NCBI GenBank assembly: GCA_015065105.1
Contig: SVQZ01000005.1
Span: 35,412 to 99,411, forward strand
Source of the DNA: Oscillospiraceae bacterium
GTDB lineage: Bacteria; Bacillota; Clostridia; Oscillospirales; CAG-272
DNA length: 64,000 nucleotides
Direction of reading: 5' to 3'
Made by a program: the position numbers and the translations under genes. The number at the start of each line of letters is the position of its first letter. Positions within the stretch are counted from its first letter, which is position 1. The notes under the pieces are model-generated. The model worked only from the letters and a program-made list of their open reading frames with translations. It was not told the DNA's origin and did not search any database. Of the stretch, positions 1 to 64,000 are shown one piece after another.

Positions 1-1808
1 AGGGCTGTGGATGTACCGTTTTCCGTACAGGCGGCATCTTCGTTATACTTATAATTCACAAAGTTGTGGCCGAGAGCCGAGCCTTCATCGATTATTTTGT
101 CAACCTTACCGCAGCCGTTATCACATACCGCGGTCCTATAACCGTCCTCGGTACAGGTAGCGGGAGTAATTATATAGCTTGTAAAAGAGTGATTACATAT
201 CAATTCATATTTTAAACCGTTTTTCACCGCATAACTATATGCTTCTGAATCGGGATAGCATTGAATGGTGACATTGTCTTTATAGGTTTCAAATATCAAG
301 GGCTCTATTTTAGTAACCGTTCTCGGAATATATAATGTCTTAAGGTTTCTCTGATGTCCAAAGGCTTCTTCTCCTATGACAGAAACATGCTCGGGCACTG
401 CAAAGTATTCTCCGTCCTTACTTCCCGGATATCTTATAAGGGTCTTCATATCTTTGGAATAAAGAATACCGTTATCCGTAGCATAGACAGTATTTTCTTC
501 GCTTATGGTGATTTCCTTTAATGAATAAGGAAGGCTGTCAACATCTATATACTGGAGCTTTGCAGGAAGCTTTATGGTAGGAAAATATCCGGATAAAGCA
601 TTATCATAGATATGAGTCACGCTGTCGGGAAGAGTAATCTTTCCAACGGAGGGAACCGAATACAGACCCATGGTAGTGATACCCTCTTTTATGACCGCTT
701 CCTGGATATATATATCAATATACCCCCAGGGAGTAGCTAAAAAGGTGTCATATCCGTCATAGGTATAGTCATAGGTACTTAAGGGTCCCGTGCCGGATAT
801 TGTGATCACAGTTCCCGTTTCGTCATAGGAAAAGGACGCATTTGCACCGCATTTACCTTCGGTATAGTATGTACTGCCCGAACCGCCGTAGTAAGGGTTG
901 CCGCGGTATCCGTAACCTCGGGGATAGTAAATATCCACCTTTGTACCGAACCCCTCTTTTTTTATTTCAAATATTTCTCCGTTGATCTTTTTGAGGCTTC
1001 TGGGATAATAAACTCTGTATAGATCATAAACATCCGACATTGCATGTCCGGCAATATATTCCGTTCCTATATTTACAACGACCTCTGACTGGCCTGCATC
1101 CTTAACGTATAAAAGATAATTTCCTAAATATAATTCCTCTCCGTCCCAATTATCGGGATCATCAAAGAACGCAGTACCTGCAAAGGTGTTACTTTCAAGC
1201 ATTATGTAATGATCGGGAAGAAGTATATTCTTATAAGCCTTGCAAGATGAAAAAGCTTCTTTTCCGATAGATACAAGGGTTTCAGGGAATTTAACCTCAT
1301 ATAAGGAGGTACAATTTGCAAAAGTAAAGTATTTGATCTCTGTTATACCGTTTCCTATGATCACCGTCTCAAGTAATGAGCAGTTGTAAAATGCGCCGTA
1401 TCCGAGGTCGGTAATATAATCGGTAATTATAACTGATTTCAGCGAAGAACAGCCTGAAAAGGCATAATTTCCGATTCTTGTAAGCGAGATGGGAAAGGAT
1501 AGAGTTTTGAGTCCGCTGCACTGAGAAAAAGCTATATCACCTACAGAAGTTACGCCCGTACCGAGAACAAGACCTGTTATACTTGAAGCATAGCTATGCC
1601 AAGGCGCTTCTGAGGAATAGCTGTAATCATACATTTCCCCCTCACCGAGAATGGTAAGCACACCGCTCGCAGGAGAGAATCTCCAGGCAAGGTCGTCACC
1701 GCACTTACCTTCTGTCTCCGCATGGCTTACGGGTACTGTTACCGAAAATACGGATATAAGCATGATCATAATTAAAATTAATGAAAAAATTCTCTTAAAC
1801 TGTTTCAT
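1..1808 (-). CDS. Secreted leucine-rich-repeat (BspA-type) surface protein; 3' end lies outside the window
   Basis: Absent from the ORF track because there is no stop in the window. Minus-strand ATG at 1808-1806 with AGGAGGA about 7 nt upstream. Translation begins MKQFKRIFSLILIMIMLISVFSVTVPVSHAETEGKCGDD (signal peptide). It continues with repeated units such as LKTLSFPISLTRIGNYAFSGCSSLKSVIITDYITDLGYGAFYNCSLLETVIIGNGITEI. The frame stays open to position 1. Confidence 0.7.
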   Translation of the reverse strand, partial: MKQFKRIFSLILIMIMLISVFSVTVPVSHAETEGKCGDDLAWRFSPASGVLTILGEGEMYDYSYSSEAPWHSYASSITGLVLGTGVTSVGDIAFSQCSGLKTLSFPISLTRIGNYAFSGCSSLKSVIITDYITDLGYGAFYNCSLLETVIIGNGITEIKYFTFANCTSLYEVKFPETLVSIGKEAFSSCKAYKNILLPDHYIMLESNTFAGTAFFDDPDNWDGEELYLGNYLLYVKDAGQSEVVVNIGTEYIAGHAMSDVYDLYRVYYPRSLKKINGEIFEIKKEGFGTKVDIYYPRGYGYRGNPYYGGSGSTYYTEGKCGANASFSYDETGTVITISGTGPLSTYDYTYDGYDTFLATPWGYIDIYIQEAVIKEGITTMGLYSVPSVGKITLPDSVTHIYDNALSGYFPTIKLPAKLQYIDVDSLPYSLKEITISEENTVYATDNGILYSKDMKTLIRYPGSKDGEYFAVPEHVSVIGEEAFGHQRNLKTLYIPRTVTKIEPLIFETYKDNVTIQCYPDSEAYSYAVKNGLKYELICNHSFTSYIITPATCTEDGYRTAVCDNGCGKVDKIIDEGSALGHNFVNYKYNEDAACTENGTSTA

Positions 1809-1977
1809 TTGCCTGTCCTCCTATTGTTTATAATCTAATTATATCACGTGTTTTTTATTTTGTAAACGACTTAGTAGTTCATAATTCGAATTTTAACAAA
1901 AGCGGCTCCGGTACACCGAGTATCTCCCGTTTCTGAAGTGTAAACTGCTCACACGAAAGAGATCATTTAAAGTAAAA

Positions 1978-2007
1978 GAGCATTGCGAATTTCGTTTCGC
2001 AATGCTC
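1978..2007 (-). terminator. Stem-loop just downstream of the SIS gene stop
   Basis: 12-bp inverted repeat gagcattgcgaa / ttcgcaatgctc with a 6-nt loop. On the minus strand it is followed by CTTTTAC. Confidence 0.55.
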
Positions 2008-2014
2008 CGTTTTA

Positions 2015-3058
2015 TTATTTAGTTACTGTGATCTTATTAAGTACAACAGAAACGTCGGGGTCGATTCCTCTTACCTTTGTAAGCTCCATAGCGATAAGCT
2101 GAACCGTAACTGCAAAGAGGTAAGGAGAAACGTTATCGGAAGGAAGCTTGGGAAGCTTGAATACGAGGGGCATATCGTCGAAATCATCGGAATCGGTGAT
2201 AACGAGAACCTCAGCTTCTGTAGGCTTAACCTTTTCAATTACGATTTTAGCATCGTCAAGGCATGCACCGTTAGCTGCAAGAACAATACAGAGACCGTTC
2301 TTATTGAGCTGTGCAAGGGGACCGTGCTGGAAGTCACTGATAGCGTATCCGGAGATCTTTAAGCAGTTGGTCTCCATGATCTTGAGAGCACCCTCAAGAG
2401 CGATGGGATATGTCATACCTCTGCCTACAAGAACGCCCTCGCGCATGAAACGGAATCTCTCAACTGTTGCAAGAACCTTGTCGGGCATATAGTCAAGAAG
2501 CTCACCTACTGCCGCGGGAACAAGCTCAAGCTCCTTTGCAAGTTCTTCATCACCGCACCAAGCCTGGCCGAGCTTTGCAAGGAGATACATCTCGGAGGTA
2601 AAGGTCTTTGTAGCTGCGATAGAAGCCTCGTGACCCGAGTCGATAAAGAGGTGGAAATCACCTGCTTTAGCTACGGGAGACTCTGTATTGTTTGTAATTG
2701 TAACGGTAAGACCGCCTGTTGCCTTTGCCATTTCGATAATAGCAAGAACGTCCTTTGCCATACCGGACTGGGAAACACCGATAACAAGAGTATTCTTGTA
2801 GTTCACGGTTGCGCCGTACTTGGTGTTAACGGAGGAGGTAGCAAGACCGCAGGGAATGCCGAGATATCTCTGATAGAGATACTGAGCATAGATACAAGCG
2901 TGGTCGGATGTACCGCGTGCCGCGAATACTACGTTTGTAATATCGCCTCTTGCCTTAATTGCGGCAGCAGCCGCCTCGATTACTTCTTTGTTTGTATTGA
3001 GAACTCGTGCAAGCACCTCGGGCTGTTCACGGATCTCCTTTTCAAGATTCATCATCAT
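2015..3058 (-). CDS. SIS-domain sugar-phosphate isomerase/deglycase-like protein (resembles the GlmS isomerase half, AgaS or FrlB)
   Basis: 347 aa. Two SIS-like halves: VVFAARGTSDHACIYAQY...VIGVSQSGMAKDV, and GRGMTYPIALEGALKIMETN. Co-oriented with rhaA and rhaB. Confidence 0.8.
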   Translation of the reverse strand: MMMNLEKEIREQPEVLARVLNTNKEVIEAAAAAIKARGDITNVVFAARGTSDHACIYAQYLYQRYLGIPCGLATSSVNTKYGATVNYKNTLVIGVSQSGMAKDVLAIIEMAKATGGLTVTITNNTESPVAKAGDFHLFIDSGHEASIAATKTFTSEMYLLAKLGQAWCGDEELAKELELVPAAVGELLDYMPDKVLATVERFRFMREGVLVGRGMTYPIALEGALKIMETNCLKISGYAISDFQHGPLAQLNKNGLCIVLAANGACLDDAKIVIEKVKPTEAEVLVITDSDDFDDMPLVFKLPKLPSDNVSPYLFAVTVQLIAMELTKVRGIDPDVSVVLNKITVTK

Positions 3059-3172
3059 AGTGTATAACCTTCTTTGTGAAAAATAAATTTATCAAATTCC
3101 TCACCTCGGGCAAGGAACAAAAAAGTCTCAATCAAGCCTCATACTCGAAGCTTGGCTGCGGCAATCTGCCGC

Positions 3173-4429
3173 TTATCTTTTGGAAAGTACTTCTGCTTCG
3201 TACTTTTCAATTTCATCATACCAGGAAGCATCGCCTGCTACGCCGCATTCCTCACAGTACTTAGCCCATACTGCGCCGAAGGGGAGCATCTTAGCTTCTT
3301 CCTGCATAACCATAAGCTTGGTGAAGTTACCTTCGTCCTGAAGAGCTTTAAGAGCCGCATTGGGTGTACACATAGCCGCAAGAAGAGCCTTCTGCCAGCT
3401 TCTGAAGCCTGTGGTCCATGCGCTGATACGGTTGATGGAAGCATCAAAATAGTCAAGTGCCATGTACGCACGGTCAAGAGCGTCGCAACGAACGATCTCC
3501 TTCGCCATTTCCTTGGTCTCATCGTCAAAGAGAACAACGTGGTCAGAGTCCCAGCGAACGCCTCTGGTGATATGAAGTGCGATCTCAGGGAAGAAGCAAA
3601 GAAGTGCGGGGATCTTGTCCGAAACAACCTCGGTGGGATGATAGTGGCCGTTATCCATAAGAGGAATGCACTTGTCGGAGTTAGCCGCTACAATAGAGAG
3701 CGCAAACTCTGCGGAGCCTGCGGTGTAGGACTCAACACCAATACCGAATACCTTTGACTCAACGCAGGGCTTAACAAGGTTGAAATCGTAGGGCTCGGTG
3801 AGGATCTGTTCGATGGATTCCTTATATCTCATTCTGGGGCCCATACGGTCAGCAGGAATATCCTTGAAGCCGTCGCCTGTCCAGATGTTCATAACACAGG
3901 GCATACCTGTTTCCTTTGCGAAATACTCGGAAATACGGATACAAGCCTTTCCGTGCTCTATCCAGAACTTACGAACGCTTTCGTCGGGGCTGGAGAGGGT
4001 AAGTCCGTCCTTCTGCATGGGATGTGAGAAGAAGGTGGGGTTGAAATCAAGGCCGCAGCCTCTTTCCTTTGCAAACTCTACCCACTTTGCAAAATGCTTG
4101 GGCTCAAGCTTATCACGGTCAACGAACTCGCCATCCTCAAAGATTGCATAACAAGCATGAACGTTGATCTTCTTTGTACCGGGGCAAAGGGAGATCACCT
4201 TGTCCATATCAGCCATAAGCTGTTCGGGAGTGGTTGCCTTGCCGGGATAGTTACCTGTGGTCTGAATACCGCCGTTAAGAGGGCCGTCATGGTCAAAGCC
4301 GATAACGTCGTCACCCTGCCAGCAGTGGAGAGAAACAGGAATGTTCTTAAGCTTTGCGATCACAGCATCGGTATCAATACCCTGAGCTGCATAGATCTCT
4401 TTAGCTAATTCATAGCTCTTGTTAATCAT
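3173..4429 (-). CDS. rhaA: L-rhamnose isomerase
   Basis: 418 aa, the typical RhaA length. N-terminal ...PVSLHCWQGDDVIGFD... signature region. GGAGGA Shine-Dalgarno upstream. Adjacent to the rhamnulokinase gene. Confidence 0.9.
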   Translation of the reverse strand: MINKSYELAKEIYAAQGIDTDAVIAKLKNIPVSLHCWQGDDVIGFDHDGPLNGGIQTTGNYPGKATTPEQLMADMDKVISLCPGTKKINVHACYAIFEDGEFVDRDKLEPKHFAKWVEFAKERGCGLDFNPTFFSHPMQKDGLTLSSPDESVRKFWIEHGKACIRISEYFAKETGMPCVMNIWTGDGFKDIPADRMGPRMRYKESIEQILTEPYDFNLVKPCVESKVFGIGVESYTAGSAEFALSIVAANSDKCIPLMDNGHYHPTEVVSDKIPALLCFFPEIALHITRGVRWDSDHVVLFDDETKEMAKEIVRCDALDRAYMALDYFDASINRISAWTTGFRSWQKALLAAMCTPNAALKALQDEGNFTKLMVMQEEAKMLPFGAVWAKYCEECGVAGDASWYDEIEKYEAEVLSKR

Positions 4430-4456
4430 TTATATGTCCTCCAAATTTATTTTTAA

Positions 4457-5929
4457 TTATAATAACTTTAAGAATCTTTCGTAAGCCGCATCCCACTTAT
4501 CTGCATCCTTAGGCTCGTAGCACTTGATCTCGAAGGAATCGCGAACTACCTGACGGGCTTCTGCAAGGTCCTTAACCTTACCTGCAGCCATAAGCTGAAC
4601 AAGAAGGTTACCGATAGAGGTTGCCTCTGTGGGTCCTGCATATACGGGACGCTTACAAGCATCTGCGGTAAACTGACAGAGAGGAGCCTCCTTTGTACCG
4701 CCGCCAACGATATTGATGAAGGGAGTGTGTCTGCCCATCATATCGTCCATATTCTCAACAGTCCAACGGTACTTAAGAGCAAGGGATTCAAAGATACAGC
4801 GAATGATCTCACCCTTGGTCTGGGGAACGTACTGACCTGTCTTTTCACAGAACTCTGCAACTCTCTTGGGAAGGTTGCCGGGTGCCATGAAGGAAGGATC
4901 GTCGGGATTGATGAAGCACTTATGCGCTTCGCTTGCCATAGCCATATCGGAGAGCTGGTCGTAGGTTGTCTTTTCGCCTTCTCTCTCCCACTGACGCTTT
5001 GATTCCTGCTCAAGCCAAAGTCCCATGATGTTACGGAGGAATCTGATCTTACCGTTTGTGCCGCCTTCGTTGGTAAAGCCGCAGTTCATCGCCTCGATGG
5101 TAGGATTGGGCTCGTTGAGCTCCATACCCATAAGCGACCATGTACCCGAGCTGATGTAGATGAAATCGTCGCCCTTTGCGGGAACCGAAACTACCGCACT
5201 TGCAGTGTCGTGAGCCGCAACGTGAACAACGTTTGCATCATAGATACCTGTATCCTCGGATATCTGAGGAAGAAGCTTGCCTAAAACTGTACCGGGCTGT
5301 GCTATCTCGGTAAACATCTTTGTGGGGATTCCGAGCTCTGCTATCATATCCATTGCCCAGTTACGGGTCTTAACGTCTAAAAGACCGCCTGTGGATGCAA
5401 CGGTATATTCTGTTTTAGCCTGACCTGTTAAGAAGTAGTTGAGAAGGTCGGGAATAAAGAGAAGCTTATCTGCCGCTTCAAGAGACGCCGGGTTTGTGCG
5501 AAGCACAGACATAAGCTGATATACGCTGTTGAAGTTTACGTGTGCGATACCTGTCTTATTGAAGATATCTTCCTTGGAAAGCTTTTCAAATGCCCAATTC
5601 TCAAAGTCCATGGTGCGCGCATCACGGTAGTGAACGGGATTTGCCATAAGCTTGCCTTCCTTATCAAGGAAACCGAAGTCAACGCCCCATGTGTCGATAC
5701 CGATGGAGGCGATATCCTTATCTGCGGAAAGTGCACACTTACGGATGGAATTCTTGATCTCGAAGAATATACGGAGAATATCCCAATAGAATGTACCTGC
5801 CGCAATTACGGGATCGTTAGAGAAACGGTGGTTCTCTTCAAGAGTCAGCTTACTGCCGTCAAAACGGCCTACGATACCTCTGCCGCTGGAAGCACCGAGG
5901 TCGATGGCTAACATTTTAAAATCTGCCAT
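4457..5929 (-). CDS. rhaB: Rhamnulokinase (FGGY carbohydrate kinase family)
   Basis: 490 aa. MLAIDLGASSGRGIVGRFDG...ENHRFSN N-terminus and FGGY-type C-terminal half. Lies next to rhaA. Confidence 0.9.
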   Translation of the reverse strand: MADFKMLAIDLGASSGRGIVGRFDGSKLTLEENHRFSNDPVIAAGTFYWDILRIFFEIKNSIRKCALSADKDIASIGIDTWGVDFGFLDKEGKLMANPVHYRDARTMDFENWAFEKLSKEDIFNKTGIAHVNFNSVYQLMSVLRTNPASLEAADKLLFIPDLLNYFLTGQAKTEYTVASTGGLLDVKTRNWAMDMIAELGIPTKMFTEIAQPGTVLGKLLPQISEDTGIYDANVVHVAAHDTASAVVSVPAKGDDFIYISSGTWSLMGMELNEPNPTIEAMNCGFTNEGGTNGKIRFLRNIMGLWLEQESKRQWEREGEKTTYDQLSDMAMASEAHKCFINPDDPSFMAPGNLPKRVAEFCEKTGQYVPQTKGEIIRCIFESLALKYRWTVENMDDMMGRHTPFINIVGGGTKEAPLCQFTADACKRPVYAGPTEATSIGNLLVQLMAAGKVKDLAEARQVVRDSFEIKCYEPKDADKWDAAYERFLKLL

Positions 5930-5967
5930 TTTTAAAGTCCCCCTGTATTTTAAGTTTAAATGTTTAT

Positions 5968-6816
5968 TTAAATATATTTTTTCAATGCTGAAAGTGCCGC
6001 ACCGAAGGCTTCATCGGTGTTGGCATATTTATTACCCACATTGGATGTATGACCTTCGCTTTCAAGTCCCTTAAGACCGTCAAACTCCAAAAGATGGGGT
6101 TCAAGGGTAAGAATAAAATCACCCTCGAAATCATCCTTGAGCCTTGCAAGGGTTTCGGGTATTCTTCCTATTCCCTGTCCTGCCACGACCATTTCCTTCT
6201 GCTCGTTTGCATCCTTTATATGCATATAACTCAAGGCATCCTTTACCGTATTATAAGCAAAGGGATATGCCTCTATATCGCAGGCAATGAAGTTTGCATG
6301 GTCAAAAACACATTTCATTCTGCCGCCGAGAGCATTATACAGCTTAATACATCTTTCGGGTGTTTCACCGTAGATCTGCTTTTCATTTTCGTGACAAAGG
6401 ATAATTCCTTCCTTTTCCGCAATATCGCAGAATACAGAAAGACGCTTTACAACCTCGTCAAACCATATTTCGGGATCATCCCCCTCGGGCATGAAGAAGC
6501 TGAAAATTCTCATTCTCTTCGCCTCTAATATATGAGCAATTTCGCAAAGATGCTTAAACTGTTCAAGGTGAGGAGCAAATTCATCTTTAATATTTATCTT
6601 ACCTGCAGGAGAGCCGACAGCCGAGATAGCAATACCTGCCTTATCAAGCTTCGCCTTTACCTCTCTTGCCTTGTCAAGAGTTATATCTGCCACGGGTGTA
6701 CCGTCAACACCTCTTATTTCAAGAAGGTCAACACCGTTTGCCGAAAGCCAGGAGATCTGCTTGTCTATTTCAGGGCTGTACTCATCTGCAAAAGCACTTA
6801 ATTTGAATTGTACCAT
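5968..6816 (-). CDS. Sugar phosphate isomerase/epimerase (xylose-isomerase-like TIM barrel)
   Basis: ORF is 5968..6888. I prefer the internal ATG at 6816 (MVQFKLSAFADEY...) because the longer form would overlap the upstream gene, which ends at 6827. Composition and length fit a TIM barrel. Confidence 0.75.
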   Translation of the reverse strand: MVQFKLSAFADEYSPEIDKQISWLSANGVDLLEIRGVDGTPVADITLDKAREVKAKLDKAGIAISAVGSPAGKINIKDEFAPHLEQFKHLCEIAHILEAKRMRIFSFFMPEGDDPEIWFDEVVKRLSVFCDIAEKEGIILCHENEKQIYGETPERCIKLYNALGGRMKCVFDHANFIACDIEAYPFAYNTVKDALSYMHIKDANEQKEMVVAGQGIGRIPETLARLKDDFEGDFILTLEPHLLEFDGLKGLESEGHTSNVGNKYANTDEAFGAALSALKKYI

Positions 6817-6826
6817 ATTTTTTTCC

Positions 6827-7609
6827 TTATTGCAAGTAATCGGAGTATCTTTCCATGATATTATCACGGCTGAGCTTAGCGGAATCATAGATATTGTAAC
6901 GTCTTACAAAATCCTGTTCGATAAAATGCCACTCAATGCCCGCGTCACGGCTTGCTTCAACAATAGCGTCAAAGTTCATATTACCCGTAAGAAGCTCGGT
7001 TACCTGAAGCACGTTATCCTTAACGGTAAGATCCTTGAAATGAGTTGCAAAGATCTTATCTGAATATTTACGTATAAATGCCGCGCAGTCGATACCCGCT
7101 ATCTGAGCCCACGCTGTATCAAAGGTGAATTTGAAGCCCTCGGGCATACCCTCCAAAAGCATTTCCAAGCCTGTTTTACCGTTTTCAAATCTTTCAAACT
7201 CAAACCAATGGTTATGATAGCAAAAGCTCTTTCCGGCCTTACCTATCTTTTCACAGGCAGGTCCGTATTTTTCGATAAAGCGGCTATAGCCCTCATAGTT
7301 ACGGTACTCGCCGGGCATACCGCCGATACCGATACCGTTACAACCGAAGATCTCATGATCCTCTATACATTTTTCTGTATTATTAACTATTTCGTTATCA
7401 TCCCAATGGGTAAGTCCGCAAACGAGTCCCGTTTCATCGCAAAGCTCCTTTAAGCGCTTGGGATCGGTAGCTCCTTCACCTTCACCGGAAAGCTGGAAAT
7501 ATTTATATCCCATTTCAGCTACCTTACGTATAGATCTCTCAAAAAGAGGTCTTGTGGCACAGTAATCACGAATGGTGTATAACTGTAAGCCGAATTTCAT
7601 CTTTTCCAT
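6827..7609 (-). CDS. Sugar phosphate isomerase/epimerase (xylose-isomerase-like TIM barrel)
   Basis: 260 aa. MKFGLQLYTIRD... start is typical of this family, as is ...CYHNHWFEF.... Confidence 0.8.
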   Translation of the reverse strand: MEKMKFGLQLYTIRDYCATRPLFERSIRKVAEMGYKYFQLSGEGEGATDPKRLKELCDETGLVCGLTHWDDNEIVNNTEKCIEDHEIFGCNGIGIGGMPGEYRNYEGYSRFIEKYGPACEKIGKAGKSFCYHNHWFEFERFENGKTGLEMLLEGMPEGFKFTFDTAWAQIAGIDCAAFIRKYSDKIFATHFKDLTVKDNVLQVTELLTGNMNFDAIVEASRDAGIEWHFIEQDFVRRYNIYDSAKLSRDNIMERYSDYLQ

Positions 7610-7629
7610 TTTTTATTCCTCTATTGTAA

Positions 7630-10020
7630 TTATTTTAATTCAACTATGGTAACACCGCCGTCACCCTCGCCGTACATTCCTTCCCGGAAGTTGGCAACCC
7701 GTCTATCCTTTTTAAGAAGGGGCTTTAACGCGGCCTTTAATTTACCCGTACCCTTACCGTGTATAAGAGTAACGATACGAATGCCCGACAGAAGAGCATC
7801 GTCTAAATATTTATCGACCTGATACCAGGCGTCCTCACCGTTCATTCCGCGCAGGTCAAGCTCCGGCTTAAAGCCGCTTGACACGCTCTTTGAATATTCA
7901 CCGTGACTCACCTTTTTCTTTTCCGCGGTGGTTACAGTGATTGCACCGTCTCCCACCAGCATCAGGTTCTTTTCCTTTGTTTTGGTTATCATCTGACCGA
8001 TACGCACGCTTACGTTTCCGTCACCCTTGGGTTCCTCGGCAACGATTCCGTCACGGTCGATATTTACTATATGAACAAGATCTCCCTTTTTGAGCTTACG
8101 GGGAAGCTTGTAGGTGGAATCTCCGCGTTCAACCACAGGGTTTGTTTTATCATCCGCACGGCGAAGCTCCCGTCTTATCTTATCTCTTGCCGCTTCAAGA
8201 CCCTCGGAAAGCTTTTGCGAATCCCTCTGCTTTTTAACCTTTTCAAGCTCACGGAAAACAAAATCGCTGGAAGCACGGGCGCTTGCTATCATTGCCGCCG
8301 CCTTTGCTTCTGCTCTTTCAACCTGCTTTTCGCTTTCCTCAAGACGCTCTTTCATTCTCTTTTCCGCAGTACGCTTGAAGTTTTCGTACTCTGCCTTAAG
8401 AGCTCTTGCCTCGTCTCTTTCGCGCTCCATTTCGATTCGGGTGGCTTCAAGCTTTTCGATAACATATTCAAAGCGCTTATTATCTCCCGAAATATAGCCT
8501 TCTGCTCTCTCGATTATCTCATCGGGAAGTCCCAGCTTCTTAGATATCGCAAATGCGTTCGATTTTCCCGGAGTTCCCGTTATAAGACGGTAGGTGGGAC
8601 GAAGAGTCTCTATATCGAATTCACAGGATGCGTTACATACTCCTTCGGTATCAAGGGCGTACACCTTCAATTCCGCATAGTGGGTGGTTGCGGCACAAAG
8701 GGCACCCTTTTCCCTTATCCTCTCAAGCACCGAAACGGCAAGGGCCGCGCCCTCAACAGGGTCGGTGCCCGAGCCGAGCTCGTCAAAGAGAACAAGGCTC
8801 TTTTTCTCCGCCTTTGCAACTATATCAACTATATTCACCATATGAGCTGAAAAGGTTGAAAGTGACTGCTCTATACTCTGTTCATCGCCTATATCGCAGA
8901 GGATCTTGTCAAAAACACAGACCGTTGATTCTTCATACAGAGGAACGTGAAGCCCCGACTGTATCATAAGTGCGAAAAGACCGAGCGTTTTAAGTGTTAC
9001 CGTTTTACCGCCCGTATTCGGTCCCGTTACCACAAGAGTATCGTATTTACCTCCAACGGATACGTTTATCGGCACCGCCTTCTTCGGATCGAGAAGGGGA
9101 TGCTTTGCACGTACAAGGGTAAATTCGCCGTCCTCATTTATCATGGGGGCTCTTGCATCCATTCTTACCGAGAGCATACCCATTGCAAAGGTAAGGGCAA
9201 GCTCGGTTATATTTTCATAGTTATTTCCTATGTTCCAGGAATCCTTTGCAACCTCGGCGCTTAAACCTGCAAGTATCTTTTCGATCTCAAATTTTTCTGC
9301 GGATTCAAGCTCCCGTAACGTATTGTTTGCTTCAACCACCTGCATAGGCTCTATAAACAATGTGGCACCCGAGGATGAAGTATCATGTACAAGACCCTTT
9401 ATCTCGTTTTTATATTCGATCTTTACGGGAACAACGTACCTTCCGTCTCTCTGGGTAACTATATTTTCCTGAAGATACTTGGAATACGCTCCTCCTGTAT
9501 ATCTCGAAAGGGTCTCCTTTATCTTGTTGTTTGTATTTTTTATCTTTCGCCTTATATCCGATAATGCAGGACTTGCATCGTCGGCTATCATATCGGCGGT
9601 GATTATCACCTTTCTTATCCTGTCCTCCAATACCTTATTCGGAGACAGAAGATAGAAGCTTTCGTCGAGCATCGTTTCAAAGCGTTTGTTGGAATCAATA
9701 TATTCCTGAAGCCTTCTTGCGCTGCATAGAAGCTCTGCGATCCGCAACAGCTCAACGGTATTTAAGGACGCACCCTTTTCACATCTTTCAAGAGATGAGG
9801 TTATATCCTTGATATCACCGAAGGGGGGCATTCCCTTTTCGTCTATAAGACGCTTTGCGTCCGTTGTAAGCAGCTGCTTACGGCGGACCTCGAATACATC
9901 GGGAGAAGGCATTATTTCAAGAGCCTTCGCCTTTGCTCCTTCGGTTACAGCCGCATCGCAAAGCATCCCGCGTATCTTATCGAATTCTAAAATTTTTATC
10001 GCTTTTCGGTAATTTACCAT
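7630..10020 (-). CDS. mutS2: Endonuclease MutS2 (MutS-family ATPase with C-terminal Smr domain)
   Basis: 796 aa. Walker A motif VVTGPNTGGKTVTLK. C-terminal Smr region LDLRGMNGEDAW...IRIVTLIHGKGTGKLK. Confidence 0.93.
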   Translation of the reverse strand: MVNYRKAIKILEFDKIRGMLCDAAVTEGAKAKALEIMPSPDVFEVRRKQLLTTDAKRLIDEKGMPPFGDIKDITSSLERCEKGASLNTVELLRIAELLCSARRLQEYIDSNKRFETMLDESFYLLSPNKVLEDRIRKVIITADMIADDASPALSDIRRKIKNTNNKIKETLSRYTGGAYSKYLQENIVTQRDGRYVVPVKIEYKNEIKGLVHDTSSSGATLFIEPMQVVEANNTLRELESAEKFEIEKILAGLSAEVAKDSWNIGNNYENITELALTFAMGMLSVRMDARAPMINEDGEFTLVRAKHPLLDPKKAVPINVSVGGKYDTLVVTGPNTGGKTVTLKTLGLFALMIQSGLHVPLYEESTVCVFDKILCDIGDEQSIEQSLSTFSAHMVNIVDIVAKAEKKSLVLFDELGSGTDPVEGAALAVSVLERIREKGALCAATTHYAELKVYALDTEGVCNASCEFDIETLRPTYRLITGTPGKSNAFAISKKLGLPDEIIERAEGYISGDNKRFEYVIEKLEATRIEMERERDEARALKAEYENFKRTAEKRMKERLEESEKQVERAEAKAAAMIASARASSDFVFRELEKVKKQRDSQKLSEGLEAARDKIRRELRRADDKTNPVVERGDSTYKLPRKLKKGDLVHIVNIDRDGIVAEEPKGDGNVSVRIGQMITKTKEKNLMLVGDGAITVTTAEKKKVSHGEYSKSVSSGFKPELDLRGMNGEDAWYQVDKYLDDALLSGIRIVTLIHGKGTGKLKAALKPLLKKDRRVANFREGMYGEGDGGVTIVELK

Positions 10021-10028
10021 TTCTTTTC

Positions 10029-10817
10029 CTATAACGGCATGGAAGAGACCTCTTTGTAAAAATCAAGGGTATCAAATCCACGCTCTAAATGATTAAGTAT
10101 ATATTTTTCACACACATCGGCATAATCGGAAAGCTCATCCTCGGCTATCGAATATGAAAATATTCTTTTAGCCTCGCTCGAAAGAACGTATCTTAAGCCC
10201 TTGAGCATTGAAGGGGAAATACGGACAACTATTACGCTCTCAGCTGCGTCACGGCTTTGCACCTCTCCGAGATTCCTTATTCTCTGACAGTCATTACAGA
10301 TAAGTCTGCCGTTCATTATATCGAGAAACATTTCGCCTCCGTCCTTTGAGCAAAAATCACAGCCGTGAAGCTCGGGCATATATCCCGACTGCGCCATGGC
10401 GCGGAACTCAAAGGTCGCCTTTATCAAGGGAAGGGGCAAAGTACCCTTTTGTATCATAAAAAGAGTATTCAGAGCAAGCTGAAGCATTTCGCTTTCGTCG
10501 TTATTCTCAACACTTAATTCCCTTGCAATATCAAGAACATACTGGGCAAGGGAAAAACGCACAAGATCGTCATTGAGATCAAGAAAGGAATGTATCACGT
10601 CCCCGCTTACAAGATTATAGCTGTCGCCCTTGCGGTTTATAATAAATCTGCAATACTGCAACGGCATCGAATATACAAGAGAACCTCTTTTGATATTTCT
10701 TACATGATTTGCGTAAACCGATATCTTTCCGTATTTTGCGGTAAGCACGGTTAAAAACTTATCGCTTTCCTTAAGTATTGTTTGTGACAGTATCAGACCT
10801 TCTATGCTTTCGCGCAT
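10029..10817 (-). CDS. recO: DNA repair protein RecO
   Basis: 262 aa. OB-fold-like N-terminus and CDFC...CNDC zinc motif. Conserved position downstream of era. Confidence 0.85.
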   Translation of the reverse strand: MRESIEGLILSQTILKESDKFLTVLTAKYGKISVYANHVRNIKRGSLVYSMPLQYCRFIINRKGDSYNLVSGDVIHSFLDLNDDLVRFSLAQYVLDIARELSVENNDESEMLQLALNTLFMIQKGTLPLPLIKATFEFRAMAQSGYMPELHGCDFCSKDGGEMFLDIMNGRLICNDCQRIRNLGEVQSRDAAESVIVVRISPSMLKGLRYVLSSEAKRIFSYSIAEDELSDYADVCEKYILNHLERGFDTLDFYKEVSSMPL

Positions 10818-10819
10818 TA

Positions 10820-11716
10820 TTATTCTCCGATATTATCGTTAAAGCCGAAATTATTAAGATTAAAGCTGCTGTCTCTCCAATTCTCCTTTACCTTTACCCA
10901 AAGGTCAAGAAACACCTTTGTTCCGAAGAACTTTTCCATATCCTCGCGGGCATAACTGCCTATGGTCTTTAGAGAAGCTCCGTGCTTGCCTATAATGATT
11001 CCCTTATGGGACTGCTTTTCGCAGAATATCTCGGCACGTATCTTCAAAAGCTTGGGGGTCTCCTCAAAGGCTTCGATAACAACAGCCGTACCGTGAGGGA
11101 TCTCATCGTCCATGGTGCGAAGAAGCTTTTCGCGGATGATCTCAGCCGCGATCTGACGTTCGGGCTGGTCGGTAACAGCATCCTCGGGGAAGAACCATAT
11201 TCCCTCCTCCATAAACTTTTCGGTTTCGTCAAGCACTATATCAACACCGTCATTCTTAAGGGCGGAGATAGGAACTATCGAAGAAAAGTCATAAAGAGGC
11301 GCGTATTCCTGAATCGTTTCCGCAACCTTTCCGGGATCGGACTTATCAGTCTTATTGATGACCAGAAGCGCAGGCATGTCCGCTTTTTTAAATTTCTCGA
11401 TAAGACCGAGCTCTATATTATGGGGTCTTGCACCTGCTTCTACAACAAGAATTGCGGCATCCACGTCACCGATAGCCCCCGAAACAGCCTTAACCATAAA
11501 ATCACCCAATTTGGTCTTGGGATTATGCATTCCGGGAGTATCAAGGAAAACGAACTGTGTTTCGCCTCTTGTTAAGATACCGGTTATTCTGTTTCTTGTG
11601 GTTTGGGGCTTTTTGGAGATTATCGCTATTTTTTCTCCCAAAAGCGCGTTAAGTAATGTGGACTTACCAACGTTGGGTCTGCCTACTATTGCTACAAATC
11701 CTGTTTTTTTCATCAA
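10820..11716 (-). CDS. era: GTPase Era
   Basis: 298 aa. G1 motif GRPNVGKSTLLN, then KPQTTRN, DTPG and NKTD. C-terminal KH domain. Confidence 0.95.
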   Translation of the reverse strand: MMKKTGFVAIVGRPNVGKSTLLNALLGEKIAIISKKPQTTRNRITGILTRGETQFVFLDTPGMHNPKTKLGDFMVKAVSGAIGDVDAAILVVEAGARPHNIELGLIEKFKKADMPALLVINKTDKSDPGKVAETIQEYAPLYDFSSIVPISALKNDGVDIVLDETEKFMEEGIWFFPEDAVTDQPERQIAAEIIREKLLRTMDDEIPHGTAVVIEAFEETPKLLKIRAEIFCEKQSHKGIIIGKHGASLKTIGSYAREDMEKFFGTKVFLDLWVKVKENWRDSSFNLNNFGFNDNIGE

Positions 11717-11764
11717 ATACCTCTATAAAAACATATAATTATATATATTATACTATATTTACGT

Positions 11765-12232
11765 TCAACGTGCAATACCCATATTGCACAAAATTTCTTC
11801 CTGGCGGGAAAACATTTCACTTTCCTGAGCCCTTCCCTCCTCATGGTCATAGCCCAGGAGGTGAAGCATGGAGTGAACGCATAAAAACGCGATCTCTCTT
11901 TCAAAGGAATGTCCGTATTCCTCTGCCTGCGCTCTTGCCTTTTCAAGAGAAAGCACTATATCACCCAAAACCGCCTTCGAACCCATATCATCCTCGTCGA
12001 ATATCGGGAACGAAAGCACGTCGGTTGGTCTGTCAACACCGCGGTATTCGCGGTTTAACCCGTGAATGGTATCATTATCGCAAAGCGTTACCGAAACCTC
12101 GCATTTTTTCTCAACCTTTTCGTATTTCAGGCTTTCGGCTATTGCCGAAACTATAAGGCTTTTGATCTCTTTCGTAACGTCGATTATATCCTGCTCATTT
12201 GTTATAAAAACGTCGTGGCCGTTTTTCCTCAT
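11765..12232 (-). CDS. ybeY: rRNA maturation RNase YbeY
   Basis: HSMLHLLGYDHEEG zinc-binding motif. ORF runs to 12265. I prefer the ATG at 12232 (MRKNGHDVFITNEQD) because it gives less overlap with phoH. The start is uncertain. Confidence 0.88.
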   Translation of the reverse strand: MRKNGHDVFITNEQDIIDVTKEIKSLIVSAIAESLKYEKVEKKCEVSVTLCDNDTIHGLNREYRGVDRPTDVLSFPIFDEDDMGSKAVLGDIVLSLEKARAQAEEYGHSFEREIAFLCVHSMLHLLGYDHEEGRAQESEMFSRQEEILCNMGIAR

Positions 12233-13214
12233 TTTTCTCTTTTCTCTCCTTGTCGTATTTCTCATAAGCCTTGATTATCTTCTGTACAAGATGGTGACGT
12301 ACAACGTCACGCTCGGTAAAGCGGTGGATCTCGATATCCTCTATACCCTCAAGTATTCTTGTTGCCTCAACAAGACCGCTCTTTTTGCCGAAGGGCAGGT
12401 CGGTCTGAGTGACGTCACCCGTTACCACCGCCTTGGAGTTAAAGCCGAGACGTGTCAAAAACATCTTCATCTGTTCGGGGGTAGTATTCTGCGCCTCATC
12501 GAGAATGATAAAGGAATCATCCAACGTTCTTCCTCTCATATAGGCAAGGGGGGCAATTTCTATAGTTCCTCTTTCAAGATATCTCGCATAATTTTCGGGT
12601 CCCATCATCTCAAAAAGAGCATCGTACAAGGGGCGCAGATAGGGGTCTATCTTACTTTGAAGATCTCCGGGAAGATAGCCTAATCTCTCTCCAGCTTCAA
12701 CTGCAGGACGTGTAAGTATTATACGGTTTACCTGCTTCGCACGCAAAGCCTTTACAGCCATAGCAACGGCAAGAAACGTTTTACCCGTACCTGCAGGACC
12801 GATACCCATAACTATGGTGTTTTTTGCTATAGCCTCAACGTATTTTTTCTGTCCCACGGTCTTTGCCTTGATGGGCTTTCCGCGGTTTGTAATACAGATG
12901 CAATCGTCGTCAAAGCCCCTCAATTCATCCTGCCTTCCGTCCTTGACCATATCCACGATATACTGAATACTCTGGGCAGAAAGCTCGGAATTGAGATTCA
13001 CCATACGCTTCATATAGCTAACGGCATCTGCGGCATTTTCCACAGCCTCGTCATCTCCGGTTATAACTATAGCGTCTCCCGCGGTCTTTTCGGTATCTCT
13101 GTTGTTTATCTCAACACCGAAGGCCTTTTCGATTATGGTAATGTTAGAATCAAAGCTGCCGAAGATTGCGGCAGTCTGTTCTATTGAGTCTGTTAAAATA
13201 ATTCTTTGAGCCAT
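12195..13214 (-). CDS. phoH: PhoH-family ATPase
   Basis: 339 aa. Walker A GIGPAGTGKTFLAV, then ...IILDEAQNTT.... Conserved yqfD-phoH-ybeY neighbourhood. Confidence 0.9.
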   Translation of the reverse strand: MAQRIILTDSIEQTAAIFGSFDSNITIIEKAFGVEINNRDTEKTAGDAIVITGDDEAVENAADAVSYMKRMVNLNSELSAQSIQYIVDMVKDGRQDELRGFDDDCICITNRGKPIKAKTVGQKKYVEAIAKNTIVMGIGPAGTGKTFLAVAMAVKALRAKQVNRIILTRPAVEAGERLGYLPGDLQSKIDPYLRPLYDALFEMMGPENYARYLERGTIEIAPLAYMRGRTLDDSFIILDEAQNTTPEQMKMFLTRLGFNSKAVVTGDVTQTDLPFGKKSGLVEATRILEGIEDIEIHRFTERDVVRHHLVQKIIKAYEKYDKERKEKNEEKRPRRFYNK

Positions 13215-13229
13215 TGTGGCATCCTTTCA

Positions 13230-14399
13230 TTACTGTGTTTTTATATCTTTAGGCATTGCTATATCAAGCCTGCATTTTATTTTACAGGTAAGTATATACG
13301 AATCCTTTGTGTTTTCCCCGTTCGTTTCTATCGAAATTATCTCGGACGAAAAAAGCTCTTCTTCTATCCTCTTTTTCATACGCGCCTCGGCGACCCTTCC
13401 CGCCTCATCGGGAGTATAGGTGAAATCCTCTACGATATATTCACGCATAACCTCTTTTTCTATCGAAAGAGGCAGCTCTATAACATCAAAAACAACTGCA
13501 CCGTTGCTTTCCCTCGAGGTCGTATATTCACAATAATCGGGCGTAGCTTCAAGACTTAAAGGCAGGGTGAGATCAAAGAAACGAAGGCTCTTTTTCTCAC
13601 ATTCCCTATCGGTAAACACCTGCTTTTTATATGAGTACATAACCTCCTCGCAGAACGTCAGCTCCACCAAAGCCCTAACCTCCGCATCCGCTCTGCAGAG
13701 CCTAACCTCGCCATGCTTTGAATCAACTATACCGCTGACTAAAATATCGCCTTTTTTTACTACACTGCCGCTTTCGACCATGCTTTTTCCGCTGTAAACC
13801 GAAAAGCTCTCGATTATTCCGTCATAGCCTGCCACAAGGTTTCTCGGTGTACTGTTCAGCTCATCGTAGATCCTTTTATCCTGTATCTCAACGTATGCTA
13901 CCGTACCCTTGAGATTTACCGATATCCATGAGCAGTCCTTATATTTATTAACGTAATCGATACAAAGATCCTCAAAATCTATTGACGGTACAAAGCTCCC
14001 CTCAAAGCATCCGAGAGTTTTGAGATTTGCCAATATCTCGTTATGCGGAATATCGGTATCACTTACCACCTTTACCTCCCAGATAAACAAGGATGAGGAA
14101 AGCAAAAGTATGAAAAAAAGGAACAGACCCACAAGTAATCCTGCTCTGTTTTTGTGAGCTTTGCAGATAAAGCGTAAACCTCTACCTTTTACACTATAAA
14201 CCCTTAATTGATATTTGTCAAGAAGAGAAAGGAGGTTTTTGTAATCTTTTTCAAGCAAGCTGAACTCAAAACGCTCATCCTCCCCTCTTTTAAGTCCCCA
14301 ATATCCGATATTGTTACGCAGCATAATATTGAGTACCCTTATCCCGTACCCCTTTTCACAAAAGACTTTTCTGTATCCGTACAACCATTTTACAAGCAT
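13230..14399 (-). CDS. yqfD: Sporulation protein YqfD
   Basis: 389 aa with one central transmembrane segment (AGLLVGLFLFFILLLSSSLFIW). Position between yqfC and phoH matches other spore formers. Confidence 0.8.
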   Translation of the reverse strand: MLVKWLYGYRKVFCEKGYGIRVLNIMLRNNIGYWGLKRGEDERFEFSLLEKDYKNLLSLLDKYQLRVYSVKGRGLRFICKAHKNRAGLLVGLFLFFILLLSSSLFIWEVKVVSDTDIPHNEILANLKTLGCFEGSFVPSIDFEDLCIDYVNKYKDCSWISVNLKGTVAYVEIQDKRIYDELNSTPRNLVAGYDGIIESFSVYSGKSMVESGSVVKKGDILVSGIVDSKHGEVRLCRADAEVRALVELTFCEEVMYSYKKQVFTDRECEKKSLRFFDLTLPLSLEATPDYCEYTTSRESNGAVVFDVIELPLSIEKEVMREYIVEDFTYTPDEAGRVAEARMKKRIEEELFSSEIISIETNGENTKDSYILTCKIKCRLDIAMPKDIKTQ

Positions 14400-14674
14400 T
14401 TTCCTTCCTCCAGACGAACTCCCTTTATCCTGCCCTTAACGGTAACGTGGGAACAAAAATAACTCTTCAGGGTCATATTTTCACCCTCAATACATAGTAT
14501 AAAATCGGGAGTTTTCAAATGAATACGTTCGCTCTCATACAGAAGTATGGCCTTGCAGTTCTCAACACTTACCTCGCTGTTCTGAATAATATTTATAACA
14601 CAGCTCCCCAAAAAGATATCCTCGGGAAGAAGAGCACCGTCGGATAAACGTTTGGTAAATCTCTCTCTTTTCAT
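14390..14674 (-). CDS. yqfC: YabP/YqfC-family sporulation protein
   Basis: 94 aa. Overlaps the yqfD start by 10 nt. Size and context match. Confidence 0.75.
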   Translation of the reverse strand: MKRERFTKRLSDGALLPEDIFLGSCVINIIQNSEVSVENCKAILLYESERIHLKTPDFILCIEGENMTLKSYFCSHVTVKGRIKGVRLEEGKCL

Positions 14675-14713
14675 TTTTTCCTCCTTAAAGCTATTCTTTT
14701 TATTTTATGCGAG

Positions 14714-15649
14714 GTGTTTTACATTAATTACATACCGAAAAAACGAAGTCTTATTCCCTTTCTTGCCCTCACTCTTTATATAGCCGTCACACTATTCACA
14801 GAGGTCTGTGCCGACGGTGTCAAGGCAGCGTTGGAACTCTGTCTGTTCACTCTGCTTCCCTCCCTTTTTCCCTTCTGCTTTGCAACCAACCTTCTCCTTG
14901 AATGCGATTTTGAAAAGAGCATATCAAGACCCTTTTCAAAGCCTTTCAAAAGACTTTTTCATCTTGATCCCAACCTTGTTTTTCCTTATATCATCGGCAT
15001 GATCTCAGGCTATCCCCAAGGCAGTATCGCAGTTATGAATATATACAAAAAAGGGGGATGTACAAGGGCGGAAGCGGAGCACGCTCTGTCTTTTTGCAAC
15101 AATACCGGCATAGGCTTTATAATTGGTGTATGCCGTACCCTTGGCTTTTCAAAATGGGATACCTTATGCATTTTTTCCGCACAATTTGCCGCATCCCTTC
15201 TGTATGCCCTCATTTTCAGACCTAAAAATTACCCCAAAGAAATAAAAGCAGATAAAAAAAACGAAAAGGATATAGGATTTAATGTTTTTTCAAAGGCTCT
15301 TACGGGATCTCTTTATCCTATGGCTCTTGTCTGCGGTTACGTAATGATATTCGGGGTAATATCCGAATTTGCAGAACGTTTTTTCGCCTTTTTATCATTT
15401 TCTCCCGCTTTTTGCGCTTTTCTTTTCTCCTTTTTAGAAATCAGCAATGCCTCTTACCGTATCTCCCTCCTTCCCTCTGCCCTCGCTCTCCCCCTTTTGT
15501 CGTTCGCAGTTGTTTTCTCGGGACTTTGCGTGCATTTACAGATATACAGCTGTGTAAGGGGCGTCCTCAAAACAAAAAAGCTTATATTAAACAAGCTGTT
15601 TCAAGCAGTATTTGCATTTTTGATAACGTTATTTGTAAAAATGACTTGA
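14714..15649 (+). CDS. Polytopic membrane protein, YlbJ-like (nucleoside-recognition/sporulation integral membrane protein family)
   Basis: 311 aa with many hydrophobic segments. The N-terminus (GVKAALELCLFTLLPSLFPF) resembles YlbJ-type proteins. GTG start with a weak Shine-Dalgarno, so the start is uncertain. Confidence 0.5.
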   Translation: MFYINYIPKKRSLIPFLALTLYIAVTLFTEVCADGVKAALELCLFTLLPSLFPFCFATNLLLECDFEKSISRPFSKPFKRLFHLDPNLVFPYIIGMISGYPQGSIAVMNIYKKGGCTRAEAEHALSFCNNTGIGFIIGVCRTLGFSKWDTLCIFSAQFAASLLYALIFRPKNYPKEIKADKKNEKDIGFNVFSKALTGSLYPMALVCGYVMIFGVISEFAERFFAFLSFSPAFCAFLFSFLEISNASYRISLLPSALALPLLSFAVVFSGLCVHLQIYSCVRGVLKTKKLILNKLFQAVFAFLITLFVKMT

Positions 15650-15703
15650 AAAAAATTTAAATATAGGTTATACTGATTTTAATAACGAAAAGGATGTGAA
15701 AAG

Positions 15704-15913
15704 ATGTCCAAAAAGAACAGCTACGAAATAACCAAGGTGTGCGCCTTCTGCGAGCTTGCGGAATGTATGCATGACAAAGAAAAAATGCTTTGCTCCTTAA
15801 AGGGTGTGGTCTCTGCAGGATATAAATGCAAGAAATTTCTTTACGACCCATTAAAAAGAAGCCCCGAGCCGATCCGGATAATAAAAGTATCGCCCGAAGA
15901 TCTTATGCTTTAA
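15704..15913 (+). CDS. Small Cys-rich hypothetical protein
   Basis: 69 aa. CAFC-x4-C-x8-C-x11-C pattern. AAGGA upstream of the ATG. No family recognised. Confidence 0.5.
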   Translation: MSKKNSYEITKVCAFCELAECMHDKEKMLCSLKGVVSAGYKCKKFLYDPLKRSPEPIRIIKVSPEDLML

Positions 15914-15919
15914 TATAAC

Positions 15920-15959
15920 AACCTCCCTTATCCCTGCATAAAATGCAGTAAGGGAGGTT
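15920..15959 (+). promoter_or_regulatory. Stem-loop that occludes the Shine-Dalgarno of the DUF3343 gene
   Basis: aacctccctta (15920-15930) pairs with taagggaggtt (15949-15959). An inner ctgca/tgcag stem lies between them. The 3' arm contains the GGGAGG located 6-7 nt before the ATG at 15966. Confidence 0.4.
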
Positions 15960-15965
15960 TAATAT

Positions 15966-16199
15966 ATGGGAAAAAGAAATAACCGATGTCTCCTTGCTCT
16001 CCCCTCCGTAACCTATGCCATGAGAGCAAGTGAGCTTCTAAAAAACTACGGTATCGATTCAAGGGTACTCTCCCTCGACCCCTCAATGACAAAAAAGGGA
16101 TGCGCCAACGGAATCGAGACCGACTGCAAAAATCTTTTGAGAGCAAAGAATATACTCCTTGAACGGAATATCCCCATAAGTGAGATAAGGGGAGGCTGA
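15966..16199 (+). CDS. DUF3343-like putative S/Se carrier protein
   Basis: 77 aa. Size, the LLALPSVTYAMRASELLK... pattern and position directly upstream of a class-V aminotransferase fit DUF3343. This rests on my recollection of the family, not a search. Confidence 0.6.
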   Translation: MGKRNNRCLLALPSVTYAMRASELLKNYGIDSRVLSLDPSMTKKGCANGIETDCKNLLRAKNILLERNIPISEIRGG

Positions 16200-16200
16200 A

Positions 16201-17349
16201 ATGGGAGAGCTGATATATTTAGACAACGCCGCCACAAGCTTTCCAAAGCCCGCATCTGTATATCATGAGGTCAGACGGTGTATAGAGGAATATTGCGGAA
16301 ATCCCGGGAGAAGCGGTCACTCGCTCTCCCTTGCCGCCGCAAAAACGGTATATGAATGCAGGCAGGAATTAGCCGCGCTTTTTGAATGTGAAAATACAGA
16401 GAACGTTATATTCACGCTGAATACCACCCACAGTCTGAATATGGCACTCAAGGGACTTATGAGCGATAACGATCATGTACTTATCTCAAATATAGAGCAT
16501 AATTCGGTATATCGTCCCGTCATGGCATCCGGATGTAAATTCGATATATTCAACAGCTATCAGCCAAAGGAAAAGCTCTTAAAGGAGATAAGCGAAAAGC
16601 TGAGAGCCGACACAAAAATGATAATTTGCAGTCATGCCTCAAATATATCCCCTATCTGTAACCCGATAAAGGAGATAGGAGCTATGGCAAAGCGAAGAGG
16701 GATATATTTCATAGTTGACGCTGCCCAGAGTGCGGGCATACATCCCATCAGCATGAAAAAATCAAATATAGATGCCCTCTGCATCCCCGCCCACAAGGGA
16801 CTATACGGAATACAGGGCTGCGGCGCTCTGCTGCTCTCCTCAAAATTCGAGGGGGATAAGGGAGAAAGAATAAAATGTCTGACCGAGGGCGGTAACGGAG
16901 TTGCCTCCTTTGAACCGTTTATGCCCAAAAGACTCCCGGAACGTCTTGAAAGCGGTACTCTGCCCACCCCTGCCATTGCAGGTCTGCTTGCGGGTATAAG
17001 GGCGGTAAAAGAAACGGGAACGGATAATATTCGAGCACATGAATATCTTCTTTGCAAAAGACTTCGCGAAAACCTTAAAAGCTTAAGAGGAGTAAAGCTC
17101 TACTGCCCAGAGTTTTCAAAAACAAATATAATTCTTTTTAACCTTTTGAGTAAAAGCTCTATAGAAACAACAGAGCTTTTAGACCGTGAAGGGGTATGTG
17201 TAAGGGGAGGCTTTCATTGTTCCCCCTTGGCACATAAGCTGTTAAAAACGGGAGAAAACGGTGCAGTCCGCGTTTCACCCGGAGGCTTCAACACCCTTGA
17301 AGAGATCGACAGATTTACAGACATACTGTACAAAATAAACCGTCTTTGA
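16201..17349 (+). CDS. Cysteine desulfurase-family class-V aminotransferase (PLP-dependent)
   Basis: 382 aa. IYLDNAATSFPKP start, ...FIVDAAQSAG..., and PLP-lysine context IPAHKGLYG. Confidence 0.85.
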   Translation: MGELIYLDNAATSFPKPASVYHEVRRCIEEYCGNPGRSGHSLSLAAAKTVYECRQELAALFECENTENVIFTLNTTHSLNMALKGLMSDNDHVLISNIEHNSVYRPVMASGCKFDIFNSYQPKEKLLKEISEKLRADTKMIICSHASNISPICNPIKEIGAMAKRRGIYFIVDAAQSAGIHPISMKKSNIDALCIPAHKGLYGIQGCGALLLSSKFEGDKGERIKCLTEGGNGVASFEPFMPKRLPERLESGTLPTPAIAGLLAGIRAVKETGTDNIRAHEYLLCKRLRENLKSLRGVKLYCPEFSKTNIILFNLLSKSSIETTELLDREGVCVRGGFHCSPLAHKLLKTGENGAVRVSPGGFNTLEEIDRFTDILYKINRL

Positions 17350-17368
17350 AAAGGACGGTTTATTTTTA
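17335..17368 (+). terminator. Intrinsic terminator of the desulfurase gene
   Basis: ataaaccgtc / gacggtttat 10-bp stem followed by TTTTT. The stop codon lies in the loop. Confidence 0.7.
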
Positions 17369-17526
17369 TTCACTGACAAATATAAACAAATTTCTCCTTT
17401 ACAAAGGTGTATTATAAATCTACAAGGACGGCAAAAATCGCCATCCTTGCCAAACAGCACGCCGGGTACACCGAATCCCGTCCGTACCCAAAGCGAAAAA
17501 AACCAAGCAAAAACAAAGGAGAAAAA

Positions 17527-20500
17527 ATGAAAAGAATCACAAAAAGAAGCTTAAGCATGATATTGTCTATACTGATGATATTCCACCTCTTTCCCTACGG
17601 AGCATCGGGAAATAAATCAACGAAAAGCATCTCTTCATATGACCCCGTACCCGAAATTACGGATAATAACGTCATCGAAGTCCAACAAGAAGAACCTCCC
17701 TACGTTTTATACGAAGAAGAAAATTTAAGAGAAGAAAGGGTAAAGCATTACAGAATGAGCAACGGAAGCTTCGCGGCAGTAGAGTTTCCCTATTCTGTAC
17801 ATTATGAAAATGAGGATAAAAGTTATTCAGAGATAGACAATACCCTCATAAAGGGAGAAGACGGGTACAGTAACCGGGAAAACGACGTCAACTACACCTT
17901 CAGTACTGATACAGATACAAACGAAATTCTTGACATAAGCTACGGCAGTTATGAGCTTGAGATAGATTTTACCGGAGTAACGTCGGAATTGCCGCTTTCC
18001 GATAATACATCAGACCTTGAAACAAAAAGCAAAAGCTCGAATAAAAGCATTGAGATAATCAACCCCGAAGACAGAGTAACAGAAGAAAAGAACGGGACCG
18101 TCTCTGCCTTTACCACACGCGAAGGGCCTCTTAATATTGAAAAGCCCTCTGTCGAGGACGTACTAAGCAATCAAATTAAAAACGAGTCCTCGATAAAATA
18201 TATAAATATCACAAAGGGTATAGACTTAAGATATGATATATCAGGCAACGAGTTAAAGGAATACATAATATTAAAGGAGAAGCCCGAAGGTAATATCTTC
18301 AGTTTTAATATGAAGCTCGACGGACTTATACCTGTATTAAATAACGATAAGAGCGTTTCGATATGCGATAAGGATTTCAACAGGATATTTATGATCCCCG
18401 CGCCCTTTATGACCGATGCTTCGGGCGTAGTGTCATATGACTGCGAATACATAATTGAAGAAAGCGGCGAGGGCATAAGCTTTAAGATATCGGCAAACAA
18501 GGAATGGCTTGATTCCGAAGACCGAAGCTATCCCGTTATGATAGACCCTGCATTGAACGTTACGGGCGAGGACAAAACAAATGCAATGACCACGTCCTAT
18601 TATGCAGCCGGTGCCAATACCGTGAATACTGCCATGCAGGAGATATACATGGGGTACGATTCATGGTATGATGGTGAATATATAGGATATTTAAAGGTAA
18701 ATACATTACCCGCGATCCCTTACGGCGCATCCCCTGTAAAGGCATACGTTTATCTCGGCCACTATGCCTATGACGGCGAAAGCATGGAGAGCTTGAACGT
18801 GTCCGCAAGAGCGGTCACGGGAAACACATGGTACACTCAGTATTCTAATACCGTCCTTGACTATACCGTATTATCCGATGATACGGTGGGAGAATTTGTG
18901 AGCTGGGATATCTCGGATGCGGCAAAGGGATGGTATATATTCAACAGTGATCCCGAGGAAGACAACGCTCTTGAAAACAAGGGCATAGTATTCGTTTCGG
19001 AGCATGACCTTAATGACAGTTATAATGCGAAAGCTACCCTGTACGGATTTCATAACCTTAATTTTAACGAAGGCTGTAAGCCCAAATTCGTCGTGTACTA
19101 TCAGAACATGATAGGCATGGAGCAAAGATACAGCAGCAACACTCAGAATATCGGAAGAGCGGGAACGGGAAATATACGAGCATACGACGCAGACCTTACC
19201 TTACTGAGAAATGACGCATCCTTTTCAAGCACGGCAATGTCATTTACCGTAAGCCATATATATAACACAAAATACCATAAAAATCATTTCACCTCAAACG
19301 GCACGGTCCTCAACACCAAAAACTATGACCAGATGTTCGTGGGCAAGGGATGGAAGCTAAATCTGCAGCAGACCGTGGTTGAAAAGCAGATAACCGATAT
19401 AAACGGAAACGCCCAAAGCTATCTTATATATACCGACGAAGACGGAACCGAGCATTATTTCAACAAGGATCCCGACAATAATACTCGATATATAGACGAA
19501 GAAGGTATGGATCTGACCGCCTTCAGCGAAAACGGCGAATGGATAATAAAAAGCGAAAAGGACGTTAGGATGTATTTCTGTAACGGCTACCTGTATAAGA
19601 TAGAGGATGCCAACGGGAACTACGTAGAAATATATTACGGCGATTCCGCGCAGAATACCGCAGGAACCGAGCACAAGCCTGCGGAAAACAGAAACAGAAT
19701 ACTTGAAATAAAGCAGACAGCGGCAGGCGGTACAACAAAAAGTATAGCCCGTTTCAGCTATGCGTCAGACAACTTCCTGTATTCGGTAACCGATATCGCA
19801 GGAAGAAGAACCACCATAGAATATACAGGCATAGGCCAGATAGACTATTTTAAGGACTGTGACGGTGTAAGGAGTAAGTATATCTATGATTCCCAAACGT
19901 CTGCGGGTAAGCTCATTTCCGCCTATGACAGCGGATCGGGTTACGGAATTGACTACGCATATAAAGGACTTTCGGTAGTCGCCTTTAATGAGTTTTGCTC
20001 AAATCATGACAACAACTGCAATCCCGTAAACAAAACAACGGGTGCATCCTATTGGTATAACACATCGGGAGATAAGGTAACGTATTTCAGGTATTCAGGT
20101 GCGGACAGAACGCTAAATACCGCAGACGATATAGTAACCACCTATCTTTTCGATGACTATGCAAGAACGGTAAACTGCTACAGCGCAAATACGAAGATAA
20201 CCGACGGTACGCAAGCGTTTTCGCTTTACGGAACAGGTGCGGCGGCATACACCCCCACAAGCATATCCGCCCCCGAAAAGAACAACAGAATAAGCGCAGA
20301 GACCTCCAGCGGCAGAGTGGCGGTAAATCTGCTCATGAATCCGAGCGCCGAGGGTAACGGCTCATATTGGCAGCTGCAAAACGGCGGAAGCTTGAATTCG
20401 GTCCTTGAAAACGTAAGAAGCGGTGAAAAATCGATAAAGCTCAAGGGCACGGGCGCTTATGCCTGCCAGACAAGACAGATAAAAAGCGCGGGCAAACATA

Positions 20501-23500
20501 CAGCATCGGCATACCTAAGGGTAATGGGAGCGGAAAATGAAATTCCCGAAGTATATCTTTACGTCTCCGATCAACAGGGTAATCTCACACAAAGCAGAAC
20601 GATACGGGAAAGCACCTCAAACGGTCAATGGGAACGCTTAAGCGTTACCTTCGATGCACAGGCGAACAAGAATTACGGAATATATATTAAAACCAACACC
20701 CCTGATGCAACGGTATATGCCGACGACCTCCAGCTTGAAGCGGGAGATGGCGCAAGCCGTCCCGGCTTACTTTCAAACGGCGGCTTTGAGCATTCGGATG
20801 ATAAATGGACGCTTGCTTCAGGCGTTGGTACGGTAAGTACAGATAAATATATGCCCGGTTCGCAATGCAGCTACAAGCTGACGGCAGGTGCAGGTACACA
20901 GTCTCAGATAACTCAGACCACAGCCGTTAATTCAGCAAATTCAGCTGAGACCTTTGTGTTGAGCGGCTGGGCATGGGCGGATTCGATACCCGTAAGAGAA
21001 GGAAACGGAGATGAAAGCAAGCTTGAATCAAAATTCAAGCTCTTCGCCAAGGTGAGCTATACCGATACAAGTATAGGCGACTCCTGGTACAGAGCAGATT
21101 TTAACCCTGATATACGAAACGAATGGCAGTTTTTAAGTCTTATGATAGTACCGAAGCATGATGCCGCGATAAGCAGTATAACAGTAGGAGTATGCTATGC
21201 AAATAATAACGGCAGCGCATATCTTGATAACCTCAGCCTTATCCGCGAGGACGTTCAGACCTACAGCTATGACGAGGAGGGCAACCTTATTCAGGCGGGC
21301 TCATCGGCAAGCGAGGAAAAGGCAAGCTACAGCTATGACGGTGCAGATCTCATCAGCGCCGCCATGCCGGGAAGCGGAACGTGTAACTATACATATAAAC
21401 AAACGGGTAATACGCATTTAGCAGAAACCGTTACCTGTGACGATCTCAAAATGTCATTGGAATACAGTGCGGCGGGAACAAACACGCTATCGACCCTTGA
21501 AAGCACCTCAAATACAAGCGGCAAAAAGATATGCTCAAGCGCAAGCTACAGTGCCGATGGGGACCACGTAAGCTACAGCGAAGATGCAAACGGTATCAGC
21601 GCAAGCTATAGCTATGATAACAAAAATCAGCTTTCAAGCTCTGCCGTTCAAAGCTCGGAGACCTTAAGTAATGGTGACGTCACAACGAATTACACCTATG
21701 ACAGCATAGGCAGAAGCAAGACCACGTATATTTCGGGAAAAATATCCCTTGACTACAGCTACACCGACGGTATGCTCACCGGCATCACAAGGGGCGGATA
21801 TATCCCGGGAAACAGCACAAAACAGAGCCAGAGCTACAGCTTTGTTTACGATGAATGGGGCAATACCGCACAGACCCGTCTCGGTGATGATACGATGCTT
21901 GCAAGCTACGAATATGCACCGAACAACGGAAATCTTATCAAGATGACCTACGGCAACGGTGCGTATATAGAATACGAGTACGATAACCTTGACAGAATCG
22001 TTAAAGTATCGTATAATGGTATCGAAAGATGTAGATATTCCTTTAACGGCGACGGTGCTTTGTATAAGGTAACCGAAGGAACAAAGAGCCATTACTATAA
22101 CTATGACGGCATAGGACGTCTTGTAAGCCTTGTGACCTATGAAAACGGTACGGTTACCGATTATCAGTCCTTTGGTTACGATGAACACGGACGCACCTCC
22201 TCCGTAACCGAAAAATTCGGCTGTAACGAGGTAAAGGACAGCTATACATATAACGAAAGCAACGGTCTTGTGACCTCTGTTACACAGCAGTATCATGCGG
22301 GCTACAAAAACTCAACGAACACCTTCAGCTACAGCTATGACCATTTAAAGCGTGCCGATTCAACCACCGTTGCCCATGACGGCAAGAGCTATAGTGTTAA
22401 CTACAGATACGCAAATAATCTTAAGGATTCTGCATATACTTCGAATTTAATAAACAGAAAGAGCTACGGAACAAGTGTTTATGAAAGCGATGCCTATAAA
22501 TTCGATTACGTATATGACAGGGGCGGAAATATCAAGACCGCAACCGTAACGAGCAAGTATGACAGCAATTACGTATATACCGTAAGATACGGCTATGACG
22601 AGCAGAATCAGCTTGTAAGCGAGCGCTGTGCGGCAACGAACAGAGCCTACGTATATGAATATGATACCTACGGAAATATCCGCAGTAAAAAGACATATAC
22701 CTACGGCAACTATGCAGATCCGGAGGATATAGCGGCAAACTGTACTCTGTTATCCACCGACGTCTATGAATATGACGATTACGAATGGTTCGATCTTTTA
22801 ACCGAGTACAATAACGTACCCTTCAGCCATGATATCATAGGTAATCCGTTAACGTATTACAATGGAAAGAACTATACCTTCACCTGGCAGAACGGACGTC
22901 AGATGGCAACTGTTTCGGTAAATGGTACTAATTTGTCCTTTGAGTATGATATAGACGGACTTCGTACCAAGAAGACTGTACAAAACGGTGAAACCTATAA
23001 TTACTATTATTCGGGCAATAAGCTTCATGCCATGACCTGGGAGAACGGCACAAAGATGCTGAGTTTTCTTTATGACTCAAGCGGAGCACCCTACAGCATG
23101 GTATATTGCTATACCGAAAGCGGAGTAAAGTATTCATCCTCCTACTATTACGTAACAAACCTACAGGGTGACGTTATAGCCCTCATGAACGCAAATCACG
23201 AAATAGTTGCCGAATACCTTTACGACGCCTGGGGTAATATCCTTTCGGTAACAAATGCAAACGGAACAGACCTATCCGGCAATGCAACCCATATCGCAAA
23301 CCTTAACCCCTTACGCTACAGAGGTTACGTTTACGATAACGAGACAGGGTTCTACTATCTTCAGAGTAGGTATTATGATCCTGTGATTGGGCGATTTATT
23401 AACCTTGACGGATTCATTTCTACCGATACCGGATTCCTTGGTCATAATATGTTTGCGTACTGTAACAATAATTCGGTGATGTTTAGTGATCATAGTGGGT

Positions 23501-23979
23501 GTCTTTCTATTGCTCTAAATTCTGAAGATATAAAAACTCTAATCGAGGGTTTAGTAGCTGGTATAAGTGCTGCTGTTGCTGATGGACCGTCTTTTGTTGC
23601 TGATATTGTCGGAGCAGGTATATTTTTTGTTGCTGGAGTTAAAGTTGTATCAAATGTTAAATCTCGTGCTGAAGAGGAAACAGAAGAAAGAGAAAAAATT
23701 TCGGATTCTGTTTCCAATAACAAATCAAACGAACCGATAATATTTCCTGTTGACCCAAATCTATTTTGTCCAAGAGGTTTGATAAAAGTACCTAGAGAAG
23801 GTAGTAAAAACGGAAAATTAATTAGTTGGATGAGTCCGGTAACGAATGTTGAAGTTTTTCGGTGGGATGAAAATACTAATTTCTCAAATGGTCCTCATTA
23901 TCATATCTACGGCAGCGGCCATTATGCACCTGGAACTAATGTGCCAGAACCATATGCAACATTATATTTTTCTGAATAA
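17527..23979 (+). CDS. Rhs/YD-repeat polymorphic toxin precursor (WapA-like): Sec signal peptide, tandem CBM-like modules, YD-repeat shell, Rhs core, variable C-terminal tip 1
   Basis: ORF is 17407..23979. Preferred start is the ATG at 17527, with AGGAG 5 nt upstream, giving the signal peptide MKRITKRSLSMILSILMIFHLFPYGASG. Many YD-type repeats are present (YSYDEEGNLI, YTYDSIGR, YEYDNLDRIV, YNYDGIGRLV, YGYDEQNQLV, YEYDTYGNI). The core ends NPLRYRGYVYDNETGFYYLQSRYYDPVIGRFINLD...NNSVMFSDHSG and is followed by an unrelated 159-aa tail. Confidence 0.9.
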   Translation: MKRITKRSLSMILSILMIFHLFPYGASGNKSTKSISSYDPVPEITDNNVIEVQQEEPPYVLYEEENLREERVKHYRMSNGSFAAVEFPYSVHYENEDKSYSEIDNTLIKGEDGYSNRENDVNYTFSTDTDTNEILDISYGSYELEIDFTGVTSELPLSDNTSDLETKSKSSNKSIEIINPEDRVTEEKNGTVSAFTTREGPLNIEKPSVEDVLSNQIKNESSIKYINITKGIDLRYDISGNELKEYIILKEKPEGNIFSFNMKLDGLIPVLNNDKSVSICDKDFNRIFMIPAPFMTDASGVVSYDCEYIIEESGEGISFKISANKEWLDSEDRSYPVMIDPALNVTGEDKTNAMTTSYYAAGANTVNTAMQEIYMGYDSWYDGEYIGYLKVNTLPAIPYGASPVKAYVYLGHYAYDGESMESLNVSARAVTGNTWYTQYSNTVLDYTVLSDDTVGEFVSWDISDAAKGWYIFNSDPEEDNALENKGIVFVSEHDLNDSYNAKATLYGFHNLNFNEGCKPKFVVYYQNMIGMEQRYSSNTQNIGRAGTGNIRAYDADLTLLRNDASFSSTAMSFTVSHIYNTKYHKNHFTSNGTVLNTKNYDQMFVGKGWKLNLQQTVVEKQITDINGNAQSYLIYTDEDGTEHYFNKDPDNNTRYIDEEGMDLTAFSENGEWIIKSEKDVRMYFCNGYLYKIEDANGNYVEIYYGDSAQNTAGTEHKPAENRNRILEIKQTAAGGTTKSIARFSYASDNFLYSVTDIAGRRTTIEYTGIGQIDYFKDCDGVRSKYIYDSQTSAGKLISAYDSGSGYGIDYAYKGLSVVAFNEFCSNHDNNCNPVNKTTGASYWYNTSGDKVTYFRYSGADRTLNTADDIVTTYLFDDYARTVNCYSANTKITDGTQAFSLYGTGAAAYTPTSISAPEKNNRISAETSSGRVAVNLLMNPSAEGNGSYWQLQNGGSLNSVLENVRSGEKSIKLKGTGAYACQTRQIKSAGKHTASAYLRVMGAENEIPEVYLYVSDQQGNLTQSRTIRESTSNGQWERLSVTFDAQANKNYGIYIKTNTPDATVYADDLQLEAGDGASRPGLLSNGGFEHSDDKWTLASGVGTVSTDKYMPGSQCSYKLTAGAGTQSQITQTTAVNSANSAETFVLSGWAWADSIPVREGNGDESKLESKFKLFAKVSYTDTSIGDSWYRADFNPDIRNEWQFLSLMIVPKHDAAISSITVGVCYANNNGSAYLDNLSLIREDVQTYSYDEEGNLIQAGSSASEEKASYSYDGADLISAAMPGSGTCNYTYKQTGNTHLAETVTCDDLKMSLEYSAAGTNTLSTLESTSNTSGKKICSSASYSADGDHVSYSEDANGISASYSYDNKNQLSSSAVQSSETLSNGDVTTNYTYDSIGRSKTTYISGKISLDYSYTDGMLTGITRGGYIPGNSTKQSQSYSFVYDEWGNTAQTRLGDDTMLASYEYAPNNGNLIKMTYGNGAYIEYEYDNLDRIVKVSYNGIERCRYSFNGDGALYKVTEGTKSHYYNYDGIGRLVSLVTYENGTVTDYQSFGYDEHGRTSSVTEKFGCNEVKDSYTYNESNGLVTSVTQQYHAGYKNSTNTFSYSYDHLKRADSTTVAHDGKSYSVNYRYANNLKDSAYTSNLINRKSYGTSVYESDAYKFDYVYDRGGNIKTATVTSKYDSNYVYTVRYGYDEQNQLVSERCAATNRAYVYEYDTYGNIRSKKTYTYGNYADPEDIAANCTLLSTDVYEYDDYEWFDLLTEYNNVPFSHDIIGNPLTYYNGKNYTFTWQNGRQMATVSVNGTNLSFEYDIDGLRTKKTVQNGETYNYYYSGNKLHAMTWENGTKMLSFLYDSSGAPYSMVYCYTESGVKYSSSYYYVTNLQGDVIALMNANHEIVAEYLYDAWGNILSVTNANGTDLSGNATHIANLNPLRYRGYVYDNETGFYYLQSRYYDPVIGRFINLDGFISTDTGFLGHNMFAYCNNNSVMFSDHSGCLSIALNSEDIKTLIEGLVAGISAAVADGPSFVADIVGAGIFFVAGVKVVSNVKSRAEEETEEREKISDSVSNNKSNEPIIFPVDPNLFCPRGLIKVPREGSKNGKLISWMSPVTNVEVFRWDENTNFSNGPHYHIYGSGHYAPGTNVPEPYATLYFSE
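23035..23403 (+). repeat. Rhs-core homology block, copy 1 (inside the full-length gene)
   Basis: 369 nt, in-frame direct repeat of 24497..24865. My hand count found 41 mismatches (about 89% identity), with identical runs of about 45-55 nt. Confidence 0.9.
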
Positions 23980-23998
23980 TACAAGGAACTTTTAAATT

Positions 23999-24403
23999 AT
24001 GATCAAATATAATATATCAAAAATCGAGAAACTAAAAGAGTTTATATACTACAGCAATATACATGATGCTATAGTAAAATACAGTAAATATGATTTAAAA
24101 AACAATTGTTTCACAATTAAAGTCGCTAATTATTCGTTTAATATACAATATACTTTGAAATTTTATAATATTGAATATTTATTATTTACCAACACAGCTT
24201 CAAATAACTCTAATAATATTAACACTTTAGTTGTAAGCAAATCTAACGATAATAATGAAGTTCTAAATGAACTATCTCTGAAATTTTCACAAAATAATTT
24301 TTATTTTATATTTGAAATGTTCTTTGATAAAGAAATTCATATTATATGCGAATCGATTGGTATAATAACATCGCAACCCAGACTAACTGTAGAAAGTCAA
24401 TAG
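23999..24403 (+). CDS. Candidate cognate immunity protein for tip 1 (cytosolic; no signal peptide or transmembrane segment)
   Basis: 134 aa. Starts 20 nt after the rhs stop, on the same strand. Very AT-rich and rich in Asn, Ile, Lys and Tyr. Position is typical of Rhs immunity genes. No family recognised. Confidence 0.55.
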   Translation: MIKYNISKIEKLKEFIYYSNIHDAIVKYSKYDLKNNCFTIKVANYSFNIQYTLKFYNIEYLLFTNTASNNSNNINTLVVSKSNDNNEVLNELSLKFSQNNFYFIFEMFFDKEIHIICESIGIITSQPRLTVESQ

Positions 24404-24448
24404 AAAAAGTTTAAAAGTTTAAAGAAATGCGTTATCCTTGACAGATTC

Positions 24449-25519
24449 TTGAATTTGTCAAGGGTAGTGCAAATCTTAGTGGTTGGAAAGACCTTGACTT
24501 GGGAAAACGGCGCAAAAATGCTGAGCTTTCTTTATGACTCAAGCGGTAATCCCTACAGCATGGTATATTGCTATACCGAAAACTCAGTAAAGTATTCATC
24601 CTCCTACTATTACGTAACAAACCTGCAGGGCGACGTTGTTGCTCTCATGAATGCAAATCACGAAATAGTTGCCGAATACCTTTACGACGCCTGGGGTAAT
24701 ATTCTTTCGGTAACAAATGCAAGCGGAACAGACCTATCCGGTAATGCAAACCATATCGCAAACCTTAACCCCTTACGCTACAGAGGTTACGTTTACGATA
24801 ACGAGACGGGATTCTATTATGTATCCAGCCGTTATTACGATCCTGAGATCGGTAGATTTATAAATGCAGATAATACAATTTCCGGTATCAACGGACCGAT
24901 GTTGGGATATAACCAGTTTGCCTACAGTTTCAATAATCCTGTAAATATGGATGATGAATCCGGTAATTGGCCCAAATGGGTGAAAAATACTGTTAAATGG
25001 GTGGCTAAGAATGTTGTTAAACCAGTTGTAAAAACTGTCAAAAAGACTCTTTCCAAGGTTGATGCTACATATTCGCGAGGTATCAATGTTAGTGGGACAC
25101 CAAGTGCTTTTATTTTCAATCTTCAGGCAGGTATATCCATAGACACAAAAGGGAATGTTGCAATACAGGGGTCTGCCGGAGGAGGCATTACGGGTGGAGT
25201 ACCCAGTGCATCTATCACGGCATATCAAAGTGTAACCAATGCGCCAAGTATAGCCAAACTTGAGGACTCCGGTTATCAAATTGGTGGTTCTATAGGAGTC
25301 CCTGTATATGAGGTTCCACTGGCTGTAGGGGGTGACTTCAACATAATTCCAGATAGCGCCCTAAACACAACATATTATGGTGCAACAAGTAATGTGGGGA
25401 TTGGAACGCCTGGTGGAGAGTTTCATGTTGAATGGGGTGAAACTGCCACATGGAATGCCACTCGGTTTAACATATTTGATGTGGCTGAAGACGTTTACAT
25501 TAAGATTATGGAGTGGTAA
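24449..25519 (+). CDS. Orphan Rhs C-terminal module 1: about 123 codons of Rhs core plus alternative toxin tip 2
   Basis: The frame opens at a TTG with no Shine-Dalgarno. Residues TWENGAKMLSFLYDSSGNPYSMVYCYTE...NPLRYRGYVYDNETGFYYVSSRYYDPEIGRFINAD...NNPVNMDDESG parallel the end of the main gene. A different 185-aa tail follows. Confidence 0.75.
   Translation: MNLSRVVQILVVGKTLTWENGAKMLSFLYDSSGNPYSMVYCYTENSVKYSSSYYYVTNLQGDVVALMNANHEIVAEYLYDAWGNILSVTNASGTDLSGNANHIANLNPLRYRGYVYDNETGFYYVSSRYYDPEIGRFINADNTISGINGPMLGYNQFAYSFNNPVNMDDESGNWPKWVKNTVKWVAKNVVKPVVKTVKKTLSKVDATYSRGINVSGTPSAFIFNLQAGISIDTKGNVAIQGSAGGGITGGVPSASITAYQSVTNAPSIAKLEDSGYQIGGSIGVPVYEVPLAVGGDFNIIPDSALNTTYYGATSNVGIGTPGGEFHVEWGETATWNATRFNIFDVAEDVYIKIMEW
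24497..24865 (+). repeat. Rhs-core homology block, copy 2 (orphan 1)
   Basis: Direct repeat of 23035..23403 at an offset of 1,462 nt. Confidence 0.9.
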
Positions 25520-25521
25520 AG

Positions 25522-26235
25522 ATGAAGTTGATTCGACATATTTTCACAATCATATTAACACTACTTTTGCTAGTTTTTGGAGGGGTAGAGGTGTTGGCTA
25601 TGAATACAGGTTTTTCTACTGAATCGTTGCCAGAAGATGATATGAATACATTGCTCAAAAATGTAAATATATCTATGTTGACAGACGAGCCACCAAAGAA
25701 AACAATTGAGTGTTTTGCTGTTAATGAAGATGGAGTGATCGCTATTGGCTGTAATAGTTCTGAAAACAAAGTAGTATGTATTTATACAAGTGACGGCGTT
25801 TTTCAATATGGTTACAGTTTTAAATGTAGTGGTAATTTCGGCATTGAATTTGATAAAAGTGTATTAAATATTTATCTTGTTCGTAGTGATATTGCAATTG
25901 CTGTTAATTCTGTTGGAGAAGTAGAGAGTATCCTTAAAATTCAAAACACATCCGAAAACAACTCTTATTGGAATGATTGCGTTTTTTCAACCAGACGAAA
26001 AATTGGAGATACCGAATATTTCCTTAAAAATGATATGGGTATTTTAAATGTATTTGCATCATCATATTCTCAATTAATCATCACAAATAAATACGGTGAA
26101 GAAAGTATTATATATGATGTAAATTCGGCTCAATTTTCAAATATGGTAGTAGTTGTTGGTGGGGTTATTGTATTTATTTGTCTTGTTGTAGCAGTTGTTA
26201 TTTGGCAGTTCATTAAGCTAAAGCGCAATGCTTGA
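25522..26235 (+). CDS. Candidate immunity protein for tip 2; extracytoplasmic and membrane-tethered
   Basis: ATG at 25522 with GGAG 8 nt upstream (a GTG at 25513 is also possible). It overlaps the end of orphan 1. N-terminal signal peptide MKLIRHIFTIILTLLLLVFGGVEVLA. C-terminal transmembrane anchor VVVVGGVIVFICLVVAVVIWQF followed by KLKRNA. Confidence 0.55.
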   Translation: MKLIRHIFTIILTLLLLVFGGVEVLAMNTGFSTESLPEDDMNTLLKNVNISMLTDEPPKKTIECFAVNEDGVIAIGCNSSENKVVCIYTSDGVFQYGYSFKCSGNFGIEFDKSVLNIYLVRSDIAIAVNSVGEVESILKIQNTSENNSYWNDCVFSTRRKIGDTEYFLKNDMGILNVFASSYSQLIITNKYGEESIIYDVNSAQFSNMVVVVGGVIVFICLVVAVVIWQFIKLKRNA

Positions 26236-26290
26236 ACATTTTTAGCACCATCCCAGCAAGCATCGCCTTTTGGGGACAAAAGGCAGTTTG

Positions 26291-26446
26291 TTGGGAGAAT
26301 CCCAAGCCCTTAAAGGTTTCAGGAATATTCCTGACAAGTCTGCGTTTGGGTGACCAAACGCGATGTTTACGGTACATAACAGTTTTCTTTTTTCGGCAAG
26401 TAACCGACCGAAAAATAATGACCCGGAGGGATTATCCCCTCCGGGT
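26291..26446. other. Cluster of five short perfect hairpins in the spacer between cassettes 2 and 3
   Basis: ttggga-gaa-tcccaa (26291-26305). tcaggaat/attcctga (26319-26334). gcgtttgg-GTGA-ccaaacgc (26342-26361, GNRA-type loop). tttttcgg...ccgaaaaa (about 26389-26415). acccggaggg-attatc-ccctccgggt (26421-26446). No convincing ORF. Confidence 0.35.
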
Positions 26447-26509
26447 AAATAGCAGAACCCAGCCGAAGTAATATTCTATTATCTGCAGAGCAGATATTAT
26501 GATCCTGCG

Positions 26510-27211
26510 GTGGGTAGGTTTGTCAGTGCGGATTCTATTTTTATTACAAGTTCGTTTTTAGGTTATAATTTATTTTCATACTGTGAAAACACACCTGTTA
26601 CTTCTATAGATTCAAACGGTTATTGTAAAAAAATCCTTTTTATAAAATTCGATTGTCATAAGGTTACCTGTAAAACAAGCAAAAACTATAAGTCAACAAG
26701 AAAAAAAGCAGCTGTACTATATGATGGTAGATCGAGTGGTTCGTTTTTTGGTTTAATAGATGGTCAAGGATTTGAAAAACAAGGAGAGTCATTAGTTGAG
26801 GAATTACAATCATCTTACGAGGTTGATGCTATTTCATTTGATACTTTAGGGGGGGTTGTAGATGGTTGGAATTCTCTAAATGACACATATGACCGTGTAT
26901 ATATATTAGCACATGGAGATCCGGGTAATTTGTGGTGTGAAGGTGAAAATCTCGGTGTTGATCAAAATTCTTCCTATTCAATTTGGGATTTAAGTGCAAT
27001 AGATACTAAAAATATATATTTGTATTCTTGTAATGGAGCTACTCTAAATCAAGACGGGATCAGTTTAGCGAATGCTTTCTCGGATATTACAGGTGCTTGT
27101 GTTACCGCTGTTTCTAATGGTTCGGTTAATTACAATATTTTAACAAATAAACCATATGCAGACGGCGGGGTATGGGTATCTCGAACACGTAAGAACTATA
27201 TTTTTAAATAG
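26510..27211 (+). CDS. Orphan Rhs C-terminal module 2: minimal core remnant plus toxin tip 3 with a caspase/CHAT-like His-Cys dyad
   Basis: The ORF track starts at GTG 26510, with no Shine-Dalgarno. The in-frame upstream sequence from 26474 reads FYYLQSRYYDPAVGRFVSAD, which is the end of the Rhs core. It continues ...CENTPVTSIDSNG and then a 195-aa tail containing VYILAHGDPG (His codon 26912-26914) and IYLYSCNGAT (Cys codon 27029-27031). Confidence 0.65.
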   Translation: MGRFVSADSIFITSSFLGYNLFSYCENTPVTSIDSNGYCKKILFIKFDCHKVTCKTSKNYKSTRKKAAVLYDGRSSGSFFGLIDGQGFEKQGESLVEELQSSYEVDAISFDTLGGVVDGWNSLNDTYDRVYILAHGDPGNLWCEGENLGVDQNSSYSIWDLSAIDTKNIYLYSCNGATLNQDGISLANAFSDITGACVTAVSNGSVNYNILTNKPYADGGVWVSRTRKNYIFK

Positions 27212-27223
27212 GTGGTATATTTT

Positions 27224-27826
27224 ATGAATATATTGAAGTCAATATTAGTACTAATTGCGTTAAGTATGCTTGTTGTTATTTCTTTTAAAACAACAAAACA
27301 TCTAATACATAATATCAGATCAAATCGCCGTTACATAAAATCTATTATCTGTACAGTCATTGTGAGCATATTAACCGTATATGCTATCTTATCCTACGGT
27401 ATATATATTTACCCCTTTGAAAAAAATGTCGAATTGGTTCTTGTGAAAGAATATACACTCCCAAAGCAGGATAATTATGAAATATTATACGGAAAAAAAT
27501 GGTGCGGTGTTTATAAAGCTGATGGTTCCAAACCGGCTTCGTTTATATTTAAGCCTGAAAAATATGATTATGACTTTGAAAATTTAGAGTTTGATTTAGA
27601 CAATTATACATATATTGTCACATATGCTCAAAAAGCTGAAAGCTTGTCATATAATGTTTGGGATACAATCAAAAAACCGGTAAATACCGGGGCAAAAGAA
27701 GGACATATTGTTTTCAAAGAAGAGTATAACGAAAGAAAGGTATATATTTATAAAATAAAAGATAATATACGAATCGATTGTAACATGAATGATCTAAGTA
27801 ATTTACAATTATATAATGCAAAATAA
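27224..27826 (+). CDS. Candidate immunity protein for tip 3; two N-terminal transmembrane segments plus a soluble domain
   Basis: ATG at 27224 with AGGTGG 9 nt upstream (the ORF track GTG at 27212 is less likely). Transmembrane segments ILKSILVLIALSMLVVISF and IICTVIVSILTVYAILSYGIYIY. AT-rich. Directly follows orphan 2. Confidence 0.5.
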   Translation: MNILKSILVLIALSMLVVISFKTTKHLIHNIRSNRRYIKSIICTVIVSILTVYAILSYGIYIYPFEKNVELVLVKEYTLPKQDNYEILYGKKWCGVYKADGSKPASFIFKPEKYDYDFENLEFDLDNYTYIVTYAQKAESLSYNVWDTIKKPVNTGAKEGHIVFKEEYNERKVYIYKIKDNIRIDCNMNDLSNLQLYNAK

Positions 27827-28024
27827 CTAATTAGACAGAGGGCGCTGTCCTTCTTATGAAACAAACGTAAAACAAGAAATTGCTATCTGTCTTAAAATCA
27901 AACAGCAAACGGGCGAGAACGTTGAAGAAGACTATGTTCTGAAATTCGTTAAATCCTACGATTCTACAGAGCATGATGAAGCGAAGACTACATAGGACAC
28001 TTATGCTTGTTAATGAAAACGACA

Positions 28025-28050
28025 GCAAGGCGGTCTCCCGCCTTGCTTTT
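28025..28050 (+). terminator. Intrinsic terminator closing the plus-strand cassette array
   Basis: gcaaggcgg-tctc-ccgccttgc followed by TTTTT. Confidence 0.65.
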
Positions 28051-28059
28051 TCGTATAAC

Positions 28060-28105
28060 AAAAAACGGTGCAAGTCGGATCTTTCGACTTGCACCGTCCC
28101 TTTTT
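28060..28105. terminator. Bidirectional terminator (mainly for the minus-strand SLH gene)
   Basis: 13-bp stem acggtgcaagtcg / cgacttgcaccgt, flanked by AAAAAA on the left and CCCTTTTT on the right. Confidence 0.7.
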
Positions 28106-28107
28106 AT

Positions 28108-30738
28108 TTAAAGATCACCGAAGGTTATGCAGATCTTTGCAGCTTGCGCCCTCGAAGCTGTCATATTAGGCGAAAGGGTGGTTTGGGAGGTTCCGTTTAT
28201 AAGTCCCGTACCTACCGCCCAGCAAAGAGCTTCCCTTGCCCAATCTGCTATATCCGTATTATCGGAATAGACCGAAAGGTCAGCCTTTTTTGTCATATCC
28301 ATTCCGTTTTTCAAGGCATAGTTATAAAAGAATCTCGCAAGCTGTCCACGGCTTATCTTAACACCGAGTCCGAATCTGCCGTTGCCGACTCCGTTACAAT
28401 ATCCCTCTGCACTTGCCCAGGCAACTGCGGCTGAATACCATTCTCCGCTTTTAACGTCGCTAAAGCCTGTATCCATGCCCTCATATCCGCTGAGATCAGC
28501 TCCGTCGATCCTTGCCAGAACCAAAACGAACTGCTCGCGGGTAAGAGCTTTAGCGGGAAGGAACATACCCTTGTCATTACCTGTAAAATATCCCTTCAAC
28601 GATGCCTTTACCGCTGTATCGGTGTACCATTTACCCGTTTCAACGTCGGGGAACGGCGTCTTTGCCTTAAGGTAGAGAGAAACGTCCTCGTAAATATTTA
28701 CAACGTCCCCTTCATATACCGGTTCTCCGTCATCAAAGCACCAGCCCTCAACGATATATCCCTCGGTATTCACCTTGGGGAAATCCATATACTTTCTTCC
28801 TCCGACCACTCTTTTTGAAGAGACATAATTTCCGTTCTGATCGTAAAAATCAACATTATAGCTCTTGTAATGGCCTCTTGCCGCAAGGGCGTCGGCCTCG
28901 GAGGAATCTCTTGCAAAGCGTATAGAATGAATTGATATAACGTCACCCTCCTCAACCTTTGTTCCGTTTACCGACATAAAGGAGAAACGAAGGGTATTGA
29001 GCTTGCCGGAAAAAGCGGAAAGATCGATGATATAGGTATGGTAATTGCCGTCGTTTACTGCGTTTATAAAGCCTGCAAAGGCATTCTGATCTATACCTGT
29101 CTGTTTTCCCGTGGTGGCATATACCGCCTGAAACATATAGGGATTTTTATCCTTGTGCTCAAGCTTCATGTCAATTATTGCATAATTATATTCGTCAAGA
29201 TCAAGGTATGCATAACCGCGGGAAACACTTGAATCGGGATTATCAACTCTTGTGTTAGGCAAGCCGAAGCTCAGAGTTGCCGAGGGATCGCTGTAAAGAT
29301 CCGTTACCGTCAGGTCAATGCCCTCTGCATTTCCCGAGACAGAAAGCTGGCTTGTGTTTGGGATAAGACAGTGTGTATCGCTTGCCGCAAAGTGAACCGC
29401 ACCGAATTCGATATATTCAGAGGGTATCTCGGGTATATTTTTTGCGGTATCATGGGGCTTTCCCCTGGAAAGTATGACAGAGTTTACTACAGTTCTCTCA
29501 ACGTTTCCGCTGTCGCAGGGACGGTTGACCACCTTGTATTCGCCCTCATCCGCCAGCACCATGGTGGCAGAGCCGCCGCCGTCAAGAATAAAGGCGGTAT
29601 TGAGATCGAGCTCATCCGCAATATCCCAATACTTGTTGAAATCAAGACCTTTGCTGAAATCACTCTGTCTTCCGTCATTCACAAGGAAAACTACGTTACC
29701 GTTATTCTTGATTCCGACTATTGTTGTAGGATAGCCCGTTGTGGTACCGCTTTCGTTTTTAACACCGTCAATAACGAAGGGGGTATGTCCGCCCACAACG
29801 TTGGTCATATTCTGCCAAAGCTCAGTGTCGCGTCCGAAGAGCTCTCTTACCTCAAAGGAAAGCTTAATCTTATCGCCAACCTCGTAGCCGTTGAGCTTTT
29901 CCATAGCAGTGCCCCTTGCACAAAGAATGATATGGTCCTCTGCCATTTGAGGGTCGGAATCGGAAGATTCGTCATATATACCTATTATCTCGCCCTCGAT
30001 ATTTGCACCGTGCTTTACGGTATAGCCGTCTGTTTTTACCAAAAGCTCAAGGGCATCGTCGAGAGCATAGCTGTTAAGGCATCCCTTATCCGTATAAACC
30101 ACAAGGGCGTTATTTGCAGGCAAGCGGTTAAGTCCGTCAGCCTTTACGTTATCAAGGGTGATATCAAGCTTGGGACAGCCTATGGCAACACGGTTATCTG
30201 CCGTAGAGCCGAATGCCCAGAACTGACCCTCGTAGGGGGTCTCCTGTATCATGTAATCCGACGTAATTATCTCGCCGTCATACATATTGAAGCCGCGGGG
30301 TAAGGTAAGCTCCTTTTTTACCACCGCATCGTTATAGCCGTTGTAATCCGTCCCGCTTCCCTCGATCCTTGCGTGGGCATAGGCAACCATCCAGAGGTCT
30401 CCGTTAATGGCGGCAATGGGGGTTTTATCGGGATTGTTTTTCGCAAACTCCGCCATGGTGTCGCTGGTTTTTGAAAGCTTATTTGCGTATTTTCCGCCGC
30501 CTGTTACATCTATATAAAGATCATTTGCCGAAGGGTCGAACTCCACTGCGTTAAAATTCTGTATATTGTAACGGGAGGTGGAATCGGTTGCTATATGGGT
30601 ATGGGTAACACCCTTATAAAGCTCGGCTTGGGAATAAGCCGTTTGGCTTTCCTCTTCGCCGATATTAAGCGCATTTGCCGACAGGGGCAAAAGCATTATT
30701 AATACTAAAATAATTGATAAAGCCTTTTTCATTTTCAT
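28108..30738 (-). CDS. Cell-wall-anchored phosphodiester glycosidase-family protein (NAGPA-like domain) with three C-terminal SLH repeats
   Basis: 876 aa with a signal peptide. Contains ...AAINGDLW... and ...NTAFILDGGGSATMV.... The C-terminus has three SLH-type units (FPDVETGKWYTDTAV..., FSDVKSGEWYSAAVAWA..., DIADWAREALCWAV...). Confidence 0.75.
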   Translation of the reverse strand: MKMKKALSIILVLIMLLPLSANALNIGEEESQTAYSQAELYKGVTHTHIATDSTSRYNIQNFNAVEFDPSANDLYIDVTGGGKYANKLSKTSDTMAEFAKNNPDKTPIAAINGDLWMVAYAHARIEGSGTDYNGYNDAVVKKELTLPRGFNMYDGEIITSDYMIQETPYEGQFWAFGSTADNRVAIGCPKLDITLDNVKADGLNRLPANNALVVYTDKGCLNSYALDDALELLVKTDGYTVKHGANIEGEIIGIYDESSDSDPQMAEDHIILCARGTAMEKLNGYEVGDKIKLSFEVRELFGRDTELWQNMTNVVGGHTPFVIDGVKNESGTTTGYPTTIVGIKNNGNVVFLVNDGRQSDFSKGLDFNKYWDIADELDLNTAFILDGGGSATMVLADEGEYKVVNRPCDSGNVERTVVNSVILSRGKPHDTAKNIPEIPSEYIEFGAVHFAASDTHCLIPNTSQLSVSGNAEGIDLTVTDLYSDPSATLSFGLPNTRVDNPDSSVSRGYAYLDLDEYNYAIIDMKLEHKDKNPYMFQAVYATTGKQTGIDQNAFAGFINAVNDGNYHTYIIDLSAFSGKLNTLRFSFMSVNGTKVEEGDVISIHSIRFARDSSEADALAARGHYKSYNVDFYDQNGNYVSSKRVVGGRKYMDFPKVNTEGYIVEGWCFDDGEPVYEGDVVNIYEDVSLYLKAKTPFPDVETGKWYTDTAVKASLKGYFTGNDKGMFLPAKALTREQFVLVLARIDGADLSGYEGMDTGFSDVKSGEWYSAAVAWASAEGYCNGVGNGRFGLGVKISRGQLARFFYNYALKNGMDMTKKADLSVYSDNTDIADWAREALCWAVGTGLINGTSQTTLSPNMTASRAQAAKICITFGDL

Positions 30739-32855
30739 TCACCGATAAAAAGATCGTTATATTTTGAAGAAATCGACGTATAAGGTCTGTCGATTCCGAA
30801 AACGTCAAGAATGATACCGTAAAGGTCGGTATTTGAAAAGCCTGTAAGGTCAGCATCCTTATTTACTCCCTTACCGCCTATGCCAATAAAGGAATTCAAC
30901 TCGTCATCAGAATCTCCCGTATATGAGCTGCCGCCGATAACACCGCCGTGGTCTGTTATAAGCAGATAAAGGGTGTTTTCGTTTCTGCCGAGCTCTTCGT
31001 ATTTGTTATATATCCTGCCGATATATCCGTCGGTCAGAGAAAGCTGCATCAGATAATCGCTGCTGCCGAAGCCTCCTTCAAAGTGAACTCCGCCCTGGAG
31101 CACCTGACGCATCTCAACAAAGAGAAGCGAAGGATCATTATTTTCAAGATAACCGCCCTCGTTGCAGAGAATATCGGTTACAACGTTATCAAGCTCGTTT
31201 TCATCAATGGGGGCATACACACCGCCCTCCTCCTCTGCAAGCTGTGATATCTCAAGACTTGAGGCAAAGCAGGCAACCTCCTTTTCGGGGTACTTTTCCT
31301 TTACCTCGCCGAGGAAGGTCTTGATACCGTTACGTTCATTATATACATCTCTTGCCGCATCGTCCCTGTGGCTGATACCGTGAACAGAGCCGTCTGTACC
31401 TGTAAGAACAGAAGCTCTTTCGCTCATGCAATTAACAGGTCCGCTTGCCCTTGATACCGCGGTAAGATCAAAGATCTTGTCGATATTGGCAGTCTTAGCA
31501 TCCTTGAAGAAATTTCCAGCGCCGTCTATCATAAATACCACTACCCTGTCATAGCCGTAAAGGGTCTCGGGCTCAAAGATATCGGCAAAGTAGGCGGTCA
31601 TCTTGGCTATCTGTCCTCTTGAGGCAAGTCCCTTGGGATCCAACTTGCCTGCGCCCACGCCGTTGACTATCTTAAGGGATACCGCCCAGTCCATAGATTC
31701 CTTCGCCCATGACGCAACACGGTCTGCATCTGAAAATTCCCTTGCAACATCGGTATAAGTCTCTGCATACTCATAGCCCATAAAATCCGCAAAGTTTTTG
31801 AGTATAACGGTAAGCTGCTCGCGGCTGACGTTCTTTTTGGGCATAAATTCGCCCTTTTCATTGCCGTTTACAATGCCGTTCTCCCCTGCCCATGCAGTAC
31901 AGGGCGCATACCAGTCGGAGGGTGATACGTCTATGAACTTTGAATCGGTATAAGCCGAAAGATCTGCTCCCGCATACTGGGAAAGTATCTGTACCACAGC
32001 CGCACGTGTGGTAGAACCCTTGGGAGCAAAGCTTGAAGCGGAAGTTCCCTTTACAAGGCTGTTGGTATAGCAGAAGCGTACAGATTCAAAATACCATTCC
32101 TTTTCGGACACGTCGGTAAAGGGAAGCTCTGTATATTCCCTTTCAAAGCCCTCAAAGCTGTTACCGCAGCTCTTACATTCTCTTGCTCTTACACCCTCCT
32201 CAAAGCTCCAGAGGCCGAAATCATGTCCCTTTGCTTTGATCACGGTTCTGTTTGTAAGCTTTCCGCAGGCAACGCACTGCTCAGCCTCCTCACCCGTATA
32301 TTCGCAGGCGGCATATTCGGTTATAACGGAAATCTTTTCGGAGTGCGGACAATCCTTATCCGCCAATATATAGTCAAAGCCGTTTACAATACAGTATTCT
32401 TCGGCATAGCTTCCTTCATACACCTTTACCTCAAGGTCTCCGAAATCAAAAGCCCATTCGCCGATATATTCGACGGTCTCGGGGATGGTCACGCTTTCAA
32501 GAGAATAGCATTCCGAGAAGGCATAGGTATCTATTATTCTGACGGTCAGAGGTATCTCAACGCTCTCAAGCTTATCGCATCCCAGAAAAGCAGAATATCC
32601 TATCTTTTCAAGTCCTTTCGGGAATTCAATGCTCTCGACCGGAAGGTAAGCAAATATCTCCCTGCCCAATTCAACTATGGTCAGTCCCTGTGCATCGATA
32701 TCACAGAGTGCTGTACCGTCAACTATCTCCGCTTTATCAAGTCTCGCTCTTTTGTTACCTATATCGGTGTATTTCACACCCGATTCGGCAAAAGAGACGG
32801 GGGTTGCGGCAATTATAAGCAATATCGCCGTTATTATACATAAAACTCTTTTCAT
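30735..32855 (-). CDS. Secreted multidomain protein: BspA-type LRR, central SLH repeats, C-terminal alkaline-phosphatase-superfamily (phosphodiesterase-like) domain
   Basis: 706 aa with a signal peptide. LRR units (IEFPKGLEKIGYSAFLGCDKLESVEIP...). SLH units (FTDVSEKEWYFESV..., FIDVSPSDWYAPCTAWA...). C-terminal VVFMIDGAG...LLITDHGG motifs. The stop overlaps the next gene's start by 4 nt. Confidence 0.7.
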   Translation of the reverse strand: MKRVLCIITAILLIIAATPVSFAESGVKYTDIGNKRARLDKAEIVDGTALCDIDAQGLTIVELGREIFAYLPVESIEFPKGLEKIGYSAFLGCDKLESVEIPLTVRIIDTYAFSECYSLESVTIPETVEYIGEWAFDFGDLEVKVYEGSYAEEYCIVNGFDYILADKDCPHSEKISVITEYAACEYTGEEAEQCVACGKLTNRTVIKAKGHDFGLWSFEEGVRARECKSCGNSFEGFEREYTELPFTDVSEKEWYFESVRFCYTNSLVKGTSASSFAPKGSTTRAAVVQILSQYAGADLSAYTDSKFIDVSPSDWYAPCTAWAGENGIVNGNEKGEFMPKKNVSREQLTVILKNFADFMGYEYAETYTDVAREFSDADRVASWAKESMDWAVSLKIVNGVGAGKLDPKGLASRGQIAKMTAYFADIFEPETLYGYDRVVVFMIDGAGNFFKDAKTANIDKIFDLTAVSRASGPVNCMSERASVLTGTDGSVHGISHRDDAARDVYNERNGIKTFLGEVKEKYPEKEVACFASSLEISQLAEEEGGVYAPIDENELDNVVTDILCNEGGYLENNDPSLLFVEMRQVLQGGVHFEGGFGSSDYLMQLSLTDGYIGRIYNKYEELGRNENTLYLLITDHGGVIGGSSYTGDSDDELNSFIGIGGKGVNKDADLTGFSNTDLYGIILDVFGIDRPYTSISSKYNDLFIGE

Positions 32856-33037
32856 TTTGACCTCCGAACGTTATAAACGTATTTTATCATTTTATTTTAC
32901 CATATTCCCACCCTTTTTTGCAATATATTGACCGAATGATTCAATAAAAATTTGAAAAATCTCAGAACGGTACCCCTGCATTTTTGAACAAAATGAAATA
33001 AAAGTTACCGAAAAATATAAATATCCCTGCAATAACA

Positions 33038-33067
33038 TTGACATATAACCTATATAAGTGATAGAAT
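33038..33067 (+). promoter_or_regulatory. Candidate sigma-A promoter for the SGNH hydrolase gene
   Basis: TTGACA (33038-33043), 18-nt spacer ending in TGa, then TAGAAT (33062-33067). Confidence 0.5.
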
Positions 33068-33103
33068 ATTTTCATAATATCGAATAATTATACAGAGGAA
33101 TAA

Positions 33104-33991
33104 ATGAAAAGATTCTTTTGCGTTATATTAACGGCAGTTATTCTGATGTCCTTAACAGGATGCCGGGATGCCGAATTAAAGGTAAAAAAGGAAATAATAG
33201 ACAGCTATACCTCTCAAAGCGAGGCCGATCCGGAAACCGAGCCCCTTCCCCTTGAAGGAAAGACAGTTGTCTGCTTGGGCGACTCGCTTTTCGGTATGTA
33301 CCGCGACCAGACAGCCTCCACAAAGCCTATCGCCGATCTCACCGGTGCTGCGGTATATAACGCGGGCTTCGGCGGCAGCCGTATATCCTACCATCCCTAT
33401 TCGGGCTATGATGCTTTTTCGGGATTTCGTTTAGCCGATGCTGTTGCAACAGGAGATTGGTCTCTTCAGCAGGCTCAGATAGCCGACGGTGAGGAATATT
33501 TCGAGGATCAGCTCAATATTCTTATGGGCATTGATTTTTCTGAGGTGGATATCATAGTGCTTCATTACGGTACGAACGATTTTAACAGTAAATACATACC
33601 CCTTTCAAATTCGTCCGATCCCGATGACACAAACACCGTTTGCGGAGCATTAAGATATACGATAAAAAAATTAAAAGAGGCTTGTCCCGATTCAGAGATA
33701 GTTGTCTCTCTTCCCGTTTACAGAGTATGGACCTCCCCCGACGGAGAATCGGTATATGCGGAGGACAGAGAGGATTCCTTCGGAAATACCCTTTATGATC
33801 TTTGCGAGGAAATGAAAAAGGCAGCTGAGGAGAATTCGGTAACCTATATCGATAATCTTGCCGAGCTTGGCATAAAGCAGAGCAATGCCCGTGATTTTCT
33901 TGAGGACGGAACGCATCTGAATAAAGAAGGCAGAAAGCTTTTCGGTGAGACCATAGCAGATCATCTGATTGAAAATTTTTCGGAAAACTAA
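33104..33991 (+). CDS. SGNH/GDSL-family hydrolase lipoprotein
   Basis: 295 aa. Lipobox LTGC. Block I VVCLGDSLFG and a C-terminal DGTHLN block. Confidence 0.8.
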   Translation: MKRFFCVILTAVILMSLTGCRDAELKVKKEIIDSYTSQSEADPETEPLPLEGKTVVCLGDSLFGMYRDQTASTKPIADLTGAAVYNAGFGGSRISYHPYSGYDAFSGFRLADAVATGDWSLQQAQIADGEEYFEDQLNILMGIDFSEVDIIVLHYGTNDFNSKYIPLSNSSDPDDTNTVCGALRYTIKKLKEACPDSEIVVSLPVYRVWTSPDGESVYAEDREDSFGNTLYDLCEEMKKAAEENSVTYIDNLAELGIKQSNARDFLEDGTHLNKEGRKLFGETIADHLIENFSEN

Positions 33992-33992
33992 T

Positions 33993-34036
33993 AACAAACA
34001 GAAAAGCGCTTCGGACGAAGCGCTTTTCTGTTTGTT
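33993..34036. terminator. Perfect 20-bp stem-loop after the SGNH gene
   Basis: aacaaacagaaaagcgcttc-ggac-gaagcgcttttctgtttgtt. There is no external T-run; the T-run lies inside the 3' arm. Confidence 0.55.
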
Positions 34037-34125
34037 GCACCGATATAAGTGCATTTATATTTTATCATAGGTTTATAATAAAAACAAGATATCTTGTTAA
34101 ATCAAGGCAGAGGGAGGTCGTTTGT

Positions 34126-34353
34126 TTGGATAAAAGGATAGAAAAAATAATTGGTAATAATATCCGGATATTAAGAGAAGGTGCCTCCATGACCCAAGAA
34201 CAGCTTTCCGCAAAAATGCAAATTGCAGGATGTGATATGACAAGAAGTGCAATAGCGAAGATAGAGGTAGGCCAAAGGCATATATATCCCGATGAAATTA
34301 TTCTCATAAAAGAAATACTCAACGTTGATTTCGATCAAATATTCAATATTTAA
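34126..34353 (+). CDS. Small XRE-family helix-turn-helix regulator
   Basis: 75 aa. TTG start with GGGAGG 8 nt upstream. IGNNIRILREGASMTQEQLSAKM...SAIAKIEVGQR is a classic HTH_XRE pattern. Confidence 0.8.
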   Translation: MDKRIEKIIGNNIRILREGASMTQEQLSAKMQIAGCDMTRSAIAKIEVGQRHIYPDEIILIKEILNVDFDQIFNI

Positions 34354-34450
34354 TAGCCGTTGCTCTGTTAAGAACGACGGCTTTTTTCAATTTTTAAAAT
34401 AATTCATATCAAAATATAACAAAATAATAACAATTCTTAAATTATTACCA

Positions 34451-34479
34451 TTGACACTTAAATATAATAATGATAAAAT
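34451..34479 (+). promoter_or_regulatory. Candidate sigma-A promoter upstream of the dehydrogenase/aldolase cluster
   Basis: TTGACA (34451-34456), 17-nt spacer, TAAAAT (34474-34479). Confidence 0.45.
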
Positions 34480-34558
34480 AAATATGTATGTTTATAAATA
34501 ATAATATATATATATCTAAATCAGAAAGGATGCCCGAAAGGGCGAAAGGTACGAGAAT

Positions 34559-35821
34559 ATGAAAACCAAAGCGGTTCGTATTTACGGCACTAACGATTTA
34601 AGACTTGAGGAGTTTGAGCTCCCCGCGATCAAGGATGACGAAATACTTGCTCACGTTATTTCCGACAGTATTTGTATGTCCTCCCACAAGGCGGCTATTC
34701 AGGGCCCCAACCATAAGAGAGTTCCCGACGACGTTGCAGAAAATCCCGTAATCATAGGTCATGAGTTCTGCGGTGAGATCGTAGAGGTTGGCGCAAAGTG
34801 GGCTGACCAGTTCAAGCCCGGCGACAAGTTCGCTATCCAGCCTGCAATGAACTACAAGGGCAGTCTTGCGGCTCCCGGTTATTCCTATCAGTTCATCGGC
34901 GGTGACGCCACCTACGTTATCATCCCCCACGAGGTTATGGAAACAGGCTGTCTTCTCAGTTACAAGGGCGATGCATTCTTCTACGGCTCTCTTGCCGAGC
35001 CCATGAGCTGTATCGTTGGCGGTTATCATGCTAACTACCACACCACCGCAGGAAGCTACGTTCACGATATGGGTATCGTTGAAGGCGGTAACTGTGCTAT
35101 CCTTGCAGGTGCGGGTCCTATGGGTCTCGGTGCTATCGACTATGCTATCCACTGCGACAGAAAGCCCTCTCTCGTTGTTGTAACAGACCTCGACACCGCC
35201 CGTCTCGAAAGAGCGGCACAGATCCTCTCTCCCGAGGAGGCTGCAAAGAACGGCGTTAAGCTTCTCTACGTTAACACAAGCGAATATGAAGATCCCGATG
35301 CATTCCTCATGTCTCTCACCGACGGTAAGGGTTACAACGACGTATTCGTATATGCTCCCGTTAAGCCCGTAGTTGAAATGGGCGACAGACTTTTAGCCCG
35401 CGACGGCTGTCTCAACTTCTTCGCAGGTCCTACAAAGACTGACTTCTCCGCTATGTTCAACTTCTACAACGTTCACTACTCCGCAACTCACATCTGCGGT
35501 ACCTCCGGCGGTAACACTGCTGACATGATCGAGTCTATCACCATGATGGAGACAGGTAAGCTCAATCCCGCTGCTATGATCACTCACGTCGGCGGTCTTA
35601 ACTCTGTTATCGACACCACAATGAACCTTCCCAAGATCCCCGGCGGTAAGAAGCTCGTTTACACAAACAAGGATATGCCCATGGTTGCTATCTCTGATTT
35701 TGCTGAACTCGGCAAGACCGATAAGTTCTATGCAGACCTTGACGCTATCGTTTCCGCTAACAACGGTCTCTGGTGCCTCGAGGCTGAAAAGTACGTTCTT
35801 GAAAACGCAAAAGATATATAA
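34559..35821 (+). CDS. Zinc-dependent medium-chain dehydrogenase/reductase (sorbose-1-phosphate reductase-like)
   Basis: 420 aa. ...SDSICMSSHK...IIGHEFCGEIVEVG... zinc-ligand region and GAGPMGLGAI Rossmann motif. Confidence 0.85.
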   Translation: MKTKAVRIYGTNDLRLEEFELPAIKDDEILAHVISDSICMSSHKAAIQGPNHKRVPDDVAENPVIIGHEFCGEIVEVGAKWADQFKPGDKFAIQPAMNYKGSLAAPGYSYQFIGGDATYVIIPHEVMETGCLLSYKGDAFFYGSLAEPMSCIVGGYHANYHTTAGSYVHDMGIVEGGNCAILAGAGPMGLGAIDYAIHCDRKPSLVVVTDLDTARLERAAQILSPEEAAKNGVKLLYVNTSEYEDPDAFLMSLTDGKGYNDVFVYAPVKPVVEMGDRLLARDGCLNFFAGPTKTDFSAMFNFYNVHYSATHICGTSGGNTADMIESITMMETGKLNPAAMITHVGGLNSVIDTTMNLPKIPGGKKLVYTNKDMPMVAISDFAELGKTDKFYADLDAIVSANNGLWCLEAEKYVLENAKDI

Positions 35822-35965
35822 GCATTCTGCGAATGCAATGATATCTGCTGTTGGCAGATGATAAATGATGAATGATATATTTGTCCAGGACAAATATTGA
35901 GGGTGATTTCCGTCTCGACGGAAATCTCCTTCAATTTGAATTTTTTGACTGAAAGGAAATAAAAA

Positions 35966-37879
35966 ATGTTAGACAAGCAGTTACAGGCATTAGCCGATAT
36001 GTCCAACAAGTACGGCTCAAACCCCGAGTTCGTTCTTGCAGGCGGCGGTAACACCTCTTTCAAAAATGATGAATTACTCTTTATCAAGGGCTCCGGTACA
36101 GCTCTTGCAACCATCAAGCCCGATGAGTTTGTAAGAATGGAGCGCGCGCTCTTAAACGAGATCAGAACCAAGAAGTATTCTGAGGTTGAGGCAGAGTGCG
36201 AGGCAGAGGTTCTCGAGGATATGATGAACGCACGCGTTAAGGGCGAAACAAGACGTCCCAGCGTTGAAACCGTTCTTCACGATCTTATGGAGTACAAGTA
36301 CGTTCTCCACCTCCACCCCGCAACCGTTAACGGTATTACCTGCTCAAAGTCGGGTGAGGCTACCATCAAGCGTCTTTTCCCCGATGCTATCTGGGTTGCA
36401 AACTCCAAGCCCGGCTACACCCTTGCAATGCTCTGCTTAAAGACTATTGAAGCGGCTAAGGCAGAAAAGGGCGCTTGCCCCAACCTTATCTTCCTTGAAA
36501 ACCACGGTGTATTCTTTGCGGCAGATACCACCGAGGAGCTCGATGTTATCGTTGCAGACGTAATGGGCAAGATCAAGGCTGAAATTAAGGCTGAACCCGA
36601 TTTCACACCCGTTGAATATGACGTTGACAAGGTTACCGCAGTTGCTCCGGTACTCCGTATGCTTACAGGTGACGGCGAGGCTTCATCCGTTATCTTCTCG
36701 ACCTCTAAGGCAGTTCTTGATTACGATCCCGCAACCAAGAGCTTTACTCCCGACCATATCGTATATTGCAAGGCTTCCCCCCTTGTGCTCGCTGACGGCG
36801 ACGATATTAAGGAAAAGTACGATGCATACGTACAAGCTAACGGCTACAAGCCCAAGATCGCTTACTACGTTGGTCTCGGTATGTTCGCTATGGCTGATAC
36901 TTATAAGAACGCAAAGACCGCTGAGATCGTATTCCGTGACGCTATCAAGATCAGCGTATTCGCACAGTCCTTCGGCGGTATCTCCACTATGCCCGATTGG
37001 CTTGAGACCTTCATCATCAACTGGGAGGTTGAAAGCTACCGCGCAAAGGTAAGCCTTGCGGCAGGCGGTGCAAAGCGTCTTGATAAGAAGGTTATAATCG
37101 TTACCGGCGGTGCTCAGGGCTTCGGTCTCGGTATTGCCGAGGAGCTTGCGGCTAACGGTGCTTATGTTGCTATTGCCGACATGAACTATGACGGCGCTAA
37201 GGCTGCCGCAGACAAGCTTCCCAACGCTATGGCAGTTGCGGTTAACGTTACCGATGAGGACAGCGTTAAGGCAATGGTTGATGCTGTTGTTGTTAACTAC
37301 GGCGGTCTCGACGTGTTCGTAAATAACGCAGGTATCGCGAAAGCCGGCAGCCTTGAGGAAATGCAGAAGGGTACTCTTGAATTTGTTACCGCAGTTAACT
37401 ACACCGGTTACTTCCTCTGCGCAAAATACGCTTCCAGAGTTATGAAGATCCAGCACTCGGTTGCTCCCGATTACATGATGGATATCGTTGAAAACAACTC
37501 CAAGTCCGGCCTTGAAGGCTCTAACAAGAACTTCGCTTACTCCGGCTCTAAGTTCGGCGGTATCGGTCTTACAGCTTCCTTTGCTATGGAGCTTGCTCCC
37601 TACAACATCAAGGTTAACGCTGTTTGCCCCGGTAACTATCTTGACGGTCCCCTCTGGTCCGATCCCGAAAAGGGTCTCTTCGTTCAGTACCTCAATGCGG
37701 GCAAGGTTCCCGGTGCTAAGACTGTTGAAGACGTTCGCAAGTTCTATATGTCCAAGGTACCCCTTAACAGAGGCTGCCTCCCCGTTGACGTTGCACGCGC
37801 AATTATGTACTGCGTAGAACAGAAGTACGAAACAGGTCAGGCTATCCCCGTAACAGGCGGACAGGTAATGTTGCATTAA
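35966..37879 (+). CDS. Bifunctional class-II aldolase / short-chain dehydrogenase (RhaEW/YuxG-like rhamnulose-1-phosphate aldolase-lactaldehyde dehydrogenase)
   Basis: 637 aa. N-terminal half contains FVLAGGGNTSFK. C-terminal SDR half has VIIVTGGAQGFG and the YSGSK catalytic motif. Confidence 0.85.
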   Translation: MLDKQLQALADMSNKYGSNPEFVLAGGGNTSFKNDELLFIKGSGTALATIKPDEFVRMERALLNEIRTKKYSEVEAECEAEVLEDMMNARVKGETRRPSVETVLHDLMEYKYVLHLHPATVNGITCSKSGEATIKRLFPDAIWVANSKPGYTLAMLCLKTIEAAKAEKGACPNLIFLENHGVFFAADTTEELDVIVADVMGKIKAEIKAEPDFTPVEYDVDKVTAVAPVLRMLTGDGEASSVIFSTSKAVLDYDPATKSFTPDHIVYCKASPLVLADGDDIKEKYDAYVQANGYKPKIAYYVGLGMFAMADTYKNAKTAEIVFRDAIKISVFAQSFGGISTMPDWLETFIINWEVESYRAKVSLAAGGAKRLDKKVIIVTGGAQGFGLGIAEELAANGAYVAIADMNYDGAKAAADKLPNAMAVAVNVTDEDSVKAMVDAVVVNYGGLDVFVNNAGIAKAGSLEEMQKGTLEFVTAVNYTGYFLCAKYASRVMKIQHSVAPDYMMDIVENNSKSGLEGSNKNFAYSGSKFGGIGLTASFAMELAPYNIKVNAVCPGNYLDGPLWSDPEKGLFVQYLNAGKVPGAKTVEDVRKFYMSKVPLNRGCLPVDVARAIMYCVEQKYETGQAIPVTGGQVMLH

Positions 37880-38016
37880 AGCAATACTTGCTGTTGCTTT
37901 AATGCAACAGATGAAAGATAAGAGAGAATAGATAAAAGAAAAGGTAGATAAAAGTTGAATTTTCAACTTTTATCTTCCTTACTTCTTCATTCAAATAAAT
38001 TTTGTGAGGTCAAAAG

Positions 38017-39123
38017 ATGGCTACTTATGTAAACAATCACATTCATACTATATATTCCTTTTCTCCCTACACCCCTACAACTGCTGTAGAGGCTGCAAAG
38101 AAGAGCGGACTTAAGACCGCAGGTATCATGGACCATGATTCTGTTGGCGGCGCAAAGGAATTTATCGAAGCGGGTAAGAAGTACGATATGCCCGTAACAG
38201 TAGGTGTTGAGTGCCGTGTAAATATGGCAAACACCAAGCTTTGCGGTAAGCGTATCAACAACCCCGACCAGATCTCCGTTGCTTACGTTGCCATGCACGG
38301 TATTCCCCACCAGAACATTGACAAGGTAGATGCTTTCTTTGCTCCCTACCGCGAAAAGAGAAATATCCGTAACGCAAAGATGTGTGAGAATATCACAGAG
38401 ATAACCAAGGCTTACGGCATCACCCTTGATTTTGAGGCTGACGTAAAGCCCCTTGCTACCTCTACCGTAACAGAGCGTCACATTCTCTTTGCTCTTGCAA
38501 AGAAGATCACAGCGGCTTATCCCACTCCCGAGGAAGCAGTTGACTTCATCGAGAACAAGATGGGCATTGCTCTTTCTGCAAAGGTAAGAGACCAGATCCT
38601 TAATGGCAGAGAAACTCCCGATTTCTATGAATACGATATTCTCGGCGCTCTTAAGGGTAACATGGTTGAAAAGTTCTACGTTGACGCAACCGACGAGCTT
38701 CCCGACGTTACAGAATTCATCAAGATGGTTCACGAAAACGGCGGTGTTGCGGCTTACGCATACCTCGGTGACGTTGGAGATTCTGTAACAGGCGACAAGA
38801 AGGCTCAGAAGTTTGAGGACGATTACATCGATCTTCTCTTTGAGACCATCAAGGAGCTCGGCTTTGATGCAGTTACCTTCATGCCCACCAGAAACACTAT
38901 GGAACAGCTTGATAAGATAATGGCTCTCTGCGATGAACACGGCTTCTTCCAGATCAGCGGCGAAGATATCAACACTCCCAGACAGTCCTTTATCTGCAAG
39001 GCTTACGAAAACCCCAAGTTTGACCACCTTGTAAAGGCTGCATTTACCCTTATTGATTACGAAAACGAAGCATCCGTGGATATTGAAGCTGCCAAGGCTA
39101 AATATTCCGAAATGTTTAGATAA
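38017..39123 (+). CDS. PHP-domain metal-dependent phosphoesterase
   Basis: 368 aa. NNHIHTIYSFSPYTP...AGIMDHDSVGG is a PHP N-terminal signature. Confidence 0.8.
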   Translation: MATYVNNHIHTIYSFSPYTPTTAVEAAKKSGLKTAGIMDHDSVGGAKEFIEAGKKYDMPVTVGVECRVNMANTKLCGKRINNPDQISVAYVAMHGIPHQNIDKVDAFFAPYREKRNIRNAKMCENITEITKAYGITLDFEADVKPLATSTVTERHILFALAKKITAAYPTPEEAVDFIENKMGIALSAKVRDQILNGRETPDFYEYDILGALKGNMVEKFYVDATDELPDVTEFIKMVHENGGVAAYAYLGDVGDSVTGDKKAQKFEDDYIDLLFETIKELGFDAVTFMPTRNTMEQLDKIMALCDEHGFFQISGEDINTPRQSFICKAYENPKFDHLVKAAFTLIDYENEASVDIEAAKAKYSEMFR

Positions 39124-39139
39124 TAAAGGAGGAAATACA

Positions 39140-39739
39140 ATGGCTAAGTGTAACAGCTGTGGATTTGAAAACGTTGAAGGTGAAGTTTTTTGCGCCGAAT
39201 GCGGTCAGGCAATAAACCAGGCACCCAAGGCACCCAAGGCTCCCGAAGCTCCCGTAAAAAAAGAGGCGGCAAAGCCTGCAAAAAAAGAAGGTAAAAAGCT
39301 CAATCTCTCAAAGGAAGGCCTCAAGGATCTTTTCAAGATAATTGACGGAACATCCTTCTTCGAAAAGGAAGATATTGAAAAGAATAAGATCATGTCTCTT
39401 TTCGCATACATAGGTATTCTCTTCCTTATCCCCATGTTCGCCTGCAAGGATTCCAAATTTGCAAGATTCCATACCAATCAGGGTATCGTTCTTTGCATCT
39501 TCTATGTAGTTGCAGGTGTTGTAACCGCTATTCTTGAAGCTCTCCCCGTATTGCTTTTCGTCTTTATCAAGGCTGTGTTCTTTAAGATCATATTCGGTGC
39601 TTTAATAGGTATCATCGGTCTTTTAGCCGGCGTTGTTAACATTGCACTTCTTGCTCTTATGATCCTCGGAATCATTTCCGCTGTAACAGGCAAGGCAAAG
39701 AAGCTCCCCATTATCGGTAACATCAGAATTCTCAAGTAA
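39140..39739 (+). CDS. Zinc-ribbon protein with a DUF4870-like membrane domain
   Basis: Preferred ATG at 39140 (GGAGGA upstream). CNSCGF...CAECG zinc ribbon, a Lys/Pro/Ala-rich linker, then transmembrane segments containing FARFHTNQG. Confidence 0.7.
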   Translation: MAKCNSCGFENVEGEVFCAECGQAINQAPKAPKAPEAPVKKEAAKPAKKEGKKLNLSKEGLKDLFKIIDGTSFFEKEDIEKNKIMSLFAYIGILFLIPMFACKDSKFARFHTNQGIVLCIFYVVAGVVTAILEALPVLLFVFIKAVFFKIIFGALIGIIGLLAGVVNIALLALMILGIISAVTGKAKKLPIIGNIRILK

Positions 39740-39797
39740 TAAACTATACGTTACCGTATAGCGGGCATCTGCCCGAAGTAAAGCAATTCCTATAAAT

Positions 39798-39828
39798 TAA
39801 AAACCTCCTTTCGAAGGGAGGTTTTTCT
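39798..39828. terminator. Bidirectional intrinsic terminator
   Basis: aaaaacctcc...gggaggttttt: a GC-rich stem flanked by an A-run and a T-run, lying between convergent genes. Confidence 0.7.
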
Positions 39829-39906
39829 ATATGAAGCATAAAAAATGAGTTAAACTAAAATATATCGGCAAAAGCCATGACCGTGAAAATACAGAAAGCT
39901 CAGCAT

Positions 39907-41679
39907 TTAACTTCCTTCTGATATCAGCATATTGATCATATCCAGATTTGTAAGCTTGAGGTAAACCCCGTAGCCGCTGATATGCTCATATTCAACGTAA
40001 CCATTTTCATATACTGTCAGATCAACACATGAGCCGTCCTTCATTTCGATAGAGACACGGGAATGCCCAACGTATGAAATATCCGAGCTGTCAAGACAGA
40101 ATTCTGCCTTTAAAAGCATTTTTATGATCATATCTCTTTTACGGTTCAATACCTTTGATTCTTTTAATTCACCGTTTTCACTGTCGTAGCTTCCGAATGA
40201 TACTGCGTTTTCTTCAAGAGCAAGCTTATCCCTGCCGAAGATATCACTTCCCGTCTTAAGAACTATTCCCCTGCAGGCCTCGTATATCCTCATGCTGTCC
40301 TTATCCTCATAATAATTATTACACATTATACGGTAGGACTCGTCATAATCATTGAGAAGATAAACGTCTCCCTCATAGCTTGAAACGTAGTCAGAATAGC
40401 AAAAACGTTCCCAGAACACCTGCCATCTTTTCAGCTCTGCCCACGTATGGCCTACGGGTATTGTATCACGGATATTCTCCATTATCTTATCCTCGCCGAG
40501 ACTTAGTGTCTCAACGTGCCAATACACCCTTCCTCCATATACGATAAGATCCTTTTCAAGATAGAAGCTGTCATCGCCGTCGGGCATATACCCCTCGGGG
40601 ATATATATTCCGTCCTTTATCTCTACAGCCTTTCCTGCTTTTGTATATTCGGTATTTCTTCCGATACGCAAAAGTGAGTCTATCTGTGCCGCCATAGGAA
40701 CGTACGGTATATTCTTAAGCTTTTCTATCTCCTTATACAGAATCTCTCTTTCATCAAAGAGCAGATCTATATTGTAGGTATAATAATAATCGTTTGTTAC
40801 GTAAGGACTGTAGCTTCTTTCATGGGGCTTATAGGCAGCCTCCACCTCAGCCTTTGTTATTGAAGAATTTTCAACGATATCAAGCACCGAAAATTCGCTG
40901 TAATTTATTCTTGTATTATTATAGGTTATAAGATTATAATAATCCTTTGATCTCTGATCGTTCTTTTGTTCAAGAATATTAAGAAGAATGCACTTGAAGC
41001 CTTTGTCCTCCGAACGCTTGTCGAATTCATATTCCTCCTCGGAGGTAAGAGAAAGCTTTGTTCTCGCAAATTCCTCATATCCTTCGGCATCCCTTGCCAG
41101 AAGAAGGTCGAGATCCCAGAAAACGCTGTTGGGGTTATAATATCCGGGATAGTCCTTATATATAAGCTCCGCGGGAATATCAAAATGTATAATAAAATCA
41201 ACTATATTAAATCCGGGTGTACAGTTATTCTCATCGCATACAAACCAACCGTCGGCATCCTTGAACTGTGCCGCCCAGAGCTCGAATTTTTCATTACCGA
41301 CGTAGTCAAGCATATAACCGGGAATCGCATGGTATTCACAGTTATGGATCTTACATATACCCGTACTTCCCCCTCCTACGGCAGGGCGGTAGCTCTCCTT
41401 TCTTTCCGAAAGCTTCATCACACCGATATCATCCTCGGGCAACACACTCTCCTCAGAAAATGTATCAAAGGGGATTTCAGCATTCTTCTCCTTTTTTTCC
41501 TTTTTAAATAAGGGAAGACAGAGAAGCAATGCACAAAGAAGGGTAATGCAAGCCGCCGCAAGCATTATTCTTTTATAGCTTTTTCTTTTACGCTTTTCAG
41601 AAAGCACCCCTGCACGTATCCTTTCCTTATCGGGAAGTGTACTTTCCATGGCTTTTTTCAATATTTCTCTTTCCTTCAT
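39907..41679 (-). CDS. Single-pass membrane protein, putative anti-sigma factor with a large uncharacterised extracytoplasmic domain
   Basis: 590 aa. Short cytoplasmic N-terminus, one transmembrane segment (IMLAAACITLLCALLLCLPLF), then about 520 aa rich in Tyr, Asp and Glu. The start overlaps the stop of the sigma gene by 4 nt. Confidence 0.5.
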   Translation of the reverse strand: MKEREILKKAMESTLPDKERIRAGVLSEKRKRKSYKRIMLAAACITLLCALLLCLPLFKKEKKEKNAEIPFDTFSEESVLPEDDIGVMKLSERKESYRPAVGGGSTGICKIHNCEYHAIPGYMLDYVGNEKFELWAAQFKDADGWFVCDENNCTPGFNIVDFIIHFDIPAELIYKDYPGYYNPNSVFWDLDLLLARDAEGYEEFARTKLSLTSEEEYEFDKRSEDKGFKCILLNILEQKNDQRSKDYYNLITYNNTRINYSEFSVLDIVENSSITKAEVEAAYKPHERSYSPYVTNDYYYTYNIDLLFDEREILYKEIEKLKNIPYVPMAAQIDSLLRIGRNTEYTKAGKAVEIKDGIYIPEGYMPDGDDSFYLEKDLIVYGGRVYWHVETLSLGEDKIMENIRDTIPVGHTWAELKRWQVFWERFCYSDYVSSYEGDVYLLNDYDESYRIMCNNYYEDKDSMRIYEACRGIVLKTGSDIFGRDKLALEENAVSFGSYDSENGELKESKVLNRKRDMIIKMLLKAEFCLDSSDISYVGHSRVSIEMKDGSCVDLTVYENGYVEYEHISGYGVYLKLTNLDMINMLISEGS

Positions 41680-42228
41680 TCCTTCTCACCTCCGTATTCC
41701 TTCTTTATTTCCCTTAAGGTTCTGTAAAGCCTGTTTTTAACAAAAGACTCGCTTGTACAAAGAAGATCCGCTATATCGGATATAGTCAAATCGTGCAAAT
41801 AAAAGAGGGTGAAGATCTTTTGTGTATCAGGTGGTTTTGAAAGCACGAATTTACCTATCTCCTCCAACGTCTCCTTGGTGCAAAGCTCATCCTCAAGCAC
41901 AAAGCTGTCCGGAATATAATCGAAGAGCTCCTTCTCCTCTTTCTTCCTTGGCGATGTTCAGCGTTATGGCTGACAGCCTCTGCTTAAGCGAATAATGACG
42001 GAATATCTTTGTCTTGGCTATTTTTATTACAAATGCCTCTTCGTTTTGTATATATTCTCTCCCCTTATTCAATAAAACAGAATAAACCTCGGTGTATATC
42101 TCCTGCAAAATATCCTCAACGTCATGGAGCTTTGAACATTTCGCAGTAACGTATATAAGGGTCTTTTGGTATGTAGAATCATACAATTCATTGAATATAC
42201 CTTCAATTTCCGTCATTCTCTTCACCAC
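41676..42228 (-). pseudogene. Sigma-70/ECF-type sigma factor split by a 1-nt frameshift
   Basis: ORF 41893..42228 carries a region-2-like part (DVEDILQEIYTEVY...). ORF 41676..41900 carries a region-4 HTH (QKIFTLFYLHDLTISDIADLLCTSESFVKNRLYR). The downstream frame is open back to 41957 (..KKEEKELFDYIPDSFVLEDE), so the shift lies in the purine tract at 41929-41949. Confidence 0.7.
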
Positions 42229-42371
42229 CTTTATTATATAAGTGTATATTACATCCGAAAATGTTTCACCGAATTTAAATATACATTATATTATGTTGTT
42301 TTTCAAGTATTTTATTGACTATTTTTGAAAATACCGCTATACTTATTTTATAAACTTAAAGGAGAAAAAAG

Positions 42372-43319
42372 ATGAAAAAGCTTGCCCTTTGGGGCCTTTG
42401 GCACGTCCACGCAGGCCATTTGGCTGAATTAGCTCAAAAATACGCTTCCCTTATAGGAGTCTGGGATGAAGATACAAAGGCTCTTAACGAATTTTGTAAA
42501 AAATATAACCTTTACGCCTTTTCTTCCCTTGAGGAAATGCTTTCATCAGACGCAGAGGGGGTTATAGTTTGCACTCCAACCTCAAAGCATAAGGAAACCA
42601 TACTTACCCTTACGAAAGCAGGAAAACACGTTTTTACCGAAAAGGTCTTGGCGCTCACCGACGAGGATTGCGATGAGATAGTAAAAGCGGTAAAGGAAAG
42701 CGGTATCAAATTTGCTATATGTCTGCCCAATGCTTTCTATGACGGTGCAAGAACTATTAAAGCTATAGTTGATTTAGGCGAGATAGGCAAGGTCAACTGT
42801 ATTCGATTCAAATACTCACATACTGCAACCTCGAATGATACCCTGCCCGCTCATTTTTACTGTAAAAAAGAATGCGGTGGCGGTTCGCTTATAGACCACG
42901 GCGCCCACGGAATACATATGATATATTTCTTCAAGGGTATGCCCGCTCAATTCAAGCATATAGGCACTATAGCAAACTCAAACGAGAATGCCGAAAAGAA
43001 AAATATCGACAGAGTTGAGGATTCAAGCGTTTCGGTTATGGCTTATCCCGATGGTTGTATTGCGATAAATGAATCATCTTCGGTTACTCAAGGTCCTATG
43101 ACCCTGGAGGTCAACGGCGAAAAGGGTTCGCTTCTCTGGACCTGCGACAGGGTTATAAAAAGAAGCCCCGAAACAAATGACGAATATACCGAAATCGAGA
43201 AGCTGCCGGGTATGTTCCATCCCTTAAAGCAGTTTGTTTATGAAGAGATAGATCCCGTCTGCGGAATCGATGCGGCAAGGGACGTAAGCTATATGATAAA
43301 CAGACTTTACGAAAACTGA
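42372..43319 (+). CDS. Gfo/Idh/MocA-family oxidoreductase
   Basis: 315 aa. N-terminal Rossmann-like half ...GVIVCTPTSKHKE.... Length and pattern are typical. Confidence 0.8.
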   Translation: MKKLALWGLWHVHAGHLAELAQKYASLIGVWDEDTKALNEFCKKYNLYAFSSLEEMLSSDAEGVIVCTPTSKHKETILTLTKAGKHVFTEKVLALTDEDCDEIVKAVKESGIKFAICLPNAFYDGARTIKAIVDLGEIGKVNCIRFKYSHTATSNDTLPAHFYCKKECGGGSLIDHGAHGIHMIYFFKGMPAQFKHIGTIANSNENAEKKNIDRVEDSSVSVMAYPDGCIAINESSSVTQGPMTLEVNGEKGSLLWTCDRVIKRSPETNDEYTEIEKLPGMFHPLKQFVYEEIDPVCGIDAARDVSYMINRLYEN

Positions 43320-43644
43320 AGGCTTTCACCCTTTAGCCATCCGTATCGGGCGTGGAATTTGTAATAGCCGTTTTACAATGCCCAAAATACAATTATGTTA
43401 TAATCCAAATAGACGGACAACCAATAGTTGCCACTACAATAAACATAACGTTATCCTCGTAGGGGCTCGCATTGCGACTCCGTTTTATGCTTGTTATTGA
43501 AAGGTAAATTACAGTTTGGCGGGGAGCCCCCACGGGCAAGAATCGGCCTTGAAGTTCGATGAAATTGTTTCTTCAACGCCCGAGGTGGAGTTAATTCCAA
43601 ATTGTAGTTTATAGAATTTTCCTCTTTTATTTTTTATAAATATG

Positions 43645-43653
43645 TGTTATAAT
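43645..43653 (+). promoter_or_regulatory. Extended -10 element upstream of uvrB
   Basis: TGtTATAAT at 43645-43653, about 65 nt before the uvrB ATG. Confidence 0.4.
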
Positions 43654-43716
43654 ATAATAATTAAATTATTTTAAAGGTATTTTCAGTTACAATATCCTTA
43701 CAAGGGAGGCAGAAAA

Positions 43717-45693
43717 ATGGCAGAAGAAAGAAAATTTAAGCTTGTTTCACCCTACAAGCCCACAGGTGACCAGCCCGAGGCGATAGATAAGCTTTCGGCA
43801 GGTGTTGATGCGGGCATGAAAAAGCAGACCTTACTTGGTGTTACAGGCTCGGGTAAGACCTTTACCATGGCAAATATTATCGCAAACGTAAATAAGCCTA
43901 CCCTTGTGCTTGCCCATAATAAGACTCTTGCGGCACAGCTCTGCAGTGAGTTCAAAGAATTTTTCCCCGACAATGCGGTGGAGTATTTTGTTAGCTACTA
44001 TGACTACTACCAGCCCGAAGCATATATCCCCGGTAAGGACACCTATATTGAAAAGGATTCCTCGGTTAATGACGAGATAGACAAATTGCGTCACTCTGCA
44101 ACCTCCGCACTCTTTGAACGCAAGGACGTTATCGTGGTTTCCTCGGTTTCCTGCATATATACCCTGGGGGACCCCAATGAGTATAACAGTATGCTTATAG
44201 GACTACGCGTAGGCGGTATAATGGACCGTGATGAGTTTATCCGCCGTCTCATTGCCATAAATTATGACAGAAACGATATAAATTTCACCCGTAACAAGTT
44301 CAGGGTACGCGGTGATGTGGTTGAGGTCTTCCCTGCTTCGGGAGACAACGAGGGTATAAGAGTTGAATTTTTCGATGACGAAATTACCCGAATTTCAGAG
44401 TTTAATATCGTAACAGGCAAGGTTGCCCGTGATGTTTCATATATCTGTATATTCCCCGCCACCCACTATGCCGTTTCCCCCGAGCGCCGCGAAAAGGCTC
44501 TTGAAGAGATAGAGCGGGAGATGGAGGAAAGAGTTGAATATTTCAAATCTCAAAATAAGCTCATTGAGGCACAGAGAATTGAGGAAAGAACTCTTTACGA
44601 TCTTGAAATGATGCGGGAGATAGGTTATTGCTCCGGCGTTGAAAACTATTCAAGAGTTCTTGCAGGCAGAGAGCCCGGCTCCGTTCCCTACACACTGCTT
44701 GACTATTTTCCCAAGGATTTTCTGCTTTTTGTGGATGAAAGCCACGTTACCCTGCCCCAGGTTCGCGGTATGAGCGGCGGAGATCGAGCAAGAAAGGAAA
44801 ACCTTGTGGAGTACGGTTTCCGGTTGCCCTCGGCATACGATAACCGCCCCCTTGTTTTTGAGGAATTTGAGGACAAATTAAATCAGACCATATACGTAAG
44901 TGCTACTCCCGGCCCTTACGAAAAGGAGCACACCGAGCAGACCGTTGAGCAGATCATCCGTCCTACGGGCCTGCTTGATCCCGAGGTTGAGGTTAGAGGC
45001 GTTGAAGATCAGATAGACGATCTTATTTCCGAAATTCGAGTAAGAACAGAGCGAGGCGAGCGAGTTCTTGTTACCACCCTTACCAAAAAGATGGCAGAGG
45101 ATCTTACCGAATTTTTGGAGCTTAATCTTATTAAGGTCAAGTATATACACCATAACGTTGAAACAATGGAACGTACCGAGATAATCCGCGATCTGCGCCT
45201 CGGTAACTTTGACGTTCTTGTAGGCATCAACCTTTTGCGTGAAGGTCTTGACATTCCCGAGGTTTCCTTGGTTGCCATACTTGATGCGGATAAAGAAGGT
45301 CTTTTGCGCAGTGAGACCGCCCTTATCCAGACGATAGGACGTGCGGCACGTAACGTTAACGGCAAGGTCATTATGTATGCCGAAAAGATAACAAAGGCAA
45401 TGAAGACCGCTATTGATGAAACCAACCGCCGCCGTTCCATTCAGGAGGCATACAACCGCGAGCACGGCATTGAACCTAAGAGCGTTGTTAAGGCTGTCCG
45501 TGATCTTATAGATATCGGCTCAAAAGATGACAAGAAGAAAAAGAAGATGCCCGAACGCAAGCTTTCCGAAAAGCAGAAAGCGGCTATGATAGAGCAGCTT
45601 AACACCGAAATGAGAGAGGCTGCCGCTGCTCTTGAATTTGAAAAAGCGGCGATTATACGAGATCAGATCAATGCTCTTAAAGAAAACAATTAA
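43717..45693 (+). CDS. uvrB: Excinuclease ABC subunit B
   Basis: 658 aa. [26 protein letters not shown], and a C-terminal UVR motif [13 protein letters not shown]. Confidence 0.97.
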
Positions 45694-45738
45694 AAGTTGA
45701 GATAATATATACCATAAAATTTCAAGGAGGACGTTCTA

Positions 45739-48102
45739 ATGAAAAAACGCGTACTTTTGACCCTTGCTTTTATAGTTGTACTTTTAACCGTATTATCTGT
45801 ATCCGCAAGCGCAAAATGGTGGGATGAAAATCCTTTTAAAGACGTAAAGAGTGACGCATGGTATTACGATGCGGTACGTATATGTAATGAGAACAAGCTT
45901 TTCAACGGTACTTCGGAAACCACCTTTGAGCCCTCAAAGCAGATGAACAGAGCCATGCTTGCGCAGGTTCTTGCAAATGCAGACGGATATAATAAAGATG
46001 ATTATAAAGGTTCTTCCTTTATTGACGTTGATGAAAACAAATGGTACGCCTCTGCTGTAGAATGGGCAAGCAGAAATAAGGTGACCGAGGGAATGGGAAA
46101 CGGTAAGTTTTCACCCGATACTATAATCACCCGTCAGCAGCTTGCAACCATGCTCAAAAGATATGCAGAATATAAAGAAATGGATACCTCTTTTGAAAGC
46201 TCATCCTTTGCAGGTTTTGCAGATGCAGACAAGGTGTCCGATTGGGCAAAGGAAGCAATGGCATGGGCGGTAGATACCGGTGTTATCGCAGGTGCTGACG
46301 TTAAGGGCACTCTTTATCTTAACCCCACAAACAAGGCAACAAGAGCCGCTTGCTCCCAGATGCTTTCTAATTTCCTTTATCTTGAGCCTGAATACGAGAT
46401 CAACGGAAATGATCTTTCTCTTTATACTATCGTATATTCAGCAGAAGAAAACAAAAGGAATGACACAATAAAAGAAGCTGCTGAATTTCTTTCAGCTCAT
46501 ATCGAAAACTCTATAGGTATTAAGCTTCCCATAGTGACCGATGATGCAAAAGTCGGCGAATACGAAATTCTCGTTGGTAAAACCAACCGTGAAGATATGG
46601 GACTCGTTTCTATAGACAGAGATTCCTTTGAAAGCTATAATACCTTTATTTATACCGTTCAAGGCAACCGTCTTATTATAACCGGTAACGATTGCTACAA
46701 GCACGGCACACGCGAGGCAAGATACGGCGATCCTACCAAAGAAGCTGCTTATTATTTCCTTGTAAATAAATTCGGTTTGGAATTATATGACGACGAAGAG
46801 CTTGATATGATAAGGTATTCACCCGACCCCGTGATATCCCTTGATGACGGATACCTCTATACTGACGAGCCCTTCTTTAAACACAGGATCTTCTATATGT
46901 CGGGAAACATCCTCTCAACGGAAGAGCCCAAGGTTGATGCTTCCGAGCAGTTATATAATTATCTTACCGGTGATTTTGGCAGCTACGAACACAATTACGA
47001 TCCCACGCCCTGCTTAACAGATGAGAATAACCTCACCACTATGCTTGGTAATATCCGTCTGTCCGCAGAAACGGATCCCGAATTGAGTAAGATATCTATC
47101 GGTATATGCGATTCTCCCAAATACTGTAAGTGCACGGGTTGTATGGCAATGTACAGAGAATATAAGTCCCGTTCTGCAACTATAGTTAACCTTGCTAATC
47201 TTGCCGCGAAGGAGCTTGAAGCCATATATGCAGATTTTGAGGTAGAGATCGGTGCATATACCTATACAGCTACACCCCCTGTAGGGATGGAGCTTCATAA
47301 AAATATTACAGTAAGATATATTACCATTGAAGCCTGCGCAGGTCATACATATGACGACCCGGATTGTCAGATCAATAAGGCAATGTATGACGAGCTTATC
47401 GGTTGGTATGAGCTTACAAACAACAAACTCCATTTTTGGGATCATTCAGGTGCATTTGTACAGTTTATGACCCCCTTCCCCGATTGGAATTCACAGCTTC
47501 ATAATATACAGTTCCTTGCAGATCACAGCTATGAGGAATCCGGAATACTTATGAACAGCGTATTCGGCGGTAAGCATCCCGATTTCGGACAACTCAGATG
47601 CTACCTCTTCTCTATTATGTATCTTGATCCCTATATGAGCGAAGAGGAATATAATTATCATCTTAACAATGCTCTTGAGGTATATTACGGAGACGGTTGG
47701 AAATACCTGCGTGAATATATTGATACCATCGCTGAGCTTGGTAACGAAAAGTGTCATTCCTTCCATGCTCCCGCCTCAGCCTACTACGATTATACATCTG
47801 TAGCGGCAAAGGCAGATGAATTAGATGCATTGTGGGATAAAGCGGCAGCCTTGGCAGAGGGTACCGAGCTTGAGCGTCTTACCTTGGCAAGACACTCCTG
47901 GATATATTTAAGACAGTCGGCTACACAAAAGGACCGTTATGAAATGGGTACAGAAAAAGAAAAAGCTGAATTTGTTGCCGCAAATAAGGCTTTGTATAAT
48001 TATGTTATGGAAAACGACGTTATATGGACAGAAGCAGTTCACGGTTCTCTTGCCGACTGTGACTTTACAAAGGGTCCCGATACATGGCAGATAGGCGGTT
48101 AA
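45739..48102 (+). CDS. SLH-domain cell-surface protein with a DUF4838-like C-terminal domain
   Basis: 787 aa with a signal peptide and three N-terminal SLH units (FKDVKSDAWYYDAV..., FIDVDENKWYASAVEWA..., FADADKVSDWAKEAMAWAV...). The rest includes CKCTGC. The DUF4838 assignment comes from memory. Confidence 0.65.
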   Translation: MKKRVLLTLAFIVVLLTVLSVSASAKWWDENPFKDVKSDAWYYDAVRICNENKLFNGTSETTFEPSKQMNRAMLAQVLANADGYNKDDYKGSSFIDVDENKWYASAVEWASRNKVTEGMGNGKFSPDTIITRQQLATMLKRYAEYKEMDTSFESSSFAGFADADKVSDWAKEAMAWAVDTGVIAGADVKGTLYLNPTNKATRAACSQMLSNFLYLEPEYEINGNDLSLYTIVYSAEENKRNDTIKEAAEFLSAHIENSIGIKLPIVTDDAKVGEYEILVGKTNREDMGLVSIDRDSFESYNTFIYTVQGNRLIITGNDCYKHGTREARYGDPTKEAAYYFLVNKFGLELYDDEELDMIRYSPDPVISLDDGYLYTDEPFFKHRIFYMSGNILSTEEPKVDASEQLYNYLTGDFGSYEHNYDPTPCLTDENNLTTMLGNIRLSAETDPELSKISIGICDSPKYCKCTGCMAMYREYKSRSATIVNLANLAAKELEAIYADFEVEIGAYTYTATPPVGMELHKNITVRYITIEACAGHTYDDPDCQINKAMYDELIGWYELTNNKLHFWDHSGAFVQFMTPFPDWNSQLHNIQFLADHSYEESGILMNSVFGGKHPDFGQLRCYLFSIMYLDPYMSEEEYNYHLNNALEVYYGDGWKYLREYIDTIAELGNEKCHSFHAPASAYYDYTSVAAKADELDALWDKAAALAEGTELERLTLARHSWIYLRQSATQKDRYEMGTEKEKAEFVAANKALYNYVMENDVIWTEAVHGSLADCDFTKGPDTWQIGG

Positions 48103-48120
48103 TTTAATATATTGACTTTT

Positions 48121-48155
48121 CCCCATAAAGGTTGATTCCTTTATGGGGATTTTTA
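48121..48155 (+). terminator. Intrinsic terminator
   Basis: ccccataaagg-ttgatt-cctttatgggg 11-bp stem followed by ATTTTTATT. Confidence 0.75.
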
Positions 48156-48184
48156 TTAAATTGCTTTATTTATTCATTTATATA

Positions 48185-48193
48185 TGGTATAAT
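48185..48193 (+). promoter_or_regulatory. Extended -10 element upstream of uvrA
   Basis: TGgTATAAT at 48185-48193, about 48 nt before the ATG. Confidence 0.4.
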
Positions 48194-48240
48194 AATAAGA
48201 TAGATAATAATTTCAGAAAAATCCTTGGAGGAATTCCTAT

Positions 48241-51087
48241 ATGGCAAATAAAAATCTGACTATTACAGGAGCGAGAGTACACAACCTGAAAAATGTGGAT
48301 ATTACCATACCCAGAGATAAACTTGTTGTTTTTACGGGACTTTCAGGCTCGGGAAAGTCCTCCCTTGCCTTTGATACGATATATGCAGAAGGTCACAGAA
48401 GATTCGTTGAGTCTCTTTCCTCCTATGCAAGAATGTTTTTGGGTCAGCTGGACAAGCCTGATATCGACTCAATAGAGGGTCTTTCTCCCGCAATTTCTAT
48501 CGACCAGAAAACCACCTCAAAAAACCCCCGCTCTACGGTAGGTACCGTTACCGAAATATACGATTATCTCCGTCTTTTATATGCCCGCGTTGGCATTCCC
48601 CACTGCCCTATATGCGGCAGAGAGATAAGACAGCAGACGGTTGACCAGATAATCGACCGCATTATGGCTTTACCCGAGGGTACCCGATTCATGGTGTTAG
48701 CCCCCGTGGTAAAGGCCAAAAAGGGTATGCACGAAAAGGTCTTTGAAAAGGCGACAAAGAGCGGTTACGTCAGAGTACGTGTTGACGGAATCATGTATGA
48801 CTTAAGCGAGGAAATAAAGCTTGATAAGAATATCAAGCATACCGTTGAGATAATCGTTGACCGTCTTGTGATGCGTGAAAATATCCGCTCCCGTCTTTCC
48901 GATTCCCTTGAAAATGCTCTTTCCTTAACCGAGGGTGTTGTGGGTATTTCGATAGTGCGCCGCGAGGGTGAGGAATATGACGAAAACGAGGAGAGCGAGC
49001 TTTCCTTCTCCCTTAACTACGCCTGCGAGGAGCACGGGATCTCTATAGGCGAGCTTTCACCCAGAATGTTTTCCTTCAACAATCCCATGGGTGCTTGTCC
49101 CGAATGTCTCGGTATAGGTGTTCTGCCCCGTATATCCTTTGACCGTGTAGTACCCGACAAAACATTGTCGTTACGCGAGGGCGCATTGCAGGTAAACGGA
49201 TTCAAGACCATGGACGAAAGCTCCTGGACAGGTCCCGTTGTGGCAGAGGTAGGCAAGCTCTACGGCTTCACCCTTGACACAAAGATATGTGATTATACTC
49301 CCGAAGCTCTTGAGGTATTGCTCTACGGCTCAAATGATCGTTTTGACGTTGTAAGATACTTTGACGGTGTGGGTCATAACGTTAAGGACTACCGCTTTGA
49401 AGGACTTTTAAATATCCTTCAGCAGAGATACGAGCAGTCACAGAACGAATATTATCAAGACTTTATTGAAGAAGTTCCCTGCCCAAAATGCAAGGGCAAG
49501 CGGCTTTCCAAGGAGGTGCTTGCTGTAACCGTCGGCGGTAAAAACATTCACGAATTCTGCTGTATGTCGGTTGCGGAGGCTCTTGATTTCGTAAAGGATC
49601 TTCAATTCACCGAAACAGAGATGACCATTGCGAAGGATATACTTAAGGAGATAAAGAGCCGCCTTGAATTCATGATAAACGTAGGTCTCGACTATCTTAC
49701 CCTTAACCGTAAAGCGGGGACTCTTTCAGGCGGTGAGGCACAAAGAATACGTCTTGCCACACAGATAGGCTCATCCCTTATGGGTGTGCTTTATATCCTT
49801 GACGAGCCCAGTATAGGTCTTCATCAGAGGGACAATTCAAAGCTCATAGACACTCTTAAAAAGCTCCGCGACGTGGGTAACAGCCTTATCGTTGTTGAGC
49901 ATGACGAGGAAACTATGCTTGAATCAGACTATATCGTAGATATAGGGCCCGGCGCGGGCATCCACGGAGGGCATATAGTTTCTCAAGGTACACCCGCCGA
50001 GATCATGGCTGACGAAAATTCCGTTACGGGCAGATTCCTTTCGGGTAAAGAAAGGATAGAGGTTCCCAAAAACCGCCGTGAGGGTAACGGAAAATCTATC
50101 AAGATAATAGGTGCAAGAGAAAACAACCTTAAAAACGTTGACGTTGAAATTCCTTTAGGTAAATTCGTATGCGTTACCGGTGTTTCAGGTTCGGGCAAAT
50201 CAAGTCTTATCAACGCGGTTCTTCACCGTTCCCTTGCAAAGACACTCAACCGTTCAATTTCCTTCCCCGGCAAGCATGACAGAATAGAGGGTATTGAAAA
50301 TCTCGACAAGGTGATCGATATTGACCAGGCGCCCATAGGCAGAACTCCCCGTTCCAATCCTGCCACATATACAGGACTGTTTACAGATCTTCGCGAGCTT
50401 TTTGCCGCAACTCCCGATGCAAAGCAACGAGGCTACAAGGCAAACCGCTTCTCATTTAACCTTAAGGGCGGACGCTGTGAGGCCTGCGAGGGCGACGGTG
50501 TCAAAAAGATAGAAATGCATTTTCTTCCCGACGTTTACGTAACCTGTGACGTTTGTAAGGGACAGCGATACAATCGCGATACTCTTGAGGTAAAATACAA
50601 GGGCAAGAATATCTATGACGTTCTTGAAATGACGGTAGAAGAAGCTCTTGATTTCTTCTCCAGCCTTCCCAAGGTCAAGCGTAAGCTTCAGACCCTTTAT
50701 GACGTTGGCCTGGGTTATATCAAGTTAGGTCAGTCCTCCACACAGCTTTCGGGCGGTGAGGCGCAGAGAGTCAAGCTTGCCACCGAGCTTTCAAAGAGAA
50801 GCACCGGCAAGACCATATATATCCTTGACGAGCCCACTACGGGACTTCATTCGGCAGACGTCAAAAAGCTTATAGAGGTTTTACAGCGTCTTGTGGATGC
50901 AGGAAACACTGTGCTTGTTATCGAGCATAATCTCGATATGATAAAGACTGCCGACTACATTATCGACCTCGGACCCGAGGGCGGTGACAAGGGCGGTACT
51001 GTAATTGCAACAGGTACTCCCGAGGAGGTTGCAAAGTGCAGAACATCCTATACGGGTCACTATTTAAGAAAGATACTGAACAAATAA
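48241..51087 (+). CDS. uvrA: Excinuclease ABC subunit A
   Basis: 948 aa. Two ABC modules ([26 protein letters not shown]) and zinc-finger Cys pairs. Confidence 0.97.
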
Positions 51088-51180
51088 AGTAAAAGCGGCA
51101 AGTTGCCGCACCCAATTCCGCCCCAACAATTAGTGATTATCAGATTCTTCAATCTCATGAAGCGGAGCAATTTCCTATAT

Positions 51181-51507
51181 AATAAAAAACGCTCAAATTG
51201 AGCGTTTCAGACTGTCGAAAAAGTCGGTCGGACGTGTGAAGAAATTCTTTTTTTAAGTTTAAGACGCCCAATAAATTAATTAGAAAATAAGCTTCACAAC
51301 TCCTGATAAAGTTGAATAACTATTCAATAGCGGTGTAAACGTCGAGTTCACACCGCTATTTCACACTTTTCCGTGAAAAGGGGCTCTACCGTACATAGTA
51401 CGCCTACGTCCCCTTTTCACGAAAACCTACGCTTCCTTTTTCGAAGCCTGACAGCTTGTCGATAAGTTTATCGACAAGCTGAAACGCTCAAATTGAGCGT
51501 TTTTTAT
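51181..51507. mobile_element. MITE-like non-autonomous element with about 39-bp terminal inverted repeats
   Basis: Left end: aaaaaacgctcaaattgagcgtttcagactgtcgaaaaa (51183-51221). The reverse complement of the right end (51467-51505) matches at 35 of 39 positions, counted by hand. Each end contains the same 19-nt hairpin aacgctcaaattgagcgtt. The interior has three further long hairpins (51326-51360, 51372-51421, 51452-51481). No ORF and no clear target-site duplication. Confidence 0.4.
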
Positions 51508-51973
51508 TTTGAAATAATTTAAATAAAGCGAACAGAAAAATACATCCAAGAGTAACTCCCGAGGAGTCTATAAGCACGTCACGGAGCTCACAGCTTCTTC
51601 CGGGTACAAAATACTGATGGATCTCGTCGCTTACCGCATACAGAACGCTTATTATAAATGCACCGCCGAGACGGTAAGCAAGCTTTTTTGTATGAGGAGT
51701 GATAGCGGTACCTGTTAAAAGAGCAAGAATAGCATAGGCACTGAAATGCGCGGTCTTTCTGATATAAAACTGATATCTTTCTGTCATTTCAAACTGCTCT
51801 TGCTCTGACCATGTATCAAAATCCGGCTCTATTATTCTGCAAAGCCTTCTGACTATTCTTCCGCTGGTTTCGGAGGAGACCTCTGCGGGCTCGGCAGATA
51901 ATGAAAAAATAAAGGACATCCAGCCGATTACTGCCGCTATAAGTAATATTGAAATGATAGCTTTTTTACTCAT
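51488..51973 (-). CDS. VanZ-family membrane protein
   Basis: 161 aa. SDEIHQYFVPGRSCELRDVLIDSSGV motif and four hydrophobic segments. Confidence 0.8.
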   Translation of the reverse strand: MSKKAIISILLIAAVIGWMSFIFSLSAEPAEVSSETSGRIVRRLCRIIEPDFDTWSEQEQFEMTERYQFYIRKTAHFSAYAILALLTGTAITPHTKKLAYRLGGAFIISVLYAVSDEIHQYFVPGRSCELRDVLIDSSGVTLGCIFLFALFKLFQNKKRSI

Positions 51974-52044
51974 TCTTTTTCAACCTTTGTTATTATAGGA
52001 ATTTGCTTCGATTCGGGTACTGAAGAAATAAACTTATGTAAGGT

Positions 52045-52548
52045 TCAAGCCCGATCTTCGCTGCGGGCCGGCGCCCGCTTTTTTATTTTCGATATCAGGA
52101 ACATGATCAGTATAATCACTCCGGCACCGATAATTACTCCTATAGAATCGATAAGTATATCTTTTAAAAGAAAGGATCTTCCGGGAACGAAATGCTGATG
52201 TATCTCATCGCTTACGGCATAGATAATGCCAAGCAGAACAGAGAACAGAAAGACATATGATTTTTTCTTTAAATGAGAGCTTAACGCAAGGCAGAATAAA
52301 GCTCCGAGTACCGCAAATATAAACAAATGGGCTGCCTTACGCAGAAGCATTTCATAATGGGCAATAAGCCAATTATCGTTTTTATATTCAAATCTTTCGG
52401 GGGTAAGGTCAACGTTTTCATATACAGTTTCCGCAACTGCGGTGCTTACTGCTCCCGAATTAACGCTTGACTGATTTGAAAAACAGAATATAACTGCCAT
52501 CCAAACTACAACCAAGCACCAAAGTATTGTTGTTTTAGTTCTTTTCAT
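52045..52548 (-). CDS. VanZ-family membrane protein (paralogue)
   Basis: ORF runs to 52569. I prefer the ATG at 52548 (MKRTKTTILWCLVV...). SDEIHQHFVPGRSFLLKDILIDSIGV motif. Confidence 0.8.
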   Translation of the reverse strand: MKRTKTTILWCLVVVWMAVIFCFSNQSSVNSGAVSTAVAETVYENVDLTPERFEYKNDNWLIAHYEMLLRKAAHLFIFAVLGALFCLALSSHLKKKSYVFLFSVLLGIIYAVSDEIHQHFVPGRSFLLKDILIDSIGVIIGAGVIILIMFLISKIKKRAPARSEDRA

Positions 52549-52569
52549 ATTATCTATAATTACAAACAA

Positions 52570-52592
52570 GGAAAGTCCGAGGACTTTCCTTG
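52570..52592 (-). terminator. Stem-loop downstream of tuf
   Basis: aaggaaagtcc-gag-gactttcctt. On the minus strand it is followed by GTTTGT, a weak T-run. Confidence 0.45.
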
Positions 52593-52611
52593 CATTGCAA
52601 TTTAATTAAAA

Positions 52612-53820
52612 TTACTCGTTGATTTCGATAACAACACCGGAACCTACGGTTCTACCACCCTCACGGATAGCGAAACGGAGACCCTTTTCAATAGCGATAG
52701 GAGTGATGAGTTCAACGCTCATATCAACGTTATCGCCGGGACGGCACATTTCGGTGCCTTCGGGAAGAGTGATGATACCGGTAACGTCAGTTGTTCTGAA
52801 GTAGAACTGAGGTCTGTAGCCGGAGAAGAAGGGCTTCTTACGGCCGCCTTCTTTTTCGGTAAGAACGTAAACCTGACCGATGAACTTGGTGTGGGGCTTG
52901 ATAGAGCCGGGCTTACAGAGAACCTGACCTCTTTCGATACCCTTCTTGTCGATACCACGGAGAAGGAGACCTACGTTGTCGCCAGCTTCAGCCTGATCCA
53001 TCATCTTGTGGAACATTTCAACACCGGTGATAGTGGTGGTCTGGGGCTTATCATTGGTAAGACCAACGATTTCTACAACGTCACCAACCTTAACAGTACC
53101 ACGCTCTACTCTACCGGTAGCAACGGTACCACGACCGGAAATGGAGAATACGTCCTCTACAGGGAGAAGGAAGTCGAGGTCAGCCTTTCTCTCAGGAGTA
53201 GGAATGTACTCGTCAACCTGCTTCATAAGCTCAACGATAGGAGCGTACTCGGGAGAGTTAACATCCTTGGACTCGGAGAGAAGTGCTTCTCTTGCGGAAC
53301 CGCGAACGATAGGAAGATCGTCGCCGGGGAAGTCGTACTGAGAAAGAAGATCTCTGATCTCCATCTCAACGAGCTCGAGGAGCTCTTCGTCATCAACAAG
53401 GTCAGTCTTGTTCATGAATACAACGAGAGCGGGAACGTCAACCTGACGAGCGAGAAGTACGTGCTCACGGGTCTGCTGAAGAGGACCGTCTGTACCTGCA
53501 ACAACGAGGATAGCGCCGTCCATCTGAGCAGCACCGGTGATCATGTTCTTAACGTAGTCGGCGTGGCCGGGGCAGTCAACGTGAGCATAGTGACGAGCGT
53601 CGGTTTCATACTCAACGTGACGGGTGTTAATTGTAATACCTCTTTCTCTTTCTTCGGGAGCGTTGTCGATCTGGTCATATGCCTGGAATTCGATCTTCTC
53701 GTTTGTAAGAGAGAGAGTCTTGGTGATAGCTGCTGTAAGTGTGGTCTTACCATGGTCAACGTGACCGATAGTACCAATGTTAACGTGGGGTTTCGTTCTG
53801 ACGAATTTTTCCTTTGCCAT
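52612..53820 (-). CDS. tuf: Elongation factor Tu
   Basis: 402 aa. [33 protein letters not shown]..., an unambiguous match. Confidence 0.98.
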
Positions 53821-53847
53821 TTTAGTTTTCCTCCTAAAATTTAATTA

Positions 53848-55944
53848 TTATTGATTTTTAGATTTTACAATGTTTTCGAGAATAGACTTGGGAACTTCTT
53901 CGAAGTGGCTGGGCTCCATAGAGTACTGACCACGACCCTGAGTCTTGGATCTAAGCTCTGTTGCGTAACCGAACATCTCAGAGAGAGGTACGAAAGCATT
54001 GATCTGCTGTGCACCGGGGATGCTCTCCATGGACTGAATCTGTCCGCGGCGGGAGTTAAGGCTACCGATAACGTCTCCCATGTAGTCCTCGGGAGTTACA
54101 ACTACAACCTTCATGATAGGCTCTGTAAGAACGGGGTTAGCCTTCTTCATTGCATCCTTGAACGCCATAGAGCCGGCGATCTTAAATGCCATTTCAGAAG
54201 AGTCAACTTCGTGGTAAGAACCATCGTAAAGTGTGATCTTAACGTCAACAACGTTGTAACCTGCAAGAACACCGTTCTGCATAGCGCCCTGGATACCTGC
54301 GTCAACTGCGGGGATGTATTCCTTGGGAATAGCACCGCCGACAACCTTGTTGGTGAATTCATAGCCTGCGCCGGGCTCGTTGGGCTCGAGAATGATCTTA
54401 ACGTGACCGTACTGACCCTTACCGCCGGACTGACGGGCATACTTCATATCAACGTCAGCAGTACCCTTAACGGTTTCTTTATATGCAACCTGAGGTTTAC
54501 CTACGTTAGCCTCTACCTTGAATTCACGGAGAAGTCTATCAACGATGATTTCGAGGTGAAGCTCACCCATACCTGCGATAATGGTCTGACCGGTTTCTTC
54601 ATCGGTATAGGTTCTGAATGTGGGGTCTTCCTCTGCGAGCTTCGCAAGAGCAATACCCATCTTTTCCTGACCTGCCTTGGTCTTGGGTTCAATAGCAACA
54701 CGGATAACAGGTTCAGGGAATTCCATAGACTCAAGAATGATAGGATGATTTTCATCACAGAGGGTATCACCTGTTGTGGTATTCTTTACACCAACAACCG
54801 CTGCGATGTCACCTGCGTAACAAATATCGATATCAGTTCTTTCGTTAGAGTGCATCTGGAGAATACGTCCGCATCTTTCACGCTGACCCTTGGTGGAGTT
54901 GTAAACGGTTGTACCTGCTTCAACAGCACCGGAATAAACTCTGAAGAAGCAGAGCTTACCAACGAAGGGGTCGGTCATGATCTTAAATGCAAGTGCGGAG
55001 AAGGGTTCGTCATCAGAAGCGTGTCTTTCATCCTCTTCCTCGGTTTCGGGGTGGATACCCTTAATAGCGGGGATATCAACGGGAGAAGGCATATAGTCGA
55101 TAACTGCATCGAGCATCTTCTGAACACCCTTGTTTTTATAGGAAGTACCGCAAACTACGGGAACGATCTTGTTCTCGATAGTAGCCTTACGAAGAACTCT
55201 CTTGATCTCTTCAAGAGTGGGTTCCTCACCCATAAGGTACTTTTCCATGAGCTCATCGTCCTGTTCAACAACAGATTCGATGAGGGCATTGTGATATTCC
55301 TGAGCCTTTTCCATCATATCTTCGGGAATGGGCTCTGTACGCATATCCTTACCGAGGTCATCATAGTAAACATCGGCTTCCATCTTAAGAAGGTCGATGA
55401 TACCCTTGAATGTTTCCTCAGCGCCGATGGGGAGCTGAATAGGAAGTGCGTTACACTTGAGTCTTTCCTTCATCATGTCAACAACACGATAGAAGTCAGC
55501 ACCCATAATGTCCATCTTGTTTACATACGCCATTCTCGGTACACCATACTGGTCTGCCTGGCGCCATACAGTTTCCGACTGGGGCTCAACGCCACCCTTG
55601 GCACAGAAAACTGTAACTGAGCCGTCCAATACTCTGAGTGAACGCTCAACCTCCACGGTAAAGTCAACGTGACCGGGAGTGTCTATAATATTGATACGAT
55701 GCTTCTTGTACTGATTTGCAGAACCTGCCCAGTAGCAAGTGGTAGCAGCGGAAGTAATGGTAATACCTCTTTCCTGTTCCTGCTCCATCCAGTCCATCGT
55801 AGCAGAGCCGTCATGAGTCTCACCCAAGCGGTGGTTTACACCTGTATAGAACAGGATACGCTCGGTGGTGGTAGTCTTTCCGGCATCGATATGTGCCATA
55901 ATACCGATATTTCTTGTGTTTTCTAATGAATACTGTCTCGGCAT
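53848..55944 (-). CDS. fusA: Elongation factor G
   Basis: 698 aa. [24 protein letters not shown]..., an unambiguous match. Confidence 0.98.
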
Positions 55945-55987
55945 TGTTTACTCCTTAATATTTCACAGTATGCAAACACACGGCACA

Positions 55988-56458
55988 TTAATATCTGTAA
56001 TGAGCGAAAGCACGGTTTGCTTCTGCCATTCTGTGTGTTTCTTCTTTCTTCTTGAAAGCACCGCCGGTGGAATTAAGAGCGTCCATAATTTCACCTGCAA
56101 GCTTTTCAGCCATAGTTCTCTCACTTCTGTTTCTGGAATAAGTTCTGATCCAACGCAGACCTAATGTCTGACGTCTTTCTTCTCTTACTTCCATAGGAAC
56201 CTGGTAAGTAGAACCACCTATTCTGCGAGCCTTAACCTCGAGAACAGGCATAACGTTTTCGAGAGCTTCACGGAATGCTTCAAGTGCATTCTTACCGGTC
56301 TTCTCTTCAACAATCTTAAATGCATCGTAAACGATCTTCTGAGCTACTCCTCTTTTACCGTCGTACATGATGTTGTTGATAAGCTTGGTAACAAGCTTGG
56401 AATTATACATAGGATCCGGCAATACATCTCTCTTAGATATCTGACCTCTTCTAGGCAT
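55988..56458 (-). CDS. rpsG: 30S ribosomal protein S7
   Basis: 156 aa. [28 protein letters not shown].... Confidence 0.98.
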
Positions 56459-56597
56459 GATCTTCCCTCCTTCATAAAAAATGATATCACAGGTACTCGA
56501 AAATTTTGTTTTCGTAGATGCTTATTAAGGGTCAGGAAACATAGTATATATATTTGTTATAGCATGATTCCGACCTTAAGCAATCCTTGTGATGTAA

Positions 56598-57017
56598 TTA
56601 TTTACCTGCTTTAGGTCTCTTTGCACCGTACTTGGAACGGCTCTGTCTGCGTGCGTCAACGCCCTGTGCGTCTAATGCGCCGCGGATAATGTGGTAACGT
56701 ACACCGGGGAGGTCACGAACTCTTCCTCCGCGGATAAGTACAACCGAGTGCTCCTGAAGGTTATGGCCTATACCGGGGATATAGGTTGTTGCCTCCATGC
56801 CGTTGGTAAGTCTTACTCTGGCGATCTTACGAAGAGCAGAGTTAGGCTTCTTAGGGCTTGTGGTTGTTACCTTTGTGCATACACCGCGCTTCTGGGGTGC
56901 GCTCTGATCAGTAGGCTTGTTTGTAAGGCTGTTGAAGCCCTTCTGAAGTACAGGAGCCTTAGACTTATAGGTCTTGTCCTGACGGCCGTATCTGACTAAC
57001 TGGTTAAAGGTAGGCAT
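56598..57017 (-). CDS. rpsL: 30S ribosomal protein S12
   Basis: 139 aa. [13 protein letters not shown]...[10 protein letters not shown].... Confidence 0.98.
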
Positions 57018-57089
57018 GCTACAACTCCTTTCTTAAGTATTTATAAATTTTCGCGTGCGAAAAGATATATGCATTTCGACACAAGATAG

Positions 57090-57119
57090 ATTATAACACC
57101 TAACGAATATAATTGTCAA
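57090..57119 (-). promoter_or_regulatory. Near-consensus sigma-A promoter for rpsL-rpsG-fusA-tuf
   Basis: The minus strand reads TTGACA (complement of 57114-57119), an 18-nt spacer ending in TGt, then TATAAT (complement of 57090-57095). Confidence 0.65.
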
Positions 57120-57183
57120 GTAAAATCATCTTTATACAAAAAATTTTAACATTTCGAACAATTTGAGGTCAAAAAGGGCCAAT

Positions 57184-57207
57184 AAAACCGCCTGAAGCGG
57201 CGGTTTT
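57184..57207 (-). terminator. Intrinsic terminator of the XRE/TPR-like regulator gene
   Basis: aaaaccgcc-tgaagc-ggcggtttt. On the minus strand it is followed by TTTTATT, directly after the stop at 57209. Confidence 0.7.
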
Positions 57208-57208
57208 A

Positions 57209-58273
57209 TCACTCAAATATTGCTTTAAAATCTTCGTCATTTTTTATAGCATCAAAGCATCGCCGGGTTGACATATTTTTTATATCGTCAAGCAGACGAC
57301 CCATGGTGGTATGAGCAAAGTTCCTTGTATCAATGGTTATTTTATCGAATATCGGTGTAGTAAAGCTATATTTACCCGGGGAGATATACACGATCCTGTC
57401 ATATTCCCTTGCGTGGTATATTGATTTTATTAGATTTGACTTTGCATTTTCAAGATCACCCGATGATACGGCAAGCTCTGCTTTCTTGAAACAGCTATGC
57501 GCCATTTCGAAATGGAAATAGAGATAATTACCATCGGTAAACACAGCCTCCATAAGCCTTATTGCGGTATCGGCGGTATATTTAACATCGGCAATACCGT
57601 TCCATACAAGGGCGGTTATAACATCCTGAAAATACTCAAGGGTATATTCTTGTTTATGCTTGAGTTTTTCCTCTCCCTCAAGGCAGCTTGCCAAAAGCTC
57701 TTTTTTGTTGCTCATCATAGGCCCGTCGGGATAAAGCTCAACATATTTCCTTGCTTCTTCCCTGCAACCCTTGCTGCAAAGGCATTGAACTATTCCGGTT
57801 ATAGCCATACATTTGATTTTAGTATCTTCGGCATTTTCTATAACGGTATCAAAGAGCTTTATTGCCCTTTCCCTTTCCGCTTTAAACCCGTTATCATCCT
57901 TAATTCCCGTAGCGGCGCACCAGATATCCCATGCGTAACGGTTCAGCCATTCCATATCTCCGGGGAATTCCTTTATTGCTCTTTCGTCAATTTCGATACG
58001 CTTCTCCATATCTCCGGTTTTGTAGGTATCGTTATATGCATCCTCAAGCTCCTTGCGCAACGCACTTTGTTCATCCTTATCCATTCCCAAAAGCTCATCG
58101 GCAGTAACATTGAAAAGCTTAGCCAAAGGGACTATTAAGGAAAGATCGGGGCTTGAAAGACCGCATTCCCATTTTGAAACTGCCTGATACGATACGCAAA
58201 GAAAATCAGCCAGCTTTTCCTGAGTCATGTCATTCTTTTTTCGCAGTTGTTTTATTTTTTCGCCTATGGTCAT
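57209..58273 (-). CDS. XRE-family HTH regulator with a large helical (TPR/RNPP-like) C-terminal domain
   Basis: 354 aa. IGEKIKQLRKKNDMTQEKLADFLCVSYQAVSKWECG is a canonical HTH_XRE. The remaining roughly 290 aa is helix-rich. The TPR-like call is inference. Confidence 0.75.
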   Translation of the reverse strand: MTIGEKIKQLRKKNDMTQEKLADFLCVSYQAVSKWECGLSSPDLSLIVPLAKLFNVTADELLGMDKDEQSALRKELEDAYNDTYKTGDMEKRIEIDERAIKEFPGDMEWLNRYAWDIWCAATGIKDDNGFKAERERAIKLFDTVIENAEDTKIKCMAITGIVQCLCSKGCREEARKYVELYPDGPMMSNKKELLASCLEGEEKLKHKQEYTLEYFQDVITALVWNGIADVKYTADTAIRLMEAVFTDGNYLYFHFEMAHSCFKKAELAVSSGDLENAKSNLIKSIYHAREYDRIVYISPGKYSFTTPIFDKITIDTRNFAHTTMGRLLDDIKNMSTRRCFDAIKNDEDFKAIFE

Positions 58274-58425
58274 ATTATCACCTCATGAATTTATTAAAAA
58301 CCGGTTTTCTGATTTAAGTATATCATAAATGCCGTAAATTACAATAACCGATTTTTCGAGGGGAATGCAACTGCCGGTTGAATTCGACATTCAGTTCCCG
58401 AAGTGGAGCGAACGATTAAAAAAGA

Positions 58426-58444
58426 TTGTAACCTAAGGTTACAA
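58426..58444. promoter_or_regulatory. Palindrome TTGTAACC-N3-GGTTACAA upstream of the XRE gene (possible operator)
   Basis: Perfect 8-bp arms, about 150 nt upstream of the regulator's start codon. Confidence 0.3.
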
Positions 58445-58493
58445 ATTTAATATGATGAAATATCTTAATTAAGCGATGAGAGCGTGTAAACCT

Positions 58494-58806
58494 GTAGGGA
58501 AGGCAGACCCTTGCCTTCCGCTAACAAACAAACGAATTATATAAATCTGAACGTCTATAACGAAACGTTGAATACCCATATACTGTAGGGAATGCAGACC
58601 ACTGCATTCCGTTACAAACAATAGATTTATTAAATACGAATAAGTAAACCAAAAACAGTTCTTACATCATAATTTATAGTTCTATAATGGAATGCAGAGG
58701 ACTGCATTCCCTACCGGTTTGTTGGTTCTTACTGTATTTTTTTAAGACGTATAGTTACTGTAAATCATTCGTAATTTCCCGGAAGGCAAGGGTCTGCCTT
58801 CCATAC
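58494..58806. repeat. Mirror-symmetric array of four GTAG-plus-hairpin (REP-like) elements
   Basis: A, 58494-58519: GTAG ggaaggcagacccttgccttcc. B, 58585-58610: GTAG ggaatgcagaccactgcattcc. B', 58689-58714: ggaatgcagaggactgcattcc CTAC. A', 58781-58806: exact reverse complement of the A core, followed by ATAC. Spacings are 91, about 100 and 92 nt. Confidence 0.55.
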
Positions 58807-58877
58807 AAAAACTAACCAAAATCCCACCTACGGTAATAAACAAACATAATATCAAACAACATACCGCAGTAATACAA

Positions 58878-58907
58878 AAAGCTCCCTTCCGGAGAAAGGA
58901 GCTTTTA
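58878..58907 (-). terminator. Intrinsic terminator of rpoC
   Basis: aaaagctcc...ggagctttt stem. On the minus strand it is followed by TTTTTGTATT. Confidence 0.65.
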
Positions 58908-58914
58908 AAATTAA

Positions 58915-61900
58915 TTATTCAGCTATTGTTGTGTCTTGGGCAGGAGCTTCCGCTTTGCCTACTTCAACGTCACGGTAGCAAGCCATACCTGTACCTGCAG
59001 GGATAAGCTTACCGATGATAACGTTTTCCTTAAGACCCATAAGGTTATCGACCTTACCCTTGATAGCCGCTTCTGTAAGAACCTTTGTTGTTTCCTGGAA
59101 GGAAGCAGCGGAAAGGAAGGATTCGGTCTGGAGAGATGCCTTGGTAATACCGAGAAGCATGGGAGATGCAACTGCAAGGCGGAGCTCACGTTCACCTGCA
59201 TCGATACGAGCCTGAATTACTTCATTTTCGCTTTCGAAATCGGAAACGTCAACAACAGAGCCGAGAAGCATTGTAGAATCGCCTTCGTCCTCGATCTTAA
59301 CCTTTCTGGTCATCTGACGGGCAATAACCTCGATATGCTTATCGTTGATCTCAACCGACTGCATACGGTAAACTCTCTGAACCTCACGGATGATGTAGTC
59401 ATAAACCGCATCAAGACCGTTGATCTTAGTAATATCAGCAAGACTCATATTACCTTCGGTGATAGCCTGACCTCTGCCGACGATATCGCCCTCACCAACG
59501 AGGATATGGATACCGTAAGGAACTGCATAGGTCTTTTCTTCACCCGAATCAGTGGTAACAATAACGTTTCTTGCACGCTTCGCATCCTGGATACGGACTA
59601 CACCGTTAACCTCGGATACGATAGCAGTCTTCTTGGGACGGCGGGCTTCGAAGAGCTCTTCAACTCTGGGAAGACCGTTTGTAATGTCGGATCCCGCAAC
59701 ACCGCCGGTATGGAAGGTTCTCATCGTAAGCTGTGTACCGGGCTCACCGATAGACTGAGCAGCAATGATGCCTACAGACTCACCAACGTTAACAGGCTTA
59801 CCGGATGCAAGGTCGGCACCGTAACAGTGAGCACAAACACCGTGCTTGCACTTACAACGGAGGATGGTACGGATGTACGCCTTTTCAATACCTGCGGCAA
59901 TGATCTCTTTAACCTGTTCCTCGGTGATCATAGTATCATCGGGAACGATTACCTGACCTGCCTTTTCATGACCTTCGGGATATACGATATCGCCAATGGG
60001 GAACCTGCCTAAAAGTCTGTCTGCGAAGGGCTCGATGGTGTCCTTACCGTCAACGATAGCGGATACCCAGATACCTTCCTTGGAGTGACAGTTGTCCTCG
60101 CGGATGATAACCTCCTGAGATACGTCAACAAGACGTCTTGTAAGGTATCCCGAGTCAGCCGTACGAAGCGCTGTATCCGAAAGTGACTTACGCGCACCGC
60201 GGGCAGCGATGAAGTACTCGAGGATGTTAAGACCTTCACGGAAGTTGGACTTGATCGGGATCTCCATGGTACGGCCGTTCGCCGCAAACATAAGACCACG
60301 CATACCTGCTAACTGACGGAGCTGTGTGGTATTACCGCGGGCTCCGGAGTCGATCATCATCTTGATGGAATTGTATTTATCAAAACCGCTCTGGAGAGAA
60401 GCAACAACGTCCTTGGTTGTGTCCTCCCAGATCTTGATAACGCTTCTGTAACGCTCGTCCTCGGTCAAACGGCCTCTTTCGAAGTGAGCCTGAATACGGT
60501 CAACCTGCTTTTCAGCCTCGGAAACCAATTCATATTTTGCACCGGGGATGTCGATATCCGCAACAGAGATAGAGATAGCCGCACGGGTAGAATACTTATA
60601 ACCCATGCTCTTGATGTTGTCAAGAACCTCGCTTGTTACGGCAAAGCCGTGCTTGTGGATACAGAGGTCAACTATCTGACCTAACTGCTTCTTCTTACAC
60701 TCGAACATGATCTCGAGGTCAAGAAGCTTGGAGGGATCGCTGCGGTCAACAAAACCGAGATCCTGAGGAATAGCCTGGTTGAATATCATTCTGCCGAGGG
60801 TAGCATCGATAATACCGGTATGAACTACTCCGTCTATTTCCTTGGACACACGAACCTTAATGGGGGCGTGAAGTCCGAGATAACCGTTTTCATAAGCCAA
60901 CATAGCTTCGTTGAAGGAGGTATATACGCTTCCTTCACCGGGCTCTCCTGCCTTATCTATGGTAAGGTAGTAAGAACCGAGCACCATATCCTGAGAAGGA
61001 ACGGTAACAGCTCTGCCGTCCGCGGGCTTTAAGAGGTTGTTTGCAGAAAGCATGAGGAATCTTGCCTCAGCCTGTGCTTCTGCGGAAAGGGGTACGTGAA
61101 CAGGCATCTGGTCACCGTCGAAGTCTGCGTTAAACGCGGAGCACACGAGGGGATGAAGCTTGATAGCTCTACCTTCAACAAGGATGGGCTCGAACGCCTG
61201 AATAGAAAGACGGTGAAGTGTAGGCGCACGGTTGAGAAGCACGGGGTGACCCTTTATTACTACTTCAAGAGCATCCCAAACCTCGGGGCTTACCTTGTCA
61301 ACCTTCTTCTTTGCGTCCTTGATGTTGGATGCCTTCTGTGTTTCAACAAGTCTCTTCATTACAAAGGGCTTGAAGAGCTCAAGTGCCATTTCACGGGGGA
61401 GACCGCACTGGTAGATCTTAAGCTCGGGTCCTACAACGATAACAGAACGTCCGGAATAGTCAACACGCTTACCGAGAAGGTTCTGTCTGAAACGTCCCTG
61501 CTTACCGCGGAGCATTTCGGAAAGAGACTTGAGAGGTCTGTTGTTGGGGCCTGTAACGGGCTTGCCTCTTCTTCCGTTGTCAATGAGCGCGTCAACCGCT
61601 TCCTGAAGCATACGCTTCTCGTTGCGGATGATTATTTCGGGAGCCATAAGCTCCTTAAGTCTGAAAAGACGGTTGTTTCTGTTAATTACTCTGCGGTAAA
61701 GATCGTTTAAGTCGGAGGATGCAAAGCGTCCGCCGTCGAGCTGTACCATAGGTCTGATCTCAGGGGGAATTACGGGAAGCACGTCAAGGATCATCCACTC
61801 GGGACGGTTACCCGACTTTCTGAACGCCTCAACTACCTCGAGACGCTTGATAATACGGAGCTTCTTCTGTCCGCTTGCCTGTGCAAGCTCAGCCTTAAGC

Positions 61901-62466
61901 TGTTCGGAAAGAGCTGTGATATCAAGTTCTGCAAGGAGCTCCTTAACTGCCTCTGCACCCATACCAACGCGGAAATCGTTCTCGTAACGCTCGTAGTTTT
62001 CTCTGTACTCACGCTCTGTCAAGAGCTGATACTTCTGAAGGGGAGTGTTACCGGGATCGATTACGATATACTGTGCAAAGTAAAGTACCTTTTCAAGTAA
62101 TCTTGCGGAGATGTCGAGCAAAAGACCCATTCTGGAAGGGATAGCTCTGAAATACCAGATGTGAGAAACGGGAGCTGCAAGCTCAATGTGACCCATTCTC
62201 TCACGGCGCACCTTCTTTGTGGTTACCTCAACGCCGCACTTTTCACATACCTTACCCTTATAGCGAACTCTCTTGTACTTTCCGCAAAGACATTCCCAGT
62301 CCTTTGTAGGGCCAAAGATCCTTTCGCAGAAAAGACCGTCCTTTTCGGCTTTAAGCGTACGGTAGTTGATGGTCTCGGGCTTCTTTACCTCGCCGAAAGA
62401 CCAGCTTCTTATCATTTCAGGAGAAGCCAGACCTATTTTAATAGAATCAAATGCATTGTTTGCCAT
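58915..62466 (-). CDS. rpoC: DNA-directed RNA polymerase subunit beta'
   Basis: 1183 aa. NADFDGDQM catalytic motif and an N-terminal zinc-binding Cys cluster. Confidence 0.98.
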
Positions 62467-62483
62467 ATTTGCTTTCTCCTTTC

Positions 62484-64000
62484 TTATTCTTCATCATAAT
62501 CGTCTGCACCGAAGTCGTCATCGTCAAATTCGTCATCGAATGCATATTCGTCATCATCCTCTGCGTGTTCCTCCTGGGCTGCATCAAAGATATCGTCGGT
62601 TTCAACCATATCTCCGAGATCCTCCTGAGAAACGTAAACAGGGAGGTTATCTTCTTCCTCACCGAGGGTGGAAAGCTCTATTTCGTTGCCCTCACTGTCG
62701 AGAACACGAACGTCGAGACAGAGAGACTGAAGCTCCTTAACAAGAACCTTGAAGGATTCGGGAACACCGGGATTGGGGATGTTCTCACCCTTAACGATAG
62801 CCTCATAGGTCTTAACACGTCCTGTTACGTCGTCAGACTTAACGGTAAGGATCTCCTGGAGGGTATAAGCCGCGCCGTATGCCTCAAGCGCCCAAACCTC
62901 CATTTCTCCGAAACGCTGACCGCCGAACTGGGCTTTACCGCCGAGGGGCTGCTGTGTAACGAGGGAGTAGGGACCTGTGGATCTTGCGTGGATCTTATCG
63001 TCAACAAGGTGATGGAGCTTAAGGTAGTACATGATACCTACTGTAACGGGGTTATCGAAGGGTTCACCCGTTCTGCCATCGTAAAGAATGCTCTTACCGT
63101 TACGGTTCATGCCTGCCATTTCAAGACAGTTTGCGATATCCTGCTCGTTTGCGCCGTCGAACACAGGGGTCATGATCTTCCAACCGAGACGCTTTGCAGC
63201 GATACCGAGGTGTACCTCGAGCACCTGACCGATATTCATTCGGGAAGGAACGCCCAGAGGATTAAGAACGATATCAAGGGGAGTACCGTCTGCCAGGAAG
63301 GGCATATCTTCGGGAGGAAGGATACGGGAAACGACACCCTTGTTACCGTGACGTCCCGCCATCTTGTCACCAACCGAGATCTTACGCTTCTGTGCAATAT
63401 ATACACGAACTACCTTGTTAACACCGGGAGAAAGCTCGTCGCCGTTTTCACGGGAGAAGACCTTAACGTCAACAACGATACCGCTTTCACCGTGGGGGAG
63501 ACGAAGAGAGGTATCTCTTACTTCTCTCGCCTTTTCACCGAAGATGGCACGTAAGAGTCTTTCCTCCGCGGTAAGCTCTGTTTCACCCTTGGGTGTAACC
63601 TTACCAACGAGGATGTCGCCTGCGCGAACCTCCGTACCCTTACGGATGATACCCTCAGCGGTAAGATCCTTCAACGCATCGTCACCAACGTTGGGAACCT
63701 CGCGTGTGATCTCTTCCGGACCGAGCTTGGTATCTCTTGCTTCGTGTGAATATTCTTCTATATGAATGGATGTATAAACATCGTTACGAACGAGGTTTTC
63801 GTTAAGAAGTACCGCGTCCTCGTAGTTGTAACCTTCCCAGGTCATGAAGCCGATGAGAGCGTTCTTACCGAGGGAGATCTCACCGTTAGAGGTTGCGGGG
63901 CCGTCTGCGATAACCTGTCCTTTTTCAACGTAGTCGCCTACGTTTACCAAGGGTCTCTGGTTTATACAGGTGCCCTGGTTGGAGCGCTTGAACTTAATGA
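62484..64000 (-). CDS. rpoB: DNA-directed RNA polymerase subunit beta, C-terminal part (5' end outside the window)
   Basis: The frame is open to the window edge. ...[19 protein letters not shown]...[24 protein letters not shown].... Ends in an acidic tail. Confidence 0.97.

Follow-up and report, generated by a model that had tools for sequence, protein, structure and literature searches.

Does a giant YD-repeat gene that is followed by truncated pieces of its own core and a series of small open reading frames (ORFs) constitute an arsenal for competition between bacteria, and if so, what are its toxins and how might they be exchanged? Competition between strains in gut communities is shaped by polymorphic toxins, whether secreted or delivered on contact, and to our knowledge almost all mechanistic work on them has concerned Proteobacteria, Bacteroidales and a few Bacilli. 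The locus analyzed here lies in a 64-kb stretch of DNA (the window) whose host is an uncultured spore-forming member of the Clostridia with S-layer-homology (SLH) proteins, probably living in an animal or human gut. The spore-former and S-layer setting described in an earlier first-pass annotation was confirmed by the sporulation genes YqfD/YabP and by SLH proteins, and a PhoH gene was also confirmed. In our view the locus is likely to be chromosomal and to encode polymorphic toxins of the Rhs/YD-repeat type that serve competition between bacteria, with a Sec-exported precursor and recombinable orphan tips.

The main gene and its orphan modules

The locus comprises a main rhs gene and two orphan modules, with a small ORF directly 3' of each of the three tails, CT1, CT2 and CT3 (Table 1). 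All the elements that the first-pass annotation had listed were found at or close to where it had placed them. The starts of two small ORFs were revised, Imm2 most likely beginning at ATG 25522 and Imm3 at ATG 27224; both codons are preceded by Shine-Dalgarno (SD) sequences, and these two ORFs are called with the same starts in L001-L007.

Table 1. Positions of the features of the locus within the window
Feature	Position	Strand	Description
Main rhs gene	17527..23979	+	2,150 aa: signal peptide, N-terminal region, YD/Rhs shell, core, CT1
Predicted Sec (SPase I-type) signal peptide	17527..17607	+	MKRITKRSLSMILSILMIFHLFPYGAS; without lipobox; judged by inspection
Rhs-associated core, aa 1899-1991	23221..23499	+	TIGR03696; end ...YYDPVIGRFINLD...NNNSVMFSDHSG; tip-exchange junction
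CT1, predicted expressed tip, 159 aa	23500..23976	+	Hydrophobic pre-toxin segment, then ~85-aa β-rich putative toxin domain
Imm1 candidate, 134 aa	23999..24403	+	No signal peptide or TM helix; predicted cytosolic
20-bp hairpin between Imm1 and orphan 1	24428..24471	+	MFE -27.1 kcal/mol, z = -5.6
Orphan module 1	24449..25519	+	Rhs core fragment 24492-24871, then CT2 24962-25516
Imm2 candidate, 237 aa	25522..26235	+	SD GGAGTGG before ATG; predicted type-I ectoprotein
Quasi-palindromic non-coding element, 120 nt	26253..26373	+	TIR CCAGCAAGCATCGC, four internal hairpins
Orphan module 2	26474..27211	+	Last ~50 core codons (FYYLQSRYYDPAVGRF...SIDSNG), then CT3 26621-27208
Imm3 candidate, 200 aa	27224..27826	+	SD AGGTGG before ATG
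Paired terminator hairpins closing the locus	28024..28097	.	Strong, common to the convergent SLH gene, z = -9.5

The main ORF could start at GTG 17407 or at ATG 17527, and an AAAGGAG SD lies 6 nt upstream of the latter, from which a protein of 2,150 residues would be made. Its N-terminus, MKRITKRSLSMILSILMIFHLFPYGASG, has the basic n-region, hydrophobic stretch (aa 8-27) and small-residue c-region of the signal peptide proposed previously, a pattern that was again recognized by eye. The assignment to the Rhs family held when profiles were run on the whole protein: RHS_repeat (PF05593) matched three stretches at E 4.3e-15 and 56 bits (GA 22), and Rhs_assc_core (TIGR03696) matched aa 1899-1991 at 65.1 bits (cut-off 32.5). 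The solved Rhs shells 8h8a, Tse15, Tse5 and 7q97 matched aa 1355-1980 in a phmmer search of the PDB, the first three of them at aa 1432-1977, and the ~1,200-aa N-terminal region gave only sub-threshold matches (DUF7948, DUF6531 and CBM_4_9). Exactly 159 residues, from aa 1992 onward, follow the DHSG at the end of the core, as had been reported for the unique tail. Relative to the canonical PxxxxDPxG(L), the motif that ends the core is degenerate, reading SVMFSDHSG in the main gene and PVNMDDESG in orphan 1; in relatives it reads PVNRxDPTG, with DSSG and similar variants also present.

No PAAR, VgrG, LXG or WXG features had been seen in the main protein at first, and no PAAR, VgrG, LXG, WXG100 or T6SS/T7SS genes were found in it or in the scanned ORFs of the window. 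The signal peptide, as judged by eye, together with the absence of other secretion markers suggests Sec-dependent export, in which the 2,150-aa precursor would leave the cell by means of its N-terminal signal peptide. In the Rhs family the tail is enclosed in a shell and released by autoproteolysis of the core. By extension, the YD shell would here enclose the C-terminal tail and the Rhs-associated core would free it by autoproteolysis, and we speculate that the long N-terminal region, including its sub-threshold CBM-like module, displays the shell on the cell surface or serves in target binding. For this locus, export and autocleavage as well as toxicity and immunity are predictions from sequence.

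The orphan modules have the make-up of an orphan rhs-CT/immunity array, being truncated at the 5' end, startless, homologous to the core and each followed by a candidate immunity gene. Orphan 1 is 92% identical to the main gene over 300 nt (24492-24791 versus 23030-23329) in the same codon phase, weaker homology extends to 24871 (~126 codons altogether), and TIGR03696 scores 65 bits on it; its sole upstream start is a TTG that lacks an SD. Orphan 2 has an in-frame stop just upstream, its core homology begins at FYYLQSRYYDP (26474), its first start codon is GTG 26510, again without an SD, and its core homology at the DNA level is weak and covers only ~60 nt. The first-pass description of these modules as shrinking pieces of the same core, with different tails and a small ORF after each, was accurate, as was its remark that they lack SDs. 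None precedes the first possible start of either module, and every immunity ORF has one. This pattern of starts and SDs fits silent orphans with independently translated immunity genes, and the layout supported by the sequence is that of one tip that is expressed, two that are silent on orphan modules and a candidate cognate immunity gene for each of the three. The hairpin between Imm1 and orphan 1 was not equaled in stability by any of 200 shuffles (0/200) and has no U-tract.

An alternative that we regard as improbable is that the orphans are expressed from internal starts or promoters and are toxin–antitoxin-like or self-regulatory together with their downstream ORFs. There is a precedent in Salmonella, in which an orphan Rhs is reported to be translated from internal starts (PMC7043789), and gene callers use an internal Met in many orphan homologues (e.g. 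MFAYCGNNPV...). Consensus promoter-like hexamers also occur in the locus, though at chance frequency (35 versus 33.7 in shuffles). Against this reading stand the lack of an SD at the first possible orphan starts, when every immunity ORF has one, and the membrane-anchored, outward-facing nature predicted for the partners of CT2 and CT3, which is more in keeping with an exported toxin than with a cytoplasmic pair. If the orphans are silent, as we favor, orphan 1 could replace CT1-Imm1 by homologous recombination over the 300 nt of 92% identity; an analogous replacement was demonstrated in Salmonella. Orphan 2, because of its short and weak homology, would be a poor substrate for recombination. 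Given that the immunity genes have their own SDs, they could protect against sibling strains whether or not the cognate toxin is expressed.

Linkage of tails with their partners and variation among strains

All three tail/ORF pairs recur as linked pairs in unrelated contigs. In L027 and L028 the CT1 homologue is followed by a 127-aa ORF with which Imm1 shares 27% identity (BLASTP E 6e-15), the ORF after the CT2 homologue in L030 and in L032 is 35-46% identical to Imm2, and Imm3 is 32-33% identical to ORFs after CT3 homologues in L035 and L036. Similar arrays are present in other Clostridia (L024, L027 and L028).

The first-pass annotation had proposed to check whether only the tips vary among related genomes, and it is exactly there that conspecific strains differ. 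The conspecific metagenome strain L123 is 99.2% identical to the window over 17.3 kb up to position 23482, after which the body gives way to an unrelated tail and ORF. L003 is 99.8% identical up to 27825 and then has a fourth orphan, an ORF with ankyrin repeats and the beginning of a fifth orphan, such that array length also differs among conspecific strains. Because conspecific strains swap the tip at the core/tail junction (L123) or add orphans (L003), we conclude from sequence that this is a genuine Rhs polymorphic-toxin locus. The polymorphic-toxin architecture initially proposed is accordingly upheld, both by linkage of the pairs in independent loci and by the differing tips of conspecifics.

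It is very improbable that the locus is instead a decaying relic without current function, consisting of a degenerate cleavage motif, orphan fragments and junk spacers. Signs of decay do exist, in the DPxG motif, in the degraded 3' terminal inverted repeat of the spacer element, in orphan 2 with its remnant of core and in the L123 body, where a 2-nt deletion splits the main gene by a frameshift; this split may mean that the system is decaying in part of the population, or it may be an assembly error. Conversely, both the window and L122 (99.9% identical) have an uninterrupted main ORF of 6.45 kb, the partial copies of it in L124-L126 reach 99.99-100% identity, each of the three immunity ORFs is intact and has an SD, and catalytic residues are conserved in every tail. 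Read as a weapon of interbacterial competition, the locus is a clean case at strain resolution from an uncultured spore-forming Clostridium, in which coexisting strains have one body with different tips and the immunity genes are retained.

Three tails with different predicted sites of action

The first-pass annotation could assign none of the tails to a known family, which remains the case for CT1 and CT2 but not for CT3. By their sequences CT1 and CT2 are candidate new toxin families, whereas the type of locus that carries them is well known. The three tail families come with testable predictions for where they act, namely the cytosol, the membrane and the envelope.

CT1 begins with a Gly/Ala-rich, hydrophobic pre-toxin segment (nt 23584-23658; hydrophobic window aa 2020-2044). 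Its toxin domain (nt ~23722-23976) has the invariant pattern R-W-D-E-N...N-G-x-H-Y-H...H...P-E-P, in which Pro occupies position x in at least 90% of sequences. None of the 27 homologues has a Pfam domain in the tail, no sequence or profile match was found in the PDB, and an AF2 model with pLDDT 88-97 over residues 81-159 had no fold match at E <= 0.001 in the PDB or BFVD. Imm1 has no hydrophobic window and no match in Pfam, NCBIfam or PADLOC. The hydrophobic pre-toxin segment, the small His/Asp/Glu-rich domain and the predicted cytosolic location of the partner lead us to suggest that CT1 would pass through the membrane of the target cell and work as an enzyme in its cytoplasm.

For CT2, which has 107 homologues, AF2 predicts (pLDDT 96.5, pTM 0.85) a cationic amphipathic helix (charge +9, muH 0.62) followed by a Gly-rich, eight-stranded antiparallel β-barrel, with strands at residues 36-46, 50-61, 65-79, 82-92, 102-115, 118-131, 136-148 and 151-170 and a helix at 97-100, between strands 4 and 5. 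A β4-helix-β5 layout and a Gly-rich surface are characteristic of the Vap fold (PMC4118825), and Vap proteins are membrane-active (PMC10100859). The top Foldseek matches were VapB, VapG and VapD of Rhodococcus equi (R. equi), at a borderline E of 1.2e-3 to 7.7e-3 (prob 0.96-0.99), with none at E <= 0.001, TM 0.31-0.54 and rmsd ~6 A. No Pfam family, Vap included, matched at E <= 10, and no PDB profile matched the tail. CT2 thus resembles the R. equi Vap proteins (VapA/B/D/G) in its predicted barrel, β4-β5 helix, Gly-rich surface and conserved C-terminal Trp, and differs from them in having no sequence-level match, in its extra N- and C-terminal helices and in being part of an Rhs toxin with an immunity partner. 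Imm2 has one hydrophobic window at the N-terminus and another near aa 200-235, which in the longer reading from GTG 25513 (240 aa) are residues 1-35 and 204-238, and it is predicted to have an N-terminal signal peptide and a C-terminal TM anchor. Because this partner appears to be a membrane-anchored ectoprotein, we consider the most likely action of CT2, with its helix and weakly Vap-like barrel, to be an attack on the target membrane from outside, a model-based assignment to which we give somewhat less than an even chance. Should it be correct, the enigmatic Vap fold would be tied, through CT2, to an antibacterial toxin that comes with an immunity protein, and the pairing could help to explain the function of the Vap barrel.

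CT3 matches DUF4347 (PF14252) at 27.3 bits for the whole ORF and 28.0 bits for the tail only, above the GA of 24.6. This is the family of the Pseudomonas aeruginosa (P. aeruginosa) effector Tce1 (PA0256), a putative cysteine protease with a His/Cys dyad for which a cryo-EM structure was obtained in 2026 and whose assignment as a protease is putative in its own paper as well (PMC13323088). In an alignment of 29 sequences, H98 and C137 are the sole invariant columns, and the corresponding catalytic candidates are the His at nt 26912-26914 and the Cys at nt 27029-27031. There was a weak profile match to PDB 9qpe_G, "DUF4347 domain-containing protein" (E 0.17), in which both motifs align. Eighty relatives were identified, and 19 of the 32 members scanned are on RHS_repeat proteins. 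We therefore designate CT3 a putative clan-CD-like His/Cys protease that is Tce1-like in sequence, with the Pfam threshold exceeded and the HGxPG and CNG motifs of Tce1 (PDB 9QPE) kept. Differences are that Tce1 is loaded into Hcp as T6SS cargo whereas CT3 is fused to an Rhs core, and that tce1 and tce2 are without an immunity gene (PMC13323088) whereas CT3 has a membrane-anchored candidate; the sequence relation is distant. Imm3 has one hydrophobic window at the N-terminus and another near aa 37-64, which in the longer reading from GTG 27212 (204 aa) are residues 1-29 and 41-68. They are predicted to form two N-terminal TM helices with a basic loop between them, and the C-terminal domain of ~130 aa probably lies outside the cytoplasm. 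CT3 would act as a DUF4347 His/Cys protease, with the membrane-anchored Imm3 probably facing outward, and would give the Tce/DUF4347 putative protease, which was described only recently, an antibacterial context and a partner for immunity.

Counting against an antibacterial toxin, Tce1 was not toxic to E. coli or yeast, and the relative Tce2 alone impaired yeast growth (PMC13323088). That Tce2 is toxic to yeast and not to E. coli, together with the occurrence of Rhs shells in insecticidal toxins of the ABC type (the PDB matches of the core include TcdB2-TccC3 and YenC2), could suggest a TcC/teneurin-like toxin aimed at eukaryotic host cells; we consider this highly unlikely, as the window has no TcA or TcB partners, and a dedicated, co-inherited partner ORF for each tip and the swapping of tips between conspecific strains are hallmarks of interbacterial polymorphic toxins.

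The spacer palindrome and relationships to known systems

The non-coding element between Imm2 and orphan 2 has 14-bp terminal inverted repeats (TIRs), a size of ~120 nt and flanks that are often TA, and occurs in both orientations. It has no match in Rfam, and 83.5% of its pair cells are paired, versus 33-51% in slid controls. Present as a single copy in the 64 kb of the window, it is found elsewhere as copies clustered in Rhs arrays of other organisms, other Clostridia included, at 85-97% identity, and is not dispersed. In 85 metagenome loci there were 35 full elements, 23 of them with an Rhs core motif in the locus, and 28 half-elements directly upstream of NikA-like and MobA/VirD2 relaxase genes.

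The element has two partial likenesses. Its first 33-52 nt (the TIR and first hairpin) are 90-100% identical to the sequence just upstream of the nikA-relaxase operons in those 28 loci, and as such it resembles the putative oriT regions of conjugative elements with NikA/MobA relaxases, but in the Rhs arrays it is a closed 120-nt palindrome, and mobilization genes were found near neither the window element nor the other Rhs-array copies. Its TIRs, TA flanks and two orientations are shared with Correia-like MITEs, from which its single copy in the window sets it apart. We speculate that the element is a route for exchange of toxin–immunity cassettes between species, either as an orphan oriT at which the relaxases of resident ICEs nick in trans or as a portable arm of homology on the 3' side, the counterpart of the 5' arm provided by the Rhs core, and that CT1 and CT2 found two antibacterial toxin families, one of them a Vap-like membrane-active barrel; taken as a whole this proposal is unlikely. 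A dedicated route would explain how such a similar non-coding element is shared by arrays whose proteins are only 25-46% identical, and if functional, the oriT-like palindrome would address the long-standing question of how CT/immunity cassettes move between Rhs loci.

Loci of this type have long been known (Poole 2011, PMC3150448; Koskiniemi 2014, PMC3967940; Streptococcus suis (S. suis) WapA, PMC12704120). WapA of Bacillus subtilis and S. suis (PMC12704120), a Sec-exported, wall-associated toxin, is likewise a giant Rhs protein of a Firmicute; it starts with a Sec-type signal peptide, its polymorphic CT includes a pre-toxin segment, and its immunity gene lies downstream. The first-pass label of WapA-like is sustained for the signal peptide pattern but not for wall attachment: the 1,200-aa N-terminal region yielded no WapA-type wall-binding repeats and no domain for wall anchoring, the main protein no SLH, LysM or sortase-signal domain, and the window no sortase or SecDF (SecF-like partner) gene. 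Similarity is limited to generic Rhs parts, and the likeness to WapA is one of functional analogy only. In layout the locus parallels the orphan rhs-CT/rhsI arrays of E. coli, Dickeya and Salmonella (PMC3150448, PMC3967940). They differ from the present locus in that its host is Gram-positive, a signal peptide takes the place of PAAR/VgrG/T6SS coupling, the 1,200-aa N-terminal region is unlike theirs and two of the tails fall outside described families. What they share with it is the shell, core, variable CT and immunity gene, the downstream orphan pairs with a recombinogenic piece of core, and strain variation that is confined to the tips.

Domain architecture of the rhs locus

The locus is an Rhs polymorphic toxin with an orphan array, a well-known kind of system, and domain architecture, repeat structure and phase, the pattern of starts and Shine-Dalgarno (SD) sequences, toxin-partner linkage and tip replacement at the core junction were all directly observed. 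The finding of the first-pass annotation was thus real and its interpretation largely right, with the exception that one of the three tips falls in a described family; the other two tips (CT1 and CT2) and all three partners (Imm1, Imm2 and Imm3) are members of uncharacterised families. Feature coordinates are collected in the table.

Coordinates of the rhs locus, of SLH-domain proteins in the window and of copies of the 120-nt element on related contigs (L-numbers)
Feature	Location	Strand	Description
Main rhs ORF	GTG 17407 or, more plausibly, ATG 17527, to 23979	+	6.45 kb; ORF map
Imm1 ORF	23999-24403		134 aa; ORF map
Orphan 1 ORF	24449-25519		356 aa; ORF map
Imm2 ORF	25513/25522-26235		240/237 aa; ORF map
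120-nt element	26253-26373	+	in the 240-nt Imm2/orphan-2 spacer; non-coding, quasi-palindromic
Orphan 2 ORF	26510-27211		233 aa; ORF map
Imm3 ORF	27212/27224-27826		204/200 aa; ORF map
SLH-domain proteins	28108-30738, 30735-32855, 45739-48102		
120-nt element copy	L014 2978-3097		one copy
120-nt element copies	L028 7798-7921, 8990-9107, ~12521-12640		three, each just after an immunity ORF
120-nt element copy	L027		one copy
120-nt element copy	L032 9684-9804	-	L032-34: one, inverted orientation

The later start of the main gene has AAAGGAG 6 nt upstream. HMMER-type searches with the whole protein bore out its identification as an Rhs protein, since RHS_repeat (Pfam) was matched at E 4e-15 and Rhs_assc_core TIGR03696 (NCBIfam) at 65 bits against a cut-off of 32.5, over aa 1899-1991. 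Solved Rhs shells (8h8a, Tse15, Tse5 and 7q97) were matched across aa 1355-1980, and the tail after the core end ...DHSG is exactly 159 residues long. The N-terminus, MKRITKRSLSMILSILMIFHLFPYGASG, has a hydrophobic window at aa 8-27 and the n/h/c pattern of a predicted Sec signal peptide. As reported from the sequence alone, a domain scan of the protein found no PAAR, VgrG or LXG domains, and WXG100 was also absent; there were no T6SS or T7SS genes among the window ORFs scanned. In the earlier description of the protein as Sec-dependent and WapA-like, Sec dependence is a prediction, and the likeness to WapA is one of analogy, not of membership, because no wall-anchoring domain was found in the Rhs protein.

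The N-terminal 1,200 aa gave sub-threshold matches only, to DUF7948 (24.6 bits versus a gathering threshold (GA) of 27), DUF6531 and CBM_4_9, the last at 20344-20856 (aa ~940-1110; 21.8 bits versus GA 25.9). By eye, a second N-terminal segment also resembles a CBM_4_9-like module, and within the delivery region the two segments may together bind a glycan or a receptor. Matches by tblastn in Clostridiales, Eubacteriales and Romboutsia loci ran from residues 41-52 to ~1990-2140, nearly the whole query, and in the genome-contig search the best relatives were from Clostridiales, Acutalibacteraceae, Oscillospiraceae and Ruminococcus MAGs at 27-71% identity; the protein collection searched held no record of the exact full-length protein. 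By analogy with characterised family members, the precursor would be exported via Sec, and its tail would be encapsulated in the shell and released by autoproteolysis.

The scanned window ORFs are core chromosomal genes (rpoBC, fusA, tuf, uvrAB, mutS2, recO, era, ybeY, phoH and yqfD), together with rhamnose catabolism genes and three SLH-domain proteins, which indicate an S-layer-bearing envelope. Two ORFs, at 14714-15649 (+, 311 aa) and 39907-41679 (-, 590 aa), had no Pfam match at the thresholds used.

Orphan modules, tip replacement and partner linkage

The description of the orphans as modules that open with a piece of the Rhs core, lack an SD and carry their own small ORF agrees with the repeats and with the start and SD pattern. 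The sequence at 24492-24791 is 92% identical to 23030-23329 in the main gene, a weaker match continuing to 24871, and orphan 1 scores as strongly against TIGR03696 as the main gene does. Judged from their coordinates, the two core copies have the same codon phase, and therefore recombination between them would yield an in-frame fusion. Orphan 2 has kept just the end of the core, with homology beginning at FYYLQSRYYDP (nt 26474) and an in-frame stop just upstream. Both orphans lack an ATG as well as an SD at the 5' end. The small ORFs are present after each orphan tail as annotated, but their start codons were corrected to the ATGs at 25522 (Imm2) and 27224 (Imm3), which are preceded by GGAGTGG and AGGTGG, respectively. 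From what is known of the family, such orphans would be activated by recombination (Koskiniemi 2014, PMC3967940), and their immunity genes would be expected to be protective.

Two hairpins were also noted in the array. A highly stable 20-bp hairpin at 24428-24471 (+; -27 kcal/mol, z = -5.6, no U-tract) lies between Imm1 and the orphan-1 core homology and could be a transcript-end element, a stability element or a recombination boundary. The other, at 26421-26446 (-) within the Imm2/orphan-2 spacer, is terminator-like and followed by a T-run; it is probably a relic brought in with the cassette because there is no minus-strand gene there to terminate.

Variation was assessed among conspecific strains, represented by contigs whose flanking genes are identical to those of the window. 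Only the tips vary between these strains, exactly as expected of a polymorphic toxin. Contig L122 and the shorter contigs L124-L126 and L001/2/7/8 match the window at 99.9-100% identity wherever they overlap the locus, L122 having the same gene arrangement through Imm3. The contig L123 (JGI 3300024303) matches at 99.2% identity across 17.3 kb until window position 23482, a few codons at most from the core end. An unrelated 185-aa tail, for which there was no Pfam match, then takes over, and an 89-aa zinc-ribbon-like ORF comes after it; the tip has been swapped at the core/tail junction. Its rhs body is split into 1161 and 1001 aa by a 2-nt deletion (CCC to C) at window ~20989-20990, which is either real decay (a pseudogene) or an assembly error. 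Contig L003 is 99.8% identical to the window up to 27825, beyond which the array goes on (L003 4564-6505): a fourth orphan of 323 aa is followed by an ankyrin-repeat ORF of 201 aa, after which a fifth core fragment begins. The core fragment of the fourth orphan is a copy with an internal deletion that brings body residues ~1480s up against residues ~1880s, and the ankyrin-repeat ORF, a candidate immunity gene, has an N-terminal hydrophobic segment.

Much longer orphan arrays were seen in other Clostridia behind a full-length, signal-peptide-type Rhs gene (L028, ENA ERZ28617875, and L024, a Clostridium sp. MAG). That of L028 contains an AHH nuclease tip and a DUF5071 partner, and L024 has at least six consecutive short ORF pairs that resemble orphan modules by look.

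Because three independent tail/partner linkages recur across unrelated contigs, there is strong evidence that CT1/Imm1, CT2/Imm2 and CT3/Imm3 are candidate cognate toxin-immunity pairs. Homologues of CT1 formed 27 clusters, and on the long contigs L027 and L028 an ORF of 127 aa came after each, sharing motifs and 25-28% identity with Imm1 (BLASTP E 6e-15). For CT2 there were 107 clusters, and the downstream ORFs in L030 and L032 were 35-46% identical to Imm2 and shared its signal peptide and C-terminal transmembrane (TM) anchor. An exhaustive search for CT3 relatives gave 80 representatives, those in L035 and L036 being followed by ORFs 32-33% identical to Imm3. All 134 CT1 and CT2 clusters consisted of short proteins (≤322 aa); none was a full-length Rhs protein with either tail, and thus no expressed CT2 was seen. 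The reading that these tails are always orphan was rejected because short metagenome contigs seldom contain a long gene in full, and the full-length protein of the window was likewise missing from the matches. The lack probably arose artefactually, from contig fragmentation and gene truncation.

An oriT-like palindromic element

The least expected feature of the locus was the oriT-like palindrome in the spacer between Imm2 and orphan 2. This 120-nt element has 14-bp terminal inverted repeats (CCAGCAAGCATCGC...GCGATGCTTGCTGG), often TA-flanked, and four internal hairpins; the 3' repeat of the window copy is degraded. Copies at 85-97% nucleotide identity occur in Rhs arrays of different Clostridia, in which the adjoining proteins are only 25-46% identical. 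Compensatory variants were present in three hairpins among 55 distinct copies, and 83.5% of pair cells in a 32-sequence alignment were paired, versus 33-51% in slid controls. The covariation score exceeded those of all 500 shuffles, a measure by which RNA structure and DNA palindromy are not separable. Misalignment of the last hairpin by MAFFT limited RNAalifold to two of the five helices, and Rfam gave no match in gathering or E-value mode.

An exact-pattern scan of metagenome contigs returned 85 loci (L037-L121) in three groups. The full element was present in 35; of these short loci, 23 also contained an Rhs-core motif and none contained a nikA-like gene. A further 28 had only its first 33-52 nt, directly upstream of a NikA-like gene, the putative position expected of an ICE oriT, and none of these had the Rhs motif; in the two that were checked (L066 and L087) a MobA/VirD2 relaxase gene followed, L066 also having DUF3801 and VirD4/TraG genes. 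The remaining 22 held truncated or variant elements, 12 with the Rhs motif. The association of the element with Rhs arrays is strong. Either it shares its sequence with the oriT region of conjugative elements or it derives from that region in MITE-like form. It may serve in cassette mobilisation, as a 3' homology arm or in transcript stabilisation, or it may be junk. An integron attC site was rejected because the sequence, not structure alone, is conserved and because integrons are, to our knowledge, essentially unknown in Firmicutes; a tRNA or tmRNA was also rejected.

The three toxin tips

Searched as sequences against PDB, the three tips gave nothing below E 0.01, and family profiles of CT1 and CT2 matched there in their Rhs-core columns and not in their tails. 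Pfam, NCBIfam and PADLOC searches of all tails and small ORFs returned DUF4347 alone, CT2 having no match in any of these or to a PDB sequence. The DUF4347 match was to CT3, at 27.3-28 bits (GA 24.6), so the earlier statement that none of the tips is assignable to a known family does not hold for CT3, which is assignable to this described, though poorly understood, family. His98 and Cys137 are the sole invariant columns in a 29-sequence alignment of CT3 relatives, each following a hydrophobic strand (IYILxHGxPG and LYLFSCNGAT), and RHS repeats occurred in 19 of the 32 members scanned. The CT3 family profile weakly matched 9qpe_G, a 'DUF4347 domain-containing protein', in PDB (E 0.17), with both motifs aligned. 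This is Tce1 (PA0256), an Hcp3-loaded T6SS cargo of P. aeruginosa described as a putative cysteine protease whose His/Cys dyad is like that of TcdB-CPD; Tce1 was not toxic, and its relative Tce2 impaired yeast growth in dependence on the predicted active site (PMC13323088).

AlphaFold and Foldseek analysis of the CT1 and CT2 tails left CT1 without a match, as first annotated, but gave CT2 a borderline likeness to Vap proteins. CT1, the expressed tip, combines a hydrophobic segment rich in Gly and Ala (precursor aa 2020-2044) with a domain of ~85 aa, modelled at pLDDT 88-97 across the last ~80 residues. Its invariant residues are R121, W122, D123, E124, N125, N130, G131, H133, Y134, H135, H141, P149, E150 and P151, with P132 kept in at least 90% of sequences. 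CT1 had no family match and no solved or viral predicted fold match, Foldseek against PDB and BFVD giving nothing at E ≤ 0.001 and scattered β-tent matches (MsrB, CRBN) having E > 1. An HNH- or LAS-type metal site was rejected for its H-x-H...H residues, which are differently spaced and ordered and, in the model, have no helix after the His pair. A resemblance between the hydrophobic segment and the fusion-peptide regions of paramyxovirus F0 was at chance level (E about 1) and was set aside. Imm1 has neither a signal peptide nor a TM segment. We infer that CT1 is a cytosol-acting enzyme that would enter via its hydrophobic segment.

The AlphaFold2 model of CT2 (69-sequence alignment; pLDDT 96.5, pTM 0.85) runs from an N-terminal helix through four long strands, a short helix and four more long strands to a C-terminal helix. 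The best Foldseek matches were R. equi VapB, VapG and VapD (E 1.2e-3 to 7.7e-3, prob 0.96-0.99, TM 0.31-0.54), followed by GFP-like and OmpW/OprG barrels. The barrel is 14.5% Gly with a nearly invariant Trp at its end, the N-terminal 32 residues have a net charge of +9 and a hydrophobic moment above that of 99% of shuffles, and Imm2 is a predicted type-I ectoprotein. We tentatively consider CT2 a possible membrane-acting toxin, its membership in the Vap family not being established. Vap proteins fold into eight-stranded barrels in which a helix separates β4 from β5; their surface is 'bald' and rich in Gly, and a Trp at the C-terminal end is conserved (PMC4118825). VapA binds and permeabilises liposomes (PMC10100859). 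The predicted model of CT2 resembles Vap proteins in its eight strands with a mid helix, its richness in Gly and its C-terminal Trp.

Follow-up and report, generated by a model that had tools for sequence, protein, structure and literature searches.

The window (the whole 64,000-nucleotide stretch of DNA analysed here) contains a full-length gene of the Rhs/YD-repeat toxin type at 17527-23979 on the plus strand, with an ATG at 17527 behind AAAGGAG and a product of 2150 amino acids. From N- to C-terminus, this main-gene product consists of a signal-peptide-like segment, a CBM_4_9 module, a YD shell and a variable tip (tip 1). Pfam searches returned PF05593 RHS_repeat (E 4.6e-15) and CBM_4_9 (E 8.6e-07), and a PF25023 TEN_YD-shell assignment is precomputed for the identical 2150-aa protein, which is present in public data (P0266, P0306). 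The N-terminus, MKRITKRSLSMILSILMIFHLFPYGASG, resembles a signal peptide, as judged by inspection. The main gene gave zero Pfam matches to PAAR, nor were wall-binding repeats detected in it. The shell is probably exported by the Sec route with tip 1 as its cargo.

The Rhs-associated core domain TIGR03696 lies at 23221-23499 of the main gene (plus strand; residues 1939-2031 counted from a GTG start). RHS repeats and this core domain were detected in the main gene and in both of the orphan fragments that follow it; the TIGR03696 scores are 65.1 bits for the main gene, 65.3 bits for orphan 1 and 24.8 bits for a partial match in orphan 2 (cut-off 32.5 bits). The tip 1 toxin domain occupies 23500-23976 (plus strand; no family match, G+C about 35%), and it is followed on the same strand by putative immunity gene 1 (23999-24403, 134 aa, G+C 21-23%), which always adjoins tip 1 in other contigs.

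Two 5'-truncated cassettes, each an orphan toxin fragment with a putative immunity gene, lie behind the main gene on the same strand. The orphan 1 reading frame runs from 24449 to 25519; the real coding remnant begins at 24492 and tip 2 at about 24960. Orphan 1 is thus a same-strand, 5'-truncated rhs fragment with in-frame homology to the 3' core, which qualifies it as an orphan module. Putative immunity gene 2 (25522-26235, plus strand, 237 aa) has its own GGAG and ATG, and its product carries hydrophobic segments at both ends. Orphan 2 (26474-27211, plus strand) retains only a 48-nt core remnant, 79% identical to the main gene, in front of a toxin (tip 3) that matches DUF4347, and is followed by putative immunity gene 3 (27224-27826, plus strand, 200 aa). 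Two strong terminator-like hairpins close the array at 28024-28097 (no strand assigned).

Tip 1, tip 2 and the three immunity genes matched no Pfam or NCBIfam family, and a search for sequence relatives with a solved structure found none. Tip 2 was modelled with confidence (pLDDT 85): behind a lysine-rich helix comes a beta structure of eight strands. The top PDB hits of this model, the Vap proteins of Rhodococcus equi, are weak (E 1e-3, target-normalised TM 0.5). A membrane or envelope target is possible for tip 2. The G+C content is 41-50% in the core vs 21-36% in the tips and immunity genes, and the motif at the tip boundary (NNNSVMFSDHSG, NNPVNMDDESG and ENTPVTSIDSNG in these sequences) is a non-canonical relative of PxxxxDPxGL, the self-cleaving boundary motif of Enterobacteriaceae.

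The layout of a variable C-terminal toxin and a small cognate immunity gene is present, with the toxin and immunity activities presumed from that layout. The locus is very probably a chromosomal Rhs/YD-repeat polymorphic-toxin locus of uncultured gut Clostridia, with a main gene and two orphan cassettes, and the earlier note's reading as a full-length Rhs gene with orphan toxin/immunity cassettes is supported. It is an ordinary case of the already well-described Rhs main/orphan arrangement, and it leaves the current understanding of Rhs systems unchanged. What it does is extend that architecture to an uncultured gut Clostridia lineage in which the nearest full-length relative is only 50% identical; those homologues with a source name are annotated as Clostridiales, Eubacteriales or Lachnospiraceae metagenome-assembled genomes.

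Among the known systems, the main gene is like the WapA toxins of Bacillus subtilis and Streptococcus suis in its size (about 2,000 aa or more), its signal-peptide-like N-terminus, its YD shell and its C-terminal polymorphic toxin with an adjoining immunity gene. It differs in having a CBM_4_9 module in place of their wall-binding repeats, and its sequence identity is low to every named relative. The S. suis WapA locus also has a truncated orphan, CT2, which lacks a signal peptide and has an incomplete core (PMC12704120). The tandem toxin/immunity cassettes 3' of a delivery gene recall the orphan arrays of E. coli, Dickeya and other bacteria, although the phylum and the secretion route are different here and the tip-start motif is not PxxxxDPxGL or VENN, being instead ...YYDPxxGRF followed by N-N-x-V-x-x-x-D-x-x-G.

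The core repeat and its mosaic second copy

The 3' core of the main gene, with last residues ...GRFIN, is repeated at the head of orphan 1. Copy 1 spans 23030-23403 and copy 2 spans 24492-24865 (both plus strand; repeat search and alignment), and the two are collinear and in frame, each beginning on a codon boundary, with an offset of 1,462 nt; the collinearity and the shared frame are as the earlier note had proposed. Its hand count of 41 mismatches in 369 nt (about 89% identity) was nearly exact: the computed count is 40, or 89.2%, so that the much lower similarity that would have spoken against the note's reading was not found. The limits proposed for the repeat held at its end; at its start, the homology begins 5 nt earlier, at 23030/24492, giving a full repeat of 374 nt with 41 mismatches. 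Identity is 83% in the first segment (23030-23064), 94.0% over the central 281 nt (23065-23345), where a block of about 94% had been claimed, and 69% in the last segment (23346-23403). The longest identical runs measure 57, 50, 39 and 31 nt.

A search for direct repeats in the 17-30 kb region returned only two families. D1 pairs 23030-23329 with 24492-24791 at 92% identity, and D2 pairs 23350-23397 with 24812-24859 (71%) and includes one further copy, 26474-26521 (79%). Beyond the limits of the repeat, identity at the same offset falls to 20-40%, which is chance level, and chance similarity is thereby excluded as the source of the repeat. The sharp stop of homology at GRFI(N) was likewise confirmed: after GRFIN, which ends at residue 1999, some 32 residues (23404-23499) still belong to the TIGR03696 match, which runs to residue 2031, yet they have diverged from orphan 1.

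Copy 2 is a mosaic. Its first part, 24492-24801, matches the resident main gene and is unlike the orphans of two contigs that represent the tip-2 lineage (L002 and L003), while 24802-24865 matches that lineage. The identity of the first part, some 310 nt of the repeat, to the resident main gene is 92-94%; in 40-nt windows it is 88-100% from 24522 on and 74% in 24488-24521. The adjoining segment, 24802-24841, is 93% identical to the L002 and L003 orphans vs 70% to the main gene, and 24767-26270 as a whole is 88% identical to L002. These comparisons point to an old breakpoint near 24802, inside copy 2: the last 60 or so nucleotides of the repeat arrived with tip 2, and the same-lineage homology amounts to only about 310 nt.

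The first 310 or so nucleotides of the repeat would then descend from the strain's own core, and the final 60 or so, together with tip 2 and immunity gene 2, would derive from another lineage. Since the one part appears to be the strain's own core and the rest foreign, tip 2 probably once recombined onto this core near the conserved YYDP..GRF motif. According to this model, the repeat is the piece of core that was left on tip 2, a module that either lost its place at the end of the main gene or never had it.

Replacement of tips and retention of cassettes

Comparison with related contigs provides evidence for tip replacement between otherwise identical strains. One contig (L013) equals the window for about 14 kb, then diverges by 2-9% across the last 2 kb of the core and ends in a different tip. 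From 16000 to about 21500 the sole difference is a 2-nt deletion; past about 21500 each 250 nt holds 5-22 differences as far as 23250, with more up to 23482, beyond which lie an unrelated tip and an 89-aa gene. In another contig (L014), which shows no difference from the window over 22950-24550, the tip-1 module sits as an orphan with a 1.33-kb core remnant. A third (L012) has a tip 2 that is 98.9% identical, with a junction at 24833, and a fourth (L018) has additional cassettes at the end of the array. The first two contigs show that tips at this locus have been swapped by recombination within the core in this species. The process is visible from metagenome contigs alone, in that the 3' core and the tip have been replaced between strains that are otherwise the same base for base.

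At least 9 other samples yielded contigs with the same layout at 99.2-100% identity, which bears on the very remote prospect that the repeat arose by mis-assembly or from a tandem duplication that was collapsed or expanded in the assembly. Many contigs of the species do break in or near the 3' core, as such an artefact might predict. However, the copies are 89% identical rather than 100%, the tips and the immunity genes are mutually unrelated, and independent assemblies of ENA, JGI and NCBI data agree on the order, with 99-100% identity. Because the layout recurs in independent samples, an assembly artefact was rejected.

The earlier note had predicted that recombination between the two copies would delete 1,462 nt and fuse tip 2 to the shell, and the arithmetic of this prediction is right. 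RecA-type recombination between the core copies could in principle place tip 2 on the shell in this way. A simple deletion would also remove immunity gene 1 and so expose the recombinant to attack by sibling cells. Such recombination is probably rare, and a duplication that preserves immunity gene 1 probably has to come first. In a short block that is 6-8% diverged, with identical runs of at most 57 nt, the rate of recombination is considerably lowered.

A precedent exists in Salmonella Typhimurium LT2, where recombination between repeats of 522 bp and 95% identity moves an orphan tip onto the main shell (Koskiniemi et al. 2014, PMC3967940), in that case after a duplication of the locus (PMC3967940). 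The two loci are alike in having a full-length rhs gene with its immunity gene, then a 5'-truncated rhs-CT orphan with its own, and an in-frame core repeat that joins main gene and orphan by homology. At 374 nt and 89% identity (310 nt and 92-94% for its core block), the present repeat falls short of that proven case in both length and similarity, and the description of it as a "ready" substrate was for this reason optimistic, given 89-94% identity and runs of no more than 57 nt. The present locus also differs in having two orphans instead of one and in its Gram-positive host, where a Sec signal peptide probably takes the place of T6SS delivery, and its recombination is known from strain differences only, where that of Salmonella is experimental.

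A main-gene fusion to tip 2 was seen in none of about 20 contigs that carry orphan 1, a weak test because consensus assemblies are blind to rare subpopulations. In the protein database, no protein of more than 356 aa bears tip 2 at more than 84% identity, and a protein-guided search of genome contigs yielded relatives at 76% identity or less only. Exact-pattern scans of metagenome contigs (for tip 2) and of genome contigs (for the shell) gave no match, the species or these records evidently being outside those collections. Elsewhere, toxins of the tip-2 family do form part of full-length Rhs proteins (P0166, 2265 aa; P0221, 2247 aa); of the 150 cluster representatives listed for the family, 145 are shorter than 900 aa, that is, orphans or fragments, and these short members fit a retention of cassettes for immunity only equally well.

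Orphan 1 looks silent, judging from its start region. The claim that it lacks a Shine-Dalgarno sequence was upheld: none was found at the candidate starts, no credible start emerged, and three gene callers placed the start at three different positions. A stem-loop of 20 bp in the spacer before orphan 1 (24428-24471, plus strand; -30.3 kcal/mol, z -5.3, no T-run behind) spans the candidate starts TTG 24449 and GTG 24467. A promoter scan gave no excess (36 sites found vs 32 expected), the terminators listed from the main gene to 28.0 kb include no canonical one, the plus-strand sites there being only weak stems of 5 to 8 pairs, and an Rfam search of 23.0-28.5 kb returned nothing credible. The array would presumably be transcribed by read-through from the main promoter, with the immunity genes translated from their own ribosome-binding sites and orphan toxin 1 left untranslated.

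These features weigh on the suggestion, which we regard as improbable, that orphan 1 is a self-expressed intracellular toxin paired with immunity gene 2 as a toxin-antitoxin-like module. One study reports such a role for the Salmonella rhs orphan (PMC7043789), and a weak AAGGG...GTG candidate start is present at 24479. Yet canonical start signals are missing, the candidate starts lie in or beside the hairpin, the promoter signal is not above chance, and homologous orphans have core remnants of any length from 210 to 621 aa with no conserved N-terminus.

A more serious alternative, though one that we still hold to be doubtful, is that the cassettes are retained as a reservoir of immunity, since immunity genes 2 and 3 would guard against the toxins of neighbours. 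The toxin fragment and the core repeat would then be an inert scar of an old displacement, with no role in recombination with the main gene. This was argued for CDI and Rhs orphans by Poole et al. (2011, PMC3150448); in the orphan cdiA-CT/cdiI and rhs-CT/rhsI arrays of that paper, the toxin fragments lack initiation signals while the immunity genes are expressed. As in those E. coli and Dickeya arrays, the toxin fragments here keep the tip-start motif and the immunity genes are expression-competent, having a Shine-Dalgarno sequence and an ATG of their own, where the fragments have neither. In addition, the tip-2 family consists mostly of orphans, and immunity gene 2 is the more constrained of the pair, with a dN/dS of 0.17 against 0.23 for tip 2 in a comparison of two lineages that both carry them as orphans. 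A pure scar is less easily reconciled with the tip 2 frame, which is intact and still under purifying selection in both orphan lineages, or with the shifting of tips between main and orphan positions among sister strains. Within the repeat, dN/dS is 0.14-0.21. The reservoir is compatible with a substrate for tip switching, and it may be chiefly the immunity gene that keeps the cassette in place. The replaced cores and tips among strains make the locus a practical marker for strain-level antagonism and a good site for measuring the rates of tip switching in a gut commensal.

A conserved element between the cassettes

The item with the potential to add novelty is an element of about 127 nt that lies between the cassettes (26249-26376, no strand assigned). 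Inverted repeats of 16 nt form its termini, and it contains four hairpins and, at the centre, a palindrome of 16 bp (halves TCAGGAAT and ATTCCTGA). The element is nearly invariant across 53 species, and Rhs arrays are present at 45 of the 53 loci; the genomes that bear it are labelled Oscillospiraceae, Acutalibacteraceae, Faecousia and similar. The ends of the consensus form a perfect 16-nt inverted repeat, TACCAGCAAGCATCGC...GCGATGCTTGCTGGTA, of which the right end is degenerate in the copy in the window.

Two other classes of element were considered and rejected. A structured RNA was not supported: RNAalifold detected no compensatory pairs, and a five-helix model was 96% paired against 95.7% in shuffles, with only 8 cells changed on both sides, the copies being too alike to decide. 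The element matched no Rfam family, and the literature searches made turned up no paper on it. A MITE with a TA duplication came into question as both ends abut TA, and was set aside with no empty site found and 1-3 copies per array.

The idea that the element is a recombination or switch site specific to the Rhs arrays of gut Clostridia is put forward tentatively and is, in our estimate, rather unlikely. If it is true, array cassettes would be moved or switched by site-specific recombination, much as in integrons or invertons, besides the homologous recombination in the core. In 20 loci the inner part of the element points in the direction of the Rhs array and in 13 it points the opposite way, while the downstream flank stays constantly on one side; inverted repeats and both orientations are thus seen, as in invertons, with the orientations differing between genomes only. 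A nearby dedicated invertase and an internal promoter or signal, which invertons also have, were not found: none of the 10 window ORFs tested is a recombinase, a large serine recombinase lies near the element in 4 of the 53 loci, and the signals within the element amount to a TTGTCA-17-TTTAAG match and a terminator-like hairpin, both weak.

The closest parallel is rAID-1 of the Bacteroidales, in which arrays of orphan immunity genes have intergenic repeats that were likened to integron sites (Ross et al. 2019, bioRxiv 10.1101/471110). Both have arrays of orphan immunity genes and toxin fragments, a skewed G+C content and repetitive intergenic sequence, but in rAID-1 every gene is accompanied by a repeat and a XerD-type recombinase is conserved, whereas the element here is present in only 1-3 copies per array. 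Half-elements also occur, split at the central palindrome, and in one locus (L066) a right half is followed after 3.1 kb by a left half, the order expected after the integration of a circle that carries a whole site.

[quoted passage not shown]

The main gene, a full-length Rhs/YD-repeat toxin gene, has a reading frame spanning 17407-23979, most likely starting at ATG 17527, which is preceded by AAAGGAG; the 2150-aa protein is identical in public gene calls. The protein has a signal-peptide-like segment at its N-terminus, contains a CBM_4_9 module and RHS repeats, and carries the TIGR03696 Rhs-associated core domain at residues 1939-2031. The gene ends in a toxin tip (tip 1) and is followed by putative immunity 1 (23999-24403, 134 aa). 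Then come orphan 1, a 5'-truncated Rhs cassette whose coding remnant (24492 to 25519) carries tip 2, putative immunity 2 (25522-26235, 237 aa, with hydrophobic segments at its two ends), orphan 2 (26474-27211), with a core remnant of only 48 nt, and putative immunity 3 (27224-27826, 200 aa). G+C content is 41-50% in the core versus 21-36% in the tips and immunity genes, and strong terminator-like hairpins occur solely at 28.02-28.10 kb. The anatomy claimed in the earlier note, a full-length Rhs gene plus orphan cassettes, is right. [quoted passage not shown] Polymorphic-toxin specialists would find it ordinary.

A repeat search of the region 17-30 kb returned two direct-repeat families, both at an offset of 1,462: 23030-23329 versus 24492-24791 (92% identity) and 23350-23397 versus 24812-24859 (71% identity). 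One copy lies in the 3' core of the main gene, and the other is the core remnant heading orphan 1. The earlier note had counted 41 mismatches in 369 nt (about 89% identity); over exactly that stretch the computed figure is 40 (89.2%), so its description was accurate to one mismatch. The repeat is direct and in frame as claimed, while homology starts 5 nt earlier, at 23030/24492. Beyond the limits, identity at the same offset drops to 20-40%, the level expected by chance. Both copies begin at codon boundaries, encode the same 123 residues save nine substitutions, and terminate in translation at ...RYYDPxIGRFIN. Identity is 83% over 23030-23064 (35 nt), 94% over 23065-23345 (281 nt) and 69% over 23346-23403 (58 nt), and the longest identical runs are 57, 50, 39 and 31 nt. 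GRFIN ends at residue 1999, within TIGR03696, so that about 32 residues of this domain lie past the repeat, and here, as the earlier note said, the two copies disagree.

Recombination between a main gene and an orphan has been described in Salmonella, via 522 bp at 95% identity, and the recombinants were shown to outcompete the ancestor (Koskiniemi et al. 2014, PMC3967940). The same authors proposed that recombination follows a duplication that spares the main immunity gene. Among Gram-positive bacteria, S. suis is reported to have a WapA locus with an orphan of this kind (PMC12704120). The present locus differs from the known main/orphan systems in its host lineage and in its non-canonical boundary motif, and its repeat is shorter and more diverged than in the known case. 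A simple deletion between the two copies removes immunity 1 and would thereby expose the recombinant to killing by siblings, a consequence that was missed in the earlier interpretation.

Mosaic ancestry of the repeat and exchange of tips

A syntenic locus from another organism (L002) matches 24767-26270, comprising the repeat end, tip 2 and immunity 2, at 88%, and has nothing in common with the window upstream of 24767. In a five-way alignment, orphan 1 resembles only the window's main gene over 24492-24801, while 24802-24841 is 93% identical to the orphans of L002 and of a second compared contig, L003, versus 70% to the main gene. This switch in resemblance means that a crossover long ago, close to 24802 and within the conserved GFYY...RYYDP region, joined tip 2 to the core lineage of the window strain. 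Same-lineage homology within the repeat amounts to about 310 nt only. Differences between the repeat copies are mainly synonymous (22 synonymous versus 11 non-synonymous codons; dN/dS 0.14-0.21). Between the window and L002, both of which carry tip 2 on an orphan, the toxin has a dN/dS of 0.23 and immunity 2 one of 0.17. The spare tip-2 toxin appears to be kept functional by selection.

Orphan 1 is carried by about 20 contigs (ENA, JGI, NCBI), nine of which were compared with the window and conserve its order at 99.2-100% identity. The contigs that depart from this layout are L013, L014 and L012, along with L018, which has extra cassettes. L013 (JGI 3300024303) is collinear with the window starting at 7527. 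From 16000 to about 21500 it shows zero differences except a 2-nt deletion at 20989-20990; past that point there are 5-22 differences per 250 nt until 23250 and more until 23482, beyond which lie an unrelated toxin and then an 89-aa gene. A recombination event that exchanged the last 2 kb of core plus the tip left this pattern. The missing CC at 20989-20990 (about 13470 in L013) splits the main gene of this sample into frames of 1161 and 1001 aa; the truncated product is present in two contigs, and either the delivery gene is truly inactivated or the deletion is an error in the sequence.

L014 (ERZ27248436) has an extra cassette consisting of an orphan-1-like core remnant, a toxin with an HExxH motif and a gene of 142 aa, followed by the tip-1 module as an orphan (1.33-kb core remnant), immunity 1 and orphan 1. 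This tip-1 module is identical to window 22950 to 24550 and diverges toward its 5' edge at 22071; a crossover between a shell and an L014-type tip-1 orphan would generate exactly the window's main gene. L012 (Logan SRR7031252) matches tip 2 and immunity 2 at 98.9% identity, but its upstream junction falls at 24833, leaving a far shorter core remnant than the window's. L018, from the same species, has further cassettes at its positions 4564-6505, beyond immunity 3: an orphan of 323 aa, a gene with ankyrin repeats and the beginning of another orphan, all absent from the window strain. These comparisons show that tips have been exchanged among strains of one species.

Recombination of the main gene with orphan 1 is a plausible mechanism, with indirect support from the strain comparisons. 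In a collection of 5.8 billion protein clusters, no frame of over 356 aa carried tip 2 at an identity above 84%. Consensus assemblies are blind to a rare recombinant subpopulation, so this absence of a main-tip-2 fusion is weak evidence. Among close relatives of the shell lineage, none but L013 had another tip, and the next homologue is 50% identical.

Expression signals and the tip-2 family

The earlier note held that orphan 1 lacks a Shine-Dalgarno sequence, and indeed no start codon in its frame is preceded by a credible one, in contrast to those of the main gene and of immunity 2. Different annotation pipelines call the start on the same DNA at TTG 24449, GTG 24467 or TTG 24494. The spacer that separates immunity 1 from orphan 1 forms a 20-bp stem-loop (24428-24471; -30.3 kcal/mol, z -5.3), which takes in the first two candidates and is not followed by a T-run. 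Promoter-like matches in the region are not above chance (36 found versus 32 expected). Homologous orphans in other genomes retain 210 to 621 residues, and their N-terminus is not conserved. Orphan 1 thus seems to have no visible means of expression. Orphan-array toxin fragments without initiation signals, accompanied by expressed immunity genes, were described by Poole et al. 2011 (PMC3150448). In L014, a spacer 83.6% identical to the stem-loop spacer precedes cassette Y, and the tip-1 orphan is preceded by a different hairpin.

No family match was obtained for tip 1 or tip 2, nor for the immunity genes. A confident AlphaFold model of tip 2 (24866-25516; 30 homologues, pLDDT 85) predicts a long lysine-rich helix and then eight long beta-strands, and its top PDB matches, of weak similarity, are Vap proteins of Rhodococcus equi, which form eight-stranded barrels. 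With immunity 2 hydrophobic at its two ends, the toxin may have a membrane or envelope target. In L014, the N-terminal helix of tip 2 is joined to another toxin with an HExxH motif.

The tip-2 family (24944-25519) comprises 451 cluster representatives at E up to 0.001. Among the 150 listed, two are longer than 2,000 aa and five longer than 900 aa, and about ten are calls of ~190 aa that start a few residues from the M of ...PVNMDDESG. Full-length carriers of toxins of this family therefore exist but are rare, and nearly all the listed members are orphans or fragments. In another organism (L003-L006, 5505-12435), tip-2-family orphans (571 aa) lie in an island adjoining a DUF4368 fragment, and the 10 kb upstream contain no full-length Rhs gene. 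In large serine recombinases, DUF4368 occurs at the C-terminus.

A 127-nt element between cassettes

The portion of the locus that deserves further attention, considered apart from the verdict on the repeat, is an element of about 127 nt at 26249-26376, which lies in the spacer separating immunity 2 from orphan 2. Its termini are 16-nt inverted repeats, perfect in the consensus and degenerate at the right end of the window copy, and its interior holds four hairpins and a central 16-bp palindrome. Other copies lie in L002 (12007-12129), L003 (8165-8294, 9213-9329 and 12436-12566) and L021-L073. An exact 28-mer of the element occurs in 53 species-representative genomes from several host animals, labelled Oscillospiraceae, Acutalibacteraceae, Faecousia, Faecalimonas or unclassified Clostridia. 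Copies are near-identical between species, the variation being too small for an RNA-structure test, and 45 of the 53 element-bearing stretches contain Rhs shell or core sequences.

Relative to the Rhs genes, the downstream side of the element is always the one with a conserved flank (CATAACAG...). The inner part points the same way as the array in 20 loci and the opposite way in 13, with zero discordant cases; between the window and L002/L003 it is oppositely oriented beside homologous immunity genes. Some loci have half-elements, split at the central palindrome, and in L066 the order is right half, 3.1 kb, left half. The element has no Rfam match, no recombinase turned up among the 10 window ORFs examined, and a large serine recombinase lies near the element in only 4 of the 53 loci. 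No literature tying invertible elements to Rhs loci was found; the nearest analogy is to the rAID-1 arrays of Bacteroidales, whose intergenic repeats are integron-like.

A conserved leader (26376-26473) separates the element from orphan 2 and holds two hairpins (26389-26415 and 26421-26446), the second of which looks like a terminator when read on the minus strand. In several species (L027, L029 and L040), the motif GGTACATAACAG is found after the 127-nt element and again after the G+C-rich hairpin. A G+C-rich hairpin element of 67 nt (CGCGGCGGGGC-N23-GCCCCGCCGCG), with copies 76-94% alike, precedes five successive features of the L002 array (9760-17825), namely its four orphan fragments and one further downstream ORF.
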